A stretch of 64,000 nucleotides of DNA, taken from an uncultured Anaerolineales bacterium. GTDB lineage: Bacteria > Chloroflexota > Anaerolineae > Anaerolineales > UBA11858. Both the position numbers and the translations under genes were made by a program. Numbering within the stretch: position 1 is the first letter of the stretch; each line of letters starts with the position of its first letter. The notes under the pieces were generated by a model. That model was not told where the DNA came from. It was given only the letters and a program-made list of their open reading frames with translations, and searched no databases. Location: contig CAYWFK010000004.1 in the NCBI GenBank assembly GCA_964457375.1, positions 8,499-72,498 on the forward strand, read 5' to 3'. This document shows positions 1 through 64,000 of the stretch, one piece after another.

Positions 1-269
1 TACCTCCTTGTTTTTTAATGCAGGAAATTAATATTTACCGCCCCCATCGAACGGTACACAAAATATAGAATATTTGTTCTTTCTACACAAGGGGGATTAT
101 CGGGGGAAACAGCGGTGCATCAACAGAACCGCCCTGAAAACACAGCCGCCTGCCGCCAATGGCACATCCGGCAAACGGTATGCATCGATACACGCGCACA
201 CGCAAACGCGCGCCCTTGTCCAAAGGCGCCGCCAGTCTTTATTCGTTTTATCGCAATCCCGTCAGGATA

Positions 270-839
270 TCAGTCTTTTTTCCCCAGCCACTCGTCGCGC
301 GTTATCCGGTAAACATATCCGGAATCGGTCAATCGGTTCTCGGGTAAAACAGCTGGTTTCTTCTTCCAGTCAGGCGTACCGTTCTCTTTGTCATCGCCAG
401 CGCCGTCCTGAAAAACATCCAAACTTCCTGCATTCGCCATAATTTCCACGATCCGGAAATCGTAACTGCTGAACAAAACTGTCAGCAAAGCTTCTTTGAT
501 TTCGTTTTCGTAAAGGTGCCCCCAAAAAGCAGGAAACAAGGAAATGCCAATCCGGGCAACGCCCTGTTTTGATGCCTTCCCGACGTAACAGGCGCCGATA
601 CTGGTTCCGGAAATGATTAATTCCACAACAAACCAGTTTCCGATGACTACATCGTCTCCCCGTTCAAGGATTTTCTCCAGAGCTTGTTCTTTGCTGATTT
701 TCTTCTCCCCATTTTTCAATGCGGGCAACATCAACCTCGGATCAGTCCACAGAGCGTGGAACATAGATACATCTTTCTTTATCGCATGCCTGAGGTACAG
801 CCTTTCGGTTTCCACGATGGAGACCTGATCGTCAACCAT
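270..839 (-). CDS. GNAT family N-acetyltransferase (RimJ/RimL-like)
   Basis: 189-aa ORF with an ATG preceded by AAGGAG. The N-terminal TERLYLRH..D..F segment and overall layout are typical of RimJ/RimL-type GNATs. Confidence 0.75.
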   Translation of the reverse strand: MVDDQVSIVETERLYLRHAIKKDVSMFHALWTDPRLMLPALKNGEKKISKEQALEKILERGDDVVIGNWFVVELIISGTSIGACYVGKASKQGVARIGISLFPAFWGHLYENEIKEALLTVLFSSYDFRIVEIMANAGSLDVFQDGAGDDKENGTPDWKKKPAVLPENRLTDSGYVYRITRDEWLGKKD

Positions 840-1067
840 CTTTTACTCCTTATGCATCTGTCAATTAGCAGTTTTCACTGCCGAGACGATAACAGTATAG
901 AAGAATGCCTATCATTCGTCAAGCAAAATCACAAACTCCGCTCTTAAAAAAATCGGCTGAAACCCGTCTCTTTTCCGGCATACACCGAACCTGAGAAGTG
1001 TCCGGTCGTTTCTCCCGTTTTTCCATTTGTTCTTCCGGACAAGAAAAGATACAATAAACAAAGAGAC

Positions 1068-1358
1068 ATGAACAAGACAATCGCGAAAAACGCTCACGTG
1101 GCAAACATCAGCCGAACAGCGCAGTTGGTCAAACAGGCGGAGTTACTCATTCCGCGTCTCGAAAAGTTGCTACCGGATTCGCGCTGGCAGCATCGCGTCA
1201 GCGGAAGCCGCGGCGCACTGCTCCGCCTGACGGCTGCCTACTCCGCAAACCCAAAGCAGGTTCTCTCGCAAGAAGAAGCCGCTTTGCTCGCCCGGGCTGT
1301 CGAGCACGCCTACCATATTCTCGAAACTGCTGCCCTTCAAATCGAAGGAGAAGAATAA
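1068..1358 (+). CDS. hypothetical small helical protein
   Basis: 96-aa ORF with only a weak SD and no recognisable family. It lies in an otherwise empty 770-bp gap. Confidence 0.35.
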   Translation: MNKTIAKNAHVANISRTAQLVKQAELLIPRLEKLLPDSRWQHRVSGSRGALLRLTAAYSANPKQVLSQEEAALLARAVEHAYHILETAALQIEGEE

Positions 1359-1553
1359 TCCTGCATGAACCGCGCTGCCCGGAACCCCGCTTCAACCCGA
1401 TTCCTATTGACGTACTATCTGATTACGCTGCACAGTCTGCTGCCCTAATTTCTCATCCCTTTTGGGGCTGTCTTTGCTCTGTTGCAAACAACCGGGCCTG
1501 GATCTCAACCGGCAAACCGGCACGCTCACCTCCGCCAGCTAACCCTCTATCGA

Positions 1554-1580
1554 AAAGAACCCCGCCGAGCGGGGTTCTTT
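1554..1580. terminator. bidirectional rho-independent terminator hairpin
   Basis: AAAGAACCCCGC-cga-GCGGGGTTCTTT is a 9-bp GC-rich stem flanked by an A-run and a T-run. It sits 29 nt downstream of the minus-strand lipoprotein gene and also downstream of 1068..1358. Confidence 0.65.
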
Positions 1581-1608
1581 GACTTACGCAGGATTACCAG
1601 CTTTCCGT

Positions 1609-2304
1609 TTATTTTCCACCGGAAGCGAATAATTCAAGCTTGTCGTAAACTTTCTTTGCCGCATCCAGAACATAGTCCGGGGAAACATCGACATCCAGAC
1701 CTCTGCCCATCACCCACACCATGACGTTGCGGTATCGAAAAGCAACTTCATAGCGCAAGGTGGTCAGGTTGGAAGCAGCGTTATGTTTCGATGAATGATA
1801 CATGATACATTCATCACCGATATTGCAATCATCGAAAGTTGGCAGTTCCTCATCCGTTTGATAAATCTTGTACCAGTCCTTGCTGATTGCTTTCTTGGCG
1901 CCTTCACTATCCTCGAAGATCTCGATCGTGCTTTCCAAATAGGAAGGAGCAATATCTTCTTTGTTGGCACGGGTCATTTTGATTTGCCAGCCATCGACGC
2001 GCTTACTGGCGACAATGTACTTCTTGCCCAACAATTCTCCTCGTTCATTGATCATAGCCAAATTAGCGTATCTGCCCTCACCACCTGACGGGATGAGATA
2101 ATCATTGGGCAAATCGTCCGGTCTCAAAACCAGATCGCTCATAGCAGTTTGCAAATCTTCCGGTTTGAGATCAGAGCCTGAGAAACCATTGGCGATTTTC
2201 TTGGTAACGATTCCTGAAATGTTCGGCAACGTCGCACATGCTGACAAAATGGCAGCCGAAACTACCAAAACAGCGAGGACGAGAATGAACTTGTTCTTGG
2301 TCAT
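1609..2304 (-). CDS. lipoprotein, function unknown
   Basis: N-terminus MTKNKFILVLAVLVVSAAILSAC is a signal peptide with lipobox L-S-A-C. A terminator follows the gene. Confidence 0.7.
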   Translation of the reverse strand: MTKNKFILVLAVLVVSAAILSACATLPNISGIVTKKIANGFSGSDLKPEDLQTAMSDLVLRPDDLPNDYLIPSGGEGRYANLAMINERGELLGKKYIVASKRVDGWQIKMTRANKEDIAPSYLESTIEIFEDSEGAKKAISKDWYKIYQTDEELPTFDDCNIGDECIMYHSSKHNAASNLTTLRYEVAFRYRNVMVWVMGRGLDVDVSPDYVLDAAKKVYDKLELFASGGK

Positions 2305-2628
2305 CTTTCCACCTCCACGGTTGTAAAACTAATGAGTAGAACGATTTTCGTCTTTTATCCTAACCCACATCCAAACCCCGCCAAATAGGTAAAAAGTCCC
2401 ATCACACACACCGGCACTTCCATTGCCCCCAAAACTCGCCCAATCACAGGTATAATCCTAACAGGAAGACGCCGTTCCCTTGCAGTAAAATAATCACAAC
2501 CGACGTCCGGCAATGAAACCAAACACAGCCCGCGCCCCCCTTCTTGCTCAACCATCGAAAACATTCCTCAGCTGTGCACCTGCAAAACGCCAGCGGACAA
2601 CGAAAATGCACTCCAAGCCCGGAAAATC

Positions 2629-3201
2629 ATGCAAAAACTGCGAAAAACCGATTTGTACTGGCTCCTGGCTTACCCGCTCTACCAGCTGGTTGGCACCCTG
2701 AGGCACGAGTCCGGCCACGCTATCGCCGCACGGTTAGCCGGCGCGCGTATCATCGATTTCGTCTGGTTCCCGACATGGCTGCCCGACAGAGGATTTACCT
2801 GGGGGTACGTCCGCTGGACTGGCCATACCGGATGGCTGGTACTTGCAGCCCCCTACATTGCCGACCTGATTACCTTCCTTCTTTTTTACTACATCTGTAC
2901 ACACGTGCGTTTCCGCAGCCACTGGGTATGGGTGAACTTCGTCATTTTCGGGATGTTTTCTCCGCTGGCGAATTCACTTTACGCTTACCTGCGCGCAGGC
3001 AACCCGTACAGTGACGTCGGCAGGCTGATGAAACTCCTGCCGCAACCGGCGTTACACAGTTATTTTATCCTTACGCTTCTCCTGTATATCCTCGGTTTGG
3101 GAAGCCTCCTTCCCTTCAAGCGCCGCAAAACCATTCCGCAGCAACCCGCCCGGGATCAAACAAGGAGCCGCACCTCACACCATCGAACACCCGAAGCGTA
3201 A
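2629..3201 (+). CDS. polytopic membrane protein with HExxH (M50B-like/DUF3267-like putative zinc peptidase)
   Basis: RHESGHAIAARLAG motif lies near the N-terminus and is followed by several hydrophobic helices. The layout resembles M50B-like membrane metallopeptidases. Confidence 0.55.
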   Translation: MQKLRKTDLYWLLAYPLYQLVGTLRHESGHAIAARLAGARIIDFVWFPTWLPDRGFTWGYVRWTGHTGWLVLAAPYIADLITFLLFYYICTHVRFRSHWVWVNFVIFGMFSPLANSLYAYLRAGNPYSDVGRLMKLLPQPALHSYFILTLLLYILGLGSLLPFKRRKTIPQQPARDQTRSRTSHHRTPEA

Positions 3202-3245
3202 CATTCACCGCCCGCTTCCGGCAGCCCTGGCAGCAGCATGCCTTT

Positions 3246-3488
3246 TCAGGCAATCGACTCTTGCAGCAACTTCGCCAGTTTCGGTATGCCAGGATGTCCA
3301 ACTGCGATAACTTTGTCATCGACCATCAACGCCGGCGTTCTCATCACGCCATACCCCATGATTTTCTCGATGTCGGTAACATACTCAACATCTGCCGTCG
3401 TGTGGTTTTGCTTCACATACGCCTGCACATCCGAATAGAGACGCTTGCACGTCGGGCATCCGGTTCCCAATACTCTTATCGTTGTCAT
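3246..3488 (-). CDS. thioredoxin-fold protein (redox-active disulfide protein 2 type)
   Basis: 80 aa with VLGTGCPTCKRL (CxxC) at the N-terminus and MRTPALMVDDK later. It starts 18 nt downstream of the permease gene, behind an AAAGGA SD. Confidence 0.8.
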   Translation of the reverse strand: MTTIRVLGTGCPTCKRLYSDVQAYVKQNHTTADVEYVTDIEKIMGYGVMRTPALMVDDKVIAVGHPGIPKLAKLLQESIA

Positions 3489-3506
3489 AAACTTTTCCTT
3501 TTCTCA

Positions 3507-4565
3507 TTACAATACAAGATTGAATAAATACCCTGTCGTAATCATTGCAAATACCAGAATTACGATGAAAATGCCGATCAATTTCGGTTTGAGCACACGG
3601 CGCAAAATAATCATTTCCGGCAGGCTCAACCCGACCACGGACATCATAAACGCCAGCACCGTTCCCAATGCAGCCCCTTTCTCCATCAACGCATGCACGA
3701 CCGGAATGATTCCCGCCGCATTGGAATAAAGCGGTACCCCCAGCAACACACCGGCAGGCACCGACCACCACGCGTTCTTCCCCAAAATCTGCGCCAAAGC
3801 ATCTTCCGGAACATATCCATGAATGCCGGCACCGATTGCAATCCCGACAATTACATACAGCCAGACTTTCCCCACAATCTCTTGCGTGCTGTCCCATGCC
3901 GTGCGAAAACGTTCCTCCCAAGTGAGTTTCCCTTTATCGGTTTCCGCATGCCCCACCTTGATTTGCCAGACAAAGTCTTCGACATACCGCTCCAGATTCA
4001 ACCGCCCGATGATGATGCCCGAAACAATCGCAATCACCAGCCCCGTGCCCAGATACAACCCGGCGACTTTCCACCCGAACAATCCGAAAAGCATCACCAA
4101 CGCCACCTCGTTCACCACCGGAGTCGCCGTCAGAAACGAAAATGTTACCCCAAGGGGAATGCCCGACTCGACGAACCCGATAAAAAGCGGCACTGCCGAA
4201 CAGGAACAAAACGGTGTAACCACGCCCAGAAGCGCAGCCAACGCATTACCAATCCCTTCTCGCTTGCCGCCCAGCCATGCACGCGTTTGCTCAGGAGTGA
4301 AAAATGACCGAACGACGGTTATCAGAAAAATCATACCGCCCAGCAAGAGAAGAATTTTCGGCACGTCATAAAAAAAGAATGCCAATGCGTCTCCTATATG
4401 AGAACCTTCGGATTGCCCCAGAAGTCCGTAAACAAACCAGCGGGTAACAGGTTGAAGCGTCCGGTAGACAACAACCCACAACACCGCAATGCCTCCGACA
4501 AGCAAGAAAATTCGTTTGTCCGTGTTCCGCTTGAAAACCCCTGTACTACTGTTACCGCTTTCCAT
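3507..4565 (-). CDS. permease, DUF318/ArsP-like (UPF0718)
   Basis: 352 aa and multi-TM. The TPFCSCSAVPLFIGF motif is characteristic of DUF318/ArsP-type permeases, which are commonly paired with the small thioredoxin-like gene. Confidence 0.8.
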   Translation of the reverse strand: MESGNSSTGVFKRNTDKRIFLLVGGIAVLWVVVYRTLQPVTRWFVYGLLGQSEGSHIGDALAFFFYDVPKILLLLGGMIFLITVVRSFFTPEQTRAWLGGKREGIGNALAALLGVVTPFCSCSAVPLFIGFVESGIPLGVTFSFLTATPVVNEVALVMLFGLFGWKVAGLYLGTGLVIAIVSGIIIGRLNLERYVEDFVWQIKVGHAETDKGKLTWEERFRTAWDSTQEIVGKVWLYVIVGIAIGAGIHGYVPEDALAQILGKNAWWSVPAGVLLGVPLYSNAAGIIPVVHALMEKGAALGTVLAFMMSVVGLSLPEMIILRRVLKPKLIGIFIVILVFAMITTGYLFNLVL

Positions 4566-4649
4566 AGCACCGCCTTCATATTCGTAATCTTGAATATGAT
4601 TATATCCTCTTTATCACGACCAAACACAGACATATTGTCACCTTATCCT

Positions 4650-4665
4650 TGTGATATTCATCACA
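4650..4665. promoter_or_regulatory. perfect CRP/FNR-type palindrome TGTGA-N6-TCACA
   Basis: TGTGATATTCATCACA is read directly. It is centred about 92 nt upstream of the permease start (4565, minus strand) in a 303-bp divergent intergenic region. Confidence 0.4.
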
Positions 4666-4868
4666 GAATTTCAAGAAGCCAATACGGGCATAACACCCCG
4701 CCTGTATCCCCTCTCTTGTTATCACCAAGAGACAAAAATTAAATTATATCGACCCCGGGCAGGCGCTCCGGCGGCCAAACCGGATTGGGAATTGGCAAAA
4801 CCGGAAATCTAACCTAGAATAGAAAAAACAAGGCACGTCACACATATAAAAGGAACAAGGCATTCCGA

Positions 4869-5423
4869 ATGAAAGCATTTTCCAACTGGCTTTACCGGAT
4901 TTCTACCAACCGCAATACACTGATTACGCTAGTCATCTTCGTCCTGTTTGCTGCTCTCGCACTTCCCCGCATGCTCGATACTCCCTGGATCAAGGCTGCG
5001 GGTTTGCCGGATACAACGCTTGTCTACTCGGCACATGATCTTTACACCATGGCGGAAGCCTACGGAGAATCCGGGCGGGCAGCGTTCACGCCCTGGCACT
5101 TCACCTGGGATCTGGCGTTCCCCATAGTTTACACAGCGTTGCTTTTGATTGCCGGCAGCTGGCTCATTCGCCCGGTGTCAGCGACTGCTTCCCGATGGCG
5201 GTTTGTAAACACCTTGCCGCTCATCGGTTTTCTGCTGGATTTACTGGAAAACGGCGCGGCATCTTTCGTCATCACGCATTACCCCGCCCGCACGCCAATG
5301 GCAGCCATCGTACCGATCATCACTCTCGTAAAATGGTCATCGATCGGCATAACAATTGTCATCCTGCTCGCACTTGGTGTGCGCGGCATCAAACAACGCA
5401 AAGCGCATCCTTTGGCACGTTGA
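4869..5423 (+). CDS. hypothetical membrane protein
   Basis: 184 aa with several hydrophobic helices. No family recognised. Confidence 0.55.
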   Translation: MKAFSNWLYRISTNRNTLITLVIFVLFAALALPRMLDTPWIKAAGLPDTTLVYSAHDLYTMAEAYGESGRAAFTPWHFTWDLAFPIVYTALLLIAGSWLIRPVSATASRWRFVNTLPLIGFLLDLLENGAASFVITHYPARTPMAAIVPIITLVKWSSIGITIVILLALGVRGIKQRKAHPLAR

Positions 5424-5525
5424 CGCCACACACCTGGATACCGTTGTAAACCCGCTGCCATCATCCGCACCGGTCTCATCCGTTGCTCTTCGGTTCGGGG
5501 AACCGCTTGCCATAGAGAATAACTG

Positions 5526-5975
5526 ATGAAAAAACAGCCATCCAACCGTCTCACCGCCGGAGAAACCATCGCTTTGTGGATGCTTGGTATCCTTGGCGCA
5601 TCCGTGCTGGCTGCCATCCTGTGGTCGTTTTTCACCGACACCTTGCAGCCATTACTCCACCGCGGCGCAAATTGGCAAGCAGCGTCCAACATCCTTGGGT
5701 TCGGGCTGATATTAACGGGGTTGGGCTTTCTCATCTTCGGCGGGCTTTCGTTTTTAGCCGGCTCATACCAGACCCTGCAATCTCCGCTGCTTCGGAAAAA
5801 CCGCGAACAAATCCGCGCTAACACATCACCGGAATCTGTCCGACAAGCCCGACACGAAAACATGCGCCTGCTCTGGCGCACCTGGAAAAGCGCATTACGT
5901 TGGATTGGTCTGGGTATCTTGTTGATTGCCCTTGGGGCACCCTTCACATGGAACCCGCCCTTTGGGTTGAATTGA
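5526..5975 (+). CDS. hypothetical membrane protein
   Basis: 149 aa with 4 predicted TM segments. No family recognised. Confidence 0.55.
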   Translation: MKKQPSNRLTAGETIALWMLGILGASVLAAILWSFFTDTLQPLLHRGANWQAASNILGFGLILTGLGFLIFGGLSFLAGSYQTLQSPLLRKNREQIRANTSPESVRQARHENMRLLWRTWKSALRWIGLGILLIALGAPFTWNPPFGLN

Positions 5976-6144
5976 ATTAAAATGAAACGCCGTCTGGCTT
6001 TCACAGCAACCGGCCGCCGCCAGAATCCTCCCGAATGTTACTCTCCCCCGGAACGCCCCCTCCTTTCGTGAGAATACGCCTTTCCATACCCCCGAAACGT
6101 TTGCCTGGCTTCGCTGTGGTTTTCCCCGATCAAACCATTACCAT

Positions 6145-6471
6145 TCAATACTTCAAATCTTCCCGCACAGGGTGGAAGACATCCAACAAACGCGCCGGGG
6201 TATCCCCGACCCGCACCCCGTGAGGCACATTCCCCGGAACAACGTAAACATCACCGGCTTTGAGAAGATGTTCTTCGCCATCCAAAATAAAAACCACTTC
6301 TCCCGAAACCACCATCCCGACCTGCTCATGAGGATGCCGGTGCACCGCCATCGCACTGTGCGCATCCAAATCAACAATGGCAAGAAGCATATCTTTCCCC
6401 CAGAATGTTCGCCCGGCAATCCCATCCTGAAGCATTTTCACATCCCGGTTTTCGATATTGTAAATTGGCAT
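6145..6471 (-). CDS. cupin domain protein
   Basis: 108 aa with HRHPHEQVGMVVSGE ... GDVYVVPGNVPHG, a two-motif cupin signature. GAGGAG SD. Confidence 0.8.
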   Translation of the reverse strand: MPIYNIENRDVKMLQDGIAGRTFWGKDMLLAIVDLDAHSAMAVHRHPHEQVGMVVSGEVVFILDGEEHLLKAGDVYVVPGNVPHGVRVGDTPARLLDVFHPVREDLKY

Positions 6472-6525
6472 GGGTTTCTCCTCATCAGGCAGGGATTTGC
6501 TTCCAACCCGCCCGTCTCCAAATAT

Positions 6526-7626
6526 TTATGGTTTTGCCTTTTCATAAACCCGCTGAAATTCATTTAGGAACAGAAGAGCCACTTGACGGCTGTGGATGAT
6601 CAACACATTTTCATCATTACGTTTCTCTGCACTCTTGCTGAAATTATACGATCCCGTAATCACAACCGAACTATCGACAATCATCGTCTTGTGATGCATA
6701 TTATTACGATTACCGTCCAGGCGTACATCCAGCCCTGCTTTCACGAAGCGGTCGTAATCCGAACCGATATTGGAATAATACTGGCTTTCTTCCAGCACAC
6801 CGGAAACCGCCACGCCCTTGTTGGACAAATCGAGAATATCATTGGCAAGCGGGTTGGAAGTAAATGAAAACGCCATGAAAGAAAACATATTCCTGGCAGT
6901 ATTAATCACCTTCCCAATCCGTTTGGCAACGCCGTCATCCGGAGAAAACAAGGTTTCCACCTCGACGCCATCGATCACCAAAGACGGGTAAGGCGTGTTT
7001 CGTTCGACATGATCGCCAAAATGATCGTCCGTGAACATTTCCTCGAACTCGGTGGTGTAATTTTCTGCCAGTCGTCTTGAACGAATCCGCATAAGCACAT
7101 TATCATTGCGATAAGCGCCCGTTGTCGTGAAATTCATCGAGCCTGTCCACACTTCAGAACCGTCGATGACGACAAACTTGTTGTGCATCAAACTTTCACG
7201 GCGGTCGCCCAAAACAGGGATTCCCGCATCGATCAAATCCTGCATTTCCGCTTCGTCGATATTGTCCGACTCGGTCACAACCCGCACGGTTACGCCGCGG
7301 CGATGAGCACACAGCAACGCATCGCGAATACTCCACAAGTTCAGACGATGGATAGCAACATCGACCCGCAGTCGTGCCTGCTGAATTGCCAAAGCCAGCG
7401 CTTCATCCGGTCCGCCGCGGTAAGAGCCGGCATGCGGGCTATCAGGGTCCGTAAAATACACCGTAATCCAGTCCGGCATTTTACCGGCAACAATGCCGGT
7501 TTCCCATCCATCATCCGCAGTCGACAGCGGTTTGCCCGCCTGTGATTGTTGCAGCAGCGGAATGCACGCAGCCAGAACCAACAGAAAGAATACACTTGTC
7601 AAAAAAAGAAGAAATCGTTTTCGCAT
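6526..7626 (-). CDS. secreted phospholipase D / HKD-family phosphodiesterase
   Basis: Two HKD motifs (HNKFVVIDGSEVWTGSMNFT and HHKTMIVDSSVVITGSYNFS). N-terminal signal peptide with LVLAAC lipobox. Confidence 0.85.
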   Translation of the reverse strand: MRKRFLLFLTSVFFLLVLAACIPLLQQSQAGKPLSTADDGWETGIVAGKMPDWITVYFTDPDSPHAGSYRGGPDEALALAIQQARLRVDVAIHRLNLWSIRDALLCAHRRGVTVRVVTESDNIDEAEMQDLIDAGIPVLGDRRESLMHNKFVVIDGSEVWTGSMNFTTTGAYRNDNVLMRIRSRRLAENYTTEFEEMFTDDHFGDHVERNTPYPSLVIDGVEVETLFSPDDGVAKRIGKVINTARNMFSFMAFSFTSNPLANDILDLSNKGVAVSGVLEESQYYSNIGSDYDRFVKAGLDVRLDGNRNNMHHKTMIVDSSVVITGSYNFSKSAEKRNDENVLIIHSRQVALLFLNEFQRVYEKAKP

Positions 7627-7830
7627 TATTTTTCCTGAGTTAAATTTTCCTTACCCTCCGGAGCGAATGATTGGTATTCATCTCCGGTATTGTCACCCGT
7701 TAATTATAGCATTGAAGCATAATCGGCAATCAAACATCCCCGCCCGCCAACAAAAAGCCACACTCATGGTACACTTACCCGCTGAAACAACCCACATCCA
7801 ATCACTCGCAAAACGACAACAGGAAAAGCA

Positions 7831-8385
7831 ATGACACACCTTTTCGTCATCCGCCATGGAGAAACCGATTTCAACGCCGAAGGACGCCTTCAGGGAAGCA
7901 TCGACACAGACTTGAACGACAAAGGAATTGCCCAGGCAAGGCAGGCAGCAGACAATCTGCTTGGGATGGGGATTGAGGCGATTGTTTCTTCACCCCTGAA
8001 ACGCGCCAGTCAAACCGCTGCAATCATCGCCGAAAAACTGCAGTTAGAGGTTCTTTATCTGCCTCAGTTCGTCGAACGCTGTCTCGGTTTTTTCGAGGGG
8101 ATGACGTATACAGAAATCGGGAAGAATTACAAGACGGAACTGGAAACATGGACGCGGCAATATTTTTCCGCACCCCCTGGCGGCGAATCAATTTTCGAAG
8201 TCAGCCTGCGCGTCCACAACGGGTTGGAGCGTATCCATAGCCTTTACCCGGAAAAAACCGTGCTTCTTGTTACTCATGGCTATGTCGGAAGAATCATTCA
8301 CGGCATCCAAAACAAACTGACAGACAAAGCGTTTTACGAATTCTTGCCAGCCAACGGAGAGATTGCAGAATACATTTTCGATTAG
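7831..8385 (+). CDS. histidine phosphatase family protein (phosphoglycerate mutase-like)
   Basis: LFVIRHGETDFN (RHG motif) at the N-terminus and VTHG later. Confidence 0.85.
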   Translation: MTHLFVIRHGETDFNAEGRLQGSIDTDLNDKGIAQARQAADNLLGMGIEAIVSSPLKRASQTAAIIAEKLQLEVLYLPQFVERCLGFFEGMTYTEIGKNYKTELETWTRQYFSAPPGGESIFEVSLRVHNGLERIHSLYPEKTVLLVTHGYVGRIIHGIQNKLTDKAFYEFLPANGEIAEYIFD

Positions 8386-8506
8386 GAAATACCGGTTTTC
8401 CCGCACCCTTTCCGGCTTTTATATCCGCGTTTTTTCGGGCGAATAATCCGGCCAGCCATGTTCATTTTCACCTGCAAGAGACTTCGCCACTCAATTCTCC
8501 CGCCAG

Positions 8507-8524
8507 CCGGATGAATTCATCCGG
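8507..8524. repeat. perfect 18-bp palindrome CCGGATGAATTCATCCGG
   Basis: Read directly. It lies about 100 nt upstream of the 8627 start codon. Function is unknown; it could be an operator or a hairpin. Confidence 0.6.
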
Positions 8525-8626
8525 ATTTCAATTGCACCGAACCGAAACATCAAGTATACTTGACAAAACAAACCGTCCTGCAACATTCTTTTTCATCAAC
8601 ACCCATCTATTCCAAGGAAAAAGCCC

Positions 8627-9448
8627 ATGTCCTTTGACGAACCCAGCCCCGAATTACTCCCCGTCAGCAATGAAACCAAATCACCGAAGCAAAACAAAAA
8701 CACCTGGATTTTCATCCTGATTGCGGCAATTGTCATCATTTGCCTTTGTCTCGTCGCACTGGCATTAGGATTCCAGGCGTATCGAATAGTCACCAGTGAA
8801 ACCAATACCCAAGATACGGGAACCGCTGAAGCCCAACAGGCGGAAAGCACATCCGGCGAAAGCATTCCCACCGATGAAATCGAAAGTTGGACATTGCTGG
8901 CAGACGAGCCGTATAACGAGAACGATTTGGACTGGGTAGAAGGAAATATCGATGATGAATATGTCAGCATGACATTGACCATCGACAACCATTATCTTTG
9001 GGAAGGCGTTACTCGCAAGGGTTTTGTCTGGCGTGCCTGGCCTGATTTGGATGACGTCAGTGATTTCTACCTAAGCGTCGACACACAAAACACGGGCACC
9101 AACAAAGATGCTTATTACGGTCTGGTTTTTCGCCAAACAGAAGATGATCAATACTACCTTTTCGATATTCGCGACAACGGCACCTATGAAATTTACAAAC
9201 ATCAACAAAACGAATGGATCGAACTGGTCTCTCTGACATCGACCGACACTATCAAGGCAGGAGAAACCAACAAGTTAAGTGTTATGGCTTGGGATGGCTG
9301 GTTCTCGTTCTACATCAACGGGATTCTCGTGCATCGTCTCGTCGAAGGCATTCCCCCCGAAGGGAAAGTTGGTGTTGCCGTCGGGGCAAGCAACGATGGT
9401 GATACATTCCGGATACTATTCGATAATTTCACCTTGCGGGTCCCGTAA
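8627..9448 (+). CDS. membrane-anchored protein with concanavalin-like (DUF1080/LamG-like) C-terminal domain
   Basis: N-terminal TM anchor (WIFILIAAIVIICLCLVALALGF). The C-terminal beta-rich region (YGLVFRQ..YYLFDI..G.YEIYK...FYINGILV) resembles DUF1080-type jelly-roll domains. Confidence 0.6.
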   Translation: MSFDEPSPELLPVSNETKSPKQNKNTWIFILIAAIVIICLCLVALALGFQAYRIVTSETNTQDTGTAEAQQAESTSGESIPTDEIESWTLLADEPYNENDLDWVEGNIDDEYVSMTLTIDNHYLWEGVTRKGFVWRAWPDLDDVSDFYLSVDTQNTGTNKDAYYGLVFRQTEDDQYYLFDIRDNGTYEIYKHQQNEWIELVSLTSTDTIKAGETNKLSVMAWDGWFSFYINGILVHRLVEGIPPEGKVGVAVGASNDGDTFRILFDNFTLRVP

Positions 9449-9556
9449 AAAGGAGACAATGCTCAGCCGGATCCTGCCCGAAGCTGTCTTTACTCCGGCA
9501 GAGCAGCACAATCGGGCTTCATCTCCATCCGGCAGAAACATATGGCAATCTCAGGA

Positions 9557-12500
9557 TTACCCGGCTATTCCTCGCAGCATGCTGTCCGCCAGCATTTCCG
9601 GATCCGGATTTTCCATGTAACCATCCGACAAGGTTACATCGAGTTTTTTATCCATCGCAAAGCGTTCCGCCTCGGCTTTCACTTCCCCCAGGCAAGCAGG
9701 GTTCCCTATGACAGCAGCCAGTAAACCCGCCGCCTTCTCCGTATCTCCGCTATCGTAAATCCTCTTTGCCCAAACGAATAAAATTTCCAGCATCAATGGC
9801 CGGGAACGAATCTCACTAGCGATCTTCCATGCCTTCTGCAAATGAGTCAACACATCACGCTCCCGATGAACCTTCATCGCCAGCTTGCCCAGCTCCAGAT
9901 ACGTATGCCCGCTTCCGGACTCGTTTCCAAGCTGCATTTTCAAAGCCAGGCTGTCAGCAAAGAAACGCTGCGCTGTGTCGATATTCCCCTTCCTTACAGC
10001 CGCCATTCCCAAATTATGCAATGCGGTCGCCTTGCTGGAAAGCAGCTCGATTTCCGTGCTCAAGGCGTAGCTGCGTCGGAAGTAATCCTCGGCTTTGTCT
10101 GTTTCCTCACGTGCCAGCGCCAGCAATCCCAGGTTATTGAGACAAAACACATTCCCTTTACGTTCCCCAATCTCTTGGCAAATCGCCAAAGACTTTTGAA
10201 AATAAACTTCTGCCTGCTGATACTTTCCCCATTCTTTTGCCAGCAAACCACAATTATTATAAACTCCGGCAACGCTACGCTGGTCATGCAAGATATCGAA
10301 AGCATGCAAAGCATCTTTCAAACAAGCAGCAGCCGAAGCATACTGCCCAAGCCGCCGGTAAATCACACCGAGGTTGTTTTGCAAACTTCCCTTTCGTGAA
10401 AGGTCACCGCTTTCCGTGAAATACGTCAGGCTTGCTTCCCAATATTCAAGCGCCTTATCGAACTTGCCTTGACGGCTGACGAGAATGCCCAGGTTGTTTT
10501 CACAAAGTGCTTTCCCCCTGAAATTGCCAAGCTGTTGGTTTATCCTGCGGCTGTTTTCATAACATTCATACGAAAGAGACCAATCTCCTGTGTTGTATCC
10601 GATTTGTCCGAGGTTAAGCAAACAAAACGCCTGAGTCTCTTTGTCATCCTTCTCTGTTGAGATATCCAGGCTCGACTGTAAATCAGCGCGTGCTTCCCGA
10701 TAAGAAGACAAGCGCATTTTGAACACACCCGCGTATGCCAGCAAACGGGCAAACAGCCGGGTTCTCTTTGCTGCCTCTTCCCGCTTGCCAAAAGTCTCAA
10801 CAGCTTTCGTGAAAGCGTCCAGTCCCTGCGCTTCCCACCCTTGCAGAGAATAAAACCGAAACAATCCCGGCGCCATCTGCCAAACAAGCTCATCTTCTCC
10901 GGCAGTCAACGCCCATTTCCAGGCGGCTGACAGGTTTCCGTTTTCACTTCGGAGCAATTTCAAAACAGCTGCCTGCTCTTCCCCGAACATCGCCGGTGCT
11001 TTCCCGGCCAAAAAACAGGCACACCAAACCGCATGGCTTCGTCTCACCTGAACAGCCGCATCCGGGAATTCATCCAGTTTCTTCCTTGCAAAACGGTGCA
11101 CCAAACCATGCATCTGAAACCGGTTTTCGCCTGCATCGAAACGCAGCAGCGATTTATCGACCAACCCAAAAACCAGTCCACTTATCCGCTCGGTCGCCTG
11201 CTTTCCACCCTCAGCGTCACCACGCTTCCATCTTGCCAGCACATCATCGGCTGCTTCGAAAGTAAATCCGCCCATGAAAACCGACAATGCCATGAACGCT
11301 TCCCGCTCTCTTCGCGTCAGTAAATCCCAGGAGCACGTGAACACTGCCTGCAAACTGCGATGCCGCTCCGGCACATTCCGAATATCGGACCGAAGAGTCC
11401 CCATCCGTTGTTCCATGAACCCAAAAATTCGGGAGCAGGAATGCACCCGCACCAAAGCGGCGGCAAGCTCCACCCCCAGAGGAAGCCCCTCCACAAGCGA
11501 ACAAATCCCGACAATCGCCTGCAAATCAGCACCCGACGGCTCAAAACAAGCCTGTACTTGCCGGGAACGTTCGAGAAACAGTTGAACAGCCTGATAACTA
11601 TCGACAGGTTTGGCATCATCTTCACGTTCAGGATATTGAAACCCCCGCACCTCGAACAACCATTCCGCAGCCAGCCTCACAGCTTGCCTTGATGTCACCA
11701 GCAAGACCACTGATTTCGCTTCCCGCAGAATTTCTTCCAGAAAATCCACACCGGCTGCGTCGCCGGCAAGGAATTGTTCGAAATTATCCAGCACCAGTAA
11801 CAATTCCTTTTTTCGCAAAAAATCGATTACCTTCCCGGGCAAATCGTCTTTCCCCCAAAAAGAAACCGAGAGGCTTTCCGCAATAGCCATCACCAAAGCC
11901 GGGAATTGTGAAACCGCATCCAGCGGAACAAAATAGACCCCGTCTCTGAACGCAAAGGTTTGCTCCATCGCAGCTTGCAATGCCAGCCGTGTTTTTCCAA
12001 CCCCACCCACCCCTGCCAAAGTCAGCATCCTGCATGCAGGGTTTTGCAATTTTCCTGCAATCTGTTTTAGCTCCTCTTCCCTGCCAACGAACGACGTGAA
12101 CTGCATCGGAAAACCGGCGGGAGGTGGAGACTGCGGCATTGCCGGCATCTCTCCAGTACGTATCTGCTCATACAACCGCCGGATCGATTCTGTCGGTTCG
12201 ATACCCAGCTCATCAGCCAGAATTTTCCTGCACACCTGATATTGTTTCAGGGCGGTGCTGCGTTCACCGCAATGAACAAGCAGCAGCATCAGTTGCTCAT
12301 AAGCTGTTTCCCGCCACGGGTCGATTTCCACTTGGCGATAGGCAAAGTCAAGTGCCCGTTCATACTTCATTTGCCGAATGTAATACTGCACCAATGCAGA
12401 AAATACATACTGTGCTTGCTGGTCATATCTTTCCCGCCGTAAAGCAATCCAATTCTGCATCTGATGACTTCCATTCAGAAACATGCCTTCCAGAAAATGC

Positions 12501-13000
12501 CCGCGAAACAAGCCGGCTGCCATTTCCAGATGCTCACAGCATGTTTTGCATGCTTCGATTTTCCTGTGCGAGTGATTTTTTGCAGTCACCACCAAAGAAG
12601 AAAACGTCTCGACATCCAGGTTGTACGCACTCTCCGGATTGAATTGAATATCCTGCCGGGAAATTCGCAACCGGGGCGGACTCGCCGCAGCATCCCTGAT
12701 TACGCTGCGCAAATTTGCCAAAGCGTCCCGCAGATTTTTCAGCGCAACCTTTTCAGACCGTCCGGGCCAAAGCATTTCTGCTAAAACTTCACGGCTATGG
12801 GGACGTCCGGATTCGACCATCAGATAAGCCAGCAAGATACGTACTTTCTGCGAATCAAAATGCGTCAGGTTCACATCATCCAAACCCGCCTGAAATACCC
12901 CCAAGAGAGACACTCCCAATTGCGCCATTAATATGATTATAGCAGAGGAGATTATCTCCCCCGGCGTTTTCCCGACGCTTGATTTGTAGAATGGATCCAT
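9557..13000 (-). CDS. SARP/BTAD - NB-ARC (STAND) ATPase - TPR transcriptional regulator (AfsR-like)
   Basis: N-terminal winged-helix plus BTAD region (ERALDFAYRQVEIDPWRETAYEQLMLLLVHCGERSTALKQYQVCRKILADELGIEPT). Walker A is AGVGGVGKT and Walker B is LLLVLDNFEQ, followed by about 450 aa of TPR repeats (NNLG...A..Y...SL). The true start may be the internal ATG at 12928 (MAQLGVSLLGVF). Confidence 0.9.
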   Translation of the reverse strand: MDPFYKSSVGKTPGEIISSAIIILMAQLGVSLLGVFQAGLDDVNLTHFDSQKVRILLAYLMVESGRPHSREVLAEMLWPGRSEKVALKNLRDALANLRSVIRDAAASPPRLRISRQDIQFNPESAYNLDVETFSSLVVTAKNHSHRKIEACKTCCEHLEMAAGLFRGHFLEGMFLNGSHQMQNWIALRRERYDQQAQYVFSALVQYYIRQMKYERALDFAYRQVEIDPWRETAYEQLMLLLVHCGERSTALKQYQVCRKILADELGIEPTESIRRLYEQIRTGEMPAMPQSPPPAGFPMQFTSFVGREEELKQIAGKLQNPACRMLTLAGVGGVGKTRLALQAAMEQTFAFRDGVYFVPLDAVSQFPALVMAIAESLSVSFWGKDDLPGKVIDFLRKKELLLVLDNFEQFLAGDAAGVDFLEEILREAKSVVLLVTSRQAVRLAAEWLFEVRGFQYPEREDDAKPVDSYQAVQLFLERSRQVQACFEPSGADLQAIVGICSLVEGLPLGVELAAALVRVHSCSRIFGFMEQRMGTLRSDIRNVPERHRSLQAVFTCSWDLLTRREREAFMALSVFMGGFTFEAADDVLARWKRGDAEGGKQATERISGLVFGLVDKSLLRFDAGENRFQMHGLVHRFARKKLDEFPDAAVQVRRSHAVWCACFLAGKAPAMFGEEQAAVLKLLRSENGNLSAAWKWALTAGEDELVWQMAPGLFRFYSLQGWEAQGLDAFTKAVETFGKREEAAKRTRLFARLLAYAGVFKMRLSSYREARADLQSSLDISTEKDDKETQAFCLLNLGQIGYNTGDWSLSYECYENSRRINQQLGNFRGKALCENNLGILVSRQGKFDKALEYWEASLTYFTESGDLSRKGSLQNNLGVIYRRLGQYASAAACLKDALHAFDILHDQRSVAGVYNNCGLLAKEWGKYQQAEVYFQKSLAICQEIGERKGNVFCLNNLGLLALAREETDKAEDYFRRSYALSTEIELLSSKATALHNLGMAAVRKGNIDTAQRFFADSLALKMQLGNESGSGHTYLELGKLAMKVHRERDVLTHLQKAWKIASEIRSRPLMLEILFVWAKRIYDSGDTEKAAGLLAAVIGNPACLGEVKAEAERFAMDKKLDVTLSDGYMENPDPEMLADSMLRGIAG

Positions 13001-13226
13001 GACACCTTCGGAACCCGATTATTTCGCCTATCTCCTTCGTTTATGGACAGTTACAGAAAACGGGAAACTTATATGGTTGGCTTCTCTGGAAGACCCGCTT
13101 ACTTCCGAACGTAAAGGCTTCTCTTCGATTGAAAATTTGTATGCCTTTCTCGAAAAACAAATCTCGCTTTCTGAAGAGGAAAAAGCGCGCAATCAAGTTC
13201 ATGATTCCCGCGATGCCGGGGAATAA
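12999..13226 (+). CDS. small conserved-looking hypothetical protein (YLLRLW...ASLEDP...FSS.E.L..FL)
   Basis: 75-aa ORF that is the first gene of the operon divergent from the SARP regulator, 23 nt upstream of the next CDS. From memory the motif pattern resembles small ORFs seen beside STAND/LuxR regulators. There is no clear SD. Confidence 0.4.
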   Translation: MTPSEPDYFAYLLRLWTVTENGKLIWLASLEDPLTSERKGFSSIENLYAFLEKQISLSEEEKARNQVHDSRDAGE

Positions 13227-13249
13227 CACAACCATCAAGGAATAAAACC

Positions 13250-15046
13250 ATGATCAACAAACGCAGCTTTCTTGTATTACTGGCAATGTGCCTGCTTTCC
13301 TTTACCGGACAAAGTGCCGCTCAGCCATCAGTCACTTCTCAATCCGGCGGCGATGGCACCACCGAGGACACCTCACCGGCAGCCACAACGCTGCTTGTCT
13401 CGCTGGAAACCAACCCGCTTGTCGTCGACACCGGTATCAACGAAAACATCACCCTCATTGCACACACAGACGGGTCGATTGACAGTGCATCCGTTTCACT
13501 TGCCAACGGCACGACAGTGCCCATGACGAAACTCGGCATCGGGCTTTTCAGTGTCGTACTCACCCATCAACAGGTTTTGTACCATTACAACCAAACACTT
13601 TACCCGAATGTCAACCGTTATGGATTCATCAATCTTTTCATCGGAAGTTTCCGCGTTCTTCGCGGCAGGCTGGATATTGGCGTCGATGACGGCAAATTCC
13701 CGTCCGCAGCCATCTCATCGCTCGCATCAGACGCTCAGGCCACACCGCACCTGGTCAACATCGTCCGCAGTTTTGTCGATCCGTCCAAAATCGACCAGCA
13801 GGCAGTCACCAAACGTTTCTATCAGCTTTATGGGGACGATTATGATTTCATCAATATCATTTCCGTCCCCGAACACTTTTCGAACCGCTATCATTATCAA
13901 GTCAAAAATACCGTTTCCGGCATCGGTTTGAGCAAATTCGATAATACCGCAGACTATGGCAGCGCCGGAAAACTTAAGGGCATCACCCGTTTCCCAATTC
14001 CGGTTCTGTATTTCGACGGTGCATCCCGCGCACACTCCCACGAAACCGCACATCAATGGCTCCAGTTTCTTAATAATGTCACCAAACTTCAGGGAATAAC
14101 CCCGCACTGGCCTATATCCGAATTAGCCCGTTCGGTCATGGGGTACAGTTCAACGGGAGGTCAAGGGCTTGACTTCCCCTGGAATCTAACCCCCAAGGGG
14201 AACGGCGATTACACAGCCCATTACACCCCGCTTGCCGACGATTACTTCCAAAACATGGATCTCTATCTCATGGGTTTTGCCGCTCCGTCCGAGGTTGGCA
14301 ACTATGTTGTCTTTACCAATCAAAACCAAACTCTCTGCGATGGCTGCACCATTACCAAACCGACTGTGTCGGTCGGGGTTCAGGATGTTACCGCCCAATA
14401 CGGCGCCCGTACCCCCGGTTATCCGAACACACAGCATCATTTCAGAATCGCCACCATCATCGTATCGAAGCAGCTTCTCTCAGCCAGGAACATGAAATAT
14501 TTCGATTATTTCTCCCGGCGGGGCGAAGCCATGATTCCCATTCAGGGAAACATCCCCTGGTTCAATGCCACAAAACAGCGCAGCACGCTATCCATGGGGC
14601 TAGGCAATGATTGCAACACAAACACCACAGCCGACCTTTGGATATACAGCCACACCACATCCCCCGTTGTTCCTCAAGTCAACACTCAATTTACTATCTA
14701 CGCATCTGTAAACAACGCATCTGCCAATACTTCCCATCAACTTACCATCTTCAACACGTTGTCAAATGGGCTTACCTTCATTTCGGCAAAACTAAACGGC
14801 AGTACGTCCCGTTGTTATGGTGACAAAACCATCATTTGCACCTTCGATACCCTTCATGCAAGCGAGAACTTGACTCTGGCGATAACCGTTCGCGCAGCAA
14901 CCAAGGGCTATTATTTTCATCGCATCGGTGTTTCCGGCTGTAACCCCGACCAGACACCCACCGACAACGCTGCAACCCTCACAATTCCGGTCGGCATTCA
15001 ATTCAACAACAAAATTTATATTCCATTCGTTATCAAAAGCCAATAA
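13250..15046 (+). CDS. secreted HExxH (gluzincin-like) putative metallopeptidase with C-terminal DUF11-type domain and YIPFVIK tail
   Basis: Signal peptide MINKRSFLVLLAMCLLSFTGQSAAQ. HETAHQW resembles the M1 HExxHQW motif and a Glu lies 23 aa downstream. DLYLMGF is also present. The C-terminal roughly 110 aa look like a DUF11 repeat, and the protein ends NNKIYIPFVIKSQ. Confidence 0.75.
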   Translation: MINKRSFLVLLAMCLLSFTGQSAAQPSVTSQSGGDGTTEDTSPAATTLLVSLETNPLVVDTGINENITLIAHTDGSIDSASVSLANGTTVPMTKLGIGLFSVVLTHQQVLYHYNQTLYPNVNRYGFINLFIGSFRVLRGRLDIGVDDGKFPSAAISSLASDAQATPHLVNIVRSFVDPSKIDQQAVTKRFYQLYGDDYDFINIISVPEHFSNRYHYQVKNTVSGIGLSKFDNTADYGSAGKLKGITRFPIPVLYFDGASRAHSHETAHQWLQFLNNVTKLQGITPHWPISELARSVMGYSSTGGQGLDFPWNLTPKGNGDYTAHYTPLADDYFQNMDLYLMGFAAPSEVGNYVVFTNQNQTLCDGCTITKPTVSVGVQDVTAQYGARTPGYPNTQHHFRIATIIVSKQLLSARNMKYFDYFSRRGEAMIPIQGNIPWFNATKQRSTLSMGLGNDCNTNTTADLWIYSHTTSPVVPQVNTQFTIYASVNNASANTSHQLTIFNTLSNGLTFISAKLNGSTSRCYGDKTIICTFDTLHASENLTLAITVRAATKGYYFHRIGVSGCNPDQTPTDNAATLTIPVGIQFNNKIYIPFVIKSQ

Positions 15047-15076
15047 ACCCTGTTCCCCAAAACAAAGGAAAAAGTC

Positions 15077-16594
15077 ATGTTCCTGAAAACAGATGTCATC
15101 AAACGCCCACTTGAAAAAGGAATGCAAATCGTCAAAACGTGTTTACCATTCATGCTCATGGTAGTCATGGCAATCCCGATAAGCTTCTTCAACCGGGAAT
15201 CAGTCAGCGCCGCGCCGCAATCTACCTTCATCGTAGTCGCCGACGCTGATGATTCAAACGCCCATGATAAAAACCCAGGAGACGGTATTTGTGCCGACCA
15301 ATTGGATACCTGCACCTTGCGGGCTGCAATTGAAGAAGCAAACGCCCATCATGGCGCAGATACGATTACATTCTCTCAACAGATGTCCATTATGATCGAT
15401 AGTACAGAAGGCCCCCTGCCTGCCCTGGTCAAAACGGTGAAAATCGACGCCAGCAGCATGTGGAATACAACCCTCGACCAGCCGGGAGTAACAATCAATG
15501 GGAACGGCGCTCATTTCAACGGACTTCGAATTTCCGCCCTCTACTGTGAAGTTTACGGACTGACGATTAGAAATTTCTATTGGAGTGCTATTATCATCAA
15601 TACAAGCAACAACACCATTGGGGGCACAACGAAAACACAGAGAAACGTCATTTCCGCCAATGCAAATAACGGGATTGCCATCCTTGGCAATCAGGCGAAT
15701 TCGAACACAATTCAGGGGAACTTCATTGGCATCAATCCAAAGGGAAACGCAAAATTACCGAATAAACACAACGGCATTCTCATAAAAGACGGTGCATCTT
15801 ACAACAAGATTGTTTCCAATGTCATTTCCGGTAATCTTCTGGATGGTATTCTCATCCAGTCTTCCAATACGCAACTCAGCTACGGAAACAAAATCGGCAA
15901 CAATGTCATCGGTCTTTCTGATGACCTCGGCACAATAATTCCCAACAAAGGAAACGGCATCAGCATCATGTCATCACCGAATACAAAAATCGGCGGTCCC
16001 GGCCTTTCCGGAAATATGATTACCGGGAACAGTATCAACGGCATCTATCTTTTTGCATCAAACGATACCCTGATTCAAGATAACATCATCGCCGGAAACA
16101 ACCAGGATGGCATCTATATCCACAATAGCCAAAAAACGAATGTCCTTTCCAATATCATCGACAATCAGGAACAAAACGGGATACTCATCAATGGCAGCAC
16201 CGGGAGCACTGCCAACAAAAACAATCTCACCCGGAACAGTATTTATTCCAACAAAAAGAAAGGGATTTCCCTGATAGGGAACAGCAACAACAATATTCAA
16301 CCCCCAATCATCGGTTCCGCAAACAGCCACGGTGCAGCAGGAACCGTTCCCAATGGCGTCCGCATTGTCGCAGTTTTTTCAGATAGTGAGAATGAAGGGA
16401 AAATTTACCACGGGCAATGTATCGTCAATACAATCACCCACCAATGGTTTTATACCGGTGCGATTACCGGCCCGCATGTAACTGCACTCGCATATGACCT
16501 CGATGGCAATACATCCGAGTTCTCAACGCCTTACACAATCAGCAATCCGGGTAGTTACCAGATTTATCTGCCATTCGTCTTGCGCAACCCCTAA
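15077..16594 (+). CDS. secreted parallel beta-helix repeat protein with CSLREA-like N-terminal module and YLPFVLR tail
   Basis: Signal/anchor sequence, then GDGICADQLDTCTLRAAIEEANAHHGADTITF, a CSLREA-domain variant. More than 12 PbH1-like repeats follow (N.I.GN...GI.I). DLDGNTSEFS is present and the protein ends SYQIYLPFVLRNP. Confidence 0.8.
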   Translation: MFLKTDVIKRPLEKGMQIVKTCLPFMLMVVMAIPISFFNRESVSAAPQSTFIVVADADDSNAHDKNPGDGICADQLDTCTLRAAIEEANAHHGADTITFSQQMSIMIDSTEGPLPALVKTVKIDASSMWNTTLDQPGVTINGNGAHFNGLRISALYCEVYGLTIRNFYWSAIIINTSNNTIGGTTKTQRNVISANANNGIAILGNQANSNTIQGNFIGINPKGNAKLPNKHNGILIKDGASYNKIVSNVISGNLLDGILIQSSNTQLSYGNKIGNNVIGLSDDLGTIIPNKGNGISIMSSPNTKIGGPGLSGNMITGNSINGIYLFASNDTLIQDNIIAGNNQDGIYIHNSQKTNVLSNIIDNQEQNGILINGSTGSTANKNNLTRNSIYSNKKKGISLIGNSNNNIQPPIIGSANSHGAAGTVPNGVRIVAVFSDSENEGKIYHGQCIVNTITHQWFYTGAITGPHVTALAYDLDGNTSEFSTPYTISNPGSYQIYLPFVLRNP

Positions 16595-16778
16595 TCGGGG
16601 GCAAATGGCAAAACAAACACAATCATCCCGAACACCAGCCGGCCTGCTGATAATCCAATCCAAATTACGGCATCGAATTAGTCCGCGATGAAATTACCGG
16701 CAGGCTGGCTGCAAAAGAATACAAAACACGCCTAAACGCTGCCATGTCCGTCAATCACCGTTATTCGCGAAGCAAAAA

Positions 16779-17174
16779 TCAGTCGCTTTTGGGAATCTCG
16801 GTCACAGAAACGCCGGAACGATTTTGCTTCAGCAGCTCTGCTGTCTGACGGGTATTCTCTTCGATTGCAAGGAACAAATAAATTCCATCGCCCAAGGCAT
16901 AGAATATCAGCGATAACAAAATCCCATTAACGATGCTAACCAAGCCCAGCAAAGAAGCGCTAATCATGCCGCCCAAAGGACCCAATACCTGCATCCCATC
17001 CGGCTGCATGCTAAACCTCATCATTGCATGGTCCAGATTGTTTAATGACAAAGCCCCAAAAACAACAGAAACCATTAATCCGAGAACCAGCAGAATCGTG
17101 ATGAGTAAAATGAATATCCCCACCAATTTAAAGAAAGTACCAATGATTCGGAGCACCTTATACCGTTTTTCCAT
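16779..17174 (-). CDS. hypothetical membrane protein
   Basis: Start moved to ATG 17174, which sits behind GAGGAGG. 131 aa with 3-4 TM helices. Confidence 0.55.
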   Translation of the reverse strand: MEKRYKVLRIIGTFFKLVGIFILLITILLVLGLMVSVVFGALSLNNLDHAMMRFSMQPDGMQVLGPLGGMISASLLGLVSIVNGILLSLIFYALGDGIYLFLAIEENTRQTAELLKQNRSGVSVTEIPKSD

Positions 17175-17364
17175 CGCCAACCTCCTCGTTCCTGAGAATC
17201 TGTTTTCTATACGGGCAGTCACATACCTTCGGAGAGTCGCATTTCCCAAGCATCAAGATACCGGCACAGAACTGATTACATGCCACACTGCATATCACAG
17301 TGGCATGAACAAATCCGGTAATGTTTTGGTTTGGCGGTAAACCGCATCGGCACAAAAAAGGAAA

Positions 17365-17874
17365 CTATTTCTTCCCTTTTTTCTTATTGTTCTTGCTTTT
17401 CTTGTCTTTCTTGCCTTTTTTACCGCTTTTTTTCTTTTTACTCATATCCGTCTCGTTTGTTAATCCCGCATCCGGCAGGTCTTCCGCAGCATCGGGAATC
17501 AACGCCACAACTTCGATTTCGATCATCGCCCCCAAAGGCAGGGAAGCCACAGCGACTGTCGAGCGGGCTGGTTTCTTTTCACCCACATAACCGGCATAAA
17601 TCCGGTTGATTTCGCCAAAGTCTTTCATATAGCGCAGGAAAATCGTCGTCTTGATCACATGCTCGAACCCTGAACCGGCCGCATGAAGGACAGCGCTCAG
17701 GTTTTCAAGCACCTGCACCGCCTGAGCTTTCACACCGCCGCTCACCATTTTTCCCGTTTTCGGGTCGATGCCAATTTGCCCGGCAGTGTAGAGCAAATTT
17801 CCGATCTTTACTGCCTGGGAATAAGGTCCGACAGCCGCAGGAGCATTTTCGGTAGCAATCAATTCTTTATCCAT
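17365..17874 (-). CDS. ridA: RidA family (YjgF/UK114) reactive-intermediate deaminase with Lys-rich C-terminal tail
   Basis: ENAPAAVGPYSQAV..G.LLYTAGQIG.DP..G and ARSTVAVASLPLGAMIEIE are canonical RidA motifs. Start at ATG 17874 behind GGAG. An extra 40-aa tail ends KKKKSGKKGKKDKKSKNNKKKGKK. Confidence 0.9.
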   Translation of the reverse strand: MDKELIATENAPAAVGPYSQAVKIGNLLYTAGQIGIDPKTGKMVSGGVKAQAVQVLENLSAVLHAAGSGFEHVIKTTIFLRYMKDFGEINRIYAGYVGEKKPARSTVAVASLPLGAMIEIEVVALIPDAAEDLPDAGLTNETDMSKKKKSGKKGKKDKKSKNNKKKGKK

Positions 17875-17992
17875 AACTTCACTCCATAAGAACCACAAAA
17901 TACGATTAAGTACTTATACTGTACCCCAAATCCGAACAGATTACAAGGGGAAAAGCAAAAACAATCGGTTTTCGTTCCCCCTTCGGCAAACA

Positions 17993-18907
17993 TCAGGCTG
18001 CCTTTTCTTCACCCTGAAAATTCACCCCGGCAATCCGTTGTTCTGCAAGCCGGCAATATGCTTCGCTGACTTCGAAACCCACATAGTGCCGTCCGGTTTT
18101 CAACGCGGCGAGTGCCGTAGTACCGCTCCCGATAAAAGGATCGAGGATAATATCTCCGGCAAATGTATACAGCGAAATCAAACGACGGGGCAGCTCCATC
18201 GGGAAAGGCGCCGGATGGCCAATTCGGGAAGCCGAAGCTGTCGGGAAACGCCAGATACTCTTGGTGTATTCAAGAAATTCATCCCGTAAAATCGTCGGTT
18301 TGCGTCCCATTCTCTCCCGCTTGAAACGGCTCTTGGAAAAAACCAGAATATACTCGTGTACATCCCGCAAAGTCGGGTTGGAAGCAGACATCCAGCTTCC
18401 CCACGCTGTCGAGTTTCCCGCACTGGCGCCTTTATCCCAGATAATTTCCCCGCGCATTAAAAACCCGATTTCCGTCATTAGCCGGGCAAGATACGCGTTG
18501 AGGGGAATATACGGTTTCCGCCCAAGGTTGGCAATATTGACACACGCCCTCCCCCCGGGCACCAACACCCGAAACGTCTCTGCAAACACCCTGTTCAGCA
18601 GTGCAAGATATTCTTCCAAATCAAGATCGTCATCATATTCCTTGCGGACATTATACGGAGGAGAAGTAACCATCAGGTGCACACTATTATCCGGGAGGCA
18701 GTCCATGAATTCACTGCTTGAATTCCGGATTGTATCGAGAATCGAACGGGGTATCGGATTTTCAATTACAGGGGTTTCTTTTCCGCTGGCTTCGCCATCC
18801 TGTTTTTTCCCCCGATACATTTTGCCGGCATAAAAACGACGGGAATCATGGCTCTCTCTCCCGCCGCTTCCGAAGGATGATGTCTTCGTTTTTCGTCTTT
18901 TCGACAT
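17993..18907 (-). CDS. DNA methyltransferase, N4/N6 beta-class (SPPY motif, likely m4C)
   Basis: Motif IV is MVTSPPYN and precedes motif I, DPFIGSGTTALAA, which is the beta-class order. SPPY is typical of N4-cytosine enzymes. A basic N-terminal extension of about 50 aa is present. Confidence 0.85.
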   Translation of the reverse strand: MSKRRKTKTSSFGSGGRESHDSRRFYAGKMYRGKKQDGEASGKETPVIENPIPRSILDTIRNSSSEFMDCLPDNSVHLMVTSPPYNVRKEYDDDLDLEEYLALLNRVFAETFRVLVPGGRACVNIANLGRKPYIPLNAYLARLMTEIGFLMRGEIIWDKGASAGNSTAWGSWMSASNPTLRDVHEYILVFSKSRFKRERMGRKPTILRDEFLEYTKSIWRFPTASASRIGHPAPFPMELPRRLISLYTFAGDIILDPFIGSGTTALAALKTGRHYVGFEVSEAYCRLAEQRIAGVNFQGEEKAA

Positions 18908-18927
18908 AAAATCGTTTGATTACAATA

Positions 18928-19485
18928 TCAGGATTGTGAAAGTTTATAGGAGAGAGGAATAGTACGGTGTTCTTTTTCAGCCTGATTCGTACGCTGGTCA
19001 AGGTGCCTGACCAGCACAGCGCTGGTAAAGACAAACAACCGTCTGGGCGTCGGGTTGTCATTGGGGTGCAGCACCTCTGTCGGAATGCCAAGCCGGAAAC
19101 AAATTTTGCGCACATCCGGATCATCGAAAGTTTGGCCATTGACCTGGCTGACAAGAATATTGCGTATCTTGTCGATCAACAGCAAGTCTTCATATTCATC
19201 CTTGCTGACCAGCCCCAATGCATAAGCAGAAGTAACAAGCGTACGAAAGGAACCCAAAGCCTGTCCCGGGTCCAGGATTTGGCTGACAATATCAGGTTCA
19301 TCGATGAAAAATGTCGTGAGTAATTGCCGAAGCTGATTTTCGAGATAGGTTGCAGAAATGATCGCAGTTGTGCGATCACTTTTGTTATGGAATTCCCTTA
19401 AAAACTTTTTCCAGTCCTTTTTCTTTTTCCTTGGAATGAGCCCGTCATGTTCTCTCATAGTTCGTCCTTGATCCCGGATAATCAT
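18928..19485 (-). CDS. MtlR/YggD-like helical protein
   Basis: AIISATYLENQLRQLL ... ALGSFRTLVTSAYALGLVSKDEYEDLLLIDKIRN aligns by eye with E. coli MtlR (PLGDLSVRLKLIYGLGVINRQEYEDAELLMALRE). The gene ends 20 nt upstream of the methyltransferase. Confidence 0.6.
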   Translation of the reverse strand: MIIRDQGRTMREHDGLIPRKKKKDWKKFLREFHNKSDRTTAIISATYLENQLRQLLTTFFIDEPDIVSQILDPGQALGSFRTLVTSAYALGLVSKDEYEDLLLIDKIRNILVSQVNGQTFDDPDVRKICFRLGIPTEVLHPNDNPTPRRLFVFTSAVLVRHLDQRTNQAEKEHRTIPLSYKLSQS

Positions 19486-19729
19486 TCGAATTCCGTACTT
19501 TTAATTATAACCTGCTATTGCATTCCTACTATACACCAAATCCGTTAAGTTTGCACTGATAAAATTGTTGGGTCTTTCCGAATTCTTCCGGCTGAAAAGC
19601 GGCGGCTGGCAGCATCACCGGAATTTTCAACCGGTTTCGCTGCCTTGTGTCTTGTACTCATGATACCAGGCAAAGATACTTTTCCTGCTGTTTGCTCTGA
19701 CGCCGCCAACGGTTCAGATACGTTTTATG

Positions 19730-21406
19730 TTATGGCAATCCGCTGGCTTTGGCAGCCAAAGGAAGAAAAATAAACCACCCCGGATAAAAAGCGTTGTTCG
19801 AAACCCCCGACCAATCCCCATTTGTATTTTGTGTTTTCAGTGCAAAGTAAATCGTCGCATGCCCAACAGAAACGGCATCCGAGAAGAAATCCCGTGTGCC
19901 TGTCAACGAATCCGTCAACACGCTGGCAGCATGCCAGTTCTCATCGCTAATCAATCCGCCGCTATACCGCAGCGTTGTCGTAATTGCGAATTGCGGCGGT
20001 GTCCAGTGCAAGGTAAACGTCAGAACACCGCCCTTGCTGATAACATCGGTAAGCCGCAAATCGCCAATCGCTTGCGGCACCGGCAGAACATACTCATCCG
20101 CGCCAATATCCGCGGCACTGCCGGCAGGGCGTTCATCCCCGTCGAAATCATCGCGTACCTCCGGAAGCAAAGAAACCTGGTCGATATAAGAAACTGCATG
20201 CGGTTTCAGGTGCAGATCGCCGCCGGCGACATCCACAAAGGAAGCCATGGGAACATTTTCCCGGTTATCTGACAACACGGCACTGCCCCCACGGTCACGC
20301 AGATTGTGGCTCACCAGATTGTTTCTGATTTCAGCAGAAGTATGGCCAAAGCGCCATTCGATCGATGAAAACGGAGCAACAGTCGAGGCAACCGAATTAT
20401 GCAGCACTTTTGCACCACAAGCCTGTGCAAGGCAAATGCCGCAATCGAAGCCGAACGCCGAAGCAAACAAGGCGCTGCTTCCGGCTGAAACAAAGTTGTT
20501 GCGGATCATTCCGCCGTAATGTTCGACAAACCCGCCGCCGGCACCCGGGCAAGGATTATCCGCATATGTGCGGCCGCTTCCGTTTTCTGTCAATCCCAAA
20601 CCGATCCCCCGTGCATTGTCCATCAATTGATTGCGCTCAATCAGCGTATCTCTGCTGCCCCGCCAAAAGTGAATCCCGTGCTCCGAAAGCCCGCTTTCAC
20701 ACCAAAACCCCTCGATTAGATTATCGCGAATCAACCAGCCCCTTGCCTGATGGGCATCGATTCCCCCGGTGTAACAATCGTCATGGATATGCGAACGTCC
20801 CGCATTCGTCAAACGGATTACCGAACAGGCAACCGTACCGTCATCCGGAAAATGCGCCGAATCCACCGGGTTTATCTTGATTGCCTGCTGACCGGGATCG
20901 ATGATATGCACATTGTAAATCAATGTGCCGGTAACATCCGCTGATGAAGTAGACATCACGTGAATCGGATGGTGAACGGCTCTCCTTATCGTCAAGTCAG
21001 CTACGGTGGCATTCGAAGCCACAATCTGGATGATTTCATCGGACAGATAATTTCCATCGAGAACCACAGCATCCGGGTTTCCGCTCGCCGAACGCAGGGT
21101 AACACCAGCCGTATCGATACGCAGATACGCACCATCCAGCGAATAGTTTCCATCCGCCAGCAGAATTGTCGTGCTCACGGCAGCATGGTTGACCGCATCG
21201 ACAAGCCCGGTCACGTTATCAACGTGAACAACATTACCGGCAGCCATTGGCAGCACTCCGCAATGACGGCGCACCGTTCGAGGCGAGGCAGGCGCTTGCG
21301 AATACACGCGCACAGCCTGCACCCAGACTCCGGAAAACGCAACTGCCAGAAATAAAACAGGAAAAACAATCAGCAAACCGCGGAAGTGGATATTTTTGGT
21401 TTTCAT
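19730..21406 (-). CDS. secreted right-handed beta-helix protein with Fn3-like C-terminal domain and FLPLAAK tail
   Basis: Start at ATG 21406 (MKTKNIHFRGLLIVFPVLFLAVAFSG is the signal). Beta-helix repeats include NLIEGFWCESG..HGIHFW and RNQLMDNARGIGLG. DIGADEY is present and the protein ends GWFIFLPLAAKASGLP. Confidence 0.8.
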   Translation of the reverse strand: MKTKNIHFRGLLIVFPVLFLAVAFSGVWVQAVRVYSQAPASPRTVRRHCGVLPMAAGNVVHVDNVTGLVDAVNHAAVSTTILLADGNYSLDGAYLRIDTAGVTLRSASGNPDAVVLDGNYLSDEIIQIVASNATVADLTIRRAVHHPIHVMSTSSADVTGTLIYNVHIIDPGQQAIKINPVDSAHFPDDGTVACSVIRLTNAGRSHIHDDCYTGGIDAHQARGWLIRDNLIEGFWCESGLSEHGIHFWRGSRDTLIERNQLMDNARGIGLGLTENGSGRTYADNPCPGAGGGFVEHYGGMIRNNFVSAGSSALFASAFGFDCGICLAQACGAKVLHNSVASTVAPFSSIEWRFGHTSAEIRNNLVSHNLRDRGGSAVLSDNRENVPMASFVDVAGGDLHLKPHAVSYIDQVSLLPEVRDDFDGDERPAGSAADIGADEYVLPVPQAIGDLRLTDVISKGGVLTFTLHWTPPQFAITTTLRYSGGLISDENWHAASVLTDSLTGTRDFFSDAVSVGHATIYFALKTQNTNGDWSGVSNNAFYPGWFIFLPLAAKASGLP

Positions 21407-21426
21407 GCCTGTCCGTTCCTTGCCAT

Positions 21427-23790
21427 TCAAGGCAAATAACCGCGAAAGATCACGGGAAGATATTGCATCGCCCCGCCAACCAGCAGACGGGCAATCGCGG
21501 TTCGTATGTCACCGTTGCTTTTTCCGTCGACAGGTACGGCATACCAGACGCCCGGCGAGGTTAACACAGTATGCGTATCGGTCATCGTCAAGCGGGCGGT
21601 ATTCCCCGGGTTCACCTGCAACGGTGTCAGATAAACGTCCAAACCGGCCATCGTAATGGGCACACTCAGGCTGACTGTTCCGGTAAACCCGCCGACAGCC
21701 CGCACACTTACAGTAAAAACCGCCGTCTCCCCCGGGGCGATTTGCATCACGGGGGGCAGCACATCAAGCGCAAAACCGCTGCCCTCATATTCGAAAGCGC
21801 CAATATCCGGGGCGCTGCCATTGAAGGCATCATTGATACCGGGAAGTACCACGCCCGCATCGATCAAACTACTGGATTCCCCCAGCGTATAATCCGCAGA
21901 AGCGGCATCAACAAAACCCGGTTTGGCATCCGTTCCATGCTGCTCTTGCCCGGTCTTCGTTCGAAACACATTCAAAGAGCGCATATGCCGATCCGGACCG
22001 CTTCCCCAATAAACATACTCATCCGGATTGGATGTATACAGATCATCGTAATCGAAATTGATTGGCTGGGTTTCATTATAATCGTTCAATGCATAATTCG
22101 TCCCTGCCCAGATATTGTTACGGCTGACAATGTTTTTCCAGCTGCCGGGTGCCTTGATGTAAATACCATTGTTCCCAGGCAGCGCCGCATCGCTGGTGTT
22201 ATGAAACAAATACATCACGCCCGATTTCCCGTAACCGCTGTTGAACTTGAACGGGCTTCCCGAAAAGGTATTGTTTCCCGCACCGGTATGATAAATCAGG
22301 TTGCGAATGACAAAGACAGGTCCTTTATAGACCGGTGCCAGAGAAATGCCCATCAGAACATCATGAAAAGTATTCGACCAGATGCGCACATTGCTGCAAG
22401 TGCCGTCGGTTTCCACACCGTCATCACCCGCGTTGTAAACCAGATTTTCGTAAAAATCAGTTTCGCTCGTCTCGCTCCCGGCCGTCTCAGGGCATATCCC
22501 CAGGCCATCGAAATAATCATGAAAAGAATTGCGTCGAATCACATTTCCCCGCCCGGTCATCGGGCTATAAAACCGAACTCCGCCGGTTTCCAGCCTGCTT
22601 CCTCCCTTGACAGCATGCCAATCCCATTGAAAATCCGTATCGCGAAAAGTATTATGCTGAATCAGGTTACGGTTCGAATTGCGTTTGAACCCGATACCCA
22701 GATCATTGAGTTCGAAAGTGCAATGCTGAACCAGATTATCGTTCGCATTATTGAAATACAGCGCCTTTGCCCAATTCCCCCGGCCATAATGCCGAAAAAC
22801 AAGATGATCGAAATAAATTGCGTCCTGTTCGATTGCGAAAGCATAATTGAAACGTGAAACCACAATCGCAGCACTGCTCGGGTTTTTGTCGCCGGCCAGA
22901 TGCACATACAAAACCTTGCCGTTTGCATAAAAACCGGGAATTCCCCAAACCAGGTTTTGCAAATCGGAAAGGCTTTGATAAGGATAAAGCCGCTGCCCGT
23001 CAGCGGTCACCAAATGCGTATCAGGCGCATGAACATTTGTCCGGTAGATACCCCCGCCCTGATCCTGCCAGGAAAACGTCGCCGGATCTCCTCCGTCGAG
23101 AATCGCCTTCTCACCGGTATAACTGCGAATGACGATTGGCGCACCGGCGCCCCCCGAACAAGGCATATCCATTTCTCCGCGGTAATAAACACCCCCTCGC
23201 AAAACCACCGCATCACCCGCATGCGCCATACCCAGCGCTTGCTCCAGCGCACAGGGCGCAGCCAGCGAGCAAACCATCCCGGAGCCGTCCGGGCTGGCAA
23301 CGAAGGTATGCAGCGGAGCAGGCAGGGACAATTCCGGGCGTGTTACTCCCGAAGCATCGAGAACGGTTCCGTTTAACGGGCCATTGTCCGGGTCTGCCAA
23401 AGAAACCCGCACAACCACCTGCTCTGCCGGTTTCAGCCAGAAGATGCTGCCGGCAAAACGCGTTGCCGATATGCGGGTAAGTGGGAAACCCTGCCGGTAT
23501 CCACCGCCCGCACCTTCCCGGTAGGTCAGTGTAGCCGTGGCATCCTCGTCCGGGTCATCATTTGCGTCAATTGCAACGATAACACCCATCGAATGATAAT
23601 TCCCGAAAAGCGAAAGCGCTGCTGCCGCAGGCGCCAACGAATTTGAGACGTCTCCGTGTTGCATTTGCCCCGCGCGCACGGAACTTGTATCTTCGGCTTG
23701 CGCGGCAATCACACCGGCGCGGGTAACCATTACTGTCAAAACCAATATAACAACCGGCAAACCAAACCGATACCACTTTGTTTGTATCAT
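21427..23790 (-). CDS. secreted right-handed beta-helix (pectate-lyase-fold) protein with Ig-like domains and YLPVIFR tail
   Basis: Signal peptide MIQTKWYRFGLPVVILVLTVMVTRAGVIAAQA. There is a long beta-helix region (NLVQHCTFELNDLGIGF, NLIQHNTF, IRRNSFHD, RIWSNTFHD). PDIGAFEYEG is present, followed by an Ig-like C-terminal domain, and the protein ends AMQYLPVIFRGYLP. Confidence 0.8.
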   Translation of the reverse strand: MIQTKWYRFGLPVVILVLTVMVTRAGVIAAQAEDTSSVRAGQMQHGDVSNSLAPAAAALSLFGNYHSMGVIVAIDANDDPDEDATATLTYREGAGGGYRQGFPLTRISATRFAGSIFWLKPAEQVVVRVSLADPDNGPLNGTVLDASGVTRPELSLPAPLHTFVASPDGSGMVCSLAAPCALEQALGMAHAGDAVVLRGGVYYRGEMDMPCSGGAGAPIVIRSYTGEKAILDGGDPATFSWQDQGGGIYRTNVHAPDTHLVTADGQRLYPYQSLSDLQNLVWGIPGFYANGKVLYVHLAGDKNPSSAAIVVSRFNYAFAIEQDAIYFDHLVFRHYGRGNWAKALYFNNANDNLVQHCTFELNDLGIGFKRNSNRNLIQHNTFRDTDFQWDWHAVKGGSRLETGGVRFYSPMTGRGNVIRRNSFHDYFDGLGICPETAGSETSETDFYENLVYNAGDDGVETDGTCSNVRIWSNTFHDVLMGISLAPVYKGPVFVIRNLIYHTGAGNNTFSGSPFKFNSGYGKSGVMYLFHNTSDAALPGNNGIYIKAPGSWKNIVSRNNIWAGTNYALNDYNETQPINFDYDDLYTSNPDEYVYWGSGPDRHMRSLNVFRTKTGQEQHGTDAKPGFVDAASADYTLGESSSLIDAGVVLPGINDAFNGSAPDIGAFEYEGSGFALDVLPPVMQIAPGETAVFTVSVRAVGGFTGTVSLSVPITMAGLDVYLTPLQVNPGNTARLTMTDTHTVLTSPGVWYAVPVDGKSNGDIRTAIARLLVGGAMQYLPVIFRGYLP

Positions 23791-23985
23791 TGGGGTACTT
23801 TCATCGAATAGTTTCCGGACAGATTCTTTCGATAAGATTCAATCCTATTAAAGAAGAAACGGGGTCTCCCGTCAATCCGACCGGAGTACTACAAAAAACA
23901 GACCTGCCTCCCAAAGACGCGATAATACCGGCGCAAAAGACAACACCGGCAAAGCTCCTGCTGTTTTCGGGGATTTCCCGCCGCC

Positions 23986-24004
23986 GATAATGATATAATG
24001 TTTA
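23986..24004 (+). promoter_or_regulatory. extended -10 (TGATATAAT) overlapped by a Fur/PerR-like half box GATAATGATA
   Basis: GATAATGATATAATGTTTA matches the classical 19-bp Fur consensus GATAATGATAATCATTATC at 12/19 positions, with the first 10 perfect. It lies about 160 nt upstream of the superoxide reductase gene. Confidence 0.3.
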
Positions 24005-24157
24005 CAGTATTTGTTAGGTTTATACTCGAAATAAACGCATGCAGCACTGAATACCTTTGCCAGCCTGCATGTAACATCTTTTTTCAGCATCGACAACACC
24101 GCGTTACCAACCGGTAACCCGTCCAACCATTCACAACTCAAACAGGAGGTTATTCTC

Positions 24158-24553
24158 ATGAACAAAATCGGCGATCTTTTCCAAAGCAGTGACTGGAAAA
24201 AAGAAAAGCACGCACCTGTAATCGAATGTCCTGATGAAGTTCCCGCCGGAGAAGCTTTCGCAGTCAAAGTCTCCGTCGGAAAAGAGATTCCCCACCCCAA
24301 CACGACAGAACATCACATCCAATGGATTCAGTTGTACTTCAAACCGGACGGAGAAAAATTCGCTTTCCACGTTGGCAGCTTCGAGTTTGCCGCACACGGC
24401 GAATCCGTCAAAGGTGCAAACCAGGGACCGGCTTATACCAATCCTTCCGCAATTGCGGAACTCAAAATCAGCAAGTCCGGCACGCTTTATGCGACTTCCT
24501 ACTGCAATATCCACGGGCTTTGGGAAAGCACGAAAACCATCTCGGTCAAATAA
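24158..24553 (+). CDS. sor: superoxide reductase (1Fe-SOR, neelaredoxin type)
   Basis: 131 aa with KHAPVIE, HPNTTEHHIQWI and CNIHGLWE, the His4-Cys iron ligand pattern of class II SOR. AGGAGG SD. Confidence 0.9.
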   Translation: MNKIGDLFQSSDWKKEKHAPVIECPDEVPAGEAFAVKVSVGKEIPHPNTTEHHIQWIQLYFKPDGEKFAFHVGSFEFAAHGESVKGANQGPAYTNPSAIAELKISKSGTLYATSYCNIHGLWESTKTISVK

Positions 24554-24646
24554 TCATCTCGCCCGGAGAAAGCAACAAGCAGATACCCCATCCGGCTGGC
24601 AGAATGCCGCCGGGTTAAAACTATTACTCAATAAAGGAAGGTTGTC

Positions 24647-24952
24647 ATGCCGGATTTCGGATCCCCCTTTTCAGGGCTTGCCAGCCAGCGCAAGCTTACC
24701 CACGAAGAACTTGTTCGTGCAATCCGCTTTTTGGTTGCTGCGGAATACGAAGCTGTACAACTTTACATGCAGCTCGCCGAATCAGTCGACAACAAACTGG
24801 CCGTCGACGTTCTCACGGATATAGCCGATGAAGAACGTGTTCATGCCGGTGAATTCCTGCGCCTGCTTCAGGAACTTGATCCGGATGAAGCCAAATTTTA
24901 CGACAAGGGCGCCAAAGAAGTCGAGGAAATCATCCGGGAAATGAACGACTGA
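24647..24952 (+). CDS. small ferritin-like / rubrerythrin-like 'half-ferritin' protein
   Basis: 101 aa. LVAAEYEAVQLY ... IADEERVHAGEFLRLL supplies one E...ExxH half of a di-iron site, as in EncFtn-like proteins. SD is AAAGGAAGG. Confidence 0.7.
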   Translation: MPDFGSPFSGLASQRKLTHEELVRAIRFLVAAEYEAVQLYMQLAESVDNKLAVDVLTDIADEERVHAGEFLRLLQELDPDEAKFYDKGAKEVEEIIREMND

Positions 24953-25260
24953 ACCGGACAAAAACAGGCATACACACAAAGCAGAGAGCTTGTCGTTCCA
25001 TGCGGGAAACCCAACAAGGACCACCGGCTCTCTGCTTCTTCGTTCCCATCACAGGGGATAAAGGCAGCTGATAATCTCAAACACCACACCTGCACCGCAT
25101 TTTACCGGTGCGCCGTCCCCCCTGCAAAAGCAGCCGGAATGTCATCACTCTCTCATCCTGCTGTCTGCATCCGCCCAAAACCCGCATCACTGACCGGCTT
25201 GCCGGCAGGAAGAATCCCCTGAATGTAGACAGATACAGCACTCACACGCCGGTTCTTCAC

Positions 25261-27354
25261 TCAGTCATTCCCAAAATTCACCCGCATCCCCAAAGCATAT
25301 GCCACAAACGCCCAAACATCCGCCCGCTCAGCAATGATCTTGTAAGTCGGTTTGCCAAGTTTGTGCCCGGCTTTGCTCTCTACGCGCAAAAGCACGAGAC
25401 TATCCGAGTCAGCTTTCGCCTGCAATTCAGCCACGAACTTTTTCGAATGCGAAGGTACCACACGGTCGTCTGTATCACCGGTGGTCACGATAATCGGCGG
25501 ATAATGAACCCCTTGCTGCACATTATGCAAAGGCGAATACGCATACAAAAAGCGGAAATGCTCAGGGTTCAGCTCCGCATTACCATACTCAGGCACCCAA
25601 AAACGCCCCACGGTGAACTTGTGATAACGAAGCATATCGGTAACCGGCACATGACACAACACTGCCCCGAACAAATCCGGGCGTTGAAGCATGCAGGCAG
25701 CCACCAGCAACCCGCCGTTACTCCGCCCCTCGATTGCAAGTTTAGCGGGGCTGGTATATCCTTCCTTGATTAACCATTCACCTGCTGCAATGAAATCATC
25801 GAAAACATTTTGCTTGTTACCCAGCATCCCCGCCCGGTGCCAGGCTTCACCATACTCCGTACCGCCGCGCAGGTTTGCCAAAGCAAAAGTTCCTCCCATC
25901 TCCAGCCAAACCAAATTCCAGACATTGAAATACGGGGGCTGACTGATGGTAAACCCGCCATAGCCATACAAAATCACCGGGTTGGAGCGGTCTTTTCGTA
26001 TACCCTTCCGATGAGTCAGGAACATCGGCACACGTGTTCCGTCTGCGGAAGGATAGAATACCTGTCTTGTCTCATAAGCCTGCATATCGAAAGGAATCTC
26101 CGGGACGAAGAAAGGTATCAGCTTGTCGGTTGTTGCTTCATAACGGTAAATCGATGGCGGATGTAAAAAGGAAGAAAAACCTAGAAAAGCATCCTTGCTT
26201 GTGCTTCCCCCGTCGAGCAAACTCAGGCTCCCCATTGCTGGCAAATCAGGCTCATTGATAAACTTGCCGTCCAGCGAATATACCTGCAAGCGGTGATATG
26301 CATGGTGAGAAAGAATCAACACCAGACGATCCGCAACCATACCGGCCATTTCGATGGCATTCTCGCCCTCCGGAATGATCAACTTCCAGGTCCGGTTTGT
26401 GCTATCTTCCAGATTCACCATAACGATTTTGCCGTTCGGCGCATCCTCGGTGCTCAGAAAATAAAACGAATCATCGCTATTTCCCAAATAGATATACCGT
26501 GCTTTTTCAGGAGGCACCAGACTGGTAAAGGGCGCATGCACATCAGCTTCCATCTTGCGGAAAACAAGGCCATTACGGCGGTCAGTTCCCCTGTGGCTGT
26601 TGATCAACAAATACTTGCCATCATCACTGCTGAAAGGAGAAAAAGCCAGTTCCTTGTCTTCCGGAAATTCATAAACCAGCACATCGTCATTCTGGGGCGT
26701 ACCCAGGCGATGGAAATAGATTCGGCTATAAGTATCCTGATCCTCAGGGGAAACATTCTCCGGGTTCGGAAGGCGGTTGTAATAAAATCCGCTCGAATCA
26801 GCCTGCCAGGCAATATTGGCGAACTTCGTCCACAATAGATGATCACCGGTTTCTTCGCCCGTCAGCGTATCCAGAACATGGATTTCCTGCCAATCGCTTC
26901 CGCTGCCGGACAAGGAAAAAGCCAGATAACGTCCATCCATGCTGTAATGCTGTGAAATTAAAGCAACTGTGCCATCTTCACTCAGTGTATTCGGGTCCAG
27001 CAAAAGCGTTTCTTTTCCATCTTTCTCATCCCTGACGTACAAAACCGGTTGGTTTTGCAAGCCGCTGTTTCGGGTGAAGAAAAGACGCTCCCCCGCCTTG
27101 TGCACAGTATTGATAACAGGAAAATTCCATAATGACGTCAAGCGCTGTTCGATAGCCTTTCTTCCCGGCAAGGCGTCAAGAAAAGCATGTGTCCGGGCAT
27201 TTTCTGCTTCCGTCCATGCGATCGTTTCCGGATTATCCGGTTCTTCCAGCCAGCGGTACGGGTCAGCAACCTGCGTCCCGTGGTAATCATCGACGACATC
27301 TGTCCGGCGTGCATCCGGAACAGGCAATCGGGTTGATTTTCTTTTGCTCATCAT
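25261..27354 (-). CDS. prolyl oligopeptidase (S9A)
   Basis: DDYHGTQVADPYRWLE at the N-terminus, a propeller region, and a catalytic GRSNGGLL Ser motif with later D and H. Start at ATG 27354 behind GGAAGGA. Confidence 0.9.
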   Translation of the reverse strand: MMSKRKSTRLPVPDARRTDVVDDYHGTQVADPYRWLEEPDNPETIAWTEAENARTHAFLDALPGRKAIEQRLTSLWNFPVINTVHKAGERLFFTRNSGLQNQPVLYVRDEKDGKETLLLDPNTLSEDGTVALISQHYSMDGRYLAFSLSGSGSDWQEIHVLDTLTGEETGDHLLWTKFANIAWQADSSGFYYNRLPNPENVSPEDQDTYSRIYFHRLGTPQNDDVLVYEFPEDKELAFSPFSSDDGKYLLINSHRGTDRRNGLVFRKMEADVHAPFTSLVPPEKARYIYLGNSDDSFYFLSTEDAPNGKIVMVNLEDSTNRTWKLIIPEGENAIEMAGMVADRLVLILSHHAYHRLQVYSLDGKFINEPDLPAMGSLSLLDGGSTSKDAFLGFSSFLHPPSIYRYEATTDKLIPFFVPEIPFDMQAYETRQVFYPSADGTRVPMFLTHRKGIRKDRSNPVILYGYGGFTISQPPYFNVWNLVWLEMGGTFALANLRGGTEYGEAWHRAGMLGNKQNVFDDFIAAGEWLIKEGYTSPAKLAIEGRSNGGLLVAACMLQRPDLFGAVLCHVPVTDMLRYHKFTVGRFWVPEYGNAELNPEHFRFLYAYSPLHNVQQGVHYPPIIVTTGDTDDRVVPSHSKKFVAELQAKADSDSLVLLRVESKAGHKLGKPTYKIIAERADVWAFVAYALGMRVNFGND

Positions 27355-27599
27355 TTGTCCTTCCGTATTCAGCAATTTATTCAGGGAAAGCCGTTTTCTG
27401 CAAAAATATCGAAACAGCCAACCCACAAACCCCAATAATTGTCATTATACACTGCCGCAAGCAATCACGCCCCTCTGAATTGAACGCCAGTAATATCAAA
27501 CCACAACCGGAAATCAAAAAACGTTCTGGTGAACCCCGTTGAACGACATACCAGTAATGAAGCCCGACACAGCCATTTCAAACCCACAAAATCAGGGGC

Positions 27600-28793
27600 T
27601 TAACCGGCAGTTGCCAGATTTTTCCCTGACGATTTCGCTGAATACAAGGCTTTATCCGCATTATCCAATAAATCGTGTTCCGTTCCATCCTCTCCGGTAT
27701 AAGTGGAATAGCCCAAAGCAATCGTCACGTACTGGCTTACCTGGCTGGCGCGATGCGGTATTGCCAGCGCTTCGACCTTTTTCCGCATCATCTGGGCAAC
27801 AACTTCCACACCACTCGAAGACGTATCCGGCATGATGACTGCAAACTCGTCTCCCCCATAGCGGGCGACGAAATCTCCCGGCCGCCTTGCTGTTTGCCGA
27901 AGCGTGTTGGCGACATCTTTCAGGCATTTATCACCGGCCAAATGCCCATACGTATCATTGTACAACTTGAAACAATTGATATCACAGATGACAACCGAAA
28001 GCGGACTTTTCTGGCGCTTGCTGCGCAGGAATTCACGATGAAGATATTCATCGAAATACGCACGATTATAAACCTGCGTCAACCCGTCGATATGCGTCTG
28101 GTCTTGCAATTTAGAAAATGCCATGTTCAGGCGTTTGCCTAACAGGAAAATTCCCGCCAGACCAATCAGACCGATACCCAAATGGCTGACAAGGATCGGA
28201 TAAGGAAAAAACGGCTTCCCCGGCATCGTTACGCTGATACCGCCGCGGATATCCCCCACCTGATACCCTTGCTTGGCATGACAAGCCAGACAATTCTCCT
28301 GAGTTAACAACGGCGCCATATACCTGAACAGATGCGATGGCTTGTCCCAGTAAAACACTTCTTTCTTGCCATCATCTTCGAATGCCGTAAGTGCCTGTTT
28401 CTCCCAGGGGGCTGGTGCATTCGCCGGCCGTATCGGATTCAAACTGGTGATATGAACATTCACATCATCGAATTTCTTTTCCAGTTCGGCAACTTGCCGT
28501 GTCATATAGGCAGGGTTGATCTTCGTCAGTTTCCTGCCGTCCGGCAAGTCAATATCCCTGTCAGGCAAATCCAGATAAGGGTTTGGCTGCGTACGAGCAC
28601 TTACCGGCGCATAAACCCCGTTGGAGTCAGCATTCCAGGCACGCATCGTTACCATCAGCCGAAAGAACGAGCGGGCACTGGTCAAATGCGTTTCTCTCCA
28701 TGTTGCCATTTCCTGATAAATATTCCAGCTTGCTGAAAGAGCAATCAACAAACTCCATGCAAGAGAAATTAAAAGGAGATAACGCTTTCTCAT
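27600..28793 (-). CDS. diguanylate cyclase with periplasmic heme-c (DUF3365/Tll0287-like) sensor domain
   Basis: Signal/TM, then a periplasmic domain containing CLACH (CxxCH), a second TM, and a GGDEF domain. RYGGDEF is present with an intact RxxD I-site (RPGD) 5 aa upstream. Confidence 0.9.
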   Translation of the reverse strand: MRKRYLLLISLAWSLLIALSASWNIYQEMATWRETHLTSARSFFRLMVTMRAWNADSNGVYAPVSARTQPNPYLDLPDRDIDLPDGRKLTKINPAYMTRQVAELEKKFDDVNVHITSLNPIRPANAPAPWEKQALTAFEDDGKKEVFYWDKPSHLFRYMAPLLTQENCLACHAKQGYQVGDIRGGISVTMPGKPFFPYPILVSHLGIGLIGLAGIFLLGKRLNMAFSKLQDQTHIDGLTQVYNRAYFDEYLHREFLRSKRQKSPLSVVICDINCFKLYNDTYGHLAGDKCLKDVANTLRQTARRPGDFVARYGGDEFAVIMPDTSSSGVEVVAQMMRKKVEALAIPHRASQVSQYVTIALGYSTYTGEDGTEHDLLDNADKALYSAKSSGKNLATAG

Positions 28794-29032
28794 GGTTTCT
28801 TCTCAATCATCATTGTGGGATTCGCATGCCAGCGTATCGATGAGCGCAACATTGCCGGGAAAAACAAAGAAGTATTATAGCCTATTTTCAGCCGTGTGGG
28901 ACGGATTGCCCGGTGATAAATTGCCGGAAAGCAAAAACAACAGTGTCCTGCCGGTTTTACGGAACGCCTTACCGCATTGTCTTTGTCTGCCAAGCCGCTT
29001 GCTTTCCCCCGTTGGAAACCCTCCGGATGCAG

Positions 29033-29602
29033 TTACTCGTCTTCCAGCGTCTCCCCTTTGGCAAAAAAGTACCCTTTGATGAATGCCCGCGCTTCGTCGG
29101 CGCGCGGGTATGCCGTTTTCAGGGTTTCCCAAAACGCTTTGCTGTGGTCCGGATAAAGCCTGTGCGTCATTTCATGGGCAATGACATAATCCAGCACCCA
29201 ATCGGGAAAACCGGCAATCTTTGCAGAAATGCGGATATGCCCGTCTGTCGTTCCCCCGCTGGTGCAGGAACCGAGGCGGCTGTTCATGTTGTTCACCCAG
29301 CGGATTGCCTGCCACCGGATTTTCCCCCTGAAATATTTTCGGTTGATTTTTTCCGCCCGCTTTTGAAGATCCGCGTCCGTCCTTCCGGTCTTCCTGCGGG
29401 TCAACTTTTCCAGCTCATCTTCCAAATGCCGGAGAATTTCAGAATAATACCGCCTGGACAAGCGATAAGGGACGCGAACCAAAATCTCATCATCTTTCCG
29501 AAGCTGGTAACGGGTGGTCTTCTTCAGCCGCTTGTCCTTGCGGAAGATCACCCGGTAGGTTCTTCCCTGCTTGTCTCGAATCGTATAATCCCGTTCGAAC
29601 AT
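29033..29602 (-). CDS. DUF45/YgjP-like (M48/WLM-like) zinc metallopeptidase
   Basis: VIAHEMTHRLYPDHSKAFW contains the HExxH motif. The ATG overlaps the TGA of the upstream ATPase gene (TGATG). Confidence 0.8.
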   Translation of the reverse strand: MFERDYTIRDKQGRTYRVIFRKDKRLKKTTRYQLRKDDEILVRVPYRLSRRYYSEILRHLEDELEKLTRRKTGRTDADLQKRAEKINRKYFRGKIRWQAIRWVNNMNSRLGSCTSGGTTDGHIRISAKIAGFPDWVLDYVIAHEMTHRLYPDHSKAFWETLKTAYPRADEARAFIKGYFFAKGETLEDE

Positions 29603-32133
29603 CAACGTCCGCCGGCACCCGCCCTGAAACCCGGAACTTCGCGTGTGCGGCCTTCCGTTTCGACAAGATAATACGGGAACCAGGCAACCCCGAAAAGGTC
29701 CAGATAAATATCCTTTTTATAGGGCTGGACGGGAATTTCCTCTTCATCGTCCGCAATCTCGCGCCACTTTGCCTTGATTTCATCGATGCGCTCAGCCATT
29801 TCCTTTTCCAGCGCTTCGATTTGCTTTTTGTAATCATCGATTGCATCGATGGATTCATCCACATCCGCCTTGGCTTTTTCTGTCATCCGGTGTTTGGAAA
29901 GCGAAGAAGAAATGCTGCGCCGTCGTTTTCCAAGAAGGAAGCTGAGTACATTCTCGGCATGTGTTCCGTATTCTTCCATTTTTCGCTGTGAAAATTCGCT
30001 CTCATCTTCCCGCAGCTCTCTTTCCTCGCGTGCCAGCCGTTCCCGCAGGGTTTTAAGCTTGCGGTTGTACGTCCGTTCGACTTTGTCGGCTTCCTTTTCG
30101 AGGCCCCCGCGTGCAGCCTCGCTGCACCGCTTGCGAAAATCCGCCTGCGAAACCTCGGGACCGGCATAAACTTTCAAGGCTGTATTCGCCCGTACACGTA
30201 CCTCCGCATTGCGATACACCCAATCCGTGAAATCTTTTTGCAGCGAACGAAGCGTAACCGCATCGTTCAGGGGAGCATCCAGAGAAGCAAAAACCGCATT
30301 CGGAGCAGGCTGCCTGTCAAGGCTGCGAACATCAATCGGGTCATACAGCCAATCTTCCCAATTGACAACCCCGCGCCTGTCTGTTTCCTCGACCAGCACG
30401 GTGCGGATATCTTCCATATCCAGGTCATACTTTCGTTGCAGGTAACGGATATTCGCCTGGCAAAGCAAAACAGGGCGGTAAATCAGGCGGTTTTGCTTGA
30501 TGTCATCGGGCAGCGGGTGTCTTTCCGTCTTGGCTGCTTCCGAAAGCGTAAGGTTGTTCGGCAGAAAATACTCTTCCACCTTCGCCGGAACAGGCGGTTT
30601 CGTCCCCGACCCCAACGCGGCATCCCCTTTGCGGCGGGCGCTCTTCCGGGCGGACGCCCGTCCGCCGGCAGCTGCGGATGTCGCTGAAGCTTCGTGCCCG
30701 CCGGCGTCTTTTCCTTCTGCGGCTACCTGCGGTGATGCACCGGCTAACGCATTCAGCGCCGGAATCTGCACGCGGGTCAGCGGCCCGGCAAGATAGTTCA
30801 TTGCCCAGCGTGTATGAAAGACTCTGGCACCTTTATCATGCACATTATGTGCAAGAAAAACGCGCTTCCCAAGCCCTGAAATCAGTTTGTCATACCCTCG
30901 CCGGTCGATACCGGGGTCTGCGCCTTGCAGACCGTCCAGCAAGCGCTCCTTGTCCCGGTCGGTCTGGAGTTTGCCGACGAACCATGTGCCCGCGTTGGAA
31001 AGCGCTTTATAATCCACATCCACGGGATTCTGGGTCACCAGCACCTGCCCGACGCCAAAGGCACGAGCCTGCTTGAGCATGCGAAGCATCAATGGCTTCG
31101 AAGGCGGATTTTGCACCGGCGGCAAATAGCCGAAAATTTCATCGAAATAAACAATCGCCCGCAAATTAGTCGTCCCCTTCTGAATTCGCATCCATGATTC
31201 GATGGCAGAATAAAGCAAGGTAACGAAAAACATTCGCTCTGCATCTGTCAAATGGGCAATATAAAACACACTATGCCTCGGTTTCCCGTCCGGAGTATAT
31301 AACAGGCTGGGAATATCCAAAGGCTGCCCTTCTATCCAGGTCTGAAACGATGGTGCAGCAATGATATTGTTTAGCAGCATAGCCAACTCGAAGCGGTCTT
31401 TTTCAGGGAAGAATGTATCGACATCGAATACACCCAGCTTGGGAAAAGGCGGTGTTTGCGTTTGCAAAATCAATTCTCCCAAATCCAGGTCTTTTCCCCT
31501 GCTCCACGCATGCTCGAAAATATTACTTACCAGAATATGTTCACGCGAACGCACCGGATCGATATCATCCACCCCGACCAATCCAAGCAAGGCGGTCACC
31601 GTCCCGGAAATCTTTTCCCGCAGCAATTCCTTGTTTCGCTCCCAGGATAGTTTCGGCGCCTTGAGGTTGGCAAGAATACTCACCGGAATACCCGCATCGG
31701 AACCCGGCGTATACACTGCAAATTGCACTTTTTCCTGCAAAGCACGAATACGTTTGCCATCGATTCCCCACTTTGCCAGCCCCTTCTTCCACAAGCCGGC
31801 TGTATCGCTTGCCGCCTCTTCGATACTCTTTCCGTCCTGACGGGCAACATCCGGGTTGACCCAGGGCTGAAAATCCGACGGCAGTAAATCCGGGAAATGC
31901 AAAAGTGCATTGGTAATATCCCCCTTGGGGTCGATCATCAATGCAGGAATTTGATTCAGGGCAGCTTCTTCAAGCAAGTCGATACACAACCCCGTTTTTC
32001 CTGAACCAGTCATTCCCACGACAACCGCGTGGGTCGTTAAATCATCCGGGTCATAGAGATATGCATCGGAAGTAATCTCGTTCTTTTTTTGGTCAATAAT
32101 CCGGCCAAGATAAAAATCGCCGTTTGTTTGCAT
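29602..32133 (-). CDS. HerA/FtsK-superfamily P-loop ATPase (DUF87/DUF853-like) with long coiled-coil C-terminal extension
   Basis: Walker A GMTGSGKTG, DPKGD, Walker B-like IVYFDEIF and VTQNPVDVD occur in the same order as in YjgR/HerA-type ATPases. The C-terminal roughly 370 aa hold an Ala/Gly/Arg linker and a Glu/Lys/Arg-rich coiled coil. Start at ATG 32133 behind AGGAGTGAAGG. Confidence 0.8.
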   Translation of the reverse strand: MQTNGDFYLGRIIDQKKNEITSDAYLYDPDDLTTHAVVVGMTGSGKTGLCIDLLEEAALNQIPALMIDPKGDITNALLHFPDLLPSDFQPWVNPDVARQDGKSIEEAASDTAGLWKKGLAKWGIDGKRIRALQEKVQFAVYTPGSDAGIPVSILANLKAPKLSWERNKELLREKISGTVTALLGLVGVDDIDPVRSREHILVSNIFEHAWSRGKDLDLGELILQTQTPPFPKLGVFDVDTFFPEKDRFELAMLLNNIIAAPSFQTWIEGQPLDIPSLLYTPDGKPRHSVFYIAHLTDAERMFFVTLLYSAIESWMRIQKGTTNLRAIVYFDEIFGYLPPVQNPPSKPLMLRMLKQARAFGVGQVLVTQNPVDVDYKALSNAGTWFVGKLQTDRDKERLLDGLQGADPGIDRRGYDKLISGLGKRVFLAHNVHDKGARVFHTRWAMNYLAGPLTRVQIPALNALAGASPQVAAEGKDAGGHEASATSAAAGGRASARKSARRKGDAALGSGTKPPVPAKVEEYFLPNNLTLSEAAKTERHPLPDDIKQNRLIYRPVLLCQANIRYLQRKYDLDMEDIRTVLVEETDRRGVVNWEDWLYDPIDVRSLDRQPAPNAVFASLDAPLNDAVTLRSLQKDFTDWVYRNAEVRVRANTALKVYAGPEVSQADFRKRCSEAARGGLEKEADKVERTYNRKLKTLRERLAREERELREDESEFSQRKMEEYGTHAENVLSFLLGKRRRSISSSLSKHRMTEKAKADVDESIDAIDDYKKQIEALEKEMAERIDEIKAKWREIADDEEEIPVQPYKKDIYLDLFGVAWFPYYLVETEGRTREVPGFRAGAGGR

Positions 32134-32269
32134 GCCTTCACTCCTGAATTGAAACGTATTTGTCCTCACCTATTCTACCTAATTTTATCAAATTTGAGAC
32201 AGTAATACACCCCGGAAAATCAAACCCGCAGAACCGCGCTTGCCCGCATGAATACCCATTCACTTCGAT

Positions 32270-32306
32270 AGAGAAAAGGCCGTATTCATCGACGATGAAT
32301 ACGGCC
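32270..32306 (-). terminator. rho-independent terminator of the DegV gene
   Basis: GGCCGTATTCATCG-a-CGATGAATACGGCC is a 14-bp stem followed on the minus strand by TTTTCTCT. Confidence 0.8.
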
Positions 32307-32334
32307 GGAAGATCACCTGATTTCAAAAAGTTGG

Positions 32335-33195
32335 CTAAAGCCCTTCCATCAAGCGCATCGGCAAGACGGAGACGCCAACAATCCCGGGACCGGTATGCAC
32401 GCCAAGTACCGGCGAAATACGAATTGTTTCAAGCTTTTCAATATTCAACCGTTCCTGCATCAACCTGGCAAGCTGATTTGCCTGTTTCTCGAACTTTCCA
32501 TGCAAAACAGAAACCCAGAGCGGTTCATCCTGCCCGTATAACTCCACTACATGGTCGGCAAGGCTGTTCAGTGCGCGCTTGATGGTACGCACCTTCCCAA
32601 CGGTGCTATACTTTCCATCCCCTCTGTCCACATGAATCAACGGTTTAAGGTTCAAGAGTGAGCTGGCCAGCGCCGACACCCGTCCGATCCTGCCCCCGCG
32701 AGCCAGATAAACCAGCGTATCCAGCGTATAAACCACTTCTGTATTGCGCTGAATGGCAGCCAGCCGCTCGATAATATCCGGAAGTTTCCAGTTGGCTTTT
32801 GCCGCACGGGCAGCAGCAAGCACCTGAAAGCGCAAACCGCCCGAAAGGGTCAGACTATCCACAATGTGCACCAGGTTGCTCGCCAGCTGCTTCGCCCCCA
32901 GACGGGCTGAATTGATCGTCCCGCTCAGACCGGATGAAAGATGAATGACCAGCGCTTCATCGCCTTTTTCCACTGCCTTCCGAAAGATTTCTGCAAACAT
33001 CCCTGAAGACGGCTGAGCAGTTGTCGGAATCTCCGGCTGCATCGCTTCGAGACGGTCGTAGAAAGCATCCGGCGTAATATCCAGTGCATTCACTTGTTCT
33101 TCGGGGAAGTTTATGTACAACGGGGCAACAGTTATGTCAAGTTCCTTGATTTCTTCTGGCGACAAATCAGCCGCACAATCGGTAATGATTTTCAT
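32335..33195 (-). CDS. DegV family fatty-acid-binding protein
   Basis: MKIITDCAADLSPEE..I.V.PL is a typical DegV N-terminus. Start at ATG 33195 behind GGAGGA. Confidence 0.9.
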   Translation of the reverse strand: MKIITDCAADLSPEEIKELDITVAPLYINFPEEQVNALDITPDAFYDRLEAMQPEIPTTAQPSSGMFAEIFRKAVEKGDEALVIHLSSGLSGTINSARLGAKQLASNLVHIVDSLTLSGGLRFQVLAAARAAKANWKLPDIIERLAAIQRNTEVVYTLDTLVYLARGGRIGRVSALASSLLNLKPLIHVDRGDGKYSTVGKVRTIKRALNSLADHVVELYGQDEPLWVSVLHGKFEKQANQLARLMQERLNIEKLETIRISPVLGVHTGPGIVGVSVLPMRLMEGL

Positions 33196-33492
33196 TTCCT
33201 TTTTCCTCCAAATCATCGCTTTCGTTTATGGCAACAGACAAGCAGAAGAATGCTTTGTTTTTTCAGCACAGGGTACTATCCAATGCAAGAAAAGTCATCG
33301 AGCACGATGTATTAGCATGGGCTGATTACAGCAAATTCACCAGACAAATCCTTCCCCCACCGGCGGCAATAACTGCGCCACTTACCGAGCATAACTTCTT
33401 GTTAATCGTTCCCTTCGATGTTAATTAAACCATCATCTGCCGTTTCATACAATCCCACAATTCATGTTCTCATTTTCAATTCATTCCTTAAA

Positions 33493-33524
33493 TAAAAAAA
33501 CAGGATGCATATTTCGACATCCTG
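33493..33524 (-). terminator. probable terminator of 33567..34229
   Basis: On the minus strand, a CAGGATG/CATCCTG 7-bp stem with a 10-nt loop is followed by T7. Confidence 0.5.
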
Positions 33525-33566
33525 CGTTGCGGTCGGCGCACCATAGTTGCCAAGTATCATTCCCGC

Positions 33567-34229
33567 TTACAATATTTTCTCCAACGGCAGCACAGGCAGT
33601 TTGCCGCGTCTCATCTTTTGCAGGCGCAGCACCTCATCCTGCAAGAACTTCGCCAGGCGCCTGTATCTGTCTTCCTTGGCATAGGCAGAACCCCTGAACT
33701 TTTCAATCAACTTCTGACTGATAGCAATATACAATTCAAGCGGATCCGCTTCGATGAGCCGCTTCTCATACTCGCGCTCATTTTCGATCCACGCAGCCTT
33801 TCGTTCGGCGAGGATGATTTCGATTTCATCGATCAAAAGCCGGTGCGATTCGATGATACGGGTAATCTCATAAATCGGAGCCGGGGATACCAACTCGCAA
33901 TAGATATAGTCCTCATGTTTCTCGATATTCAGTTTTCCCCCAAAAGTTAACGCATATTCCCGCATCCCTTCATGGCTTAGTATCTTCACCTTTCCGGCAA
34001 CCACATGATAGGATTTCTTTTCACCTAACGGCGCAAAGAGTTTGATTTCATCCACGCCGCCAAGGCTGGATTCCACCGTCAACTCCATCGTCTTCGGATT
34101 GAAATCGAGACCAATCGGTTCTTCTGTCAAATAAACATCCAGTTGGAAAGCGCCGCCAGGCTGGTCATAATTCGGATAATGATATAAAAAGCCCCAAACC
34201 GGATAATCATTGTGTTGTTTCAAATCCAT
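33567..34229 (-). CDS. hypothetical protein (beta-rich N-domain plus helical C-domain)
   Basis: 220 aa with a strong SD (AGGAGGTG), its own terminator, and no signal peptide. No family recognised. Confidence 0.6.
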   Translation of the reverse strand: MDLKQHNDYPVWGFLYHYPNYDQPGGAFQLDVYLTEEPIGLDFNPKTMELTVESSLGGVDEIKLFAPLGEKKSYHVVAGKVKILSHEGMREYALTFGGKLNIEKHEDYIYCELVSPAPIYEITRIIESHRLLIDEIEIILAERKAAWIENEREYEKRLIEADPLELYIAISQKLIEKFRGSAYAKEDRYRRLAKFLQDEVLRLQKMRRGKLPVLPLEKIL

Positions 34230-34646
34230 ATCACACCTCCTGTTTTTCAGGTTGATTATATCCCAATCTCACTTTGGCGGTAAACAATCCCCGATGCCAC
34301 AACCGGTTTCCAGTGCTCATTGTACCCAGCCAGCCAATGGATAGTCAGAAAGATTTCGTTTCGCAAACGACTAGATGGAACAATAGCATGGTTTCATAAC
34401 CGGCAGCAATCGAACGGGTTTGCAGCTCTGCCGCTCGACCGCACCCCCTGCACCGGCGGGTCTACATCTCTGGTTCGGGAATCGGGAATCGCATTGAGTA
34501 CAAGTCAAACAAGACTTGCGTCGTTCTCCCCCATCACCTGCATAAGCACCACAAGGCAAACCGTTCGCCAATGTCGTCTTTCAATCTGCCGCCGTCACGC
34601 CGGCCTGCACCCGCCTTTTCGTCAGGCTATCTGCGCTTTCCGGCGC

Positions 34647-35873
34647 TCAATCAAAAGGGAAATTGAACGAGATTTTCGAACGCAGCCGCGCGCGAACCTT
34701 TGGCGCAGCCACCAACACCTGATGATAAGCTTCCTGATAAGCACGGGTCGTCTTGTTGAAATTATGCTTGCCGGCAATTTGCTGGCTGACTTTCCCCATC
34801 GCCTGCCACTGGCTCTTCCGGCTGATGATATTTCTTATCGCTGCGGCCAAAGAACTTCTTTCACCGGCCTTGAAAAGGTAGCCGTTTTCGCCCGGTTTGA
34901 CAAGTTCATGCAAAGCGCATTTGTCAGCAGCCAAAACAGGCAGTCCGCTTGCCATGGCTTCCAGCGTCGCAATACTTTGCAGCTCCGCCTCACTCGGCAT
35001 AACGAAAACATCGGCACTATTGAGCATCATCGGCAAATCATCCGCCGATAAATATCCGGTAAAGACAACTTTATCCCCCAGCCCAAGCTGCATTGCAAGC
35101 CGTTGAAGCGGTTTGAGGTGCAGCCCTTTGCCAACAATCACCAGCTGGCAAGCATCGTCAGGCAAATCCGCCATGGCTTCCAGAAGCAAATCAAGCCGCT
35201 TCTCATGGTCTACGCGCCCGACAAAAATAAACAACGGTTTTTCAGGAGCAAGCCCGAATTTTCTGCGCCAGGCTTTTCTGTCCAAATCCGGACGCGGCTG
35301 GAAGCGGGAAATATCGACCCCGCAGGAAATCGGAATCACAGCCGGTTTCACCAGCTGATCCCTCAATATTTGCGCGGCTGTGGGCGTCGGTGTAGTAATC
35401 AAATCAAGCTGGTCGAAAACCAGTCGCCACGATTTCCACAACACCCACGTGCCAAACTTCATCGGAACCCACGGAACGGGCAGGTTATCCAAAATGTTCT
35501 CGGGAAGAAAATGATTCGTTCCGATAACCGGTATATGCTGTTTGTGCGCAGCACGCTGCACCAGCCACGAAAGCGAATAATGGTCCTGAATGTGCACGAT
35601 ATCCGGACGAAACTGTTTGATTACATTGGATACCTGACGCAACGAAGTCAGGATGAAACGCACTTCCGGATACCAGGGGCTCAATGAAAACGCGGGTAAA
35701 TAATGCAAGGTTACTCGGTTGACTGTTTTCTTTTCTGCATGCCACGAATAAGATGGCATGAGCACTTCGACTTCGTTTTTTTCATTCGCCAGCCCTTCCG
35801 CCAGCCGGGTTGTAAAAACTGCCTGCCCGTTAGCGTCGGGTGCGTAAGTTTGTGAGGAAATTAGAATACGCAT
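34647..35873 (-). CDS. glycosyltransferase family 4 (GT-B)
   Basis: MRILISSQTYAPDANGQAVF at the N-terminus and a C-terminal EAMASGLPVLA / E(x7)E-type region. Confidence 0.85.
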   Translation of the reverse strand: MRILISSQTYAPDANGQAVFTTRLAEGLANEKNEVEVLMPSYSWHAEKKTVNRVTLHYLPAFSLSPWYPEVRFILTSLRQVSNVIKQFRPDIVHIQDHYSLSWLVQRAAHKQHIPVIGTNHFLPENILDNLPVPWVPMKFGTWVLWKSWRLVFDQLDLITTPTPTAAQILRDQLVKPAVIPISCGVDISRFQPRPDLDRKAWRRKFGLAPEKPLFIFVGRVDHEKRLDLLLEAMADLPDDACQLVIVGKGLHLKPLQRLAMQLGLGDKVVFTGYLSADDLPMMLNSADVFVMPSEAELQSIATLEAMASGLPVLAADKCALHELVKPGENGYLFKAGERSSLAAAIRNIISRKSQWQAMGKVSQQIAGKHNFNKTTRAYQEAYHQVLVAAPKVRARLRSKISFNFPFD

Positions 35874-35897
35874 GGTAGATTGGTTCTTCCTTTTATA

Positions 35898-36491
35898 CTA
35901 GTTATCTTCATGCTGAATGTCGTCATCGACAAAATGACGCTTCCCAATCCGTTTGACAAAAACCATCAATATCAATAAGAATACGATACTGCCAAGAATC
36001 GTGACGACCTGAATCCCCTTTTCCAGCCGTTCCAGCCACTGGCCGAGATACACCCCCGCCAGCACCAAACTGCCAGACCACAAAATCTCGGCACCCAGCA
36101 AAACAAGAATTGTCTTCCGCCATGAAATACGAGTCAATCCCGCAACAATCAAAGCCGGTATCGAAAAGCTGAGGGTGAGTTTGGCAGCCAGAAGAATCTT
36201 CAAAGCATGCTGATGCATTTTTCTCTTTGCCTGCTCAAGCATCGATTCATCGACCCCGACTTTTTCCACCCAATGCAAAATCCGTGCTTCATGCCCCCAG
36301 CGCCCCAGGTAATACCAAAACGAATCCGCCATCAGATTGCTTCCGGCTGCAACCAGAAACACTGCAAGCGGTTTAAGTCTGCCTGAACCTGCGGCAGTCG
36401 CACCAATGAGCGTCGCGGTAGGTCCCTCGACAAATACCATTGTAGCGAAGATTACATAATTCCAAACGCCTAATGCCTTAATGACATCCAT
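35898..36491 (-). CDS. DedA/VTT-domain membrane protein
   Basis: 197 aa and multi-TM. FVEGPTATLIGATAAG...AGSNLMADSFWYYLGR resembles the DedA signature. It lies 24 nt upstream of the GT4 gene. Confidence 0.75.
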   Translation of the reverse strand: MDVIKALGVWNYVIFATMVFVEGPTATLIGATAAGSGRLKPLAVFLVAAGSNLMADSFWYYLGRWGHEARILHWVEKVGVDESMLEQAKRKMHQHALKILLAAKLTLSFSIPALIVAGLTRISWRKTILVLLGAEILWSGSLVLAGVYLGQWLERLEKGIQVVTILGSIVFLLILMVFVKRIGKRHFVDDDIQHEDN

Positions 36492-36661
36492 GAGTTCTGT
36501 TTTTCGATCTTGAACGGTTATCTTTTCTGCTGCCGTTGATGATGATCATCAGCAATGAAAGCCAAACCCTCAGTTGTTGTTCATGCTTTCAAACGCTGCA
36601 TCCGTCGTTATCCAGCACCGGAAGCAATCGGCATGAACGATCTTGTTCTCCTAGGATAAAA

Positions 36662-36688
36662 AAAAGTGTGTTCCGAAAAACCACTTTT
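36662..36688 (-). terminator. possible weak terminator downstream of comEC
   Basis: An AAAAGTG/CACTTTT stem is followed on the minus strand by a T8 run. The stem is AT-rich and weak. Confidence 0.35.
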
Positions 36689-36736
36689 CGCTTTTTCTTT
36701 ATACTACGAAATGCTTAGAATTAAATTAGAGTGTAC

Positions 36737-39208
36737 TTAACGCTTTTCTGCCTCGATCCACATTTTTTCACCGTCAGTAATGATCTCGATCCATCCGTTG
36801 AGATCCGTGCGCAAGAGCGAATACCCGTGAACGCTCTCCAACGCGGCTGGATTCGGCAAGCCGTCAGGGTCATCTGCCGCAACAGGAAGAAGAATTACCT
36901 GCGGATGCAAATTGCCAACCCATTCCGGCGGATTTGCCGGGGCATACCCATAGTCTGTTAGTAAGTATACGGATATATCCCCAAAAGGTTTCCCCATTTC
37001 AAGCGCCTGCATATCCTCCATCGATATTCCCAGCGGAAGAATAGCCCGAAACGCGCCTTTCTTCAACAGACATACCACACCGCGTCTCCCCGCGTGTAAA
37101 ATCCGCAAACTTACACCGTCCCCAAAATCAAGTGCTTGCCCTGTGCGTGTTCGCACCACCGACAGCCGCTGTTCCTTCAATACCTTTCTCAGTCGGTCAG
37201 CAGGTTTGTTCGCATTCAGCGGACCCGCCCAAAGGACCATCTTCGGAAGATAGCGGGTAACCAGGCCGGGCAGTGCGCGAATATCCTGCTCATTGGCAGA
37301 AGGCACCAGAAGCACGTCAAGCGCATGCTGCCCGAACGGCAGCCGCCTCCCCAGAGCGTCCGAAAGCAAACTGGTTTTCGAGCCGCCCCCAATCAAAAGC
37401 GTATGGCCGGTCGGTGTTCTGATAAACAATGCATTGCTGCTTCCGGTATCGAACAATGTCAAATGCAAATAACCGTCCGGTGCTGTTCTCACACCGCGCC
37501 ACAACAAGGCTGCCGACACCGACAACCCGACCAGCACCGGTATCGCCAATCGTTCGTACAAAGAACGCTGCTTCCATTGAATAAACTTGTTTTTCAATTC
37601 GCCGAACCAGGCTGTACCCGCAAACAATCCGGCATAATACAAAAAAACAAGCCCGATACCAACCCGCCCTACCACCAGTACGCCCCCCGGTAAAGGCGCC
37701 ATTGCTTCGACAACCCGGATCGTATACCCGGCAAAAAACCATGCCAGTGGAGCCGTCACAACGCCCAAAATATGCGAGACAAGCCCCGCCAACAACGCTA
37801 CTCCCCCCAGAATCATCAGCGGCGGTTGGGCAGGCAATATCAACGGATTGACCAGCAGGGAGGAAAGCGACAAGCGTTTGAAATGATATGCCAAAACGGG
37901 CAAAGTCGTCGCCTGAGCCGCCAGTGTAAACAGAAAATATTCCCCAACCGGACCAGCTATCTTCTTTACCAGACGAACGGGGAACCAGCGTGAAACAAGT
38001 GCGACGAACCAATCCTGCATTGGCTGAGCATAAAGCACCAAACCCAGCGTAGCGGCAAATGAAAGTTGAAACCCGACATCCCACAAAACATGCGGATCGA
38101 GCAGCCCCATCAAACCGGCAACCGCCGCCAAACTGTTCAACCCATGCTGTCTGCGCCCAAGCTGAACAGCCGTCAACGAAAAAACCGACATGATAGCAGC
38201 ACGTACAACAGCCGCATCTGCACCAACGAGCAGCGTATAAAACAGTACTCCCGCAATTGCCGCAGCCGCCGCCCAATAGCGCTGCATCACCCGCCCGAAT
38301 ATCCCAATCAGCAATCCGGCAATTATCGTGATATTGAAACCGGAAATAGCAATGATATGCGTCGTTCCTGTTGCCTTGAATGCGCTGGCAACCCTTGCAG
38401 AAATCCCGTTTTCAACGCCCAGTAAAATCCCCGCAATCAACGAAGCTTCCGGGTCATGCCACAAGCGGTAAACCTCATCCAGTGCCTTTTCCCTGAAAAG
38501 GAAAATAAACCGCATGAAAACATTCCCCTTTCGCACTCCCATGCCGGCAGCGGCTTGTGATGTCATCGTCGCGTAAACCCCTTTATGATAGAGATATGCC
38601 CTGTACGAAAAATCATCCCCATCCTGAGGCGTCTCGACTCTCCCCTCAACGACGACCAAATCCCCGTAATGCCATTTTTCTATTCTCGGAGTACGCACCA
38701 GCAGCAAGCCATGGACTTCTTCGTCATGAATGGCATCTTTCATCCGGATTTTTTCACAGGCAATCCACAAATTGGTATACCCGTCGCGCACATCAGGCGG
38801 TTTCACCAGCACACCGCTCACGACATAAACCAACCCATCATCACGCATCCGGGTAATCGCATGGGTATCCTTCAAATCCGGCAAGGAAACCTGATAACGA
38901 ACAGCACCGAGAAGCATCCCCGCAATCAGCAGCCATAACGACACCCCCGTAAACCGCAGTATCCTGGCAGACAAAAAGCCCTCGCCTGTTCCTGCCCGCC
39001 GATTGGAGAACCACCCAAAGCATAAGCCGGCACACACTGCAACCGCAGCGCCCGCCAGCCAAAGCTGCCATGGATTGGGGAAAAACGCAGCCAGCACGAT
39101 GCCCGCCATGAAAAACAATGACAGCCAGAATAAAGGCAAACGCCGAAAACGTCTACGTCTCGCAGTTGTTTTTGAATCACCGGATGATAAACCGGAGCGG
39201 GGAATCAT
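36737..39208 (-). CDS. comEC: ComEC/Rec2 DNA internalization channel with C-terminal metallo-beta-lactamase domain
   Basis: 823 aa. An N-terminal OB-like/DUF4131 region is followed by a polytopic competence domain (GTTHIIAISGFNITIIAGLL) and a C-terminal MBL-like domain. Confidence 0.9.
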   Translation of the reverse strand: MIPRSGLSSGDSKTTARRRRFRRLPLFWLSLFFMAGIVLAAFFPNPWQLWLAGAAVAVCAGLCFGWFSNRRAGTGEGFLSARILRFTGVSLWLLIAGMLLGAVRYQVSLPDLKDTHAITRMRDDGLVYVVSGVLVKPPDVRDGYTNLWIACEKIRMKDAIHDEEVHGLLLVRTPRIEKWHYGDLVVVEGRVETPQDGDDFSYRAYLYHKGVYATMTSQAAAGMGVRKGNVFMRFIFLFREKALDEVYRLWHDPEASLIAGILLGVENGISARVASAFKATGTTHIIAISGFNITIIAGLLIGIFGRVMQRYWAAAAAIAGVLFYTLLVGADAAVVRAAIMSVFSLTAVQLGRRQHGLNSLAAVAGLMGLLDPHVLWDVGFQLSFAATLGLVLYAQPMQDWFVALVSRWFPVRLVKKIAGPVGEYFLFTLAAQATTLPVLAYHFKRLSLSSLLVNPLILPAQPPLMILGGVALLAGLVSHILGVVTAPLAWFFAGYTIRVVEAMAPLPGGVLVVGRVGIGLVFLYYAGLFAGTAWFGELKNKFIQWKQRSLYERLAIPVLVGLSVSAALLWRGVRTAPDGYLHLTLFDTGSSNALFIRTPTGHTLLIGGGSKTSLLSDALGRRLPFGQHALDVLLVPSANEQDIRALPGLVTRYLPKMVLWAGPLNANKPADRLRKVLKEQRLSVVRTRTGQALDFGDGVSLRILHAGRRGVVCLLKKGAFRAILPLGISMEDMQALEMGKPFGDISVYLLTDYGYAPANPPEWVGNLHPQVILLPVAADDPDGLPNPAALESVHGYSLLRTDLNGWIEIITDGEKMWIEAEKR

Positions 39209-39464
39209 CGAAATCGTATGCCGGAAAATTATTCACTGCATGGATAAAATGACACGTTCGTGCCGCTTGTTATTCATTATACATGAGCTTTTTCTCCGGA
39301 GACAATCCTCCCTTTTCATTCCAGAAAACGAATCCACACCTGTTCACACACTGAAAACCCGCCCGCAACCTGACTGTATCATCTACAAAACGAAGAAGGC
39401 AGAGAACCGCTTTGCAGCCTCTGCCTTCTCGAATTCACCGGTTCATGGACGGTGAAACTTTGAC

Positions 39465-39728
39465 TTATTCAGGAGTTCTCCCCAAATCTTCCCTGATTTT
39501 GAAATACTTTTCCCGGTCAATTTCACCGCTCGCGTAACGCCTGTCCAATTCATCCCTTGGGGAAAGAATTGCAGAATGGTTTCCATAAGGGACATCAGGG
39601 AAATTGCGGTCACTGTTCCGGCTGGAAAACGCGGCCCCGCCGCGCCCAACTCCCAGCAGGCTCACAACAGCTATCCCCAGAAAGATAATCACAAACAACC
39701 CGCCGAGCAAACCAAATCCCATCATCAT
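39465..39728 (-). CDS. small membrane protein with SHOCT domain
   Basis: N-terminal TM helix plus C-terminal LDRRYASGEIDREKYFKIREDL (SHOCT motif). The start overlaps the upstream stop (ATGA). Confidence 0.7.
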   Translation of the reverse strand: MMMGFGLLGGLFVIIFLGIAVVSLLGVGRGGAAFSSRNSDRNFPDVPYGNHSAILSPRDELDRRYASGEIDREKYFKIREDLGRTPE

Positions 39729-40021
39729 TCGACACCTCGCTTTCCTTGTAAATCATTTACCATACGGAAATACTGCTCCCGACTAATTTCACCGCGTGCA
39801 TAACGAACACCAAGAATAACAGCAGGGGATTCGCCCTGAACATCTTCATCTTCCCTGGCTTTGTCATACCGCGCATTGCCGGAAAACTGCCGGACCATTC
39901 GGTATCCCATCCAAAGGATCATCCCCAAAATCAGTACTACCGGCAAAATAAAAATCAGAATACCGATACTTCCCGGCGCTCCGATTCCCCAAAATCCTGC
40001 CACGCCACAACAACCGAACAT
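39725..40021 (-). CDS. small membrane protein with SHOCT domain (paralogue)
   Basis: N-terminal TM helix plus LGVRYARGEISREQYFRMVNDL. Strong SD AAGGAGG. Confidence 0.7.
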   Translation of the reverse strand: MFGCCGVAGFWGIGAPGSIGILIFILPVVLILGMILWMGYRMVRQFSGNARYDKAREDEDVQGESPAVILGVRYARGEISREQYFRMVNDLQGKRGVE

Positions 40022-40427
40022 AACTTACCTCCTTTGTATTATCCTGCTGTTATCTTAGCCGAACGATATAAAGGAACGGTAAAGACAAGATGAAGACACA
40101 TTAAAGAAAATGCCCGGTCAGGATGAATAGCCTTGTCTCAAACCAACAATCTTTCCACCCGTCCCGATTACGCACCTGTCCATTGCCCATAACCAAACAC
40201 GTAACGGATTTATCATCACCGCCTGCCCGCATTTCGGCACATCACAAAGTACGCGTCAACCCTAACGCAGCAGAATTCGGAACACAAACAGGCACGTTCC
40301 TGCCTTCGTGTTTGCAACCGGGAACATATCCGACGCAAAATGAATGGTTCGGATGACCCGCCTCGGTGTATAATATCGAAAATCGATTTCTAAACCATTT
40401 CAGAACCATCACATAAGGAGAAAAAAG

Positions 40428-40865
40428 ATGCTTTGGGTTACCCGTTCACACGTACACGTTGATCGTGTCGCTTGCCCCTGGTTGATCAGCCGTTTCGTGG
40501 ACTCGGATGCAGAATTCCTCTTCGTCCCTTCCGGAAAAATCATCAAAGTCGCTGAAGAGATGGGCGGCATTCCTTTCGATGCTCCCGGCGTCGACTTGGG
40601 ACACCACGATGGGAAATGCTCCTTCGAAGCTATCATCGAACACTACGGACTGAAAAACAAAGCGCTCCTGCGGCTCGCCAAAATCGTCCACAGCGCCGAT
40701 GTCACCGAAGATCTTGACCAGGACCCCATCGCCGCCGGTTTGGACGCAATTGCAATCGGATACAGCCTGCGCTTCCCCGATGATTTCGAGAATCTCGAAC
40801 GCCAATTCGATGTTTATGATGCCCTGTACGCCTGGTGCCATCTTCAGGTTGCCAAAGAAGAATAA
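40428..40865 (+). CDS. chromate-resistance ChrB C-terminal-domain-like protein
   Basis: VTRSHVHVDRVACPWLISRFVDSDAEFLFV matches the conserved N-terminal motif of the Chrome_Resist (ChrB C-terminal) family. AAGGAG SD. Confidence 0.7.
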   Translation: MLWVTRSHVHVDRVACPWLISRFVDSDAEFLFVPSGKIIKVAEEMGGIPFDAPGVDLGHHDGKCSFEAIIEHYGLKNKALLRLAKIVHSADVTEDLDQDPIAAGLDAIAIGYSLRFPDDFENLERQFDVYDALYAWCHLQVAKEE

Positions 40866-40998
40866 CGCTTCCCCGGCCCTGTCAGGATGACAACCCTGCG
40901 AAGAACAGGCACGGCAGCTTCTTTGCTTGAACACGCCGCATATCATTGCCTCTTCACAGGGAATACGGCATCAGTCGATGCTTCCAATAAATTTACCG

Positions 40999-41031
40999 CA
41001 ACACCCCGATAGAAAAATTATCGGGGTGTTG
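40999..41031. other. perfect 13-bp inverted repeat (hairpin, possible bidirectional terminator)
   Basis: CAACACCCCGATA-gaaaaat-TATCGGGGTGTTG, read directly. There is no clean T-run on either side. Confidence 0.45.
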
Positions 41032-41396
41032 ACAAAGAGGAGGAGAATGGTCAGGGGAGCATACGGTTGCCATTCATCACAACAACAACACACTTTCCCT
41101 GATCGGTAATCATATGTCTTCCCGGAATGCTTGATTTACACTCGCTGCAACCTTCCCGGATAAAATCCGGCAAGGGGCCCGGTGGTGCATGCATTTCCAA
41201 TGGAATTTGACAAAAGCCGTTGTTAATACCATTACCAACGGAAATTGGTTCAAAGTCACCGGTCAAGCTTGCCACAGTTTTTTTGGAAAAACCTGAACTT
41301 GCCATCAACCGATTTTTCATTTACACTGTGACGCAGCTTTCACTTTCAGGCAAACACGACAATGAAAGCTGATTGACTATCAAGAAGGAATGGACA

Positions 41397-42188
41397 ATGA
41401 ACTGGATTACTGACCCTCAAATTTGGATTGCACTGATTACATTGACAGCGCTGGAAATCGTTTTGGGGATCGACAATATCGTATTCATCTCGATCCTTGC
41501 AGGAAAACTTCCTGAAAAAGAACAAGCCAAAGGACGCGAACTTGGCCTTCTCGGCGCCATGTTTACCCGCATTCTCCTGCTGGTTTCACTGGCATGGCTG
41601 GCACATCTGACCAGACCGCTTTTCGCTTTGGGTGAACACACCGTTACCTGGCGTGACCTCGTGATGCTCGCCGGCGGGTTGTTCCTGATTGGCAAAAGTA
41701 CGGTCGAAATTCACGAAAAGCTGGAAGGTAAGGAAGGACAGGATTCCGCCAAAATACGGGTTTCTTTCTGGTCCGTAGTGATTCAAATCACGCTGTTGGA
41801 TATCGTCTTTTCACTCGACTCAGTCGTAACTGCGATTGGCATGGCTGAGCAGGTTGCCGTAATGATTGCCGCAGTGGTCATTGCTGTGGGCATTATGATG
41901 GTCGCATCAGGCCCTATCAGCAAGTTTGTCAACGACCGCCCGACCATCAAAATTCTTGCTCTCAGTTTCCTGCTACTGATTGGGGTTTCCTTGATGGCTG
42001 ACGGACTGCACTTCCATATTCCCAAGGGGTATATTTACTTCTCGATGGGCTTTTCCATTTTCGTCGAATTGCTGAACCAGAGAGTACGTCCGTCGGAACA
42101 CGATCCGGTGCACTTGCACCAACCCTACGTGAAAAACACCATTGCAAAGGCTTCCGCCAGCCTTGACAAAGAAACTCAAAAAGACTAG
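41397..42188 (+). CDS. TerC family integral membrane protein
   Basis: ALEIVLGIDNIVFISIL and LLDIVFSLDSVVTAIG are the duplicated TerC signature. Start at ATG 41397 behind AAGGAA. Confidence 0.9.
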   Translation: MNWITDPQIWIALITLTALEIVLGIDNIVFISILAGKLPEKEQAKGRELGLLGAMFTRILLLVSLAWLAHLTRPLFALGEHTVTWRDLVMLAGGLFLIGKSTVEIHEKLEGKEGQDSAKIRVSFWSVVIQITLLDIVFSLDSVVTAIGMAEQVAVMIAAVVIAVGIMMVASGPISKFVNDRPTIKILALSFLLLIGVSLMADGLHFHIPKGYIYFSMGFSIFVELLNQRVRPSEHDPVHLHQPYVKNTIAKASASLDKETQKD

Positions 42189-42241
42189 CATAATGACCGC
42201 ATAAATGATTGGTACAAGGAAACAAGCACGAGGCAATGTGA

Positions 42242-43468
42242 ATGACGAAAGAAAATGACCCCATGGATGATAACCACAAGGCTGACTCGGAAAACACCGG
42301 CAGTCAAACTGCGGTCGCCGAATCAGCGCATTCATCCGCAAAGCAAAGCGATTCGCAGTCAAAAAATGTGGCTGTCAAACAGGGCAAGTTGAAGCCTTAT
42401 TTGCACCTCATTGTAAATATTGCGTTGGTGATTTTGGTTGGCATTGTTGCTTTTCTGTCCTGGGCACGGCTCTCAGCCCCCCAAACCGCTAACGTTAACG
42501 CCCCATCTTCTGAAAAAGCAGATACCGCTGACAATACAACCGAAGACAATATCGTTTCGATTTCCACGGAACCTTTCACCGCAGAAAACACGATCAGCAG
42601 TGGTATTTTCCGGGTGGCGTCTCTGCACACAACGATCCCGACACGCCCGCGGGCAGATGTCATCACCTATACGGTAAAAACCGGTGATAGTCTTTTCAGC
42701 ATCGCCGATTCATTCGGGCTCAAGCCGGAAACGCTCCTTTGGGGCAACTTCGATGTTCTGCAAGATAATCCGCATTTGCTCAAACCGGGGCAGATACTTA
42801 ATATTCTTCCTGTCGATGGAACATACTACGAATGGCAGGAAGGGGACGACCTGAAAAAAGTCGCCGACTTTTTCAAAGTCGACCCGGAAAAAATCCTCGA
42901 ATATCCCGGAAACCGTTTCGACCTGACCATGGCAAACGTGGAAGATCCCGGCATCAAACCGGGCAGATGGCTTGTCATTCCTGACGGCAAGCGCAAAGTT
43001 CAGGACTGGGGTCCTCCGGCAATTACAAGGTCTAACCCTGCATCCGCCCGTTATTATGGACCTGGTTTTTGTGGCAAGATTTATCAAGGGGCTGTGGGAA
43101 CAGGTGCCTTTGTTTGGCCGACAACCTCGCATTGGATCTCCGGTTATGATTACAACGCCGTCGTCCACCCGGCAATTGACATCGGCGGACAAATCGGCAC
43201 ACCAATCTTCGCTGCTGATGCAGGTGTGGTCGTCTACGCCGGCTGGTCGAACTGGGGATACGGCAATCTGATCGTCATCGACCACGGCAATGGCTGGCAA
43301 ACAGCCTACGCTCACCTGAGTTCTCTGGCAGTCGGCTGCGGGCAAAGTGTTTTCCGCGGCACACAAATCGGCGGCATGGGCAGTACCGGCAACTCATCCG
43401 GGCCCCACTTGCACTTCGAAATGGTGCTCAACGGTGCCAAACTCAATCCGCACAACTTCCTGCCATAA
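42242..43468 (+). CDS. LysM-domain M23 family peptidoglycan endopeptidase
   Basis: TM anchor, LysM (YTVKTGDSLFSIADSFG) and the M23 motifs HPAIDIGG and GPHLHFE. Confidence 0.9.
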   Translation: MTKENDPMDDNHKADSENTGSQTAVAESAHSSAKQSDSQSKNVAVKQGKLKPYLHLIVNIALVILVGIVAFLSWARLSAPQTANVNAPSSEKADTADNTTEDNIVSISTEPFTAENTISSGIFRVASLHTTIPTRPRADVITYTVKTGDSLFSIADSFGLKPETLLWGNFDVLQDNPHLLKPGQILNILPVDGTYYEWQEGDDLKKVADFFKVDPEKILEYPGNRFDLTMANVEDPGIKPGRWLVIPDGKRKVQDWGPPAITRSNPASARYYGPGFCGKIYQGAVGTGAFVWPTTSHWISGYDYNAVVHPAIDIGGQIGTPIFAADAGVVVYAGWSNWGYGNLIVIDHGNGWQTAYAHLSSLAVGCGQSVFRGTQIGGMGSTGNSSGPHLHFEMVLNGAKLNPHNFLP

Positions 43469-43490
43469 CCGCTTTCCGCATACAACTAAT

Positions 43491-43527
43491 AAAAATCCGC
43501 TCATTGCTAGTGAGCGGATTTTCTATT
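43491..43527 (+). terminator. rho-independent terminator of the M23 peptidase gene
   Basis: An AATCCGCTCA-ttgctag-TGAGCGGATT stem is followed by TTCTATTT. Confidence 0.75.
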
Positions 43528-43634
43528 TCCATCGAGGAAGAGAAACACAAAACCTGAAAATACTCCTGATGCTACAGATTATATCAATAATGATATAATC
43601 TGTCACAAAAAACATCGATTGGAAAGCGCATACA

Positions 43635-43961
43635 ATGAACAAATTGAACAAACTCTTACAAGAAAAATTCCAGGACGACGACTTTCTGAAAGAATACCTC
43701 CGTCAGGAAGTTTTCTACAAGCTGGCAGATGTCATCCTGCTCAGGCGCAAAGCCCTCGGACTCACGCAGGCACAATTGGCAAAGAAAGCAGGAACGACAC
43801 AGGCGGTCATTTCACGGCTTGAGAACGCTTCCGTGAAACCATCCCTTGACTCGGTGGTAAAGATAGCCGAAGCGCTGGGTACTGTCGTCGAAATTCAATT
43901 GGTGCCCCTCGATGAAATCAAACGCACCGTACAACAGACAGTACACCGCCATGAGGAATAA
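43635..43961 (+). CDS. XRE-family helix-turn-helix transcriptional regulator
   Basis: LRRKALGLTQAQLAKKAGTTQAVISRLEN is a classical HTH_3 motif. Confidence 0.8.
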   Translation: MNKLNKLLQEKFQDDDFLKEYLRQEVFYKLADVILLRRKALGLTQAQLAKKAGTTQAVISRLENASVKPSLDSVVKIAEALGTVVEIQLVPLDEIKRTVQQTVHRHEE

Positions 43962-44112
43962 CCCATCCCGATTAACATAACCAAATCGCTGCCGGTTTGA
44001 CCGTTCCCGCCAAACCGGGGCGGAAGACATTATCGGCTTCGTCGAACCGCGTAGTTCCAGTTTCCGGCGAGATTTTCCGCACACATCATAAACCGGGTAA
44101 AATACCCGTACT

Positions 44113-44535
44113 ATGCAATGGTACAAAGACACCCTCGTCATTGATACACGCGGGAAAGGGCTGTATCAGTTTACCGGCCTGATCGAAGAACGCATCCGCG
44201 CCTGGAATATCGAAGAAGGCATGTGCTTTCTTTTCATTCCACACACCAGCGCATCACTGGTCGCCAGCGAATCCTACGACCCAACCGCACGCATCGATTT
44301 GGAAGCCTATATGGAACGTCTGGCACCCGAAAGGCAGGCATGGCACCGCCATACGCTCGAAGGTGCCGATGATTCTCCGTCCCACATGCGTGCCATGCTC
44401 ACGAACACGTCCCTGAGTATCCCAATCGATGACGGGCACCTCTCGCTGGGCACCTGGCAAGGCATTTACCTCTTCGAACACCGTTCCCGCGCCCACCGAA
44501 GACACGTCTATCTACGCTGTATGAGCGCGCCATAA
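44113..44535 (+). CDS. YjbQ/UPF0047 family (secondary thiamine-phosphate synthase-like)
   Basis: FIPHTSASL ... GADDSPSHMRA ... G.LSLGTWQGIYLFEHR is the conserved YjbQ pattern. Confidence 0.85.
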   Translation: MQWYKDTLVIDTRGKGLYQFTGLIEERIRAWNIEEGMCFLFIPHTSASLVASESYDPTARIDLEAYMERLAPERQAWHRHTLEGADDSPSHMRAMLTNTSLSIPIDDGHLSLGTWQGIYLFEHRSRAHRRHVYLRCMSAP

Positions 44536-44926
44536 AACATCCCCCCCCAAAAAAAAGTGCCGGTTATCATAAACGGGAAAACAACACAACCGCCGCAGAA
44601 GCACCGGAAGCTTAATCTGTTAAGGTAAACACTGCTATGGAACTGTTGGTTTCACTATTTTCCCCGGCAACAGGCACATAGGGCGGCTTGACACGCTTCA
44701 TTTTTCTGGCACAAGCTGCGCACAAAAACGGCACATCTTCGTTTGGATTGGCACCGGCTCGATTTCACTCGATGCACCCGAAACCGTTCTTCCGCAATGT
44801 TTCCCGTCATCCGGCAACACACTTTGCCACAGCAGGCAACACCATCACCCGGTCTCTTTATCACCATGTTCCGTTGAGCATTTTTCCCGGGAAATTTTCG
44901 GGCGGGGAAACGCCGGCGGGCAAGTT

Positions 44927-44935
44927 TGATATAAT
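44927..44935 (+). promoter_or_regulatory. extended -10 element TGATATAAT upstream of the VIT1 gene
   Basis: Read directly, 86 nt upstream of ATG 45021. No good -35 is present. Confidence 0.35.
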
Positions 44936-45020
44936 CAAACAAGAGATCAGCATTATCCATCCGGCAATCAAAAGTCCGGATATTCAAGGAAAGCAAGAGA
45001 ACTTCAAGGAGAATAGTCGC

Positions 45021-45902
45021 ATGGCGGCTCAGGCATTATCCCCAAAAATCCAAAAAGAAGCCCTGAAATGGCAGCGGGCTGAAATTACCGGGCACTATAC
45101 TTACATGCGTTTGGCAGAAGTAGTGAAAGACCCCAATAACCGAAAAGTTGTTCAGAATATCGGCTTGCAGGAATCAGCACATTACAAAATCTTCAAGTCC
45201 TATACCAAAGAGGATACCGCCCCCAACTGGTTTCAGGTCTGGATTTATTACTGGATTGCACGCATTCTGGGGCTGACCTTCGGCATCAAACTGATGGAAC
45301 GCGGGGAAGAATGGGCGCAATTATCTTATCAGCAGTTCCGCGATGAAATCCCAGAAATCGAGGAAATCATTCGCAATGAAGAGGAACACGAAAACAAATT
45401 GCTTGCCATGCTGGATGAAGAAGTGCTCAAATACACCGGTTCGGTTGTCCTTGGTCTGAACGATGCGCTGGTGGAACTCACCGGAGCACTTGCAGGATTG
45501 ACCTTCGCCTTTCAAAACACAAGGCTGATTGCCGTTACCGGCCTGATCACCGGCGTATCCGCTGCGCTTTCGATGGCAGCCTCGGAATACCTCTCGACCC
45601 GCGCAGAAAATGGCGAAGCATCCCCGGGACGCTCTGCGCTTTATACAGGTATCGCCTATATCTTCACCGTCATCGTCCTTATTTTGCCCTTCTTCCTGCT
45701 CCAAAACTATCTCGCCTGTCTGGCATGGACCTTGCTGAACGCAATTTTGATTATTGCCTTGTTCAACTTCTACATCTCTGTTGCCAAAGATCTCGAATTC
45801 GGCAAACGCTTTTTGGAGATGGCGGCTGTCAGCGTTAGCGTCGCTGCCTTTTCCTTCGGAATTGGCTATCTGGTACGCCAGGTATTCGGAATCGACATCT
45901 GA
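45021..45902 (+). CDS. VIT1/CCC1 family Fe/Mn transporter with N-terminal ferritin-like domain
   Basis: The N-terminal ferritin-like region has E..GHY...A, ESAHY and EEEHE. The C-terminal VIT1 membrane domain has GLNDALVELTGALAG and AALSMAASEYLS. Start at ATG 45021 behind AAGGAGAA; the in-frame 111-codon upstream extension is judged non-coding. Confidence 0.85.
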   Translation: MAAQALSPKIQKEALKWQRAEITGHYTYMRLAEVVKDPNNRKVVQNIGLQESAHYKIFKSYTKEDTAPNWFQVWIYYWIARILGLTFGIKLMERGEEWAQLSYQQFRDEIPEIEEIIRNEEEHENKLLAMLDEEVLKYTGSVVLGLNDALVELTGALAGLTFAFQNTRLIAVTGLITGVSAALSMAASEYLSTRAENGEASPGRSALYTGIAYIFTVIVLILPFFLLQNYLACLAWTLLNAILIIALFNFYISVAKDLEFGKRFLEMAAVSVSVAAFSFGIGYLVRQVFGIDI

Positions 45903-46035
45903 TCATCTGATGGTGAACACCGGAAGCAGAAGTATCAAGCTCAAAACTTCCTGCACCGCGGTTTTCGTCACTGCCCCTGCCGTTTCATCCGGCATATCCG
46001 TATAAAAATTGACACCAATCAACCCGGAGCCATTC

Positions 46036-46455
46036 ATGATTACCCAGGTACACAAACATATCATCAACGAATTACAGCAAAATATCCGCACCGACCGGAT
46101 CTTTGTCATCACAGCCATCGTCTTCAACTTAATTGCGCTGGCAATCAATGCCTCTATCGCCGGCTCGCACGACAGCGCGACCGATGACTTGATCATGGGC
46201 ATCTTCATCTTCATAAGCATCGTGATCAACACCATCGCCGCCCTTGGGCTTAACACGGGCAGAAAATCGCGGGAAAAATTGCTTCACGGATTGATTTCCA
46301 TGTACGAAGATCACGACGTCGCAAAATATTACGACATCAGTTTGGTAAAAGGCTACAAAAACCGCTATTTTCTCTTCATTGCCGTCATTCTTAGCCTGGC
46401 TTTCACCGCCATTGTCATCCCGCTAATCATTCGCTTTTCGCACACACCGATGTAA
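46036..46455 (+). CDS. hypothetical membrane protein
   Basis: Start at ATG 46036 behind GGAG. 139 aa with 4 TM helices. Confidence 0.55.
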   Translation: MITQVHKHIINELQQNIRTDRIFVITAIVFNLIALAINASIAGSHDSATDDLIMGIFIFISIVINTIAALGLNTGRKSREKLLHGLISMYEDHDVAKYYDISLVKGYKNRYFLFIAVILSLAFTAIVIPLIIRFSHTPM

Positions 46456-46686
46456 CGACAAACAAAACTGGTCTCCCCTGCGTTTTCCGGCAAACAGCCC
46501 CAAACCCCGCCCGGCTTGCCTGCACCACTCACCAACGCCTCAGGGAAAACGCTCCGGGGTAAGTACAGGCAGCAACCGACATTCATCTCAATCGGCAGTT
46601 TTCAAATTGCTTTTCGTTTTCCATCAAAATGGGGTTTAATTAACCACAAACCTATTCACGACCAGCACAGGCTCAGGAGAGACAAA

Positions 46687-47445
46687 ATGAGACTTAAGGA
46701 TAAAGTATGTCTGATTACCGGCGGTGCATCCGGCATCGGTAAAGCCACCGCAGAGCGTTTTGCCGAAGAAGGGGCAAAGGTGATCATTTGCGATATCGCA
46801 GTGGAAAAAGGGAAAGAAGCTGCCCGCAATTTCGGGGGAGATTATTACAAAGTGGATGTCAGTGACCGCAAGTCCGTGGAAGCCTGGATCGATGACGTCT
46901 ACAACAGAAACGGGCATATCGACGTACTCGTCAACAATGCCGGCATCCTGCGGGACGGCATTTTCGTCAAGGTAAAAAACGGGAACCTGGTCAAACAAAT
47001 GACCGAAGAAGATTTCGACAAGGTCATTCAGGTGAATCTCAAAGGCGTTTTCAACTGCACCCAGGTTGTCACCCCCTACATGGCTCGCAGCGGCGGCGGG
47101 GTCATTCTCAATGCATCTTCCATCGTCGGGCTTGACGGCAATTTCGGACAAACCAATTACGTTGCCACCAAAGCCGCCGTCATCGGGATGACCAAAGTCT
47201 GGGCACGCGAACTCGGCCGTTACAATATTCGCGTCAACGCCGTCGCCCCCGGGTTCACCGCAACCGAAATGGTCAAATCCATGCCCGAAAACGTTCTCGA
47301 CAACATGCGCAAACACACACCCCTCAGGCGTCTCGGTGAACCGCGTGATATCGCCAACGCATACTTGTTCCTTGCTTCGGACGAAGCATCATTCATCAGC
47401 GGCACTGTACTGCGCGTGGATGGCGGCATCGTCGTCGGCACCTGA
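46687..47445 (+). CDS. fabG: short-chain dehydrogenase, 3-oxoacyl-ACP reductase-like
   Basis: TGGASGIGKA (TGxxxGIG), NNAG, and a YxxxK implied by NYVATKAAV. Start at ATG 46687 behind CAGGAGAG. The symbol is tentative. Confidence 0.85.
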   Translation: MRLKDKVCLITGGASGIGKATAERFAEEGAKVIICDIAVEKGKEAARNFGGDYYKVDVSDRKSVEAWIDDVYNRNGHIDVLVNNAGILRDGIFVKVKNGNLVKQMTEEDFDKVIQVNLKGVFNCTQVVTPYMARSGGGVILNASSIVGLDGNFGQTNYVATKAAVIGMTKVWARELGRYNIRVNAVAPGFTATEMVKSMPENVLDNMRKHTPLRRLGEPRDIANAYLFLASDEASFISGTVLRVDGGIVVGT

Positions 47446-47565
47446 TATTTGCCGATGCAACCATCCTCCAAACAATCTTTGCAAAAACCGGCAAACACGG
47501 CATCGCATTGAAACGCCAATTCGCGGTGGGTACCTGACGGCTATATCAGGAAAAGAAGCCACCCT

Positions 47566-48312
47566 ATGAAATCTTTGGTCCTGGCAGAAACACGGGAAGC
47601 ACTGGGACTGCTAACCCTCAATCAACCAGAAACCCATAATGCACTATCTTCTGGCATGCTTCATGCGCTCGATGACGTCCTGACCGCTTTCAGCAAGAAG
47701 AGTGAAGTCCGCGCCATCCTGCTGACAGCCAACGGCAGTTCCTTTTCCACAGGATTCGACTGGCGGACTTTTCCGCACCAGCCCGAAGCCCTTGCTGCTC
47801 ATCTTGCAGCGCTCACCGAACTGCTCAACCGCGTCATCCTGCGGATCATGCAAATTCCCGTGCCCGTCATCACAATTGCACATGACATCGTCGGCAACGG
47901 AGCAGCCGGGTTTGTCCTCGCCAGCGATTACGTGCTGATTGCCCCGCAAACCATCTTCGAGCCGGTGCTCAAATCCGGTTTCGCCATCCCGCTTGGCGGG
48001 TGGAGCACACTCATGCCGGATTTCATCGGCCGCAGACACACAACCGAAGCACTGCTGGGCGGGAAACCCATTCACGCAGAAGCAGCGTTCAAGTGGGGGC
48101 TGGCGAATGACCTGGTGCCATCCGACCATTTGCCGGAGAAAGGGCTGAAAACCGCAGCCGAATTCGCCAAACAAAACGCCATCGGCATCCAGGAAACCAA
48201 ACATCTTCTCCGGAAAAACATCGAAGCTATCGCCCTCCTGCTGGAAGAAGAACGCCAAAGTTTCCTTCGTCTGGCGGGCAGCGAACTCTTCCTGCAAGCA
48301 CTCGGCATTTGA
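47566..48312 (+). CDS. enoyl-CoA hydratase/isomerase (crotonase) family protein
   Basis: LGLLTLNQPETHNALS..M...L at the N-terminus and crotonase-like length. Adjacent to the SDR gene. Confidence 0.75.
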   Translation: MKSLVLAETREALGLLTLNQPETHNALSSGMLHALDDVLTAFSKKSEVRAILLTANGSSFSTGFDWRTFPHQPEALAAHLAALTELLNRVILRIMQIPVPVITIAHDIVGNGAAGFVLASDYVLIAPQTIFEPVLKSGFAIPLGGWSTLMPDFIGRRHTTEALLGGKPIHAEAAFKWGLANDLVPSDHLPEKGLKTAAEFAKQNAIGIQETKHLLRKNIEAIALLLEEERQSFLRLAGSELFLQALGI

Positions 48313-48417
48313 TCGCCTGTCAATCCGCTGCAACGCCCTTTAAATCACAAGACCCCGGCGTATACCGGGATCTTGCTTCGAGAAAGGGTCAGCAGGAGAG
48401 CAGACCGCGTTCTGCCA

Positions 48418-48609
48418 TCAGAAGATAATCGCCAGGATGATGACAACCGGCAAGATCAGGCATATGCCAACCAACACGATACTTGCACATCCCGCGCTCA
48501 ATACAACCCCAAGGATACCAAACACCACCCCGACAACTGCGCCAATGATTCCCACAACCAGGCTAATCACGCCCCCAATCAATCCAAATATTCCTCTTAT
48601 CAAACCCAT
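48418..48609 (-). CDS. small Gly-rich hydrophobic membrane protein
   Basis: 63 aa (MGLIRGIFGLIGGVISLVVGIIGAVVGVVFGILGVV...). ATG 48609 lies 8 nt downstream of AAGGAG. Confidence 0.6.
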   Translation of the reverse strand: MGLIRGIFGLIGGVISLVVGIIGAVVGVVFGILGVVLSAGCASIVLVGICLILPVVIILAIIF

Positions 48610-48741
48610 TTCACAAACTCCTTTCAAAATACTTTGGAGAATTATCCTCTTCTGTGGTTAAATACGTAATGATCAAACAATAGTTGCAAATTTGCATCAA
48701 AGAAGCGAAACGAATAATGGTACAGAAACGGAGAGAAGATT

Positions 48742-49377
48742 ATGAACCCTAAAAATAAAACCGTCTTCTGGTTGACCTTTGCACTCAGCGCCGTGCTTTT
48801 GGCAAGCGCATGCGGAATGATCAACCAGGCAATGGATACTGTCGAAAAAGGAAAGAATGCTGCTGCAACGATGCAGGCTGTTGCCACCAGTGCAGATGAT
48901 GTCATTGGCCAGGTCAAGGATATGGCAACCGAAGTCAGTGGGTCAGGCTTCATGGAAACCGCAGCCGCAGCAATCACAGAAATCGCCGATAGCGGAATGC
49001 TGGAAACCATGCAGGCAATGGTGACCGAATTACCGGATAACGCGCAGGATGCCCAGGCAACCATGCAGGCATTGGTCGACGAAAACCATCCTGAACCGCC
49101 TCGTGATGATATTCCCGTTGTTCCGGGAGAACTCGAAACACCGATAAACACCGGCAATTTGGTCAGTTACAGCACCGGCATGTCTTTTCAGGAAGTCGTT
49201 GATTTTTATCTCCAGGAAATGCCCGCCAAAGGCTGGGAGAAACAGGATAACGGCTACATCAGTGGCACCAACAGTATTTTTTACTTCACCAAGGAAAATA
49301 GTCAGGCGATGGTTGCCATCATCGGTGATAAAACCAATAAAAAGACAATCGTAACGATTACTATCACCGGCAAATAA
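48742..49377 (+). CDS. lipoprotein, function unknown
   Basis: Signal peptide with lipobox LLASAC. GGAGAG SD. Confidence 0.7.
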   Translation: MNPKNKTVFWLTFALSAVLLASACGMINQAMDTVEKGKNAAATMQAVATSADDVIGQVKDMATEVSGSGFMETAAAAITEIADSGMLETMQAMVTELPDNAQDAQATMQALVDENHPEPPRDDIPVVPGELETPINTGNLVSYSTGMSFQEVVDFYLQEMPAKGWEKQDNGYISGTNSIFYFTKENSQAMVAIIGDKTNKKTIVTITITGK

Positions 49378-49489
49378 TTTCTCCGTCAGCGGAGAAAACC
49401 CGCCATACATCCGCCGCATCGAAACCGCGCCACACAGGCTTTGTTTCCTGCGGCGGTTTTTTCAACCTGCGAAAGGGAAAACGCAATCG

Positions 49490-50626
49490 ATGAACACATC
49501 CCGGCAATGGCTCCGCTATCTGATTATTCTTCTGGGAGGATTCGGGCTGACACTGCTCGCATTTGCGGCTTACGGATATGCCACCAATCACACAGCCACA
49601 AAAGCGCCGGATACCACCGGCAAATTGACAGCGCTCGACAAAGCCAGGCTTGCCGAAGCTGCTCATCTCCGCCACACGCTGGGAAACCGCGTCTGGGGTG
49701 GCTTCGGAGATGCCCCCATTCCCGTTGCCTTGTGGGATGAAAACACCGTCTTCCTGACCGGCTACCCTGCCTTTCCGCAGGGATGGGAATTAGTTCCCAA
49801 TGATCTGTTTGAGAACAAACCGTACTACCGAAAACCATACCATGGAGAAAACAACTTCACCTTCCGCATCGGCAAAACCTGGACAGCCAGCATGGCGACA
49901 AAGCTCGAAACCGATCGCTATATTCATCGAAGTTTTCGCCGACTGATACCGGGTTTTCTCGACCCTGTTTTCCCTTACCATCTCTTCGATACCAGCAGTG
50001 AAATACAACTTACCGGTGTCATTCAGGAATCCTTTCATGCCTATCAGGCAAGTACATCTCCGGAAAACTTCAACCGTGCGCTGCACACCGCAAAAAACCA
50101 TGACCGCTACTGGCAAACCTGCAACACTTCCCAAATGCTGAAACTCTGGCTGACCGAAACGAAAAAACTCGTCGCTGCGCTCGATGCTCCTGATAATCAA
50201 GAAACCCGCCTTCATATCAGGGAGTTTTTCGCCATCCGTGGAAAAAGGCGCACGGCATGCCCGCTCGACCGGACCTTGCAGTCCTATGAAACCAGCCTCG
50301 AATGGCTCCACGGATTGGCAAAGTACACTGCCGTAAAAATCTGGCAAACCGCTTCTGTCACGCCGTCCTACCATCCTGTTCCGCAAATGGAAAACGATCC
50401 GGCTTTCGAAGGCTATCACGCATTCGGCAAATTCCGCCAGCGTGAAATCAACCAGATAACTTCGGCAGTAGGGAAAGATACCGATGCCCGCTTTACCAAC
50501 AGCGGGTTGCTGCAAGCCTATCTGCTCGACAGACTGATGCCGAACTGGCAAATGCTTGTTTTCCGGCAAGGCGCAACACTCGAAAACCTGCTGCGCAAGG
50601 CTGCCGAAGAAATACCCGGCGGCTAA
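49490..50626 (+). CDS. hypothetical N-terminally anchored protein
   Basis: 378 aa with a single N-terminal TM helix (WLRYLIILLGGFGLTLLAFAAYGY). No family recognised. Confidence 0.6.
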   Translation: MNTSRQWLRYLIILLGGFGLTLLAFAAYGYATNHTATKAPDTTGKLTALDKARLAEAAHLRHTLGNRVWGGFGDAPIPVALWDENTVFLTGYPAFPQGWELVPNDLFENKPYYRKPYHGENNFTFRIGKTWTASMATKLETDRYIHRSFRRLIPGFLDPVFPYHLFDTSSEIQLTGVIQESFHAYQASTSPENFNRALHTAKNHDRYWQTCNTSQMLKLWLTETKKLVAALDAPDNQETRLHIREFFAIRGKRRTACPLDRTLQSYETSLEWLHGLAKYTAVKIWQTASVTPSYHPVPQMENDPAFEGYHAFGKFRQREINQITSAVGKDTDARFTNSGLLQAYLLDRLMPNWQMLVFRQGATLENLLRKAAEEIPGG

Positions 50627-50717
50627 TCCAACGCTTGCGGAAACTGGGTATAATAACGGAATGCAAAAAGCAAACACCTCCCGCCAGCAAAGAATAACGG
50701 AAACGGGGAATACGCCC

Positions 50718-51722
50718 ATGGAAATCATCGATACGCTCAAGCGTCCATTGAAAGACTTGCGCATTTCCGTCACCGACAAATGCAACTTCCGTTGTACTTA
50801 CTGCATGCCCAAGGAAATCTTCGGGCACACCCACATCTTTCTCAAACGCGAAGAACTGCTCACATTCGAAGAAATCACCCGGCTGGTACGCATTTTCAAG
50901 CGCTTTGGCGTGCGCAAAGTCCGGCTGACCGGCGGAGAACCGCTGCTGCGTCACAGTGTGGAAGTGCTGGTTACCATGCTTCGTGAAATTCCCGACCTCG
51001 ACCTGGCAATGACTACCAACGCCTCGCTCCTTCCGCAAAAAATCCAGGCGCTCAAAAAAGCCGGTCTCGACCGCATTACCGTCAGCCTGGATTCACTCGA
51101 CGAGCAAACCTTCCGGAAAATCAATGATGTCGGCTTTCCGGTTTCCAAAGTGCTGGATGGCATCCATGCCGCCGAACAAGCCGGTTTCCATCCGCTGAAA
51201 ATCAACATGGTTGTGCAGCGGGGGGTAAACGAAAAAGATATTCTTCCCATGGCGGAATATTTCCGCGGCACCGGGCACATCCTGCGTTTTATCGAATTCA
51301 TGGACGTGGGCACGACAAACGGCTGGCGCATGGATGATGTCGTCCCTGCCCGGCAAATCGTCGAAACCATCCACGCCGCTCACCCCCTCGTTCCCGCAGA
51401 ACCGCATTATCGCGGAGAAGTTGCCCGGCGTTACCTCTACAAAGATGGCGGCGGTGAAATCGGAATTATCGCATCTGTTACCCAGCCCTTCTGCCGGGAC
51501 TGCACGCGTATCCGTCTCTCTGCCAAAGGCGGCTTGTATACCTGCTTGTTTGGCATTCAACCGTTCGATATGCGCGCTATGCTGCGTGACGGAGCAAACG
51601 ATGATGAAATTTATCAGGCAATCATCCAGCTCTGGCAGGCACGTGCCGACCGCTATTCCGAAATTCGCTCCTCACAAACGCGAAACCTGCCCAAAGTGGA
51701 AATGTCCTTCATCGGGGGATAA
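50718..51722 (+). CDS. moaA: GTP 3',8-cyclase MoaA (radical SAM, molybdenum cofactor biosynthesis)
   Basis: LRISVTDKCNFRCTYCMP (CxxxCxxC), GGEPLL and the C-terminal FCRDCTRIRLSAKGGLYTCLF cluster. Start chosen at ATG 50718. Confidence 0.9.
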   Translation: MEIIDTLKRPLKDLRISVTDKCNFRCTYCMPKEIFGHTHIFLKREELLTFEEITRLVRIFKRFGVRKVRLTGGEPLLRHSVEVLVTMLREIPDLDLAMTTNASLLPQKIQALKKAGLDRITVSLDSLDEQTFRKINDVGFPVSKVLDGIHAAEQAGFHPLKINMVVQRGVNEKDILPMAEYFRGTGHILRFIEFMDVGTTNGWRMDDVVPARQIVETIHAAHPLVPAEPHYRGEVARRYLYKDGGGEIGIIASVTQPFCRDCTRIRLSAKGGLYTCLFGIQPFDMRAMLRDGANDDEIYQAIIQLWQARADRYSEIRSSQTRNLPKVEMSFIGG

Positions 51723-51804
51723 ATCAGGGAACAGGAATCTATTCCGTACATCTCAGGTATAATGCCACAAACCCTGACGGGTCAACACTCACGAGAGAAA
51801 CGTT

Positions 51805-52539
51805 ATGCAAAAAGCATCACGAAAAATCACCCGTACCACCGAAGCAGTATTCTTCGATCTGGATGGCACATTACGCCATAGCCGGCCCAATGCCAATGAA
51901 CTTTTGATTGAGCAAGCAATTGCACTCGGAGCCCCTTGTTCACCGGAAAAAGCTCTCGAAGCCGCCCGCTGGGCACATTATTACTGGGCGCAATCCCATG
52001 AGATGTACGCCGACTATCAGGAACACACCGACGACGATGCCTTTTGGCAAAACTACATCAAACGCTACCTTGTCGCCTATGGATGCAGCGAAACATCAGC
52101 CGGTTCACTGGCGCCCGTCTTGCAGCAATACATGGAAGAACACTACAATCCGGAGAATTATGTTCCCGGGGATGTCTTCGAAACCCTGAACTTGCTAAAA
52201 CACGCCGGAATCACCCTCGGGCTGGTTTCCAACCGCAGCAAGCCCATCGACGGCCTAATGAAGGAACTCGCGTTCGAACCGCTCTTCGATTTCTATTTTG
52301 TCGCCGGTCAAATCGATATCTGGAAACCCGAACCGGGAATCTTCACCCATGCCCTGGAACTCGCCGGATCACAAGCCGAAAATACGCTTTATGTAGGAGA
52401 CAATTATTACGCAGACATTCTCGGGGCACAAAATGCCGGGTTGATTCCCCTGCTTTACGACCCCAAAGGCGTTTTCCCGCAGGCGGATTGCATCACCATC
52501 GAAAAAATCAGCGACATTCCCCCCATCATTTTCGATTGA
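51805..52539 (+). CDS. HAD-superfamily hydrolase
   Basis: VFFDLDGTL (DxDGT motif I), LVSNRS and VGDNYYADILGAQNAG (motif IV). Confidence 0.85.
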   Translation: MQKASRKITRTTEAVFFDLDGTLRHSRPNANELLIEQAIALGAPCSPEKALEAARWAHYYWAQSHEMYADYQEHTDDDAFWQNYIKRYLVAYGCSETSAGSLAPVLQQYMEEHYNPENYVPGDVFETLNLLKHAGITLGLVSNRSKPIDGLMKELAFEPLFDFYFVAGQIDIWKPEPGIFTHALELAGSQAENTLYVGDNYYADILGAQNAGLIPLLYDPKGVFPQADCITIEKISDIPPIIFD

Positions 52540-52685
52540 CCAATCGAACCCCCAACCCGGTAACACAGCAGGCAATAAAGCATTGTTTGCGTATACAATT
52601 ACAATAACAGTTCACAAACCGCTCGCCCGCATGCACATTTTCCCCAACAGGCGGGAGAAAGCACAACCGGCTCAGGAGGTATACG

Positions 52686-54419
52686 ATGTCAGTAAAGATC
52701 ACAGCATATGGCGGTGTCGGCGAAATTGGCGGAAATAAAATCCTGCTCGAAAACAAAGAACAACGGATCTTCTTCGATTTCGGCAAACCGTTCGGACGCT
52801 ATGGCGCCTATTTCGACGGCGTTTTCGTCAAACAGCGTTCCGCTCGCGGACTGCTCGATTTTCTTGCACTGGGCATCCTGCCCCCTTTACGCGGATTACT
52901 GCGCAAGGACCTGATACCGTCTTTGCAGACTGAGAATCTGCTCATCGAGGAAATCCCCCCCACCGGAAGACAGAAAAAACCCCGTTATCTCGTGCAGCAA
53001 CGCAAAGAAGACATTGCGCACTTCTGGCTGCTTTGGAAAAACCGGTACCCACAAATCTACCGCGACCTGCGCAGAGAAAATGCCCCGCCGGTCGATCTCT
53101 TTTTCCTCTCGCACGCCCATCAGGATCATATTCAGGATTTACCTTACACGCTGGATGCCATTCCGGCTGCCAGCACAGCTATGACCGCTTTCATTGCCAA
53201 GGTTTTGGTAGATGTTTCCCCCAACAGCCAGGGAGCACCTTACGCCACTCCTTACCAATTAGACAAAAATGGTATGCTGACTTCACGGGGCGCCCGAAAA
53301 ATCAACGCCCGCCCCTGGATCTTCCTCGACAACCCGCCCAAAGACAACCCTGCGGACGACCCTCTTGCCAGTGCTCATGCTTTCTGGTTCAATTCCCCGT
53401 CGGGCAAGCGTTCTTTCGAAGCCAGCATTACTTCCCTGCCAGCCGGCATTCATCTGCGCCATTGGCCGGTAGACCATTCCATCTATGGCGCTGCCGCCTG
53501 TGCAGTCGAAACGGAAATCGGCTGGGTAGGTTACACCGGCGATCTTCGCTTCCACGGCTCCCGGGCACGAGATTCCCAAACCTTCGTCGATCAGCTCGCA
53601 TCCCTGAAACCCGCTGTATTGGTATGCGAAGGCACCCGCCTGACAACCCCGAACACCACCACAGAAAGCGAAGTTTTCGATAACTGTATCAAGGCAGCCC
53701 GCAAAGGGAAAGGCAAACTCATCATTGCCGATTTCGCCCCCCGCAATGTCGAACGCCTGGAAGTCTTTCTCGAAATTGCCCGCAGCGAACAACGCCGCCT
53801 GCTTCTCCAGCCGCGGGATGCCTATCTGCTGCGTGCCATGCACCTCGCCAATCCCGCATCGGTACAGGATTTGATGGCAGATGAACATCTTGCCATTTAC
53901 GCCGACCCGAAAAGCAGCCAAAACCACTGGGAAAAAGTAGTCCGCGAACATTACGCAGCAAAAATTGTCCTTCCGGAAGATGTCTGTACCCATCCCGATG
54001 AAAACATCCTCGCTTTCAGCCTCACCGACGTCGCTGATTTGCTTGATTTACAGGCAATCAAAGGCGACTCACTGGACGGTATCTACATCTTTTCCAACAG
54101 CCGCGCCTACGATGACGAACAAAAAGTGGATTTCGAACGCTTGTGGAACTGGCTGGCATACTTCAATTTGCAGATTTTCGGGCTGAAAAAGCCATACCGA
54201 AAACCCGGCGGATTGCTGATTGCAGAAACGGAAACCGGCTACCATGCTTCCGGGCACGCCGGAAAAGACGAATTGGTCAGCCTGGTCAAGGAAATTCATC
54301 CCCGGGTACTCGTACCCGTTCACACCGAACGCCCCGAATTATGGCACGACCTGCTTCGCGGCAGCGGAATCCGGATCATCGAACCGCAGCAAGGCCTCCC
54401 CATCCCGCTCGAAATCTAA
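52686..54419 (+). CDS. metallo-beta-lactamase / beta-CASP ribonuclease (RNase J-like)
   Basis: YGGVGEIGGNKILLE at the N-terminus, SHAHQDH (HxHxDH), and beta-CASP-like C-terminal motifs (GYHASGHAGKDEL, VPVHTE). AGGAGG SD. Confidence 0.8.
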   Translation: MSVKITAYGGVGEIGGNKILLENKEQRIFFDFGKPFGRYGAYFDGVFVKQRSARGLLDFLALGILPPLRGLLRKDLIPSLQTENLLIEEIPPTGRQKKPRYLVQQRKEDIAHFWLLWKNRYPQIYRDLRRENAPPVDLFFLSHAHQDHIQDLPYTLDAIPAASTAMTAFIAKVLVDVSPNSQGAPYATPYQLDKNGMLTSRGARKINARPWIFLDNPPKDNPADDPLASAHAFWFNSPSGKRSFEASITSLPAGIHLRHWPVDHSIYGAAACAVETEIGWVGYTGDLRFHGSRARDSQTFVDQLASLKPAVLVCEGTRLTTPNTTTESEVFDNCIKAARKGKGKLIIADFAPRNVERLEVFLEIARSEQRRLLLQPRDAYLLRAMHLANPASVQDLMADEHLAIYADPKSSQNHWEKVVREHYAAKIVLPEDVCTHPDENILAFSLTDVADLLDLQAIKGDSLDGIYIFSNSRAYDDEQKVDFERLWNWLAYFNLQIFGLKKPYRKPGGLLIAETETGYHASGHAGKDELVSLVKEIHPRVLVPVHTERPELWHDLLRGSGIRIIEPQQGLPIPLEI

Positions 54420-54468
54420 GTCCGCTTTCCGGCGCAACAACAAGCCGGCAGGCGTTCATCGTGCCGCT

Positions 54469-54939
54469 TCAAGCGGATTGTTGATAAAACACCACAGAAT
54501 GGTCGACCAGTTTGCCATCCCGGTAAACGAACTTGCCGGAAAAGAAGCCGGGCGCATCCAGCCAGGGCAGAAAAATCCGGTCACCTTCCCACAAAGGCAA
54601 ATCGGGCACCTCATCGTTTGGTATCCAGCGCAGTTCCCCTTCAGGGGAGTCAATCATCTCGCCATCGAAATCCGTCGCGAGGAAAACAAAAGCGTACCAG
54701 TCTTCACCGTTGGCAAACTCCGGAAAAGTAAGCACGCCGCGCAGCACAGGGTTGTGAATCCGCAAACCGGATTCTTCATAAAACTCCCGCAGGATACACG
54801 CTTCAGGGGTTTCCCCGGCTTCCATCTTGCCCCCAAGGCCATTCCACTTGCCGTGATGAATATCATTCTCCTTTTTGATGCGGTGCAGCATCAGCGTTTT
54901 CCCGGCATGCCGCAAATAGCATAACGTTGCCAGTTTCAT
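54469..54939 (-). CDS. NUDIX hydrolase (MutT-like)
   Basis: The Nudix box GKWNGLGGKMEAGETPEACILREFYEESGL is present. Start at ATG 54939 behind GGAAGGAG. Confidence 0.85.
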   Translation of the reverse strand: MKLATLCYLRHAGKTLMLHRIKKENDIHHGKWNGLGGKMEAGETPEACILREFYEESGLRIHNPVLRGVLTFPEFANGEDWYAFVFLATDFDGEMIDSPEGELRWIPNDEVPDLPLWEGDRIFLPWLDAPGFFSGKFVYRDGKLVDHSVVFYQQSA

Positions 54940-55109
54940 GGGTCGTGGCACTCCTTCCACCAATTTATCATCCGGTAATCATCGCCGCGTTCCGCAACAA
55001 GAGGCGAACACCGGATTAGCGTGTATTGTACCGCGGACACTTCGGCTTAAAGCAGACAAGGGCATTGCCTTCGCAACGCCCTTGAGTTCTTCCGGGAGAA
55101 GTCCCGATG

Positions 55110-56009
55110 TTAATCATCGTTTTGGCAATCACCATTCCCGTGCCTGCCGTGCATGCCCCCACGCCGTCCGCGGCCATCAGTGTTACCGCTGTTTTCACGG
55201 CCATAACCATGCCCGCCCCGGGCTGCCTGCACAATCGTCTGATAGGCGTTCGCATCCATGTACTGCGGTTGATATGCATTCCCCGTTTGTTGAAGATAAT
55301 TCGTGGAAAAAGCACGCAAGTGATTTTCCGAACCGCGTTCCAGGTTTTCGAAAACCTGCTTGATATTGTCATCATCCGTTGCAGCCAGGTACTTTTGCAA
55401 ATCAAGGATATCGATTTCTTCAATCGCGCCGCCGACTTTCAAGGCATCACTGATGGATTTTTCACCCTGCGCTACAAGCTTGTCATACAGCGATTGCAAA
55501 TCCGGATTGGTAAAGACACCCCGCTGCTCACTTGCCGGGTCATCCAGCTGATAACCATCCAGCAAAATCTTGACCGCATCCATGTGCCGCTGTTCGCTGC
55601 GGGAAATATTCGCAAACACCTGCAAACCCCACTTGTCGTAAAGCGCCAGATAGACATCGCGGGCAAGTTTTTCTTCTTCCCGCATGTAAGTCAGCCCTTC
55701 CGCTTCCTTCTCATCCAGGCCGGATTTGTCGAAGACGAATGACGTATGCCCGACTTCATAACCGGAACCTTGCCGGCCATATCCCCGGAAAGTATTACCC
55801 GTTTTGTCATCACGGTTTCTGCCCTCGCCTTGTCGTCCTCTGCGCCCATATCCGCCGCCTTCCCATTGATCACCGGGCCGTGCAGTCTGCCAGGCAAATC
55901 GTTCTGGCGCATTCGCTGAAACATTTTGCGTATTCTGATAAACGGCAAAGCCTACTGCGCCGAGAACGAAAAATGCCGCGATTCCAACCAATAATTTGTT
56001 CAACATCAT
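55110..56009 (-). CDS. membrane-anchored ferritin-like DUF2202 protein with Gly/Arg/His-rich flanks
   Basis: TM anchor, then a G/R-rich linker. The core LTYMREEEKLARDVYLALYDKWG...FANISRSEQRHMDAV is duplicated (IEEIDILDL...ENLERGSENHLRAF), as in DUF2202. The tail is rich in G, R and H. Confidence 0.7.
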   Translation of the reverse strand: MMLNKLLVGIAAFFVLGAVGFAVYQNTQNVSANAPERFAWQTARPGDQWEGGGYGRRGRQGEGRNRDDKTGNTFRGYGRQGSGYEVGHTSFVFDKSGLDEKEAEGLTYMREEEKLARDVYLALYDKWGLQVFANISRSEQRHMDAVKILLDGYQLDDPASEQRGVFTNPDLQSLYDKLVAQGEKSISDALKVGGAIEEIDILDLQKYLAATDDDNIKQVFENLERGSENHLRAFSTNYLQQTGNAYQPQYMDANAYQTIVQAARGGHGYGRENSGNTDGRGRRGGMHGRHGNGDCQNDD

Positions 56010-56272
56010 ATACCTCCATAGGTGTACTTTTTACTGAAACCGATTGACCATACTTGTTTGTCAATCTGCATATAGCTTACTCGTCAGTTATGAAGAATTG
56101 ATGAAGAACTTTTGCCCGTTTGATGAAGATCAATTTGTCATGCTGTCAGGCAATTAACATCCGAATTCCCATCTCACACCTGCCGTCACTAATTGGCTCG
56201 CCCCACAAAACCGGTATGCTTCCTTTCCAATAATCAACCCTTCGCTAAAAATGCCCTGTCTGAGGAGCCCGC

Positions 56273-56300
56273 TTGACAGAAACACAAATAGAAATATAAT
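56273..56300 (+). promoter_or_regulatory. consensus sigma70-type promoter TTGACA-16 nt-TATAAT of the marR operon
   Basis: Both hexamers are perfect and read directly. The -10 ends 34 nt upstream of ATG 56335. Confidence 0.7.
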
Positions 56301-56317
56301 TAGTTCGACTAACTAAT
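56299..56317. promoter_or_regulatory. inverted repeat ATTAGTT-cgact-AACTAAT, probable MarR operator
   Basis: The 7-bp arms overlap the end of the -10 box and the predicted transcription start. This is the typical position for MarR autoregulation. Confidence 0.55.
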
Positions 56318-56334
56318 CAATCAAGGCAGTGACA

Positions 56335-56790
56335 ATGGAAAAGTCCGGAACAATTGACCCCAGAAAATATATCCTTTTATTCGAACGCCTGAGAAAACTC
56401 GGGCCTGGAACTCAACCCTGTGAAGATGCAGGGATTACACCCCCTCAATTCCTCCTTTTGGATTGGGTCGGGAGAAATCCCGGAAGCAGCCTGAGCGAAA
56501 TTGCCCATGGGCTGCGGCTGACACCGCCCACAGTCAGCGTAGCGGTTCGCCGGCTGGAAAAATCGGGCTTTCTCGAACGCAAGCCCGACCCGCACGACAA
56601 ACGCTCGATTCAAATCCATTTAACACAAACGGGCAAGGTTCTATACCAAAAAGGAGAGACTTACCGTTTACGCAAGGTCGAACACCTTCTCTCAGCGCTC
56701 GCTCCGGAAGACAGAAAACAATTCATCATCCTTCTCGAACGGGCTGTCAACGCTGCCGAAGCATTCAACAAGGAGAAAAGTCATGGTTAA
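56335..56790 (+). CDS. MarR family transcriptional regulator
   Basis: Winged-helix region ITPPQFLLLDWVGRNPGSSLSEIAHGLRLTPPTVSVAVRRLEKSGFLERKPDPHDKR. Confidence 0.85.
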   Translation: MEKSGTIDPRKYILLFERLRKLGPGTQPCEDAGITPPQFLLLDWVGRNPGSSLSEIAHGLRLTPPTVSVAVRRLEKSGFLERKPDPHDKRSIQIHLTQTGKVLYQKGETYRLRKVEHLLSALAPEDRKQFIILLERAVNAAEAFNKEKSHG

Positions 56791-57064
56791 AATTCTTAGC
56801 AAGTGGTTCCGAAAAATACACCGCTGGATTGCCGTCCCCACAGCAATCCTTATTCCGATTGCATTCATTCTCAAATTCACAAGCGGGCCCGGAAAGCATT
56901 TTCCGCCTCAATTCGAGCAGTTCCAATCGATACTGATGCTCAGTCTGGCAGTAACAGGCAGTTACCTCTTCCTGCTCCCCTACCTCATGAAATGGATTCG
57001 CAAAAGAAGGCCGGCAAGACGCGCCCATAAACAACCCGCACCACCATCAAGGAGAAAAATGTGA
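56783..57064 (+). CDS. small membrane protein
   Basis: 93 aa with 2 TM helices. AAGGAG SD. The start overlaps the end of marR. Confidence 0.55.
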   Translation: MVKILSKWFRKIHRWIAVPTAILIPIAFILKFTSGPGKHFPPQFEQFQSILMLSLAVTGSYLFLLPYLMKWIRKRRPARRAHKQPAPPSRRKM

Positions 57065-57450
57065 AATCCGTCCTGACGAAAATTGCAGCAGTTCTGGCAG
57101 CCTTCATTGGTGCCCTTTCGGTCTATTCCGGATCCCAGGTTGTACTCTTCGGCAAGGTCATGAACTATTATGTCATCGACTGGCTGCCTGTTTACAACCT
57201 GATTGCGGGACTCGTTTCCGTCTGCATCACAGCTGTATTAATCTGGCGAGGGCACAAAGCCGCAATGCCGGCAGCCATTGCCACCCTTTTGGCGCACGGC
57301 ACCGTCATGTTCATTCTCCAAACCGCCTACGGAAAGGTCGTTGCAGCGGAAAGCATCAAAGCCACGATAGTCAGGATTACTTTCTGGATCATCATTCTTG
57401 CACTGCTTTATGCGCAGTCTGTCAAAAACAAAACCCGCCCCGCTGGCTGA
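57061..57450 (+). CDS. hypothetical membrane protein
   Basis: 129 aa with 4 TM helices. The GTG start overlaps the upstream stop and lies behind AAGGAG. Confidence 0.55.
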   Translation: MKSVLTKIAAVLAAFIGALSVYSGSQVVLFGKVMNYYVIDWLPVYNLIAGLVSVCITAVLIWRGHKAAMPAAIATLLAHGTVMFILQTAYGKVVAAESIKATIVRITFWIIILALLYAQSVKNKTRPAG

Positions 57451-57478
57451 ACCGCCCGGGAAAATCAAATCCGAATCG

Positions 57479-57523
57479 AACCGAAGCGCAAGCGGTCATT
57501 ACAGTTTGCGCTTCGGTTTTTTG
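57479..57523 (+). terminator. rho-independent terminator of the marR operon
   Basis: AACCGAAGCGCAA-14 nt-TTGCGCTTCGGTT is a 13-bp stem followed by TTTTTTG. Confidence 0.8.
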
Positions 57524-57554
57524 TGAAACCACCGGTCAAACCGGCGAAAACGGA

Positions 57555-58931
57555 TTACTTGCCTTTTGCAACCAAAGGCAAAAAGACCGGCAATCCCTGA
57601 TGCGCCACTTTCAGATTGCCTTTGGCTGGTAAAAGATATTTGTTAAGTTCCCGATAAGCGATTTTTGCCAAACCCGCCGAATTGACATCCACGGCAACCC
57701 CCATACCTTCATCTACCCAGGAATTTCCCCTATCCACAACTTCGCAATACCATGAAAAGAAAGGGTTTTGGGGACCGCAATTGGTTTTTCCCGGAAGGGC
57801 GGCAATTGCGCTGCCCGGTCTGGCAACCTTTACCACTGCCGGGGCAGAAGAGACAGCAACACTTTGATAAGCAATCAACGGGTAACCGTTTCCGTCTTTC
57901 ACAATAGCCATGCCCATTGGCTTGGCACTCGAACCGACATCATCGATTTTTTCACACTGCCACTCCCAGTGCATCGACACACTGCTGAAACCACAATTCC
58001 CGCCGGTGCCGATATAAGCCGCATATTCCAGGGTGGAACTTGTCACGTTTTGATACGCAATGTGTGGCGTACCGTTGTTCTCCACATACAGCGAAACGAA
58101 CTTGCCGGTATCCAGCGTGTTTTGCTTCACGCTCCTGCTCACCCAGAGTGACCCGGTGTAGGATACGACCACCGGTGTTTTGTTCGTCGAATGGTAATAA
58201 GCCACCGATGGTTTTCCATTCGCATCGATATCAAGCGAAGCATAATAACCGACACCTTTTCCTGATGCCACAACGTCACATTGCCACTTATTGAGAACAA
58301 TACCGGTACCGCAATTACCGGTCCCGTTACCCACATAATGCGCCACGATAAGTTCTTTCGATAATGCTGTGCTATGCTGGTAGGCAACATAAGGAACCCC
58401 ATTGGTATTAAATTTCACCGAGGTATATTTACCATAATACGACAAAACCGATAAGGAAGACTGAACCTTGTACCGATTCCAGTTCAGCCCGCTGGAAACA
58501 TTATTGCCAAGGATGTAGTACAAACCGTGATTGGTTGCATCGTAATACGTAATGATGAATTTCACACCGTTTAAGGTATGTATCGTATCGATCGAATTGT
58601 ACATACCCACATCGCCGCTGGAAACAAGTTTATGACAATGCCACATATTCGCCGGCCCGCAATTTCCGGCTTTCCCGTCGAAAATGGCAAGATACAGGTC
58701 TTTTCCTGCTGCATCGTAATAACTGACAAAGATCTGTCCGGTTACCGGTTCGACAGAAATCGCCACATGCTCACTCACATCAGGCGTCTTATCAATTCGA
58801 TTGATAACCCAACGTGCATTTCCCAGCGATTGAGGCGGTATGACCGATAAGGTTTTCGCAAAACCCGTCAAGATCAAAACGCCCGAAAACACCAGAGAAA
58901 CCAAAATAGCCGCAAGTCGTTTCGTTTTCAT
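57555..58931 (-). CDS. secreted 7-blade beta-propeller-like repeat protein with Cys loops and FLPLVAK tail (paralogue 1)
   Basis: Start at ATG 58931 behind GAGGAG. After the signal/anchor come seven repeats of about 45-60 aa (G.Y.S...D..G.P.IAY...L..A). Four repeats carry a [GT]NCG-x(4-10)-W-x-C loop. The protein ends LPVFLPLVAKGK. Confidence 0.8.
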   Translation of the reverse strand: MKTKRLAAILVSLVFSGVLILTGFAKTLSVIPPQSLGNARWVINRIDKTPDVSEHVAISVEPVTGQIFVSYYDAAGKDLYLAIFDGKAGNCGPANMWHCHKLVSSGDVGMYNSIDTIHTLNGVKFIITYYDATNHGLYYILGNNVSSGLNWNRYKVQSSLSVLSYYGKYTSVKFNTNGVPYVAYQHSTALSKELIVAHYVGNGTGNCGTGIVLNKWQCDVVASGKGVGYYASLDIDANGKPSVAYYHSTNKTPVVVSYTGSLWVSRSVKQNTLDTGKFVSLYVENNGTPHIAYQNVTSSTLEYAAYIGTGGNCGFSSVSMHWEWQCEKIDDVGSSAKPMGMAIVKDGNGYPLIAYQSVAVSSAPAVVKVARPGSAIAALPGKTNCGPQNPFFSWYCEVVDRGNSWVDEGMGVAVDVNSAGLAKIAYRELNKYLLPAKGNLKVAHQGLPVFLPLVAKGK

Positions 58932-59380
58932 TACGATTCTCCTCTCTCCAAACAAACCCATACGCGCAAGCCACATCAGAGACTTGCTTTACGCATTTAA
59001 TAGAATGGGAATCGCATCTTTGTTTTCCCCCGCGCACTTAATCTTCGTAAAATCCCGAAGCAAAGTTACAAAATCACAGTGATGAATGAGCTGTTCGTCA
59101 CAATCATCATCATAAAAATACCAAATTAACGTACAAATGTCAAATATACTTTTGGGCAGCCATAAACTACAATGAGTTGCACACGCTCAGTTTTTCATCA
59201 ATCCCACTACGCTTTCTCTGAAAACCGGAAAAATGATTAGTTGGTGAACCCGGTCAACAGCCATTCATGCGGGAACAATTCCCGGCAGGCGTTACCGGCA
59301 AAACATCAATCATAGCGATGATGCACATTTTCAGCATTCCGCGAAAATCGATAAAATCGCCATCTCGCCACAAACGACAA

Positions 59381-59412
59381 GCGCAAGCCCGGGAAAACCG
59401 TCCGGCTTGCGC
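59381..59412 (-). terminator. probable terminator of paralogue 2
   Basis: On the minus strand a GCGCAAGCCGG / CCGGGCTTGCGC stem with one bulge is followed by TTGTCGTTTG. Confidence 0.5.
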
Positions 59413-59481
59413 CTTGGTTGTTGATACATGCTCCGAATTGTTTTCGGGTCTGCTCTGTTTTCGCCCTATTCAGCAGCCGGT

Positions 59482-60888
59482 TTATTTGCTCTTCGCGACC
59501 AGCGGCAAATACAGGAACAAATGCTGTGCAGCGACTTTCAAGCGCCCCTTGTCCGGCGTTTCATACGTATCCAGTTCCTGATAAGCCACCACAGGTAAAT
59601 TCGCCGAGTTCATCGCCACGGATACAGACGAACCCTCCTCCGTATAGGTATTTATCCCGGCATCTACATAATCACAATACCACGTATGAAATCCCAAAAA
59701 CAGTGGCCCGCAATTCGTTTTGTAGAGAGAAACACCTGCCGCCACTTTCGGGCGGGCAATTTTCACTGCCGGCTGCACCTGAGCTTCCGCGCCATATTGA
59801 TAAGCGATCACCGGCAATCCGTGTGCATCACCGACCAGCGACAACCCCATCGGAATGCTCCCCGCGCCAACATCCTCGATTTCTCCGCAATCCCACTCCG
59901 AACGAAGCGTGATACTGTTGTATCCGCAGTTCCCTCCCGAACCGACATAACTGGCATACTCCACCGTACCTTTTGTTTCATTGTGATACGCAATATGAGC
60001 AACATTGCCATTATCTACGAACAATGAAACATCCCTGCCCGTTTTGTCGGTGCCGTTTTTAACATCCCGCAAAAGCCAGCTGGTGCCATCGAAACCCGCC
60101 ACCACCGGGATATTTTTATTTGCATCGTAATACGCAATTACAGGATGACCCGCACTGTCGAAATCCAGCGCAGCGTTGATACCTACCCCCTGCCCGCTGG
60201 CAACCGTATCACACTGCCACTGTCCCGCTTCGTCGCCTTCGCCGCAATTTCCCGTACCGTCCCCAACGAAATGCGCAAGCATTTGTTTGCTCGATGAAAG
60301 AAGAGACCGATTGTAAGCAATATACGGTATCCCGTTTTTATTGAATTTCAATGAGGTATATTGCCCGGTGCGATTCGTAATGATCGCACTCGATTGAACT
60401 TTACTTGCCAACCAGGAAAAACCGGAAGATTGATTGAACCCGCTAATATACTTCAGCCCGCGGTTTGTTGCATCATAATAGGATATGCCAAACTCGACAC
60501 CATCCGGGTTGCCAAGCGTATCAATCGAATTGAACTTCCCGACGTCGCCGACCGAATCAAGTTTGTGGCAATGCCAGGTGTTTCCCGGACCACAGTCACC
60601 TTTCTTGCCATCGTAAATTGCCAAATACAAATCTTTGCCGGCTTGATCATAATAACTGACAAAAATCTGGCCCGAAGACGGCTCTATGGATAGAGAAACA
60701 TACTCACCGACGTTTCTGGTGCCGTCGATCGTACTCAGCACCCATTGAGCATCCGGGTATGCTATTGCACTTGCCATCCGGGATTCGTGGTTTGCCTCAT
60801 GCACCGAAGCCTGAACAAGCCTTGTTCCTGCCACCCAGACAATCAATAAACCCAATGTCATCCCGATGACAACCGCTTTTTTCTTCAT
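59482..60888 (-). CDS. secreted 7-blade beta-propeller-like repeat protein with Cys loops and YLPLVAK tail (paralogue 2)
   Basis: Start at ATG 60888 behind AAGGAG. It has the same repeat architecture as 57555..58931. In the N-terminal block I hand-aligned, 73 of 107 positions are identical. The protein ends LFLYLPLVAKSK. Confidence 0.8.
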   Translation of the reverse strand: MKKKAVVIGMTLGLLIVWVAGTRLVQASVHEANHESRMASAIAYPDAQWVLSTIDGTRNVGEYVSLSIEPSSGQIFVSYYDQAGKDLYLAIYDGKKGDCGPGNTWHCHKLDSVGDVGKFNSIDTLGNPDGVEFGISYYDATNRGLKYISGFNQSSGFSWLASKVQSSAIITNRTGQYTSLKFNKNGIPYIAYNRSLLSSSKQMLAHFVGDGTGNCGEGDEAGQWQCDTVASGQGVGINAALDFDSAGHPVIAYYDANKNIPVVAGFDGTSWLLRDVKNGTDKTGRDVSLFVDNGNVAHIAYHNETKGTVEYASYVGSGGNCGYNSITLRSEWDCGEIEDVGAGSIPMGLSLVGDAHGLPVIAYQYGAEAQVQPAVKIARPKVAAGVSLYKTNCGPLFLGFHTWYCDYVDAGINTYTEEGSSVSVAMNSANLPVVAYQELDTYETPDKGRLKVAAQHLFLYLPLVAKSK

Positions 60889-61205
60889 ACTACTCTCCTT
60901 GGAATGTTCCCGAATACTTGTTATTCCTAATAAAACAAATCGGGGATATACGGATTCAATCAATTACGGCTCCTTATATCTCGCCCGTTTATCATAATAC
61001 AATTCTATTAGTCTGACACAATTGTTCCCAAACAATATCACCAGAACGCTGAAAATCCCCCTGTTTACCACATCCATAAGTACTAAAACACAACACCTAT
61101 TTTTCGGTTATAATCCAATATCAACAACACCCCCCGATAACTATCATCATCGTTCACTCCTTTCATCCCCACAGATAAGTCTTTTCTGGAAATCAGGAGG
61201 CAAAT

Positions 61206-62453
61206 ATGCCGAACAAAAGAATTTGGGTCATTGCAGGAATCCTGCTGCTTGTTTGCTTGATAGAAGTACCTTTTGTATTTGCATCAACCACAATTACCGT
61301 CGACACGACCGATGATGAATTTAACACAGACGGGGATTGTTCCTTGCGAGAGGCAATCCATGCAGCAGACACGGATACCGCCGTCGATAACTGCCCGGCA
61401 GGGAACGGGAACGATACCATCATCCTCCCTGCGGGTATTTATACCCTGACAGTAGCTGGTGCCAGCGAAAACCATGGGCTGACCGGCGATCTGGATATCC
61501 GCACCACAGACGGGCTAACGATACAAGGTGCAGATGTTTCGAATACAATCATCGACGGAGGCGGTATCGACCGGGTTTTCCATGTCGTTTCTTACAATGA
61601 CCGCCTTACTCTAAAAAAAATGACAATCCGCCATGGTTCCCCTCCAAGCGGGGAAAGTGCAGGCGGCATTCTCAACAATGGCATTCTTGTATTGGACCAC
61701 GTCGTTGTAAAAGATTCTGAAACAAAATCCACACCCAGCCAGAACCCTGTCGGCGGCGGCATTTGTAACGGTTGCGGCAACGGAACAGGAGTGTTAACGC
61801 TGGTCGATACGATCATCTCGGGGAACGAGTCTACACGTGGCGGCGGGATTTTCACCAACCACATCCTGACTATAACGCACAGCACCATCACCGCTAACAA
61901 AGCGAAATCAGGCGGTGGACTGGTAAACTACGGCAATGTCTCCATCATCAATTCAACCGTAAGCAATAACTCGGTAACCCATTCCACTTCGAATATCATG
62001 CACCTGAACAATTTTCTCACGATAACAAATTCAACAATCGATGGAATTTCTTCCCCGCCACACACATTCAACATCTACGCAATGTCTGCGGCGACGATGA
62101 CAATCGTCAACACCATCGTGACGAACGACCCTGCAAACTACAATTGTTCTGCTTACACAAACACGGTTCGATCACTCGGGCACAATCTTGACAATGGGAA
62201 CACATGCCATTTTTCCGCCACGGGCGATTTGACCAACACCAACCCCCTGCTTGGTCCTCTTGCGTCCAATGGCGGTGCGACCCCTACACATGCACTATTA
62301 ACCGGAAGCCCGGCGATCGATGCCGGAGATAACACCTACTGCCCGCAGACCGACCAGCGCTGGTTTTCCAGGCCTTTCGGATCAGCCTGCGATATCGGTG
62401 CGTTCGAGTTTTCGCTTCCGAAAATTTACCTGCCCTTTGTGCTGAAAAACTGA
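61206..62453 (+). CDS. secreted CSLREA-domain parallel beta-helix protein (choice-of-anchor-Q-like) with YLPFVLK tail
   Basis: Signal peptide, then the literal motif DGDCSLREAIHAA and beta-helix repeats. The C-terminal block GHNLDNGNTCHF..GDL...NPLLGPLASNGGATPTHALL.GSPAIDAG ... CDIGAFEF follows. The protein ends LPKIYLPFVLKN. AGGAGG SD. Confidence 0.85.
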   Translation: MPNKRIWVIAGILLLVCLIEVPFVFASTTITVDTTDDEFNTDGDCSLREAIHAADTDTAVDNCPAGNGNDTIILPAGIYTLTVAGASENHGLTGDLDIRTTDGLTIQGADVSNTIIDGGGIDRVFHVVSYNDRLTLKKMTIRHGSPPSGESAGGILNNGILVLDHVVVKDSETKSTPSQNPVGGGICNGCGNGTGVLTLVDTIISGNESTRGGGIFTNHILTITHSTITANKAKSGGGLVNYGNVSIINSTVSNNSVTHSTSNIMHLNNFLTITNSTIDGISSPPHTFNIYAMSAATMTIVNTIVTNDPANYNCSAYTNTVRSLGHNLDNGNTCHFSATGDLTNTNPLLGPLASNGGATPTHALLTGSPAIDAGDNTYCPQTDQRWFSRPFGSACDIGAFEFSLPKIYLPFVLKN

Positions 62454-62487
62454 GCAGCCGGAAGTTTGTCAACCGGTAAGAATACAA

Positions 62488-62527
62488 AAACCGCTGTTCC
62501 CTGATTGAAGCCTCGGAACAGCGGTTT
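62488..62527. terminator. bidirectional rho-independent terminator
   Basis: AAACCGCTGTTCC-14 nt-GGAACAGCGGTTT is a 13-bp stem followed by CTTTCT. It lies between the convergent genes 61206..62453 and 62597..63067. Confidence 0.75.
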
Positions 62528-62596
62528 CTTTCTCCGTCCTCATCGTCCGTCCTCATCCCGAAAATGTTTCCGGGGTCTTTCGCCTCAATGCGGCAA

Positions 62597-63067
62597 TCAG
62601 GCGATACCGATGAAATCCCGCAGTTTTTGTGCTTTTTCCTGCTTCTTTTTCAATCCGCCGGTGTACATTCCTTGCAAAGGAACAATTTTTCCGTCTTTCT
62701 GATGCACTTCGATCCGGTAAGTCTTCGTGCCGTCTTCATTGTCGTAGGATGTGCCAATCTGTATGGTCGCAATATCCTCGAACAGGATTTCATCCGTCGA
62801 TTTGGTCAGCAGCGAACGGCTGGAAACAATCAGCACACGGTCATTCTTATCTGCTGTAACCGCCACAGACGTGGAAATAAGCAAAACGATAATCGCAAAC
62901 ACAGTGACGATAACCGCCCCAATCCATTGCTTCGGATTGTTGAAGAAAATATACCCCGCCACGAAGAACAAAAAAACGCCCACAACCCAGCTGATAATCG
63001 GCTTCTCATGAAATGTCAATTTGTTTTGTGTAATCTTCATTTTGTTTTCTCGCTTTCTTTCGCTCAT
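62597..63067 (-). CDS. hypothetical membrane protein
   Basis: Two N-terminal TM helices plus a small beta-rich C-domain. The start is uncertain: ATG 63067, ATG 63040 or the upstream 63139. Confidence 0.5.
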   Translation of the reverse strand: MSERKRENKMKITQNKLTFHEKPIISWVVGVFLFFVAGYIFFNNPKQWIGAVIVTVFAIIVLLISTSVAVTADKNDRVLIVSSRSLLTKSTDEILFEDIATIQIGTSYDNEDGTKTYRIEVHQKDGKIVPLQGMYTGGLKKKQEKAQKLRDFIGIA

Positions 63068-63323
63068 GGTAGTTTGAAGCCGCCGAAGAAAACGCGTTGC
63101 ATTTTCCGGCAATAATGCTTCGGGTTGTTTTCCCTTCAACCCCCTGAAAATTCAGCGGGATGATTTCCGCTGCTCACACGTAAATAGAAAGCGATTTTTC
63201 AACCGGAGAGAGGCAAACCCAAAGATCATCGCCTGTTCCGGGCTGCACACGCATGCCGAAAGTCAAACCGCTTTCAGCATGCATATACCTAGTCAACAAA
63301 ATGATTGTTTGCCATCCACCCGG

Positions 63324-63677
63324 CTATTGTTCCGGTTGGTATATCATCGTCCGCACAGCATGGTTATGCTCATCACAAAAAACAACTTTTGCAGGTTCCA
63401 TCGAATCGCCAATCTGAAAAGTCATCAAAATGCACTTGTCCCCCACCTCGCCCAGGCGCGCTGCCGCGCCATTGAGGGCAAACTCCCCGTCTTCGCCGGG
63501 GAACAGATACGTAATCCATCGCTGCCCGTTGGATACATTGACGACCTGTACCTGCTCATAAACTTGCATACCTGCCATTTCCAGCAGTTTCCGGTCTACG
63601 GTAACGCTGCCGTTATAATGCAGGGACTTGCTTGTAATACGGATTCCGTGAATCTTGCCGCCAACAAATGTTCTCAT
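63324..63677 (-). CDS. panD: aspartate 1-decarboxylase proenzyme
   Basis: MRTFVGGKIHGIRITSKSLHYNGSVTVD carries the self-cleavage G-S within HYxGS, and NGAAA occurs later. Start at the internal ATG 63677. Confidence 0.9.
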   Translation of the reverse strand: MRTFVGGKIHGIRITSKSLHYNGSVTVDRKLLEMAGMQVYEQVQVVNVSNGQRWITYLFPGEDGEFALNGAAARLGEVGDKCILMTFQIGDSMEPAKVVFCDEHNHAVRTMIYQPEQ

Positions 63678-63844
63678 AAAATAAACCTGTTCCTTTTTAT
63701 AGTAATCGAACCTTATTTTATCGTGATTCCCGATTCCGCGCAAAGCATCTCTACATTTTCTATCAAAGAAAAGCAGCCGGCAGAATATCTCAATCTGCCG
63801 GCTGCCTGCATCGATATCACCACAGGAACTATCCCCGAAATGAA

Positions 63845-64000
63845 TTACACCACTTTCTGGATAATCTTTCCGCTTGCCTTCTCTTTGAGGATATATTTCA
63901 TCCTGCCATCCGGCATCTTTTCCGACTTGATCAAAAAATGCTCGGCATCGAACTCTTCCAGAGCAACTTCGCTTTCGACAGCGTCCTCCCCGCGCCAGTC
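63845..64000 (-). CDS. 3' end of an unidentified CDS truncated by the window edge
   Basis: An open frame of 52 codons runs from the window edge to TAA at 63845-63847 (..EEFDAEHFLIKSEKMPDGRMKYILKEKASGKIIQKVV*). No family recognised. Confidence 0.35.
   Translation of the reverse strand, partial: DWRGEDAVESEVALEEFDAEHFLIKSEKMPDGRMKYILKEKASGKIIQKVV

Follow-up and report, generated by a model that had tools for sequence, protein, structure and literature searches.

Gene layout of the locus and its divergent control region

The window analysed here, a continuous stretch of 64,000 nucleotides from an uncultured Anaerolineales bacterium (Chloroflexota), contains between positions 9557 and 16594 a long regulatory gene and, divergent from it, a compact group of three genes, the first of which encodes a small protein and the other two secreted products. 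The four open reading frames, the gaps of 23 nt (small ORF to second gene) and 30 nt (second to third gene), the P-loop, Walker B motif and TPR array of the regulator and the C-terminal tails of both secreted proteins were all found at the positions given in a preliminary description of this DNA. The sequencing runs in which this sequence occurs are all DNA runs, from epibiont and hydrothermal-vent metagenomes; a search for RNA runs found none. The features considered below are the following.

9557–13000, minus strand: regulator ORF, longest frame, 1147 aa (ORF list)
9557–12928, minus strand: SARP-NB-ARC-TPR regulator (AfsR-type “large SARP”) with likely start M25 (Pfam, AfsR match, homologue alignment)
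12158–12928, minus strand: SARP domain, OmpR-type winged helix and BTAD, residues 25–281 (PF00486, PF03704, AfsR alignment)
11081–12091, minus strand: NB-ARC/NOD ATPase, residues ~304–640 (Pfam, AfsR match, motif positions)
9779–10687, minus strand: TPR sensor array, residues ~772–1074 (TPR_12)
12929–12998, no strand: divergent control region, 70 bp (sequence reading)
12936–12941, minus strand: TATAAT, candidate leaderless promoter of the regulator (sequence reading, inference)
12960–12981, plus strand: putative SARP box, two 11-bp direct repeats, CCCGGCGTTTT and CCCGACGCTTG (sequence reading; AfsR geometry, PMC10936776)
12987–12992, plus strand: −10 element TAGAAT of the operon promoter (sequence reading)
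12999–13226, plus strand: small ORF, 75 aa (ORF list)
13250–15046, plus strand: second operon gene, secreted HExxH protein (ORF list)
15077–16594, plus strand: third operon gene, secreted right-handed beta-helix protein (ORF list)

As a frame, the 1147-aa regulator described earlier stands, but its start has to be moved: the ATG of this frame overlaps the ATG of the small ORF, and alignments with homologues begin at residue 24–28, so that M25 (12928, MAQLGVSLLGVF) is probably the genuine initiator, giving a product of ~1123 aa and leaving the divergent region of 70 bp that the preliminary description had mentioned. The domain composition described there holds as well. The protein combines an N-terminal winged helix and BTAD (PF03704, 93.3 bits against a cut-off of 22.1; the Trans_reg_C match, PF00486, is marginal, with 23.2 bits slightly below the cut-off of 26.2), a central NB-ARC domain (23.6 bits against 23.5; AAA_16, 35.5 bits) and six C-terminal TPR_12 stretches at residues ~772–1074 (128.7 bits), which is the composition of large SARPs. 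Motifs of the ATPase comprise Walker A GVGGVGKT (330), Walker B LLVLDNFEQ (401), LLVTSR (433) and GLPLG (505), with an MHG motif where AfsR has its “HD” latch; the recognition helix reads ALKNLRDALANLRS. AfsR is the best match among solved structures (8K60; residues 31–640 and 897–1059), and across the SARP domain its alignment spans residues 31–283. Since the AfsR equivalog model of NCBIfam (NF053617) scores 124.8 bits, far under its cut-off of 1430, the regulator is to be regarded as a family-level relative of AfsR and not as its orthologue.

SARP-type direct repeats, for which the preliminary description had proposed to search the divergent region, are indeed present there as two copies with 11-bp spacing, placed as in the afs box. 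TAGAAT lies 5 bp 3′ of the repeats and ends 6 nt ahead of the ATG at 12999, so that the operon mRNA would be leaderless; with the transcription start set at 12999, the box spans −39 to −18. At sequence level, this is the arrangement of large-SARP target promoters, with direct repeats spaced by 11 or 22 bp over the −35 position. No −35 consensus is seen. A generic scan for promoters and terminators returned no sigma-70 −35/−10 pair in the divergent region, but its counts were equal to those in shuffled sequences and so gave no information. On the opposite strand TATAAT is situated 7 nt upstream of the regulator ATG (12928), and the upstream repeat would extend into its −35 position. The heptamers of the repeats consist of G and C only and differ by one mismatch; a strict repeat scan passed over them via its complexity filter. 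With at most one mismatch allowed, the box occurs in the genome only here, bar one match without promoter context. The upstream regions of 23790 (minus strand) and 61206 (plus strand) contain no such repeats. The other tail-bearing genes (19730–23790, 57555–62453), which the preliminary description suggested testing for a shared upstream motif, do not carry this box; given its uniqueness, there is no ground for assigning them to the regulon.

Conservation of the regulator–small ORF pairing and of the repeat boxes

Homologues of the small ORF were detected in 15 of 41 related genomes and, as judged from 20 regions around the matches, nearly all are located head-to-head with a SARP-STAND gene. 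A wider set of 65 independent Chloroflexota loci (GTDB) was collected using the small protein alone, upstream sequence being available for 61; in 50 of these 61 a SARP-STAND gene lies upstream of the small-ORF homologue and is divergent from it. In 34 of the 50 the SARP gene is directly adjacent; the remaining 16 have a gene for an exported protein ahead of the small ORF. Thus, the synteny expected from the preliminary description is conserved with the first gene of the operon, and since this cassette is met repeatedly throughout the phylum, the link between regulator and operon looks real. Besides the cassette described here, the same genome has another on contig C65 and probably one more on C42, both with a small ORF and tail-bearing proteins. 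The pairing is not reciprocal, many SARP-STAND genes of the relatives having no small-ORF partner (e.g., 18 BTAD genes and 4 small ORFs in G012).

The cis-element recurs along with the genes. Exact 7-mer repeats at 11-bp spacing accompanied by TAnnnT were found in 19 of 49 loci, as compared to 0.07 expected from shuffles, while spacings of 8–10 and 12–14 bp yielded 0–1 loci among the same 49; in 16 of the 19 the −10 element is placed 8–10 bp past the second heptamer. Conserved across loci are both the adjacency to the regulator and the position of the box ahead of the small ORF. The repeat sequence co-varies with the recognition helix of the regulator, the helix ALH[NS]LRQ being associated with TTTGACG (~10 loci), ARTNLRQ[IV]LT with TATCACG, ALANLRS with CTGATCG and ARKNLRQALSNLRK with CCTGACG (4 loci each), a correspondence which is confounded by the shared ancestry of whole cassettes.

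Small-ORF copies number up to 15 per genome, and at least 5 of those 15 are head-to-head with a SARP gene. Such multiplicity could also be expected of an NLR-type conflict or self/non-self module, in which the STAND protein would sense an invader or neighbour and deploy secreted effectors (a zincin-like enzyme and a beta-helix protein), with the small protein as immunity factor or adaptor. Variable cargo and the conserved HExxH core described below agree with this, as does the expansion of NLR-like STAND proteins in filamentous bacteria including Chloroflexi, described in a preprint (bioRxiv 10.1101/2020.01.06.895854). However, what the STAND protein has as effector domain is a transcription activator, with a promoter element to match, rather than a toxin or amyloid signalling motif, and the cargo resembles adhesin- or enzyme-like surface proteins (Ig-like, DUF11, beta-helix), making this explanation quite improbable.

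The small protein and its exported companions

The small protein (75 aa, 12999–13226, plus strand) is cytoplasmic and is marked by the motif YLLRLW..W.ASLEDP..ER.GF. Its N-terminal 55 residues are kept in homologues and its C-terminal tail is variable; AF2 gives a confident model with a beta-beta-beta-alpha fold (pLDDT ~95 in the conserved part) and an acidic, disordered tail, and by our own count the net charge is ~−6. The family comprises ~7,755 representative clusters, all unnamed: Pfam and NCBIfam scans with one sequence and 22 members assigned no family, neither cluster look-ups nor a profile search yielded any name other than “hypothetical protein”, and no fusions with other domains were seen among the family matches. 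A fold search of the model against PDB gave no structural analogue, the best hit having E = 0.38 (fragments of monellin, PAS and PUR). The sequence that ranked first in the representative search, with 33 stretches over 3802 aa, proved to be a repetitive translation artefact and was set aside.

A conserved N-terminal part followed by a variable tail is also what might be expected if the small ORF encoded an exported signal or the precursor of a ribosomal peptide, with a leader and a C-terminal core, whose maturation or sensing would engage the TPR protein; the NCBIfam models that best match the NOD-TPR part describe TPR proteins from RiPP systems (HaaT, FxSxx-COOH), with scores far under their cut-offs. 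Against such an origin stand the lack of a signal peptide in the small protein and of modifying enzymes or transporters in the cassettes, the confident folding of the conserved part as a domain, and the composition of the tails, acidic and disordered without enrichment in Cys, Ser or Thr, so that we regard it as very improbable indeed.

The product of the second gene consists of a signal peptide, an Ig-like domain, the HExxH core (HETAHQW) of an unnamed family, DUF11 and the tail KIYIPFVIKSQ. The HExxH motif noted previously is present as HETAH and is conserved in 47 homologues, with E265 and H268 invariant and H264 and H286 retained in at least 90%. No sequence match to a metallopeptidase was obtained in Pfam, NCBIfam or PDB, and the whole-chain Foldseek search, dominated by matches to Ig-like modules, did not confirm a peptidase fold. 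As for the third gene, described beforehand as encoding a CSLREA beta-helix protein, the right-handed beta-helix is borne out (PF13229, 58.4 bits) and the CSLREA assignment is not, the N-terminal motif being CTLRAA and TIGR04214 scoring 19.4 bits against a curated cut-off of 25. Its tail, QIYLPFVLRNP, confirms the element common to both secreted proteins. Both chains end 4–5 residues past [YF][LI]PFV, which leaves no room for a membrane helix, and neither contains a tripartite signal of the sortase or exosortase type (LPXTG, PEP-CTERM and similar). Our literature searches returned no paper on this YLP-type tail.

Across the loci, the tail occurs in 17 of 65 cargo genes (26%), whereas the genome background shows it in 44 of 2084 (2%; odds ratio 16, p = 3e-13); a signal-peptide-like N-terminus occurs in 71% of cargo versus 27% of background. 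The view that secreted envelope proteins are the target is thus upheld as regards the enrichment of exported and tail-bearing cargo, but has to be modified in that the constant target of the regulator appears, from these comparisons, to be the small ORF, the particular secreted proteins varying by locus.

This variability, together with ~18 of the 65 loci in which no same-strand gene of at least 100 aa follows the small ORF, could be taken to mean that the small protein is the sole meaningful target and, as an AfsS-like relay, is itself a pleiotropic regulator operating elsewhere in the genome. The other tail-bearing genes might be among those it affects, and the secreted genes next to it would be co-transcribed passengers with no particular tie to the SARP regulator. 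AfsR/afsS offers a precedent, and with a box unique in the genome any wider effect would need a relay. Yet the cargo is strongly non-random, the 16 loci mentioned above have an exported-protein gene between box and small ORF, and the acidic small protein shows no DNA-binding fold; on balance we find the relay unlikely.

Proposed mechanism and relation to known systems

Synteny, the repeats in the 70-bp region and cargo enrichment jointly support the reading, put forward in the preliminary description, that the regulator is tied to the adjacent operon. We consider it probable that the locus represents a conserved Chloroflexota cassette composed of an AfsR-type STAND activator, a repeat-box promoter, a small protein and exported cargo. 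The regulator would bind the two 11-bp direct repeats as a side-by-side dimer, the repeats standing in for the −35 element of the divergent promoter. ATP and a cue perceived at the TPR array would switch it on and lead to recruitment of RNA polymerase, which would transcribe a probably leaderless operon encoding the small protein and then Sec-exported surface proteins with the [IV][YF][LI]P[LF]V tail. As the invariant output, the small protein would most likely serve as a feedback or adaptor partner of its own regulator or of RNA polymerase, analogous to afsS, and the exported proteins would be exchangeable cargo. A signal-gated programme for surface remodelling, as suggested earlier, may follow from such wiring.

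The closest parallel is AfsR–afsS (PDB 8K60, 8JKE), where the order of domains is the same (OmpR-type wHTH and BTAD, NOD/NB-ARC, TPR), the 22-bp box likewise consists of two 11-bp direct repeats over −35 (−40 to −19 in Streptomyces coelicolor; PMC10936776), and the direct target, here predicted from sequence, is a neighbouring gene whose product is small (~65–75 aa) and of no known fold family. The two differ in phylum (Actinomycetota versus Chloroflexota), in gene arrangement, since afsS is located 3′ of afsR whereas in the present locus the small gene points away from the regulator and comes first in an operon of exported proteins, and in the downstream effect, which in Streptomyces concerns antibiotic clusters. 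Besides, the small protein here is predicted to be a folded beta-beta-beta-alpha domain, whereas AfsS is a repeat-containing protein. STAND activators of the MalT/GutR type resemble the regulator in being switched by ATP and an inducer and in joining a sensor repeat domain to an effector domain that binds DNA, but the latter is LuxR-type and C-terminal and their inducers are known sugars; to our knowledge, they have no obligate small-protein partner gene. The cluster-situated small SARPs ActII-ORF4, DnrI and RedD also activate adjacent genes from direct repeats spaced by 11 or 22 bp near −10 (PMC10936776), but have neither NB-ARC nor TPR modules, and their targets are biosynthetic clusters, not small and exported proteins.

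A bolder extension, which we offer tentatively as possible though rather doubtful, is that proteins of the YLLRLW..WRASLE type are phylum-wide obligate partners of large, NLR-type SARPs, produced from the repeat-box promoter of the regulator and binding back to their cognate regulator, plausibly with the acidic tail in the TPR groove, which would make each cassette a self-contained, paralogue-insulated feedback switch for the deployment of surface proteins.

AfsR-type large SARPs have been described almost exclusively as regulators that switch on antibiotic production by actinomycetes, and the activator of their sensor domain is still being sought (PMC10936776; bioRxiv 10.64898/2026.09.02.748808); our literature searches found no paper connecting AfsR or SARP regulators with Chloroflexota. 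The cassette would place the same machine and promoter geometry in another phylum, wired to exported surface proteins and always accompanied by a member of an unnamed small-protein family of several thousand clusters, and links regulation to an undescribed YLP-type C-terminal tail of Chloroflexota exoproteins. The many natural helix–box pairs may serve as a ready-made specificity table for SARP–DNA recognition, and the small partner, being constant, offers a concrete candidate for the input or feedback element that is missing; if the feedback-partner reading is true, an AfsR-type sensor domain would for the first time have a defined protein ligand.

Divergent cassette and its regulator

The four open reading frames listed in the preliminary description were all recovered exactly at their positions:

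9557-13000 (-), SARP-NB-ARC-TPR (STAND) regulator
12999-13226 (+), small ORF encoding a 75-aa protein
13250-15046 (+), second protein, with HExxH
15077-16594 (+), third protein, beta-helix

The metagenome-assembled genome carrying the window (G000; C4:8499-72498) comprises 2.95 Mb with ~50% G+C, and near-identical DNA is present in epibiont and hydrothermal vent metagenome runs. Domain search returned for the regulator the anticipated BTAD, winged helix (OmpR-type, marginal), NB-ARC/AAA_16 and long TPR array; P-loop GVGGVGKT (residue 330) and Walker B LLVLDNFEQ (401), both claimed earlier, are in place, together with the further motifs of the NB-ARC ATPase (NOD) LLVTSR (433) and GLPLG (505). 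Among solved structures, Streptomyces AfsR is its best match, aligning over the SARP+NOD part and then again over the TPR part. Since the score falls well short of the AfsR equivalog cut-off, the protein is a family-level relative of AfsR and not an orthologue; by every sequence-level criterion tested it is of the large-SARP kind. The "HD" latch position of AfsR and NLRs reads here FQMHGLV (residues 630-632, window about 11108-11116), the His being kept in nearly all Chloroflexota homologues and followed mostly by Glu, by Gly in the window's regulator (MHG). Mutation of the "HD" motif renders AfsR constitutively active (bioRxiv 10.64898/2026.09.02.748808).

In the longest regulator frame the ATG has two bases in common with the ATG of the small ORF. 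Homologues align only from residue 24-28, so the most likely start is M25 at 12928, leaving a spacer of 70 bp (12929-12998) in line with the ~70-bp divergent region described before.

Conservation of this neighbourhood, proposed earlier as a check, is evident. Of 41 relatives, 15 have small-ORF homologues, often with several copies in one genome. Twenty regions around such matches were fetched; in nearly all of them a SARP-NB-ARC-TPR homologue and the small ORF stand head-to-head, and behind the small ORF come large proteins with signal peptides, many of which have the C-terminus [IV][YF]LP[LIF][VI]x[KR]. An independent sample (one genome per GTDB species), scanned with a peptide pattern taken solely from the small protein, gave 65 loci: 63 from Chloroflexota and one each from an Acidobacteriota and a Planctomycetota MAG; the named related loci belong almost all to Chloroflexota, mostly Anaerolineae. 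ORFs of fetched loci were called by a simple longest-ORF heuristic, and the arrangement classes cover 61 loci, the other four being without upstream sequence.

Position of the SARP gene relative to the small ORF
Divergent, <=450 bp from the small ORF: 34/61
Divergent, 0.5-5 kb off, an exported-protein gene mostly preceding the small ORF: 16/61
Nearby, other orientation: 6/61
Not found: 5/61

The small ORF is patchy across the phylum (24/201 genomes, up to 15 copies) and always a short free-standing frame; many SARP-STAND genes lack it. Within G000, a small ORF of this family and proteins with the YLP-type tail, a short C-terminal [IV][YF][LI]P[LF]V motif, accompany three of four BTAD genes: those on contigs C4 and C65 and, with a more distant relative of the small ORF, the one on C42. 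The second full cassette lies outside the window at C65:1063-11439:

1063-4485 (-), SARP-STAND gene
directly after its start codon, repeat box TTCACGATTTGTTCACG
about 4615-4830 (+), second small-ORF copy of the genome
after the small ORF, secreted protein of ~500 aa ending ..VVIEYTINTPY
after the small ORF, secreted protein of ~100 aa ending ..YKIYLPMVID
other strand, two more tail-bearing genes

C42:14814-20551, likewise not part of the window, encodes a third BTAD-containing regulator, of 1290 aa, followed by a 79-aa ORF read in the same direction and then by a 420-aa exported protein ending ..IIFIPMVVSSK. The 79-aa ORF is a distant small-protein relative of WxGxxxHxxSGE subtype (hhalign E = 1.6e-4), matching the second domain of database relative P0008 (BLASTP E = 4e-7).

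Direct repeats in the divergent spacer

Heptamer direct repeats of SARP type, suggested earlier as an object of search, are found at 12960-12981 as CCCGGCGTTTT and CCCGACGCTTG, two 11-bp direct repeats with one mismatch over the first seven bases. TAGAAT (12987-12992) follows 5 bp beyond, with 6 nt separating it from the ATG at 12999; the promoter scan found no -35 consensus in the spacer upstream of the small ORF. With the A of this ATG taken as transcription start, the box would occupy -39 to -18; the afs box bound by AfsR spans -40 to -19 (PMC10936776). A similar layout of repeats and -10 element was seen by eye in most related loci. In the first set, a strict repeat test is passed by 11 of 23 upstream regions, versus 0.38 expected from shuffles, and exact 7-mer repeats with 11-bp spacing followed by TAnnnT occur in 19 of 49 loci of the independent set versus 0.07 in shuffles, spacings of 8-10 and 12-14 giving 0 or 1 each. 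The -10 element is placed 8-10 bp past the second heptamer in 16 of these 19.

The repeat sequence varies among loci, tracking the predicted recognition helix of the regulator.

Recognition helix, repeat and number of loci
ALH[NS]LRQ: TTTGACG, about 10
ARTNLRQ[IV]LT: TATCACG, 4
ALANLRS: CTGATCG, 4
ARKNLRQALSNLRK: CCTGACG, 4
ALSNLRY / AMSNLRY: CCCCACG, 2
ALKNLRDALANLRS (window's regulator): CCCG[GA]CG, 1

Part of this co-variation stems from the common descent of entire cassettes; even so, the pattern is as would be expected of paralogue-insulated regulator-site pairs. The window's box is unique in G000, no second copy in promoter context with <=1 mismatch being found. As to the check for a motif shared by the other tail-bearing genes, the box is absent upstream of them.

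On the minus strand a perfect TATAAT (12936-12941) precedes the regulator's likely ATG by 7 nt, and a leaderless mRNA is therefore possible for both divergent genes. The 13 bp at 12947-12959, flanked by the -10 elements of the two genes, form a palindrome, GGAGATTATCTCC. The -35 position of the regulator gene would overlap with the first repeat of the box, the one nearer to it, which makes autoregulation a possibility.

Exported cargo and its C-terminal tail

The second protein is composed as follows:

N-terminal, signal peptide and Ig-like domain
core of roughly 300 aa, unnamed widespread family, HExxH conserved
C-terminal, DUF11 domain and tail KIYIPFVIKSQ

Its designation as a secreted HExxH protein thus stands as to the signal peptide and the motif, H264, E265, H268 and also H286 being conserved in the core family. 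A peptidase fold found no confirmation: although AF2 models the chain with confidence (pLDDT 85), whole-chain Foldseek matched Ig-like modules only. For the third protein, described as a CSLREA beta-helix protein, the right-handed beta-helix was recognized and the CSLREA-like motif (CTLRAA) stays sub-threshold; its ending QIYLPFVLRNP bears out the tail ascribed to both proteins.

Relatives of the HExxH core (P0156-P0242) carry other C-terminal modules (T9SS Por_Secre_tail, Big_2, FN3, DUF11, DUF4350), and one is named "choice-of-anchor X". This variety fits a surface or exported protein anchored according to its C-terminus, and such a "choice-of-anchor" pattern points to a possible role of the YLP tail as anchor or sorting signal in the second protein. 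A sortase- or exosortase-type signal was excluded, since the tail is too short to hold a membrane helix. By crude patterns, 17 of 65 cargo genes (those downstream of the small ORF) bear the tail versus 44 of 2084 genome-background ORFs (odds ratio 16, p = 3e-13), and 71% versus 27% have a signal-peptide-like N-terminus.

About 28-44 ORFs of G000, depending on the pattern, have [IVF][YF][LI]P[LFIM][VIA] <=8 residues from the stop, at least 8 of them within about 12 kb of the three SARP-STAND genes. A second recurrent cargo C-terminus, distinct from the YLP type (..Y[IV][ED][IV]SY[TV]TEIAP, ..IEYTINTPY), is found at related loci L016, L017 and L018 and on C65.

Small protein and proposed regulation

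The 75-aa protein lacks a signal peptide, and Pfam and NCBIfam scans gave it no family. A 22-sequence profile collected 7,755 representative clusters at E <= 1e-3 (3,121 at E <= 1e-10), essentially all of 60-150 aa; every member carrying a name is a "hypothetical protein" with no Pfam domain. AF2 confidently predicts a three-stranded sheet with a long helix, residues 11-50 reaching a pLDDT of about 95, and an acidic tail that is disordered; fold search revealed no solved structure resembling it. The core is conserved (Y8, L12, L13, R14, W16, W26, S29-P33, G40, F41) and the tail hypervariable. Some members (P0006, P0007, P0008, P0028) contain two or three tandem beta-beta-beta-alpha units, which hints at a dimer as the working form of the unit. 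Assignments of the small ORF to a peptide precursor or to a conflict-system module appear less likely.

From this comparison of sequences of uncultured genomes, the best-supported reading is an AfsR-like, ATP- and ligand-gated activator acting on its divergent promoter. By analogy with AfsR, NOD and TPR domains would restrain the SARP domain until ATP and a cue free it; the released regulator would switch on the divergent promoter via the repeat box, its predicted site, leading to production of the small protein and exported cargo. TPR domains are in the habit of binding peptides. This habit, the strict one-to-one pairing, the place in the presumably activated operon and the acidic variable tail suggest that the small protein would act, by feedback or as an adaptor, on its cognate regulator or on RNA polymerase, the reading we prefer; alternatively, it may pass the signal on to other genes in AfsS-like manner.

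Literature search returned no paper tying AfsR or SARP regulators to Chloroflexota. The cassette resembles AfsR-afsS in pairing a regulator with a small protein and in promoter geometry, but differs in phylum, in the divergent layout of the operon, in its exported cargo, and in a small partner that is folded, unrelated-looking and drawn from a large unnamed family.

Follow-up and report, generated by a model that had tools for sequence, protein, structure and literature searches.

Seven long open reading frames (ORFs) of the window, i.e., of the whole 64,000-nucleotide stretch of DNA that was analysed, share a very short C-terminal tail of the form Φ-[YF]-[LI]-P-Φ-Φ-x-[KR] followed by 1-5 residues, and these tails are probably copies of the YLP-box, a putative sorting motif found, in the loci sampled, on exported surface proteins from Chloroflexota outside the Dehalococcoidia, which would be anchored with the help of an envelope factor. 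The pattern is real and was correctly read from the raw sequence in the preliminary description of this DNA, yet it is already known as a motif.

The Tails and Their Carriers

The seven ORFs and their shared tails are all present as previously described (ORFs and translations were checked); four of the carriers are on the minus strand. The features are as follows:

13250..15046, plus strand: protein 1, exported, 598 aa, with signal peptide, HETAH (HExxH), C-terminal DUF11 and a YLP-type tail
15014..15043, plus strand: protein 1 tail, IYIPFVIKSQ (from the translation); I replaces L before Pro
15077..16594, plus strand: protein 2, exported, 505 aa, parallel beta-helix (Beta_helix/NosD, weak CSLREA), YLP tail
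16562..16591, plus strand: protein 2 tail, IYLPFVLRNP, the best match in the window to the curated YLP-box models
19730..21406, minus strand: protein 3, exported, ~558 aa from ATG 21406, beta-helix (Beta_helix/NosD), YLP tail
19733..19771, minus strand: protein 3 tail, IFLPLAAKASGLP (from the translation); 5 residues past the basic residue
21427..23790, minus strand: protein 4, exported, 787 aa, beta-helix (Beta_helix/NosD), YLP tail
21430..21465, minus strand: protein 4 tail, QYLPVIFRGYLP; Q at the first motif position
57555..58931, minus strand: protein 5, exported, ~458 aa from ATG 58931, propeller-like, YLP tail
57558..57587, minus strand: protein 5 tail, VFLPLVAKGK (from the translation)
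59482..60888, minus strand: protein 6, exported, 468 aa from ATG 60888, beta-propeller, lectin-/sialidase-like fold, YLP tail
59485..59514, minus strand: protein 6 tail, LYLPLVAKSK (from the translation)
61206..62453, plus strand: protein 7, exported, 415 aa, CSLREA N-terminal motif, beta-helix, choice-of-anchor Q, YLP tail
62424..62450, plus strand: protein 7 tail, IYLPFVLKN, beginning right after the choice-of-anchor Q domain (which ends at residue 402)

Longer versions exist for some of the minus-strand genes: the longest ORF of protein 3 starts at TTG 21430, and the ORFs of proteins 5 and 6 can alternatively extend to 58976 and 60963, respectively. All seven carriers have basic and hydrophobic N-termini (that of protein 1 is MINKRSFLVLLAMCLLSFTGQSAAQ), in agreement with the signal or anchor sequences attributed to them earlier. 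Their architectures are unrelated, as had also been proposed, with DUF11 in protein 1 (Pfam, 51 bits, residues 469-579), Beta_helix/NosD in proteins 2-4, a propeller in proteins 5 and 6, which are paralogues with 51% identity, and CSLREA with choice-of-anchor Q in protein 7. The resemblance of one carrier to the choice-of-anchor type can now be made precise, since protein 7 is a clear member of NF041518 (102.7 bits over residues 346-402, threshold 25 bits; TIGR04214 gives 32.7 bits). Members of this family bear lineage-dependent C-terminal anchors, but the model describes the carrier domain and not the tail.

In all seven tails the stop codon is found 1-5 residues past the motif. The literal pattern of the preliminary description matches five of them and misses protein 1 (I for L before Pro) and protein 4 (Q first); a slightly relaxed pattern covers all seven. 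When all 3718 stop-to-stop ORFs of the window were scanned in six frames with the relaxed motif, it was found at the seven C-termini and in one antisense ORF of 49 aa that overlaps the tail-coding DNA of gene 57555, with no internal copies, and the statement that no other protein of the window ends in this way holds with this antisense ORF as the sole extra. By chance, 0.0025 (analytical) or 0.004 (2000 shuffles) C-terminal matches would be expected among the 61 predicted proteins; 7 are observed. Codon usage differs from tail to tail, which places the signal at the protein level, and the DNA downstream of the tails is unrelated between genes.

In the AF2 model of protein 6 (mean pLDDT 89.5; top Foldseek PDB matches are seven-bladed PLL/PHL lectins) the tail is a coil with pLDDT ~57 past the last strand (447-456), and in that of protein 7 (mean pLDDT 91.8) the final two 10-residue blocks have pLDDT of 69 and 49 and are devoid of secondary structure. 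As modelled, the tail is a flexible extension beyond the last folded domain, outside the fold.

The Curated YLP-Box Models

The tail was originally taken to be undescribed and without a named model, and a search of NCBIfam was proposed beforehand as one way to find out, an existing curated sorting-signal family being named as grounds for refutation. Such a family exists: NCBIfam release 20 contains NF050076 (sort_motif_YLP, 11 positions) and NF053834 (ultrashort_CTERM, 10 positions), both titled YLP-box putative sorting motif ("putative" is NCBIfam's own label), with an aligned stretch ..Y-L-P-Φ-Φ-Φ-[KR] at the C-terminus. The motif is thus not a discovery. When 20-aa C-terminal pieces were used as queries, five of the seven tails registered on these models and three reached the curated cut-offs of 15 bits (NF050076) or 10 bits (NF053834): protein 2 is above both (16.2 and 15.1 bits, respectively), and proteins 6 and 7 are above that of NF053834 (13.0 and 12.2 bits). 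Protein 5 (NF050076, 12.4 bits) and protein 4 (NF053834, 7.7 bits, with YLPVIFR on model positions 4-10) fall under the respective cut-offs. Neither model reported the 20-aa pieces of proteins 1 and 3, weak short matches being dropped by HMMER filters; the variants concerned have I before Pro (protein 1) and A-A after Pro-Leu with a 5-residue extension (protein 3). The tails of proteins 1, 3, 4 and 5 agree with the position profile of 183 tails described below. Among 89 diverse homologue tails, 40 and 38 match the two YLP-box models and none matches other sorting models. A whole-protein NCBIfam scan reported the YLP-box models for none of the seven carriers, which means that routine annotation can miss the motif. 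Our literature search found no publication or experimental data on the YLP-box.

Conservation and Lineage-Dependent Exchange of the Tail

The profile was built on 183 non-redundant tails aligned on Pro, whose invariance there is by construction; F or Y is present at P-2 in 169 of them, L at P-1 in 158 and K or R at P+4 in 158. In 162 of the tails, at most 6 residues lie between Pro and the end of the protein. Pro is also the sole invariant column in a MAFFT alignment of 89 tails. The consensus is hydrophobic-[F/Y]-L-P-L-V-[L/M]-[K/R] with 0-2 residues after it (as many as 5 in the window). Among 120 propeller homologues at 33-51% identity, 90 retain the tail, and so do roughly half of the 120 homologues examined for choice-of-anchor Q, so the conservation in orthologues on which the preliminary description had made its reading depend is found in both families. 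Some orthologues retain FLPL with acidic ends (FLPLILDE, FLPLVPEE), implying either that the motif can do without its basic residue or that these are decayed copies. Upstream of the tail, polar residues (AYQRLQ) are found in the propeller family and Pro/Thr-rich linkers, as in wall-spanning anchored proteins, in some proteins of related loci (L013, L028, L031).

In the related loci the motif is C-terminal in 19 cases versus one internal, with at most four YLP tails per 20-kb locus (the maximum is at L013). The enrichment of signal-peptide-like N-termini among the carriers, an expectation of the sorting hypothesis, is strong: they were called, by a hydrophobicity heuristic and not by SignalP, in 25 of 26 carriers versus 173 of the 468 remaining proteins (Fisher p = 7.6e-10).

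In 80 genome loci, chosen via a single protein family, the tail is confined to Chloroflexota other than Dehalococcoidia, and the best named homologues belong to Chloroflexota (Ca. Brachytrichaceae, Caldilinea, Anaerolineales). Where the YLP tail sits, homologues from Dehalococcoidia have LPDTG or LPTTG followed by a transmembrane (TM) segment and RRR, those from Acidobacteriota have VPTL or IPTL followed by TM (IPTL-CTERM-like), and some from Chloroflexota have Cys, TM and RR. In tandem surface-protein arrays of Dehalococcoidia LPxTG is present on 8 of 120 genes; in the arrays of YLP lineages YLP is present on 26 of 494 genes and LPxTG on none. The sorting or anchoring role with exchange of anchors between lineages, as first suggested from the window, is well supported by this comparative evidence (anchor swapping, conservation and exported carriers).

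Comparison with Known Sorting Systems

Seven attributes of tripartite signals were listed by Haft, including an initial signature with three or more residues that hardly vary (attribute 3), a hydrophobic region of TM-helix length (attribute 4), a terminal cluster of 2-5 basic residues (attribute 5), signal peptides on most carriers (attribute 6) and carriers that are otherwise unrelated (attribute 7) (10.1101/2023.06.07.544157). With the xxx-CTERM signals (PEP-CTERM/exosortase, IPTL-CTERM, GlyGly-CTERM/rhombosortase, MYXO-CTERM/myxosortase) the YLP tail has five of the seven in common: C-terminal location, many copies per genome (on the basis of seven tails in 64 kb, all terminal), a three-residue signature, signal peptides and unrelated carriers; it is also IPTL/VPTL-type tails that Acidobacteriota homologues hold at its position. 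The other two are absent, in line with the earlier view that this is not a classical tripartite signal: only three hydrophobic residues separate Pro from K/R in a whole run of ~7-9, and usually one K/R at P+4 is followed by 0-2 non-basic residues.

The tail resembles LPXTG in its C-terminal location, its L-P core and its presence, in several copies per genome, on signal-peptide proteins of many folds, and LPxTG takes its position in Dehalococcoidia homologues and arrays. It differs by the absence of T-G after L-P-x and of a TM helix, and it has one basic residue where LPXTG signals have a cluster. With the sequence L-P-[LFV]-[VIA]-x-[KR], the tails do not show the LPXTG-type pentapeptide, TM segment and basic residues of a sortase substrate. 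An analogy, and only that, exists with the eukaryotic CAAX box (Rce1/CPBP), which is also an ultrashort C-terminal motif with aliphatic residues near the C-terminus; the YLP tail has no Cys and hence no prenylation site, and its carriers are exported, not cytosolic. CPBP-family proteases handle long signals as well as very short ones, e.g., CAAX (10.1101/2023.06.07.544157).

Pfam and NCBIfam scans of the ~47 window proteins bear out the earlier observation that neither a sortase nor an exosortase or rhombosortase is encoded in the window. No CPBP gene is present in the window either, and no recurrent peptidase was found near YLP genes in 39 related loci.

Possible Mechanisms

Once the protein has been exported by Sec, its short hydrophobic stretch and lone basic residue would hold the C-terminus at the membrane surface, where the [F/Y]-L-P core would be recognised by a putative lineage-specific envelope factor. 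The most likely candidate for this factor is a peptidase or transpeptidase associated with the membrane; it would attach the protein to the cell surface, thus doing a sortase-like job, as for LPxTG proteins. Known sorting enzymes depend on a hydrophobic segment of TM length and a basic cluster, and because the tail has neither, the analogy may not reach the mechanism. A tentative proposal is that the YLP-box works outside the motif-TM-basic paradigm, as a ~10-residue tail read by an envelope factor that is specific to Chloroflexota of the Anaerolineae and Chloroflexia type and replaces sortase/LPxTG anchoring there; the factor could then be a docking receptor, or else a peptidase or transpeptidase, soluble or peripheral, that binds the C-terminus.

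We consider it rather unlikely that the tail is a self-sufficient uncleaved anchor needing no processing enzyme, which would either lie in the outer leaflet or at the interface of the cytoplasmic membrane, its K/R and free carboxylate level with the head-groups, or bind by strand addition to a conserved envelope receptor, S-layer or sheath protein. The proximity of the C-terminus to the motif and the basic residue at P+4 in the 183-tail profile fit recognition of a free C-terminus or of a short interfacial peptide, and the free flexible tail of the AF2 models and the lack of a candidate enzyme in the window and among recurrent neighbours in the 39 loci are consistent with such an anchor. However, 7-9 hydrophobic residues with a central Pro should have a weak affinity for the membrane, the invariant Pro and the near-invariant aromatic-Leu-Pro core suggest specific protein recognition over bulk hydrophobicity, and no receptor was identified. 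Far less probable is a second-step export signal that, after Sec, would take proteins across an outer envelope layer or assemble them into it, in the manner of the T9SS C-terminal domain or the OMP beta-signal: a C-terminal location, signal-peptide carriers and lineage restriction would be expected of it too, but the tail is far shorter than the T9SS domain, has no aromatic last residue, unlike the beta-signal, and is carried not by barrels but by soluble proteins (beta-helix, propeller and DUF11), and homologues exchange it for anchoring signals (LPxTG, IPTL-CTERM), not secretion domains. Lastly, the shared ending might be no signal at all but the final strand of a fold common to the carriers, a terminator or repeat element that happens to be translated, or an annotation artefact. 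The partly palindromic tail DNA of the 57555 gene and the regex match of its antisense ORF might point that way, but this reading is already contradicted by the varying codons and unrelated downstream DNA, by the at least three unrelated folds, by the low-confidence coil outside the fold in the AF2 models and by retention of the tail in distant orthologues and many genomes.

Implications

Sludge, sediments and hot springs are rich in Chloroflexota, a phylum whose cell envelope is still poorly known. A sorting tag present on many surface proteins would help to predict the Chloroflexota surface proteome, and the YLP tag points to a putative anchoring machinery. Having no membrane-spanning segment, the YLP-box strains the usual model of C-terminal sorting signals. 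If it does function outside the motif-TM-basic paradigm, the novelty would lie in its machinery and in what becomes of the tail, the motif itself being already curated.

The tail and its carriers

As claimed in the preliminary description, seven long ORFs in two islands of the window (13250-23790 and 57555-62453) all end in a short [Y/F]-[L/I]-P tail, which is evident from the ORF listing; four of the seven lie on the minus strand. We number the proteins by their order in the window, proteins 1-4 constituting island 1 and proteins 5-7 the second island, and refer to the C-terminal motif, in which a basic residue follows a few positions after the proline, as the YLP tail, or YLP-box.

Tail-bearing proteins, their Pfam and NCBIfam matches, and the outcome for each tail with the YLP-box models NF050076 and NF053834
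Protein 1, 13250-15046, plus: DUF11 and a HETAH motif; tail not reported
Protein 2, 15077-16594, plus: Beta_helix/NosD; tail passes both models (16.2 and 15.1 bits)
Protein 3, 19730-21406, minus: Beta_helix/NosD; tail not reported
Protein 4, 21427-23790, minus: Beta_helix/NosD; tail below threshold (NF053834, 7.7 bits)
Protein 5, 57555-58931, minus: no family match; tail below threshold (NF050076, 12.4 bits)
Protein 6, 59482-60888, minus: no family match; tail passes NF053834 (13.0 bits)
Protein 7, 61206-62453, plus: CSLREA and choice-of-anchor Q domain, strong at 102.7 bits; tail passes NF053834 (12.2 bits)

The pattern originally proposed for the tail holds literally for five of the seven proteins and fails for protein 1, which has I before the proline, and protein 4, which begins with Q; a relaxed pattern matches all seven. 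The starts proposed at 21406, 58931 and 60888 are internal ATGs, the longest ORFs beginning slightly upstream, and give an N-terminal basic-plus-hydrophobic signal sequence. The tails of the adjacent beta-helix genes (19733-19771 and 21430-21465, minus strand) continue for 4-5 residues beyond the basic residue, the usual number being 0-2, and both terminate in L-P (ASGLP and GYLP). Three exported proteins of the window that lack the tail have lipoboxes and therefore use a different anchor.

The AF2 model of protein 6 is confident (mean pLDDT 89.5) and all-beta, with seven-bladed PLL/PHL lectins and sialidase-type propellers as its top PDB matches. The choice-of-anchor Q domain of protein 7 stops 13 residues ahead of the stop codon. 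In the models of both proteins the tail is a low-confidence coil past the last element of the well-predicted domain and is thus predicted to be an appendage outside the fold.

When all 3718 stop-to-stop ORFs of the window were scanned in six frames, the relaxed motif was found at the seven C-termini and in one antisense ORF of 49 aa that overlaps the DNA coding for the tail of the 57555 gene, and at no internal position. The seven C-terminal matches compare with 0.0025 expected from composition and 0.004 from 2000 shuffles. Codon usage varies from tail to tail and the DNA downstream is unrelated, so the tail must be conserved at the protein level. A structural or DNA artefact is rejected: the two AF2 models rule out that the tail is a piece of the fold, and the differing codons and downstream DNA rule out a repeat or a terminator.

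In the 57555 gene, the DNA that encodes the tail (window 57451-57600) is partly palindromic, TTGCCTTTGGTTGCAAAAGGCAA, and its antisense frame, DYLPFATKGKK, fits the relaxed pattern too, which could be due to chance or to a gene-end hairpin. A small polytopic membrane protein of 148 aa (46009-46455, plus strand) terminates in VIPLIIRFSHTPM; this ending is tail-like, without the aromatic residue, and is most likely merely the end of a transmembrane helix.

Curated models of the tail

The preliminary description knew of no named model for the tail and stated that a curated sorting-signal family already describing it would refute the claim. The statement on models was wrong and the claim of novelty is refuted, since NCBIfam release 20 contains two curated models of the tail. 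NF050076, named 'sort_motif_YLP', has 11 positions and a cut-off of 15 bits; NF053834, named 'ultrashort_CTERM', has 10 positions and a cut-off of 10 bits; the description of each is 'YLP-box putative sorting motif-containing protein'. Their alignment reads ..Y-L-P-x-x-x-[K/R], with the basic residue as the final position. Whole-protein NCBIfam and Pfam scans reported no model for the tail, and the two models surfaced only when isolated C-termini of 20-30 aa were used as queries. Among 89 diverse homologue tails, the YLP-box models have 40 and 38 matches, and other sorting-signal models have none. The tails are thus instances of a motif that was known before, several of them being variants that fall below the curated cut-offs. 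Literature searches on the YLP-box, the tail peptides and Chloroflexota sorting signals returned nothing on the motif, and therefore it appears to be known solely as a database entry.

Conservation and distribution

Among the best 120 homologues of protein 6 (the propeller family, 33-51% identity), 74 have a strict and 16 a relaxed YLP tail, and about half of the best 120 choice-of-anchor Q homologues carry the tail directly after 'CDIGAFE'. The two families are independent of each other and together settle that the tail is conserved. A position profile built from 183 non-redundant tails has V/L/I at P-3 (counted from the proline), F/Y at P-2 (169/183) and L at P-1 (158/183), followed after the proline by L, V/I/A, L/M and then K/R at P+4 (158/183); the protein ends within six residues of the proline in 162 tails.

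Eighty genome loci were fetched via the CSLREA family, among them 38 from Chloroflexota other than Dehalococcoidia, 8 from Dehalococcoidia and 32 from other phyla (below, L numbers denote genome loci and P numbers homologous proteins). The strict motif was found 19 times at the C-terminus and once internally in the 38 Chloroflexota loci; at the C-terminus it was absent from the 8 Dehalococcoidia loci and the 32 loci of other phyla.

Several homologues depart from the common form. The CSLREA/choice-of-anchor Q homologue P0007 (L082 8538-9563) halts right after 'CDIGAYE' and has no tail; either this copy naturally lacks one or it was cut short in assembly or annotation. Propeller orthologues P0136, P0148, P0149, P0152, P0190, P0191 and P0231 keep the FLPL core with an acidic residue for the basic one (FLPLILDE, FLPLIPEE, FLPLVIEHQ) and represent either decayed signals or evidence that K/R is dispensable. 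Other propeller relatives (P0151, P0153, P0154, P0162, P0223, P0232) have, in place of the YLP tail, a common C-terminal 'DGFESGD..W..P', which may be another lineage-specific C-terminal element; the sole named carrier is from Thermoanaerobaculales. An F-A-P variant is present in P0022, P0024 and P0026 (LFAPLLLR) and in a 90-aa signal-peptide protein ending in LVFAPAVMR (L084 9668-9940), just upstream of the CSLREA gene of Ca. Brachytrichaceae.

Export and alternative anchors

A signal-peptide-like N-terminus was called heuristically in 25 of the 26 carriers, as opposed to 37% of the remaining predicted proteins (p = 7.6e-10). At the position of the tail, Dehalococcoidia homologues have LPDTG/LPTTG, a transmembrane segment and RRR, Acidobacteriota homologues have VPTL/IPTL and a transmembrane segment, and some Chloroflexota homologues have a Pro/Thr-rich stretch, Cys, a transmembrane segment and RR. 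Tandem surface-protein arrays of Dehalococcoidia contain LPxTG in 8 of 120 genes; those of YLP lineages contain the YLP tail in 26 of 494 genes and LPxTG in none. The comparative evidence (conservation, profile, lineage, export and anchor swapping) is strong, and the sorting role proposed for the tail is supported as a reading of these sequences.

In Dehalococcoidia MAGs (L011 4914-11542 and L017 2765-9951), surface-protein genes stand four in tandem, and all their products terminate in an LPxTG-like motif (ELPDTG, GLPxTG), a transmembrane segment and basic residues, an arrangement that mirrors the YLP islands in the rest of the Chloroflexota. The Cys-containing tail was seen in CSLREA homologues of L003, L006, L007 and L008 (match ORFs near 10001-11400), e.g., PPTTPCAATGAFLAVLALFFRRL. 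Its Cys is invariant, the layout is classically tripartite and it was not matched to a named model; upstream, the four loci have in common an operon that encodes Tat-signal proteins together with a membrane protein.

Gene neighborhood and candidate enzymes

The window indeed contains no sortase, exosortase or rhombosortase gene, and no CPBP gene either. Clustering of neighbors in 39 Chloroflexota loci yielded regulators and unrelated operons and no recurrent peptidase, and two extra syntenic loci added no protease. Two peptidases of the window, an M50B-like one (2629-3201) and a prolyl oligopeptidase of family S9 (25261-27435, minus strand; Pfam 372.7 and 209.9 bits, sub-threshold similarity to oligopeptidase B in NCBIfam), were considered as sorting enzymes; neither recurs near YLP genes in the 39 loci, and they are leads only. 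At 1.5 kb from island 1, the prolyl oligopeptidase is near tails with an invariant proline, which is probably coincidental given this lack of recurrence and of an evident signal peptide.

Island 1 is interrupted by unrelated genes that separate its halves, namely one that is RidA-like and one for a small membrane protein (16779-17898), and those encoding an N6/N4 DNA methylase and an MtlR-like protein (17993-19485, minus strand). Divergent from the island is a large STAND-type regulator (9557-13000, minus strand; BTAD, AAA/NB-ARC and TPR, 1147 aa). In 11 of the 39 Chloroflexota loci (including L013, L031, L033, L035, L044, L046, L053, L066 and L075), homologues of this regulator adjoin CSLREA/YLP genes for surface proteins, which may reflect dedicated regulation of these islands. 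Three genes at 56329-57450 (plus strand) converge on that of the propeller YLP protein: a MarR gene, one of ~106 aa that is unannotated (roughly 56780-57064, two apparent hydrophobic segments) and one for a multi-TM protein of 129 aa. A relative whose proteins are only about 50% identical keeps this arrangement (L082 11586-12715; L083 1825-2954).

Probable mechanism

The carriers have export signals and a free flexible tail, which is strictly C-terminal, restricted by lineage and equivalent in position to known anchoring signals. We propose that after Sec export the short hydrophobic stretch and the single basic residue would hold the C-terminus at the membrane surface, where a lineage-specific factor would recognize the [F/Y]-L-P core and then fix the protein to the envelope. 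Alternatively, it is plausible that the tail is self-sufficient, acting as an uncleaved anchor or a docking peptide; that it serves as an export signal for a second step is unlikely.

Seven attributes were listed for tripartite sorting signals (Haft preprint, 10.1101/2023.06.07.544157). The YLP-box has five of them; missing are the hydrophobic segment of transmembrane length and the 2-5 clustered basic residues. As a putative sorting signal, the YLP-box thus acts like tripartite signals in its context, yet it is outside that class.

Follow-up and report, generated by a model that had tools for sequence, protein, structure and literature searches.

Motors of the FtsK/HerA superfamily are known so far from chromosome segregation, conjugation, end resection and phage defence, and the known HerA proteins hold their effectors (NurA, Sir2, DUF4297) through the HAS barrel. 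The described systems closest to the locus analyzed here are HerA of the HerA-NurA machinery for DNA end resection (Sulfolobus, Deinococcus, Thermococcus; PDB 4d2i, 7f6d, 9x1m), HerA of the Sir2-HerA (Nezha) and DUF4297-HerA anti-phage systems (PDB 8wld, 8uae, 8j4u, 8zir, 9c1m), the E. coli protein YjgR/DUF853, labelled a HerA-like helicase (PF05872; PDB 11kk), and the motor subunits DndH and TdpA of phosphorothioate-sensing DNA defence (PDB 7es4, 8wfd). In the literature searched, no paper on the function of YjgR/DUF853 was found.

In the window, a stretch of 64,000 nucleotides from a contig of an uncultured Anaerolineales bacterium (CAYWFK010000004.1), a gene for an ATPase of this superfamily is followed by a gene for a zinc peptidase of the YgjP/DUF45 family, an arrangement in which an earlier note on this DNA had seen a possible two-gene conflict or DNA-protein processing module. 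The explanation that we favour, with some confidence, is another one: the ATPase belongs to an uncharacterised and usually partner-less FtsK/HerA branch, and the DUF45 peptidase is a lineage-specific accessory, the two not being a mobile defence or conflict module. The following features make up the locus:

29602..32133, minus strand: ATPase gene, 843 aa, FtsK/HerA superfamily, stop codon included (open reading frame, Pfam DUF87 at 33.4 bits, Shine-Dalgarno sequence, N-termini of homologues)
29033..29602, minus strand: YgjP/DUF45 (SprT-like) zinc peptidase gene, 189 aa (Pfam PF01863 at 76.8 bits, PF10263 at 30 bits)
29600..29604, minus strand: TGATG junction of ATPase stop and DUF45 start with a 1-base overlap (sequence read)
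32134..32160, minus strand: 5′ leader ahead of the ATPase start, with AGGAG as Shine-Dalgarno sequence 7 nt before the ATG (sequence read)
32278..32306, minus strand: intrinsic terminator of the upstream DegV gene (13-pair stem with 7 GC pairs, followed by a T tract)
28938..28953, minus strand: weak terminator-like hairpin after DUF45 (6-pair stem and T run; consensus match only)

In the list of open reading frames of the minus strand, the ATPase frame spans 29602..32169 (855 aa from a GTG) and the second frame 29033..29605. The ATPase start was placed at the ATG at 32133, which gives 843 aa and is the same start residue as in homologues. The junction reads CGT TGA TG, the ATPase stop and the DUF45 ATG sharing one base; the overlap would be four bases if DUF45 started at the TTG one codon earlier. 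The overlapping genes and the length of the ATPase had thus been read correctly before, as had the flanking DegV and GGDEF cyclase genes, both recognized by profile matches. The DegV terminator would mark the start of a separate transcription unit, and with terminators on either side (DegV-ATPase and the weak one after DUF45) a unit of two genes seems plausible from the sequence. In this genome, DUF45 and the ATPase would then be co-transcribed and probably co-translated. A promoter scan at the locus gave a result no better than shuffled sequence, and an Rfam search of 27000-34500 found no RNA family.

The motor domain occupies the N-terminal half of the ATPase:

30739..32133, minus strand: ATPase domain, residues 1-465 (motifs, Foldseek matches, secondary structure of the model)

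All motifs cited in the earlier note are present in the order given there, namely GMTGSGKTG (residues 40-48), DPKGD (68-72), VYFDEIF (328-334) and VTQNPVDVD (366-374), as is HEMTH in the peptidase, and in 50 homologues the positions of Walker A (40-48), DPKGD (68-72), Walker B (328-334) and the sensor region (366-374) do not vary. Walker A, Walker B and a RecA-like ASCE core, which resembles solved HerA/FtsK-type motors, place the protein in the FtsK/HerA superfamily. Furthermore, it scores 33.4 bits against Pfam DUF87/HerA (PF01935), above the cut-off of 23.2, and a Foldseek search of the model returned DndH-C, HerA, Sir2-HerA and TdpA at E-values of 2e-8 to 5e-6, with a probability of 1.0 to HerA, DndH and TdpA. 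The HerA/FtsK-like assignment is right. In the model, only a beta hairpin (strands 7-14 and 19-27) precedes Walker A at residue 40, and the HAS barrel, the N-terminal HerA hallmark of about 100 residues, was not found. No membrane segment is obvious in the ATPase.

Four narrower identities were considered and rejected. HerA proper, as in HerA-NurA, was dismissed on the lack of a HAS barrel and of a NurA neighbour and on an NCBIfam HerA (NF040937, cut-off 800) score of 15.5 bits, and a defence-type HerA on the lack of a Sir2/DUF4297 partner, on profile matches that are partial only and on the near-core distribution described below. FtsK/SpoIIIE identity does not fit a PF01580 score of 19.9 bits (cut-off 24) and a protein without a hydrophobic N-terminus; two genuine FtsK genes, at about 204 bits each, are located elsewhere in the same genome. 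A type IV coupling protein (VirD4/TraD/TrwB) was excluded with 18.1 bits for PF10412 (cut-off 20.5) and 14.7 bits for TIGR03743 (cut-off 366). No transfer or conjugation genes were found near the ATPase, and its IcmO/DotL match is confined to the G-x-TGSGKT...D-x-KGD segment. The YjgR/DUF853 profile (PF05872) comes close to its cut-off of 22 with 20.1-21.7 bits and matches only at profile positions 21-62, the P-loop segment; it is precomputed on many members of the ATPase family.

The remainder of the protein consists of a linker and a fused module:

30604..30738, minus strand: disordered A/G/R-rich linker, residues 466-510 (pLDDT 26-33; length and sequence vary among homologues)
29605..30603, minus strand: family-specific C-terminal module, residues 511-843 (beta domain of two long beta hairpins and helices, carrying a coiled-coil hairpin)
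29749..30147, minus strand: antiparallel coiled-coil hairpin, residues 663-795 (helices 663-731 and 743-795 in the models)
29881-29931, minus strand: hairpin tip GKRRRSISSSLSKHRMT, residues 735-751, conserved, basic and Ser-rich (S744, L745, K747 and R749 invariant in homologues)

This half had been described as a linker, a middle domain and a coiled coil. Linker and coiled coil are indeed present, but the models do not show three consecutive modules: the last 45 residues fold together with the middle domain into one beta domain, and the hairpin protrudes from it by roughly 100 angstrom. Modelled alone, the module reaches a mean pLDDT of 93.6 and a pTM of 0.79. The C-terminal half has matches in at least 1,721 clusters (50% identity). 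In full-length matches the module lies at the C-terminus of proteins of about 820-920 aa, shorter matches being taken as fragments. Searches of the module against Pfam (E up to 10) gave coiled-coil noise only, the PDB profile search found coiled-coil noise and no significant match, and Foldseek likewise found none (best E 0.057 in PDB and 0.0045 in BFVD). EmrA, HlyD and p85 iSH2, which came up in Foldseek, were rejected as homologues since they are alpha-hairpin look-alikes. As modelled, the C-terminal module has no Pfam, PDB or BFVD counterpart and is the most notable part of the locus.

The ATPase was found in 151 of the 201 genomes of the order, including 122 of 146 high-quality ones, usually in a single copy and with about 55-70% identity across most of the order. 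Elsewhere in the phylum its occurrence is patchy (27/201), and relatives are labelled Chlorobiota, Bacteroidota, Gemmatimonadota, Nitrospirota, Deinococcota and Bacillota; in other phyla its neighbours are unrelated and variable. A search of 72,556 plasmid and 50,697 phage records, collections with few Chloroflexota, turned up no member of the family. In the Anaerolineales-type order the ATPase is near-core, vertically inherited and chromosomal.

The second protein of the locus was correctly named YgjP/DUF45. It scores 76.8 bits against the YgjP-like family PF01863 (cut-off 26) and carries the HExxH motif that goes with membership; it also passes the SprT-like PF10263 (30 bits, cut-off 25.6), while the WLM family PF08325 (18.7 bits, cut-off 26) is a related profile overlapping SprT-like on the same stretch. 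The motifs are RLGSC (109-113), HEMTH (143-147) and HSKAFW (153-158) with the third histidine at 153, and 17 orthologues retain the HE..H and HS..FW positions. Around the zinc site, the protein aligns to the WLM domain of S. pombe Wss1 (5jig, E 0.006). No paper on DUF45 was found in the literature searched.

How firmly the two genes belong together was read from synteny, all counts being based on tblastn or whole-genome six-frame searches and not on gene calls. In L032, a contig of the relative P0004, the stored gene list is without the peptidase, as the gene caller put an antisense ORF in its place; tblastn and ORF listing show an intact DUF45 of 189 aa with a GTG start after the ATPase. By hand tally from coordinate tables, the gene immediately after the ATPase is DUF45 in 12 of the 151 ATPase-bearing genomes of the order, leaving 92% of the ATPase genes without it, and since kin genomes are not independent samples, such counts overstate the number of events. 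DUF45 follows the ATPase in none of 26 other representatives of the phylum and in none of 80 loci of a wider genome collection (tblastn, independent of gene calling). The synteny on which a two-gene module would lean is therefore largely absent. A DUF45 orthologue was found in about 26 of the 201 genomes, and the ATPase is present in 21 of these 26 (81%) vs. 151/201 (75%) overall, so that the two co-occur at about the background rate and not beyond chance. In four genomes with DUF45 (G216, G316, G281, G220) no ATPase was seen.

All 13 DUF45-linked ATPases of the tree fall into one clade of 24 (SH-aLRT 98), though linked loci were partly chosen for being linked and the unbiased frequencies are the 12/151 and 0/80 given above; the other 11 ATPases of the clade are without DUF45. 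The DUF45 tree shows the same groupings, with unlinked copies (G316, G216, G296) nested among linked ones. In G316, DUF45 directly follows a membrane-protein gene which in the congeners G250 and G352 is located upstream of the ATPase, and no ATPase was found in that genome. Within the clade, the pair was kept while both flanks changed (the window, L031, L032, L033 and families f1, f58 and f65), and its two genes are always close together, the spacing ranging from overlap to about 96 nt. Such tight spacing with changed flanks is what a working operon looks like, and a functional link may well exist in this lineage. Of the proposed two-gene module, tight coupling and co-inheritance in one sub-clade thus stand, whereas adjacency as a general property does not. 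On these sequence comparisons, the pair appears to have arisen about once, then to have been inherited together and repeatedly uncoupled. DUF45 would have joined the ATPase operon in the ancestor of one sub-clade, neither gene would need the other, and the two would have separated many times.

The strongest competitor, which we consider rather unlikely, takes the pair at face value within its sub-clade: the ring translocase would track along DNA and hand proteins that are stalled or cross-linked there over to the SprT/Wss1-like peptidase, in a bacterial parallel to the repair of DNA-protein crosslinks by Cdc48/p97 with Wss1/SPRTN. The overlap of stop and start codons, the congruent trees with inheritance across differing flanks, the HExxH-x5-H and RLGSC signatures of SprT/WLM-type enzymes and the fact that the nearest structural relatives of the motor in Foldseek are DNA translocases are in agreement with it. 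It has to account, on the other side, for the ATPase genes that lack an adjoining DUF45 (92% in the order, 80 of 80 in the wider sample), for the persistence of DUF45 in genomes without the ATPase, for the background rate of co-occurrence and for the DUF45 copies without an ATPase neighbour, which keep the same conserved motifs as the linked ones.

Another neighbour of the ATPase is more common. A gene for a lipoprotein with two HKD motifs (PLD) is located directly upstream on the same strand, with gaps of 4-500 nt, in about 38 of the 151 genomes and at least eight families (hand tally), as well as in 17 of the 80 wider loci. In a distinctly unlikely reading, this PLD protein and the ATPase form the ancestral unit, e.g., an envelope-linked nuclease and a motor for processing or uptake of extracellular DNA, to which DUF45 was added late and which is broken apart in this genome. 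The lipoprotein-type signals and two PLDc_2 domains of the PLD protein fit such a unit, as do ComEC, 4.6 kb upstream in the window, and a secreted nuclease of the ExeM/NucH EEP type in the PLD position of locus L058, the latter being a single case and an anecdote. Each gene occurs without the other: in family f55, PLD is present in 7/7 genomes and the ATPase in 1/7, in f66 in 4/13 and 0/13, and in f3 the ATPase is present in 17/17 and PLD in 6/17. Moreover, no PLD neighbour was seen in any other phylum, here the PLD gene lies at 6526-7626 of the window, 22 kb from the ATPase, and the PLD protein is extracytoplasmic, while the ATPase shows no obvious membrane segment. The PLD neighbour is commoner than DUF45 and equally dispensable to the ATPase.

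That the pair acts against phages or plasmids as a conflict system of the HerA-plus-effector kind, with DUF45 as effector, is highly improbable: the solved Sir2/DUF4297 defence complexes among the structural matches, weak partial PADLOC matches to HerA and mad8, and a RelE/MqsA toxin-antitoxin pair and a DNA methylase beside some relatives of the ATPase have to be set against a near-core, usually single-copy and vertically inherited gene without the HAS barrel. The PADLOC matches (best E 2e-12) cover residues 311-397 or 22-84, generic P-loop segments, and the score against the NCBIfam anti-phage HerA (NF042943) is 18.6 bits with a cut-off of 800. The pair fits no PADLOC system, DUF45 matches nothing, and the window neighbours (DegV, GGDEF, S9 peptidase, GT4, DedA/VTT and ComEC), which are of the housekeeping type, gave no matches either. 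The local composition around the pair is unremarkable. The statement that a HerA-DUF45 pair is undescribed holds for PADLOC and for the literature searched, in which no paper on a HerA-DUF45/SprT pair was found.

The preferred explanation, a usually partner-less motor with an optional peptidase, would work as follows. The motor domain is intact and lacks a HAS barrel, and the protein carries a fused C-terminal module where other motors have a separate partner. By homology, the ATPase may assemble into a hexamer and use ATP to translocate along a polymer or to pump it, double-stranded DNA being the most likely one, and its six coiled-coil hairpins could serve as a built-in adaptor or clamp. If DUF45 acts with the motor, it would most plausibly remove or trim protein bound to the motor's substrate. 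A bolder reading, which we regard as a long shot, would make the sub-clade ATPase and its SprT/Wss1-like peptidase the bacterial counterpart of p97/Cdc48 with Wss1/SPRTN: with six basic-tipped coiled-coil arms as guides, the motor would find proteins stuck or cross-linked on DNA and pass them on to its peptidase. On a wider view, the partner-less family would constitute, in Anaerolineae and scattered other phyla, a new class of chromosomal motors for clearing or handling DNA.

Guilt by association would place the two genes among the candidates for a system of defence or repair, which the comparative data show to be a mistake. The ATPase represents a large, highly conserved and entirely unstudied FtsK/HerA branch, in which the docking barrel is swapped for a fused beta-domain and coiled-coil module; its substrate, once worked out, would add a new architecture to the motor superfamily. 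One concrete clue that can be tested is the optional SprT-like peptidase.

Compared with the known systems, the ATPase shares the RecA-like P-loop motor with HerA of HerA-NurA, which is among its best Foldseek matches (about 450-550 columns, E 3e-8 to 3e-6) and aligns by sequence in the Walker B and sensor segments. The identity is 12-16%, and HerA is without the extra C-terminal half of 375 residues. The same motor fold is found in HerA of Sir2-HerA and DUF4297-HerA, with 8wiv being the best PDB sequence match (E about 1e-7), and the order of an ATPase followed by a possible hydrolase is alike. However, those are mobile, patchy defence genes with the effector docked on the N-terminal barrel of HerA, whereas the ATPase here is near-core, chromosomal and barrel-less, and its neighbour is a peptidase absent from most of its relatives. 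In Foldseek, the C-domain of DndH ranks first (E 1.8e-8, TM to target 0.62); the likeness to DndH/TdpA is confined to the shared motor fold, and no dnd, tdp or phosphorothioation genes are located near the ATPase. YjgR resembles the ATPase in a Walker A near the N-terminus, in the missing HAS barrel and in being a stand-alone chromosomal gene of unknown role, and differs in its length of about 500 aa and in its C-terminal region. Finally, the DUF45 protein, with its 189 aa, is shorter than typical YgjP proteins and is not adjacent to type I restriction genes, but it has in common with YgjP/DUF45 (COG1451) and SprT/Wss1 (WLM) the HExxH motif and the third histidine six residues further.

Two overlapping genes, one for an 843-residue ATPase of the FtsK/HerA superfamily and one for a DUF45 (YgjP/SprT-like) zinc peptidase, had been described between a DegV and a GGDEF gene, and this arrangement, including the flanks, was confirmed. 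The features of the locus are:

29602..32169, reverse strand: large open reading frame (ATPase)
29033..29605, reverse strand: small open reading frame (DUF45)
32278-32306: strong terminator at the end of the upstream DegV gene
28938-28953: weak terminator-like hairpin between the DUF45 and GGDEF genes

The ATG at 32133, which yields 843 amino acids, is the real start of the ATPase, since an AGGAG lies seven nucleotides 5′ of it and the N-termini of 50 homologues coincide in the alignment with the residue it encodes. The junction of the two genes reads CGT TGA TG, and therefore the stop codon of the ATPase and the ATG of DUF45 have one base in common. The ATPase matches the Pfam family DUF87/HerA with 33.4 bits, which is above the cut-off, and scores below the respective cut-offs for FtsK, AAA_10, HerA_C and TrwB. 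The DUF45 protein reaches 76.8 bits for YgjP-like and 30 bits for SprT-like. All motifs noticed earlier are present in the order claimed:

ATPase residues 40-48: GMTGSGKTG
ATPase residues 68-72: DPKGD
ATPase residues 328-334: VYFDEIF
ATPase residues 366-374: VTQNPVDVD
DUF45 residues 143-147: HEMTH, followed by HSKAFW, which supplies the third histidine

The peptidase was searched in six frames in the same 201 species representatives of the order that were scored for the ATPase, and the coordinates were compared by hand. A full-length DUF45 orthologue with about 50-55% identity was found in about 26 genomes. In 12 of them it lies directly downstream of the ATPase (G000, G250 and G352 of family f1; G322 and G302 of f58; seven genomes of one genus in f65), so that the peptidase adjoins 8% of the ATPase genes, which were detected in 151 genomes. 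In genome G312 it lies 2.6 kb from the ATPase, in five genomes (G286, G204, G296, G301, G244) the two are on different contigs, and in five more (G216, G316, G281, G220, G339) DUF45 occurs without a detected ATPase. Of the DUF45 genomes, 81% have the ATPase, compared with 75% of all genomes, so the two genes co-occur at about the background rate. Using tblastn of the flanks, no DUF45 was found adjoining the ATPase in 26 other representatives of the phylum or in 80 loci of a wider sample. The idea of a two-gene module that is syntenic elsewhere therefore largely did not hold. DUF45 is an optional operon member of one branch only, and its link to the ATPase cannot be essential to either gene.

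The peptidase does stand beside the ATPase in each of the three closest relatives from metagenomes (80%, 72% and 69% identical). In one of these relatives (L032, 8532-9101, forward strand) an intact DUF45 of 189 amino acids with a GTG start was found where the stored gene calls give an 80-residue antisense ORF; gene lists alone would have miscounted synteny there.

In a tree of 101 ATPases, all 13 linked genes fall into one clade of 24 members (SH-aLRT 98), 11 of which are without DUF45. The DUF45 tree repeats these groupings, with unlinked copies nested among linked ones. In genome G316, in which no ATPase was found, DUF45 lies directly behind the gene that precedes the ATPase in the congeners G250 and G352:

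G316:C27 (locus L044), 2030-4871: unannotated membrane protein of about 700 amino acids, then DUF45

This looks like a clean deletion of the ATPase. A DNA methyltransferase-like gene (TSPPY motif) is located 3′ of DUF45 at this locus. The simplest history of the pair is a single origin and vertical inheritance with repeated uncoupling in both directions. Because the tight spacing between the two genes persisted through the turnover of their flanks, a real functional link is possible in the DUF45 branch. This spacing speaks for a working ATPase-DUF45 pair restricted to that lineage, a reading which we nevertheless consider unlikely.

Clustering of neighbours revealed a companion commoner than DUF45, a two-HKD PLD-family lipoprotein whose gene immediately precedes that of the ATPase in about 38 of the 151 genomes (at least 8 families, hand tally) and in 17 of the 80 wider-sample loci. 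The ATPase could accordingly belong to a unit centred on the PLD gene. However, the PLD gene is present in 175 of the 201 genomes with or without the ATPase, is missing from many ATPase-bearing genomes (family f3), was never observed as a neighbour of the ATPase in other phyla and lies 22 kb off in this genome, which makes such a unit improbable. Two further genes of the window are:

6526-7626, reverse strand: PLD gene, 366 amino acids, two HKD motifs, lipoprotein-type signal (…LVLAAC)
36737-39208, reverse strand: ComEC-type competence channel gene with Competence and DUF4131 domains, co-oriented with the ATPase gene and 4.6 kb upstream of it

The PLD protein of the window gave weak PADLOC matches to the PLD nucleases DrmC/DpdK. 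At one locus its usual slot, 94 nt upstream of the ATPase, is taken by a large secreted nuclease:

L058, 326-3826, forward strand: secreted ExeM/NucH-like protein of 1166 amino acids; domains (Pfam): lamin tail, OB fold, EEP nuclease

At other loci the flanking genes vary, and their products include a PEMT-like membrane methyltransferase, an anti-sigma-like protein, a DNA methylase, a glycosyltransferase and a trypsin-like protease. The methyltransferase (PEMT/NnrU-like, about 195 amino acids) is found just downstream of the ATPase at about ten loci, mostly in a branch labelled Anaerolineaceae (L062, 6650-7234; L068, L070-L074, L054, L105).

The neighbours in the window (DegV, GGDEF, S9 peptidase, superoxide reductase, GT4, DedA/VTT protein and ComEC) gave no match with PADLOC, and the local composition is unremarkable. 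No member of the ATPase family was found in 72,556 plasmid or 50,697 phage records. A conflict system, one possibility raised in the earlier note, is very improbable.

More than 8,000 close homologues of the ATPase share 64-80% identity with it; the majority carry Anaerolineales or Chloroflexota labels and no name beyond "DUF87 domain-containing" or "ATP-binding protein". Among high-quality genomes of the order, 122 of 146 carry the gene, and throughout the order it is usually present as a single copy, mostly with 55-70% identity. It occurs in 27 of 201 genomes of an even phylum sample. The 80 full-length loci come from a search across the entire genome collection, and their labels include Chlorobiaceae, Saprospiraceae, Gemmatimonadota, Nitrospirales, Fermentibacteria, Thermaceae, Anaerovoracaceae and Bathyarchaeia. 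Binning errors may be behind some of these labels. The tree places four homologues (L103, L115, L080, L133; 45-56% identical) from MAGs labelled Bathyarchaeia and Thermaceae/Oceanithermus within groups of Chloroflexota sequences, which reflects either horizontal transfer or binning error. Two genuine FtsK genes are located elsewhere in the same genome. In family f61 the ATPase is represented by two diverged paralogues, which lie 2-10 kb apart and share 41-47% identity with the query; one of the two is preceded by the PLD gene:

L034 (G315:C38): 2232-4682 and 12751-15249
L035 (G305:C43): 1120-3567 and 5905-8400

An AlphaFold2 model of the full ATPase, built on an alignment of 50 homologues, places the motor domain at residues 1-465, with just a beta hairpin before Walker A, followed by a disordered linker (466-510, pLDDT about 30) and a well-ordered C-terminal half. 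This half was also modelled separately on a more diverse alignment from the genome-collection loci (25-59% identity), with a mean pLDDT of 93.6 and a pTM of 0.79. It forms a single beta domain of two long beta hairpins plus helices, from which an antiparallel coiled-coil hairpin of roughly 70 residues juts out (helices 663-731 and 743-795, full-length numbering). Thus the linker and the coiled coil of the layout claimed before stand, and the remainder is modelled as one beta domain bearing the hairpin. The homologue alignment shows a conserved basic, serine-rich loop at the hairpin tip:

29881-29931, reverse strand (residues 735-751): GKRRRSISSSLSKHRMT

This loop might contact nucleic acid or a membrane, or it might be phosphorylated. 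No counterpart of the C-terminal module was found in Pfam, by a PDB profile search or by Foldseek against PDB and BFVD. As query against 1.84 billion representative proteins, it retrieved at least 1,721 clusters; shorter matches are taken to be fragments from short contigs. Since it lies at the C-terminus in the full-length matches, proteins of about 820-920 amino acids, it appears from these sequences to be a constant feature of this family of ATPases and not a domain that has been shuffled.

Taken together, we lean toward the ATPase being an independent motor. It would be a self-contained chromosomal ring motor, the "partner" of which is fused to the motor itself, and its putative substrate, judged by homology, is most likely DNA. 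The motor matches the structures of DndH-C, HerA, Sir2-HerA, DUF4297-HerA and TdpA with a probability of 1.0, but at 12-17% identity its sequence is remote from all of them.

Follow-up and report, generated by a model that had tools for sequence, protein, structure and literature searches.

Two adjacent genes on the minus strand of the window, that is, the whole stretch of 64,000 nucleotides analysed here from a vent-associated Anaerolineae bacterium, encode proteins modelled as seven-bladed propellers, and all the cysteines of the mature proteins are confined to four conserved loops. The pair is best explained as old tandem duplicates in an unnamed family, which is found mainly in Chloroflexota (Anaerolineales and Ardenticatenales). 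The chances appear about even that these proteins are surface-displayed, non-catalytic, lectin-like binding modules. The family is real and uncharacterised; its fold, export logic and tail are all of known kinds, and nothing is overturned by it.

The gene pair, its fold and its cysteine loops

The pair and a third open reading frame, transcribed divergently from paralogue 2, were found where the original prediction had placed them (Table 1). The start of paralogue 1 at MKTKRL is backed by a methionine (M1) that is invariant in the family alignment. The two propellers share 54% identity along an alignment of 423 aa (E 4e-165), and the paralogue pair shows, at the DNA level, a 191-nt direct repeat (71% identical) at a spacing of 1933 nt. 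In the tree, both cluster with P0005 and P0006 in one clade with a support of 100/100. The paralogy, first proposed from a block of 107 positions, thus holds, but the identities in that block come to 70-71 on recounting and not to 73. Since pN between the paralogues is 0.33 against a pS of 0.79 with saturated synonymous sites, long-term purifying selection is indicated. No RNA run containing the locus was found.

Table 1. Coordinates of the features discussed, as positions of the window.
Feature	Position	Strand	Remarks
MarR-type regulator	56329-56790	+	
Two small membrane proteins	56783-57064, 57061-57450	+	
Neighbour genes of paralogue 1 (whole block)	56329..57450	+	convergent with paralogue 1
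Inverted repeat, 18-nt arms, then TTTTTT	57479..57518	.	between convergent genes
Paralogue 1 (P0001), propeller ORF	57555..58931	-	458 aa + stop; ORF list and translation
YLP-type C-terminal tail, paralogue 1, VFLPLVAKGK	57558..57587	-	Pro kept in 97% of 92 homologues
Cys loop 4, paralogue 1, TNCGPQNPFFSWYC	57744..57785	-	C385-C396; blade 6/7 junction
Cys loop 3, paralogue 1, GNCGFSSVSMHWEWQC	57954..58001	-	C313-C326; blade 5/6 junction
Cys loop 2, paralogue 1, GNCGTGIVLNKWQC	58278..58319	-	C207-C218; blade 3/4 junction
Cys loop 1, paralogue 1, GNCGPANMWHC	58635..58667	-	C91-C99; blade 1/2 junction
Predicted Sec signal peptide, paralogue 1, MKTKRLAAILVSLVFSGVLILTGFA	58857..58931	-	basic n-region, then hydrophobic h-region
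Paralogue 2 (P0002), propeller ORF	59482..60888	-	468 aa + stop; ORF list and translation
YLP-type C-terminal tail, paralogue 2, LYLPLVAKSK	59485..59514	-	
Cys loop 4, paralogue 2, TNCGPLFLGFHTWYC	59674..59718	-	
Cys loop 3, paralogue 2, GNCGYNSITLRSEWDC	59887..59934	-	
Cys loop 2, paralogue 2, GNCGEGDEAGQWQC	60211..60252	-	
Cys loop 1, paralogue 2, GDCGPGNTWHC	60568..60600	-	
Predicted Sec signal peptide, paralogue 2, MKKKAVVIGMTLGLLIVWVAGTRLVQA	60808..60888	-	read from sequence
P0003, secreted beta-helix-type protein	61206..62453	+	415 aa + stop; divergent from paralogue 2
CSLREA_Nterm domain, ITVDTTDDEFNTDGDCSLREAIHAA	61293..61367	+	P0003 residues 30-54; TIGR04214 32.7 bits, cut-off 25
Choice-of-anchor Q domain, includes NGGATPTHALLTGSPAIDAG	62241..62411	+	residues 346-402; NF041518 102.7 bits, cut-off 25
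YLP-box tail, P0003, KIYLPFVLKN	62421..62450	+	NF053834 ultrashort_CTERM 12.1 bits, cut-off 10

The propeller predicted from the repeats was borne out by AlphaFold2, in whose models each paralogue has seven blades of four strands (7 x 4 strands, pLDDT 90.8 and pTM 0.88 for paralogue 1; seven blades, pLDDT 89.1 and pTM 0.87 for paralogue 2). The region of the signal peptide appears in each model as an N-terminal helix of low confidence, and the putative cleavage site of paralogue 1 was read from the sequence. Seven repeats with the core S-[LI]-x-x-D-x-x-G-x-P-x-[IV]-A-Y were likewise recovered from each paralogue, with a length of ~50-70 aa as read from the sequence. Among 92 members clustered at <= 50% identity, no column reaches 85% conservation with His, Arg, Lys or Glu; the conserved columns hold Gly, Trp, Cys, Tyr, Ala, Pro and Ser, along with the Asp of the repeat.

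Each mature paralogue contains exactly eight cysteines, all within four [GT][ND]CG..W.C loops; the four loops quoted earlier for paralogue 1 are correct to the letter, and each has a counterpart in paralogue 2. The positions were expected to be kept in homologues, and they are (100/100, 100/100, 95/92 and 98/99% for the four pairs in 92 sequences). Both cysteines of loop 1, as well as both of loop 2, are present in 92/92 homologues, while loop 3 has both in 85, neither in 5 and one in 2, and loop 4 has its first cysteine in 90/92 and its second in 91/92. There are also two optional pairs, of which the first is complete in 46 of these homologues, missing in 40 and single in 6, and the second complete in 74, missing in 16 and single in 2. 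Cysteine totals per member are mostly even (8, 10, 12), and four loops are the family minimum, the majority of members having five or six. Because the optional pairs come and go together, which is the pattern expected of disulfide partners, the cysteines probably form intraloop disulfides. A VKOR-type oxidoreductase is encoded in the genome (93 bits). Every Cys loop connects neighbouring blades, leading from strand D of the first to strand A of the second, and, because of this topology alone, the loops should lie on one face of the propeller, which may serve as a binding surface. The three outcomes named beforehand as contradicting the prediction were a structure without a propeller, a characterised family and unconserved cysteines, and none of them was found.

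C-terminal tails and family range

As predicted, all three proteins end in [FY]LP[LF]V..K/N. This tail, which appears to be the YLP-box already listed by NCBIfam (NF050076 sort_motif_YLP, NF053834 ultrashort_CTERM), is not new. The YLP-box is a putative Chloroflexota sorting tag on many exported proteins, for which the literature search returned no paper. The propeller tails resemble it in being very short and at the extreme C-terminus, in the [FY]LP[LF].. pattern, in the basic last residue and in their occurrence in Chloroflexota, and the N-termini of the proteins resemble signal peptides, as those of exported proteins should. Unlike the tail of P0003, for which a 27-aa C-terminal fragment was the query against NF053834, the propeller tails (FLPLVAKGK and YLPLVAKSK) stay below the NCBIfam YLP-box models, with no match at E <= 10; they fit [FY]LPLV..K at the extreme C-terminus. 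The tail of another ORF in the window (15047-16594) scores 15.1 bits against a YLP-box cut-off of 15. Across the genome, the motif closes 26 ORFs of >= 150 aa, whereas control positions give 1.1 on average, which amounts to a ~23-fold enrichment at C-termini.

P0003 lies on the other strand from paralogue 2, its start 317 bp away. The CSLREA motif (DGDCSLREAIHAA) and the NGG..T.THAL..GSPAIDAG block (NGGATPTHALLTGSPAIDAG) attributed to it are both there, and like CSLREA_Nterm/choice-of-anchor Q proteins it exceeds both cut-offs, with the tail directly after the anchor Q domain. This domain occurs with sorting signals other than the YLP-box, unlike in P0003, where the anchor is a YLP-box. P0003 was also compared with rhombotarget A (TIGR04212), and this assignment was rejected (38.3 bits, equivalog cut-off 295). 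It would be a further cargo of the same tail system as the propellers and is not a demonstrated partner.

In ~10 of the 92 homologues, the YLP-box is replaced by another tail, [IL]F-x-D-G-F-[EG]-x-G-x4-W-[ST]-x2-3-COOH, which is absent from catalogues. In one contig, the F.DGFE.G....W tail is also present on an unrelated secreted neighbour protein. We tentatively raise the rather doubtful idea of the Cys-stapled propeller as a 'choice-of-anchor' cargo, whose YLP-box can be swapped for a second ultrashort, uncatalogued tail. If the latter also acted as a sorting tag, and did so without a transmembrane segment, the propeller family would supply matched cargo pairs, usable for phylogenetic profiling of the machineries that read both tags. 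The paralogues are well-behaved single-domain cargo for the study of the YLP-box tail, and its alternation with the second tail is a possible handle on the sorting problem.

The propeller repeat had not been assigned to a named family, and indeed, for the propellers, every Pfam and NCBIfam model stays below its threshold. One search returned 69 homologues at E <= 1e-3 and another thousands of repeat relatives. The blade repeat occurs in > 20,000 clusters, forming a very large unnamed repeat superfamily, and the stand-alone propeller in at least ~90 clusters at 50% identity. The relatives are labelled Anaerolineales or Ardenticatenales, and full-length orthologues are present in only 3 of the 401 Chloroflexota genomes sampled. 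Multi-repeat relatives reach thousands of residues. A single propeller also heads larger proteins, as their N-terminal module, that have a YLP-type motif at or near the end, for example together with fn3/PKD/Big stalks (P0094), Peptidase_C25 (P0188), CBM96 and thermolysin M4 (P0214) or CARDB (P0148), and such modular use is commonly seen in modules for targeting or binding. This unannotated but coherent family, marked out by a seven-bladed propeller with as many as six putatively disulfide-stapled inter-blade loops, deserves a domain model, by which many 'hypothetical proteins' of Chloroflexota would become recognisable surface-binding modules, including the N-terminal modules of secreted proteases and adhesin-like proteins.

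Binding, structural and enzymatic readings

As a binding module, the propeller would be synthesised with a Sec signal peptide and folded extracytoplasmically, where four intraloop disulfides would lock connections between adjacent blades, each running from an outermost strand to the innermost strand of the blade that follows, and the YLP-box tail would hold it at the cell surface or direct it there. The invariant staples would hold specificity-setting loops of variable length and sequence, so that the two diverged paralogues may have two specificities. The ligand would most likely be a glycan or other polymer, bound without catalysis.

The propellers could instead be structural or scaffold parts of the Chloroflexota envelope (surface layer, sheath) or platforms for protein-protein contacts, which we consider unlikely. 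The YLP-box proteins are a large envelope-directed class with 26 members in this genome, a strongly conserved framework stapled by disulfides would be fitting for a robust structural protein outside the cell, the multi-repeat relatives are very long, and peptidoglycan genes (YkuD transpeptidases, Ddl, alanine racemase) are found close to some homologues. However, the orthologues are too sporadic for a core envelope component, and no conserved partner gene was found across the homologue neighbourhoods compared. In addition, paralogue 1 has lost 45 bp and carries a frameshift in a metagenome contig of a sister population (99.2% identical); it is therefore dispensable at least there, which counts against the binding reading as well.

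In Foldseek, the best matches of both models are the PLL/PHL lectins of Photorhabdus (E 3e-10 to 2e-9). The TM-score is 0.64-0.69 when normalised on the lectin and ~0.5 when normalised on the query, and the structural alignments have identities of 11-14%. Further matches are GH145 (5mul, 5mum, 5mvh), PL42 (7esk), 4irt, PL24/25 and sialidases (E 1e-9 to 1e-6). The lectin match of the models is generic, with carbohydrate-active enzymes scoring nearly equally, and the resemblance to PLL/PHL and to GH145/PL42 (BNR_4) is at the level of fold only. The PLL/PHL 'bangle' lectins (5c9l, 5mxf, 6rg2, 8q81) share with the paralogues a single-domain, seven-bladed propeller of four strands per blade and are extracellular and non-catalytic, as proposed here. 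They are ~100 residues smaller, however, and have neither intraloop cysteine staples nor a YLP tail, and no lectin was returned by phmmer and profile searches of PDB sequences. Their sugar sites consist of paired Trp residues. These sites are situated between blades, and PHL has one intersubunit disulfide (PMC5584973).

That the propellers are carbohydrate-active enzymes, distant relatives of BNR_4-type proteins (GH145 rhamnosidase, PL42 with FoRham1, PL24/PL25 ulvan lyases) or sialidases with an extracellular polysaccharide as substrate, seems to us quite improbable. The weak sequence signals do lean to BNR_4/GH145 over the lectins: the single-blade profile has BT3686 (GH145) as its best PDB match (E 0.031), with four blade-wise S..D..G.P.I.Y matches, and the blade core S-x-x-D-x-x-G-x-hydrophobic-I-x-Y is common to BT3686 and the paralogues; BNR_4 gives weak matches in 7/39 homologues (best E 0.0011) and 90.8 bits in the multi-repeat relative P0141; and one homologue adjoins pectate-lyase, GH3 and apiosidase genes. 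Seven blades are also common to both (Foldseek E ~1e-9), whereas BNR_4 has neither the Cys-stapled loops nor the YLP tail of the paralogues. Compared with the BNR_4 Asp-box SxDxGxTW, the blade motif S-[LI]-x-x-D-x-x-G-x-P is one residue longer and without T-W. Against membership, P0001 and P0002 have no match to Pfam BNR_4 (PF15892, gathering threshold 27.3 bits) at E <= 1, and the whole genome has none at E <= 0.01. The hhalign probability is 4.4% for the family alignment against a 25-sequence BNR_4 alignment and < 1% against single BNR_4 proteins, and the family HMM recovers no true BNR_4 ORF.

The GH145, PL42, PL24 and PL25 enzymes have a catalytic His, or His/Tyr plus Arg, in a central cleft, and this set of His, Tyr or Arg is not conserved in the propeller family. 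The remaining neighbourhoods examined are without carbohydrate genes, their variability indicates no enzyme-pathway context, and in fusions with proteases the propeller has the place of an accessory module. Non-catalytic binding is thus favoured because of the lack of conserved His, Arg, Lys or Glu, the modular fusions and the variable neighbourhoods. In the likewise seven-bladed BNR_4 propellers of GH145, PL42, PL24 and PL25, however, the catalytic histidine of GH145 is itself poorly conserved (PMC8377490), so the absence of invariant catalytic residues is not proof of non-catalysis.

A binding role has been considered for propellers elsewhere. Cluster 16 of Monzon et al. (2022; PMC9210967) is a candidate tip domain of predicted fibrillar adhesins that overlaps BNR_4, and the function of such propeller tips was judged ambiguous or possibly adhesive. 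By description, it is like P0094, P0148 and P0188 in having an N-terminal propeller-type domain before stalks, whereas the propellers of the window are stand-alone and without a stalk.

Finally, the disrupted paralogue 1 of the sister population might suggest a decaying duplicate or functionless annotation artefacts, but this is highly improbable, since both copies in the window are intact (the intact form being backed by Logan contigs from two runs), pN is low against the saturated pS, the structural residues and Cys pairs are all retained, and both models are of high confidence.

Gene neighbourhood

The neighbourhoods of the propeller homologues differ between genomes. The arrangement of a MarR-type regulator with two small membrane proteins, which is found beside paralogue 1, also occurs in L004 and L033 and not in more distant homologues. 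Between these convergent genes and paralogue 1, the inverted repeat followed by a T-run looks like a terminator.

The propeller paralogues and their predicted fold

The two propeller genes of the window encode predicted seven-bladed propellers, exported and stapled by disulfides, that belong to a genuine protein family still lacking annotation. Their sorting-type tail is of a catalogued kind, and surface ligand binding is proposed as the most probable function. The original prediction stands in both its observation and its structural interpretation, and the three ORFs that it named, i.e. the tandem paralogues P0001 and P0002 and the divergent CSLREA gene P0003, were recovered in place. The source genome has a size of 2.95 Mb and is 96.6% complete, and near-identical sequences to the window are found in epibiont and hydrothermal-vent metagenomes.

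Table. Locations of the genes and elements discussed; positions without a prefix are those of the window (C4:8499-72498).
Feature	Location	Strand	Length	C-terminal tail or remark
Paralogue 1, P0001	57558-58931	minus	458 aa	
Paralogue 2, P0002	59485-60888	minus	468 aa	
P0003	61206-62450	opposite to paralogues	415 aa	KIYLPFVLKN; start 317 bp off
MarR-type regulator and two small membrane proteins	56329-57450			starts and stops overlapping
Inverted repeat	57479-57518			18-nt arms, then TTTTTT
ORF with YLP-type tail	13205-15046	+		IYIPFVIKSQ
ORF with YLP-type tail	15047-16594	+		IYLPFVLRNP
ORF with YLP-type tail	19730-21508	-		FIFLPLAAKASGLP
ORF with YLP-type tail	21427-23838	-		QYLPVIFRGYLP
Third paralogue, same genome (locus L008)	C91:2666-4015	+	465-aa ORF	YYPVYLPFVVK
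ORF with Cys-free blades (contig C42)	L009:952-2310	+	453-aa ORF (stop to stop)	IFIPMVVSSK
VKOR-family domain (locus L034)	C46:2143-2520	+	within 474-aa ORF	
Disrupted paralogue 1, sister population	L033:7957-9290			
Adjacent genes for a propeller and a secreted protein	L035:7123-7743 and L035:8001-9461			common alternative tail
Homologue in MAG labelled uncultured Acidobacteria	L038:3665-5215			SLPLVKK

The paralogy of the two propeller genes is clear from an identity of 54% over 423 residues (E 4e-165). Strong identity was also found in the first conserved block, with 70-71 of 107 positions by our count instead of the 73 originally given. The duplication can still be seen in the DNA as a 191-nt direct repeat, which is 71% identical with a spacing of 1933 nt. 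Synonymous sites are saturated (pS 0.79, with pN 0.33), and consequently no dN/dS ratio between the paralogues can be given; the duplication is old, and purifying selection has acted on both copies. The inner-loop codons show a pN of 0.47 versus 0.33 elsewhere, and with n=27 codons diversifying selection on them cannot be claimed. In the maximum-likelihood tree, P0001 and P0002 form one clade with the homologues P0005 and P0006 (support 100/100), where P0002 is sister to the other three. The same genome carries a third copy of the Cys-loop propeller, a distant paralogue with a long branch in the tree. In addition, an ORF on contig C42 with a signal-peptide-like segment contains a different, Cys-free blade repeat of the P.IA.D..G..H..Y type. 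The match of this ORF to the family profile is weak (E 0.0016), and it probably encodes a further propeller that ends in a tail of YLP type.

At the N-terminus, both paralogues have a signal-peptide-like segment that is first basic and then hydrophobic. At the C-terminus, P0001 ends with VFLPLVAKGK and P0002 with LYLPLVAKSK, tails that resemble the YLP-box, a short C-terminal [FY]LP[LF]-type tail and putative sorting motif. Each protein contains exactly 8 cysteines, every one inside four [GT][ND]CG-x(4-10)-W-x-C loops, and the four loop examples quoted originally are present letter for letter. Based on an alignment of 39 homologues (A1), AlphaFold2 gave models with a mean pLDDT of 90.8 and pTM of 0.88 for P0001, and of 89.1 and 0.87 for P0002. 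The 28 long strands of each model are arranged into seven blades of four strands, in agreement with the propeller that had been proposed from the repeats. The Cys loops lead from the last (outer) strand of one blade into the first (inner) strand of its successor, at junctions 1-2, 3-4, 5-6 and 6-7, and from propeller topology these connections would share one face.

The conservation of the cysteines was evaluated in 92 stand-alone members, comprising the 39 sequences of A1 and 50%-identity cluster representatives from an exhaustive profile search. Here the four pairs are kept in 100/100, 100/100, 95/92 and 98/99% of the members, which bears out the conserved loops of the original prediction. 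Further pairs are optional: at junction 2-3 both cysteines occur in 46 members, neither in 40 and one in 6, and the corresponding numbers at junction 4-5 are 74, 16 and 2. The four loops of P0001 and P0002 represent the family minimum. The mature proteins have overwhelmingly even Cys counts (8, 10 or 12). Cysteines that are gained and lost together show the pattern predicted by intraloop disulfides. In A1, the loop frames G-N-C-G and W-x-C are constant, while the interiors vary in length and sequence. The VKOR-family domain encoded on contig C46 of the same genome (93 bits) makes extracytoplasmic disulfide formation plausible, and the ORF containing it is likely the organism's enzyme for that purpose.

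A very large repeat superfamily

The original prediction could not assign the repeat to a named family, and this remains the case: in Pfam and NCBIfam scans, neither the two paralogues nor the 39 aligned homologues gave a match above threshold, and no solved structure was detectable by sequence for the propeller paralogues. The 69 homologues returned by a word-indexed search are almost all metagenomic proteins without a name; one of the 69 is labelled Anaerolineales. At E <= 1e-3 the exhaustive profile search matched 22,111 cluster representatives, of which 5,173 reached E <= 1e-30; many of the representatives are giant proteins of up to 6,384 aa that are matched over many stretches. Therefore, a very large repeat superfamily without a name is built from this blade, whose consensus in a single-blade profile is W....VD..G.VG.Y.SL.LD..G.P.IAYYD.TNGDLKYA. 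The blade is also present in MAGs labelled WOR-3, Bacteroidota, Deltaproteobacteria, Acidobacteria and CPR.

Within this superfamily, the stand-alone Cys-stapled form of about 460 aa is a distinct subfamily, to which about 70 of the 150 best representatives in the exhaustive search belong. Among 401 sampled Chloroflexota genomes, the repeat was found in 23 and full-length copies sporadically in 3, and on this count the propeller was rejected as the YLP-box machinery. A stand-alone homologue with 29% identity and three Cys loops lies in a MAG labelled uncultured Acidobacteria; it reflects either a binning error or the presence of the family and its tail outside Chloroflexota.

Likely function and relation to known folds

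We favour, with a confidence that is about evenly poised, a non-catalytic surface ligand-binding (lectin-like) module. None of the residues His, Arg, Lys and Glu is conserved across the 92 diverse members, and the conserved residues (Gly, Trp, Cys, Tyr, Ala, Pro, Ser and the repeat Asp) are those of the framework, which argues for binding. The same is suggested by larger exported proteins in which a single Cys-loop propeller forms the N-terminal module. For example, it is followed by a fn3/PKD/Big stalk in P0094, by Peptidase_C25, a PQQ-type propeller and fn3 in P0188, and by CBM96, a thermolysin-type M4 peptidase and TSP3 in P0214, all with a YLP-type tail at the end, and by CARDB repeats in P0148, where the YLP motif is about 30 residues before the end. 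Lectin or CBM-like modules are typically used in this accessory, targeting manner. Furthermore, the gene neighbourhoods are not conserved past close relatives and thus offer no enzyme-pathway context, which also favours a binding module.

Searches of both models against the PDB with Foldseek placed the seven-bladed Photorhabdus PLL/PHL lectins at the top (E 3e-10 to 2e-9; TM about 0.5 on query and 0.64-0.69 on target; 11-14% identity), closely followed by GH145 (BT3686 and relatives), PL42 FoRham1, 4irt, PL24/25 ulvan lyases and sialidases. The Photorhabdus lectins, the nearest structural neighbours, are multivalent with sites between blades (PMC5584973), and a possible adhesive role has been noted for propeller tips that overlap BNR_4 in predicted fibrillar adhesins (PMC9210967); both observations again favour the binding module, for which the stapled loops with their variable content would be obvious candidates for specificity. 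A structural role in the envelope seems unlikely for the propellers. The action of a polysaccharide-active enzyme is more doubtful still, given the lack of conserved catalytic-type residues such as His, and is not to be dismissed, since the catalytic histidine of GH145 itself is poorly conserved (PMC8377490). Other roles take up the remainder.

BNR_4 (PF15892) is the Pfam family of GH145 and PL42 (PMC8377490), and it gave sub-threshold matches in 7 of the 39 homologues and 90.8 bits in one multi-repeat relative. Among PDB entries, the single-blade profile matched BT3686 best (E 0.031), with four blade-wise matches. The Pfam BNR_4 model had no match in the window's genome and does match in Bacteroides thetaiotaomicron, the family HMM did not detect any true BNR_4 ORF of related genomes, and hhalign of the family against a 25-sequence BNR_4 alignment gave a probability of 4.4%, single BNR_4 sequences being likewise without support. 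Membership in BNR_4 was rejected on these results, and what remains is a likeness in fold and blade motif. Propeller lectin-like modules and YLP-box cargo are both of already known kinds.

Gene neighbourhoods and C-terminal tails

P0003 holds DGDCSLREAIHAA and NGGATPTHALLTGSPAIDAG, as originally described, and matches CSLREA_Nterm (32.7 bits) and choice-of-anchor-Q (102.7 bits). Its tail comes directly after the choice-of-anchor domain, which fits a tail in sorting-signal position. Of eight propeller-gene neighbourhoods compared, those in the window, in the near-identical contig L033, in L010 and in L011 include a beta-helix gene whose product has a YLP tail. In L004 the propeller gene adjoins a truncated CSLREA homologue, and the remaining neighbourhoods have no such gene. 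The MarR-type regulator and the two membrane-protein genes, whose overlapping starts and stops indicate that they are probably one operon, lie beside the propeller locus in the close relatives L004 and L033, and not in distant homologues. A conserved operon partner was rejected on this comparison, and clustering of cargo genes that bear the tail would suffice to explain the recurring beta-helix neighbours. The inverted repeat followed by a T-run, which lies between paralogue 1 and the membrane-protein gene convergent with it, is probably an intrinsic terminator. No RNA elements were found in the intergenic regions, a promoter/terminator scan gave no excess over shuffled expectation, and the locus was found in no RNA sequencing run.

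Contig L033 (JGI 3300033146), from a sister population, is 99.2% identical to window 55000-63900. Its paralogue 1 lacks 45 bp (gene nt 527-571), an in-frame deletion that takes out a blade-3 strand, and has a 2-bp (GG) insertion at nt 911, so that the gene is split into ORFs of 329 and 120 aa; in its paralogue 2, Y is changed to C within the YLP tail. The intact window form is backed by Logan contigs from two runs (X1 and X2).

A count over the whole genome of ORFs with a length of 150 aa or more and [FYW][LIV]P[LFMIV]..[KRQ] at the C-terminus gave 26, compared with a mean of 1.1 over 20 control offsets, and most of the 26 have a signal-peptide-like N-terminus. NF053834 matches the tail of P0003 (12.1 bits, cut-off 10) and NF050076 that of the ORF at 15047-16594 (15.1 bits, cut-off 15); the NCBIfam YLP-box models do not match the tails of P0001 and P0002, and no paper mentioning the motif was found in the literature. 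The four tail-bearing ORFs within 13205-23838 correspond to the first secretome island implied by the original prediction, which called the propeller locus the second.

The most novel loose end is an alternative tail. About 10 of the 92 stand-alone members (P0024, P0026, P0028, P0046, P0139, P0159, P0166, P0169, P0189 and P0197) have [IL]F.DGF[EG].G....W[ST]... at the extreme C-terminus in place of the YLP-box. No NCBIfam model matches this tail, and the window's genome lacks it. Possibly it is a second ultrashort tag at the C-terminus, beside the YLP-box. In L035, adjacent genes encode a propeller and a 206-aa secreted protein that is otherwise unrelated to it, and both proteins end in this tail.
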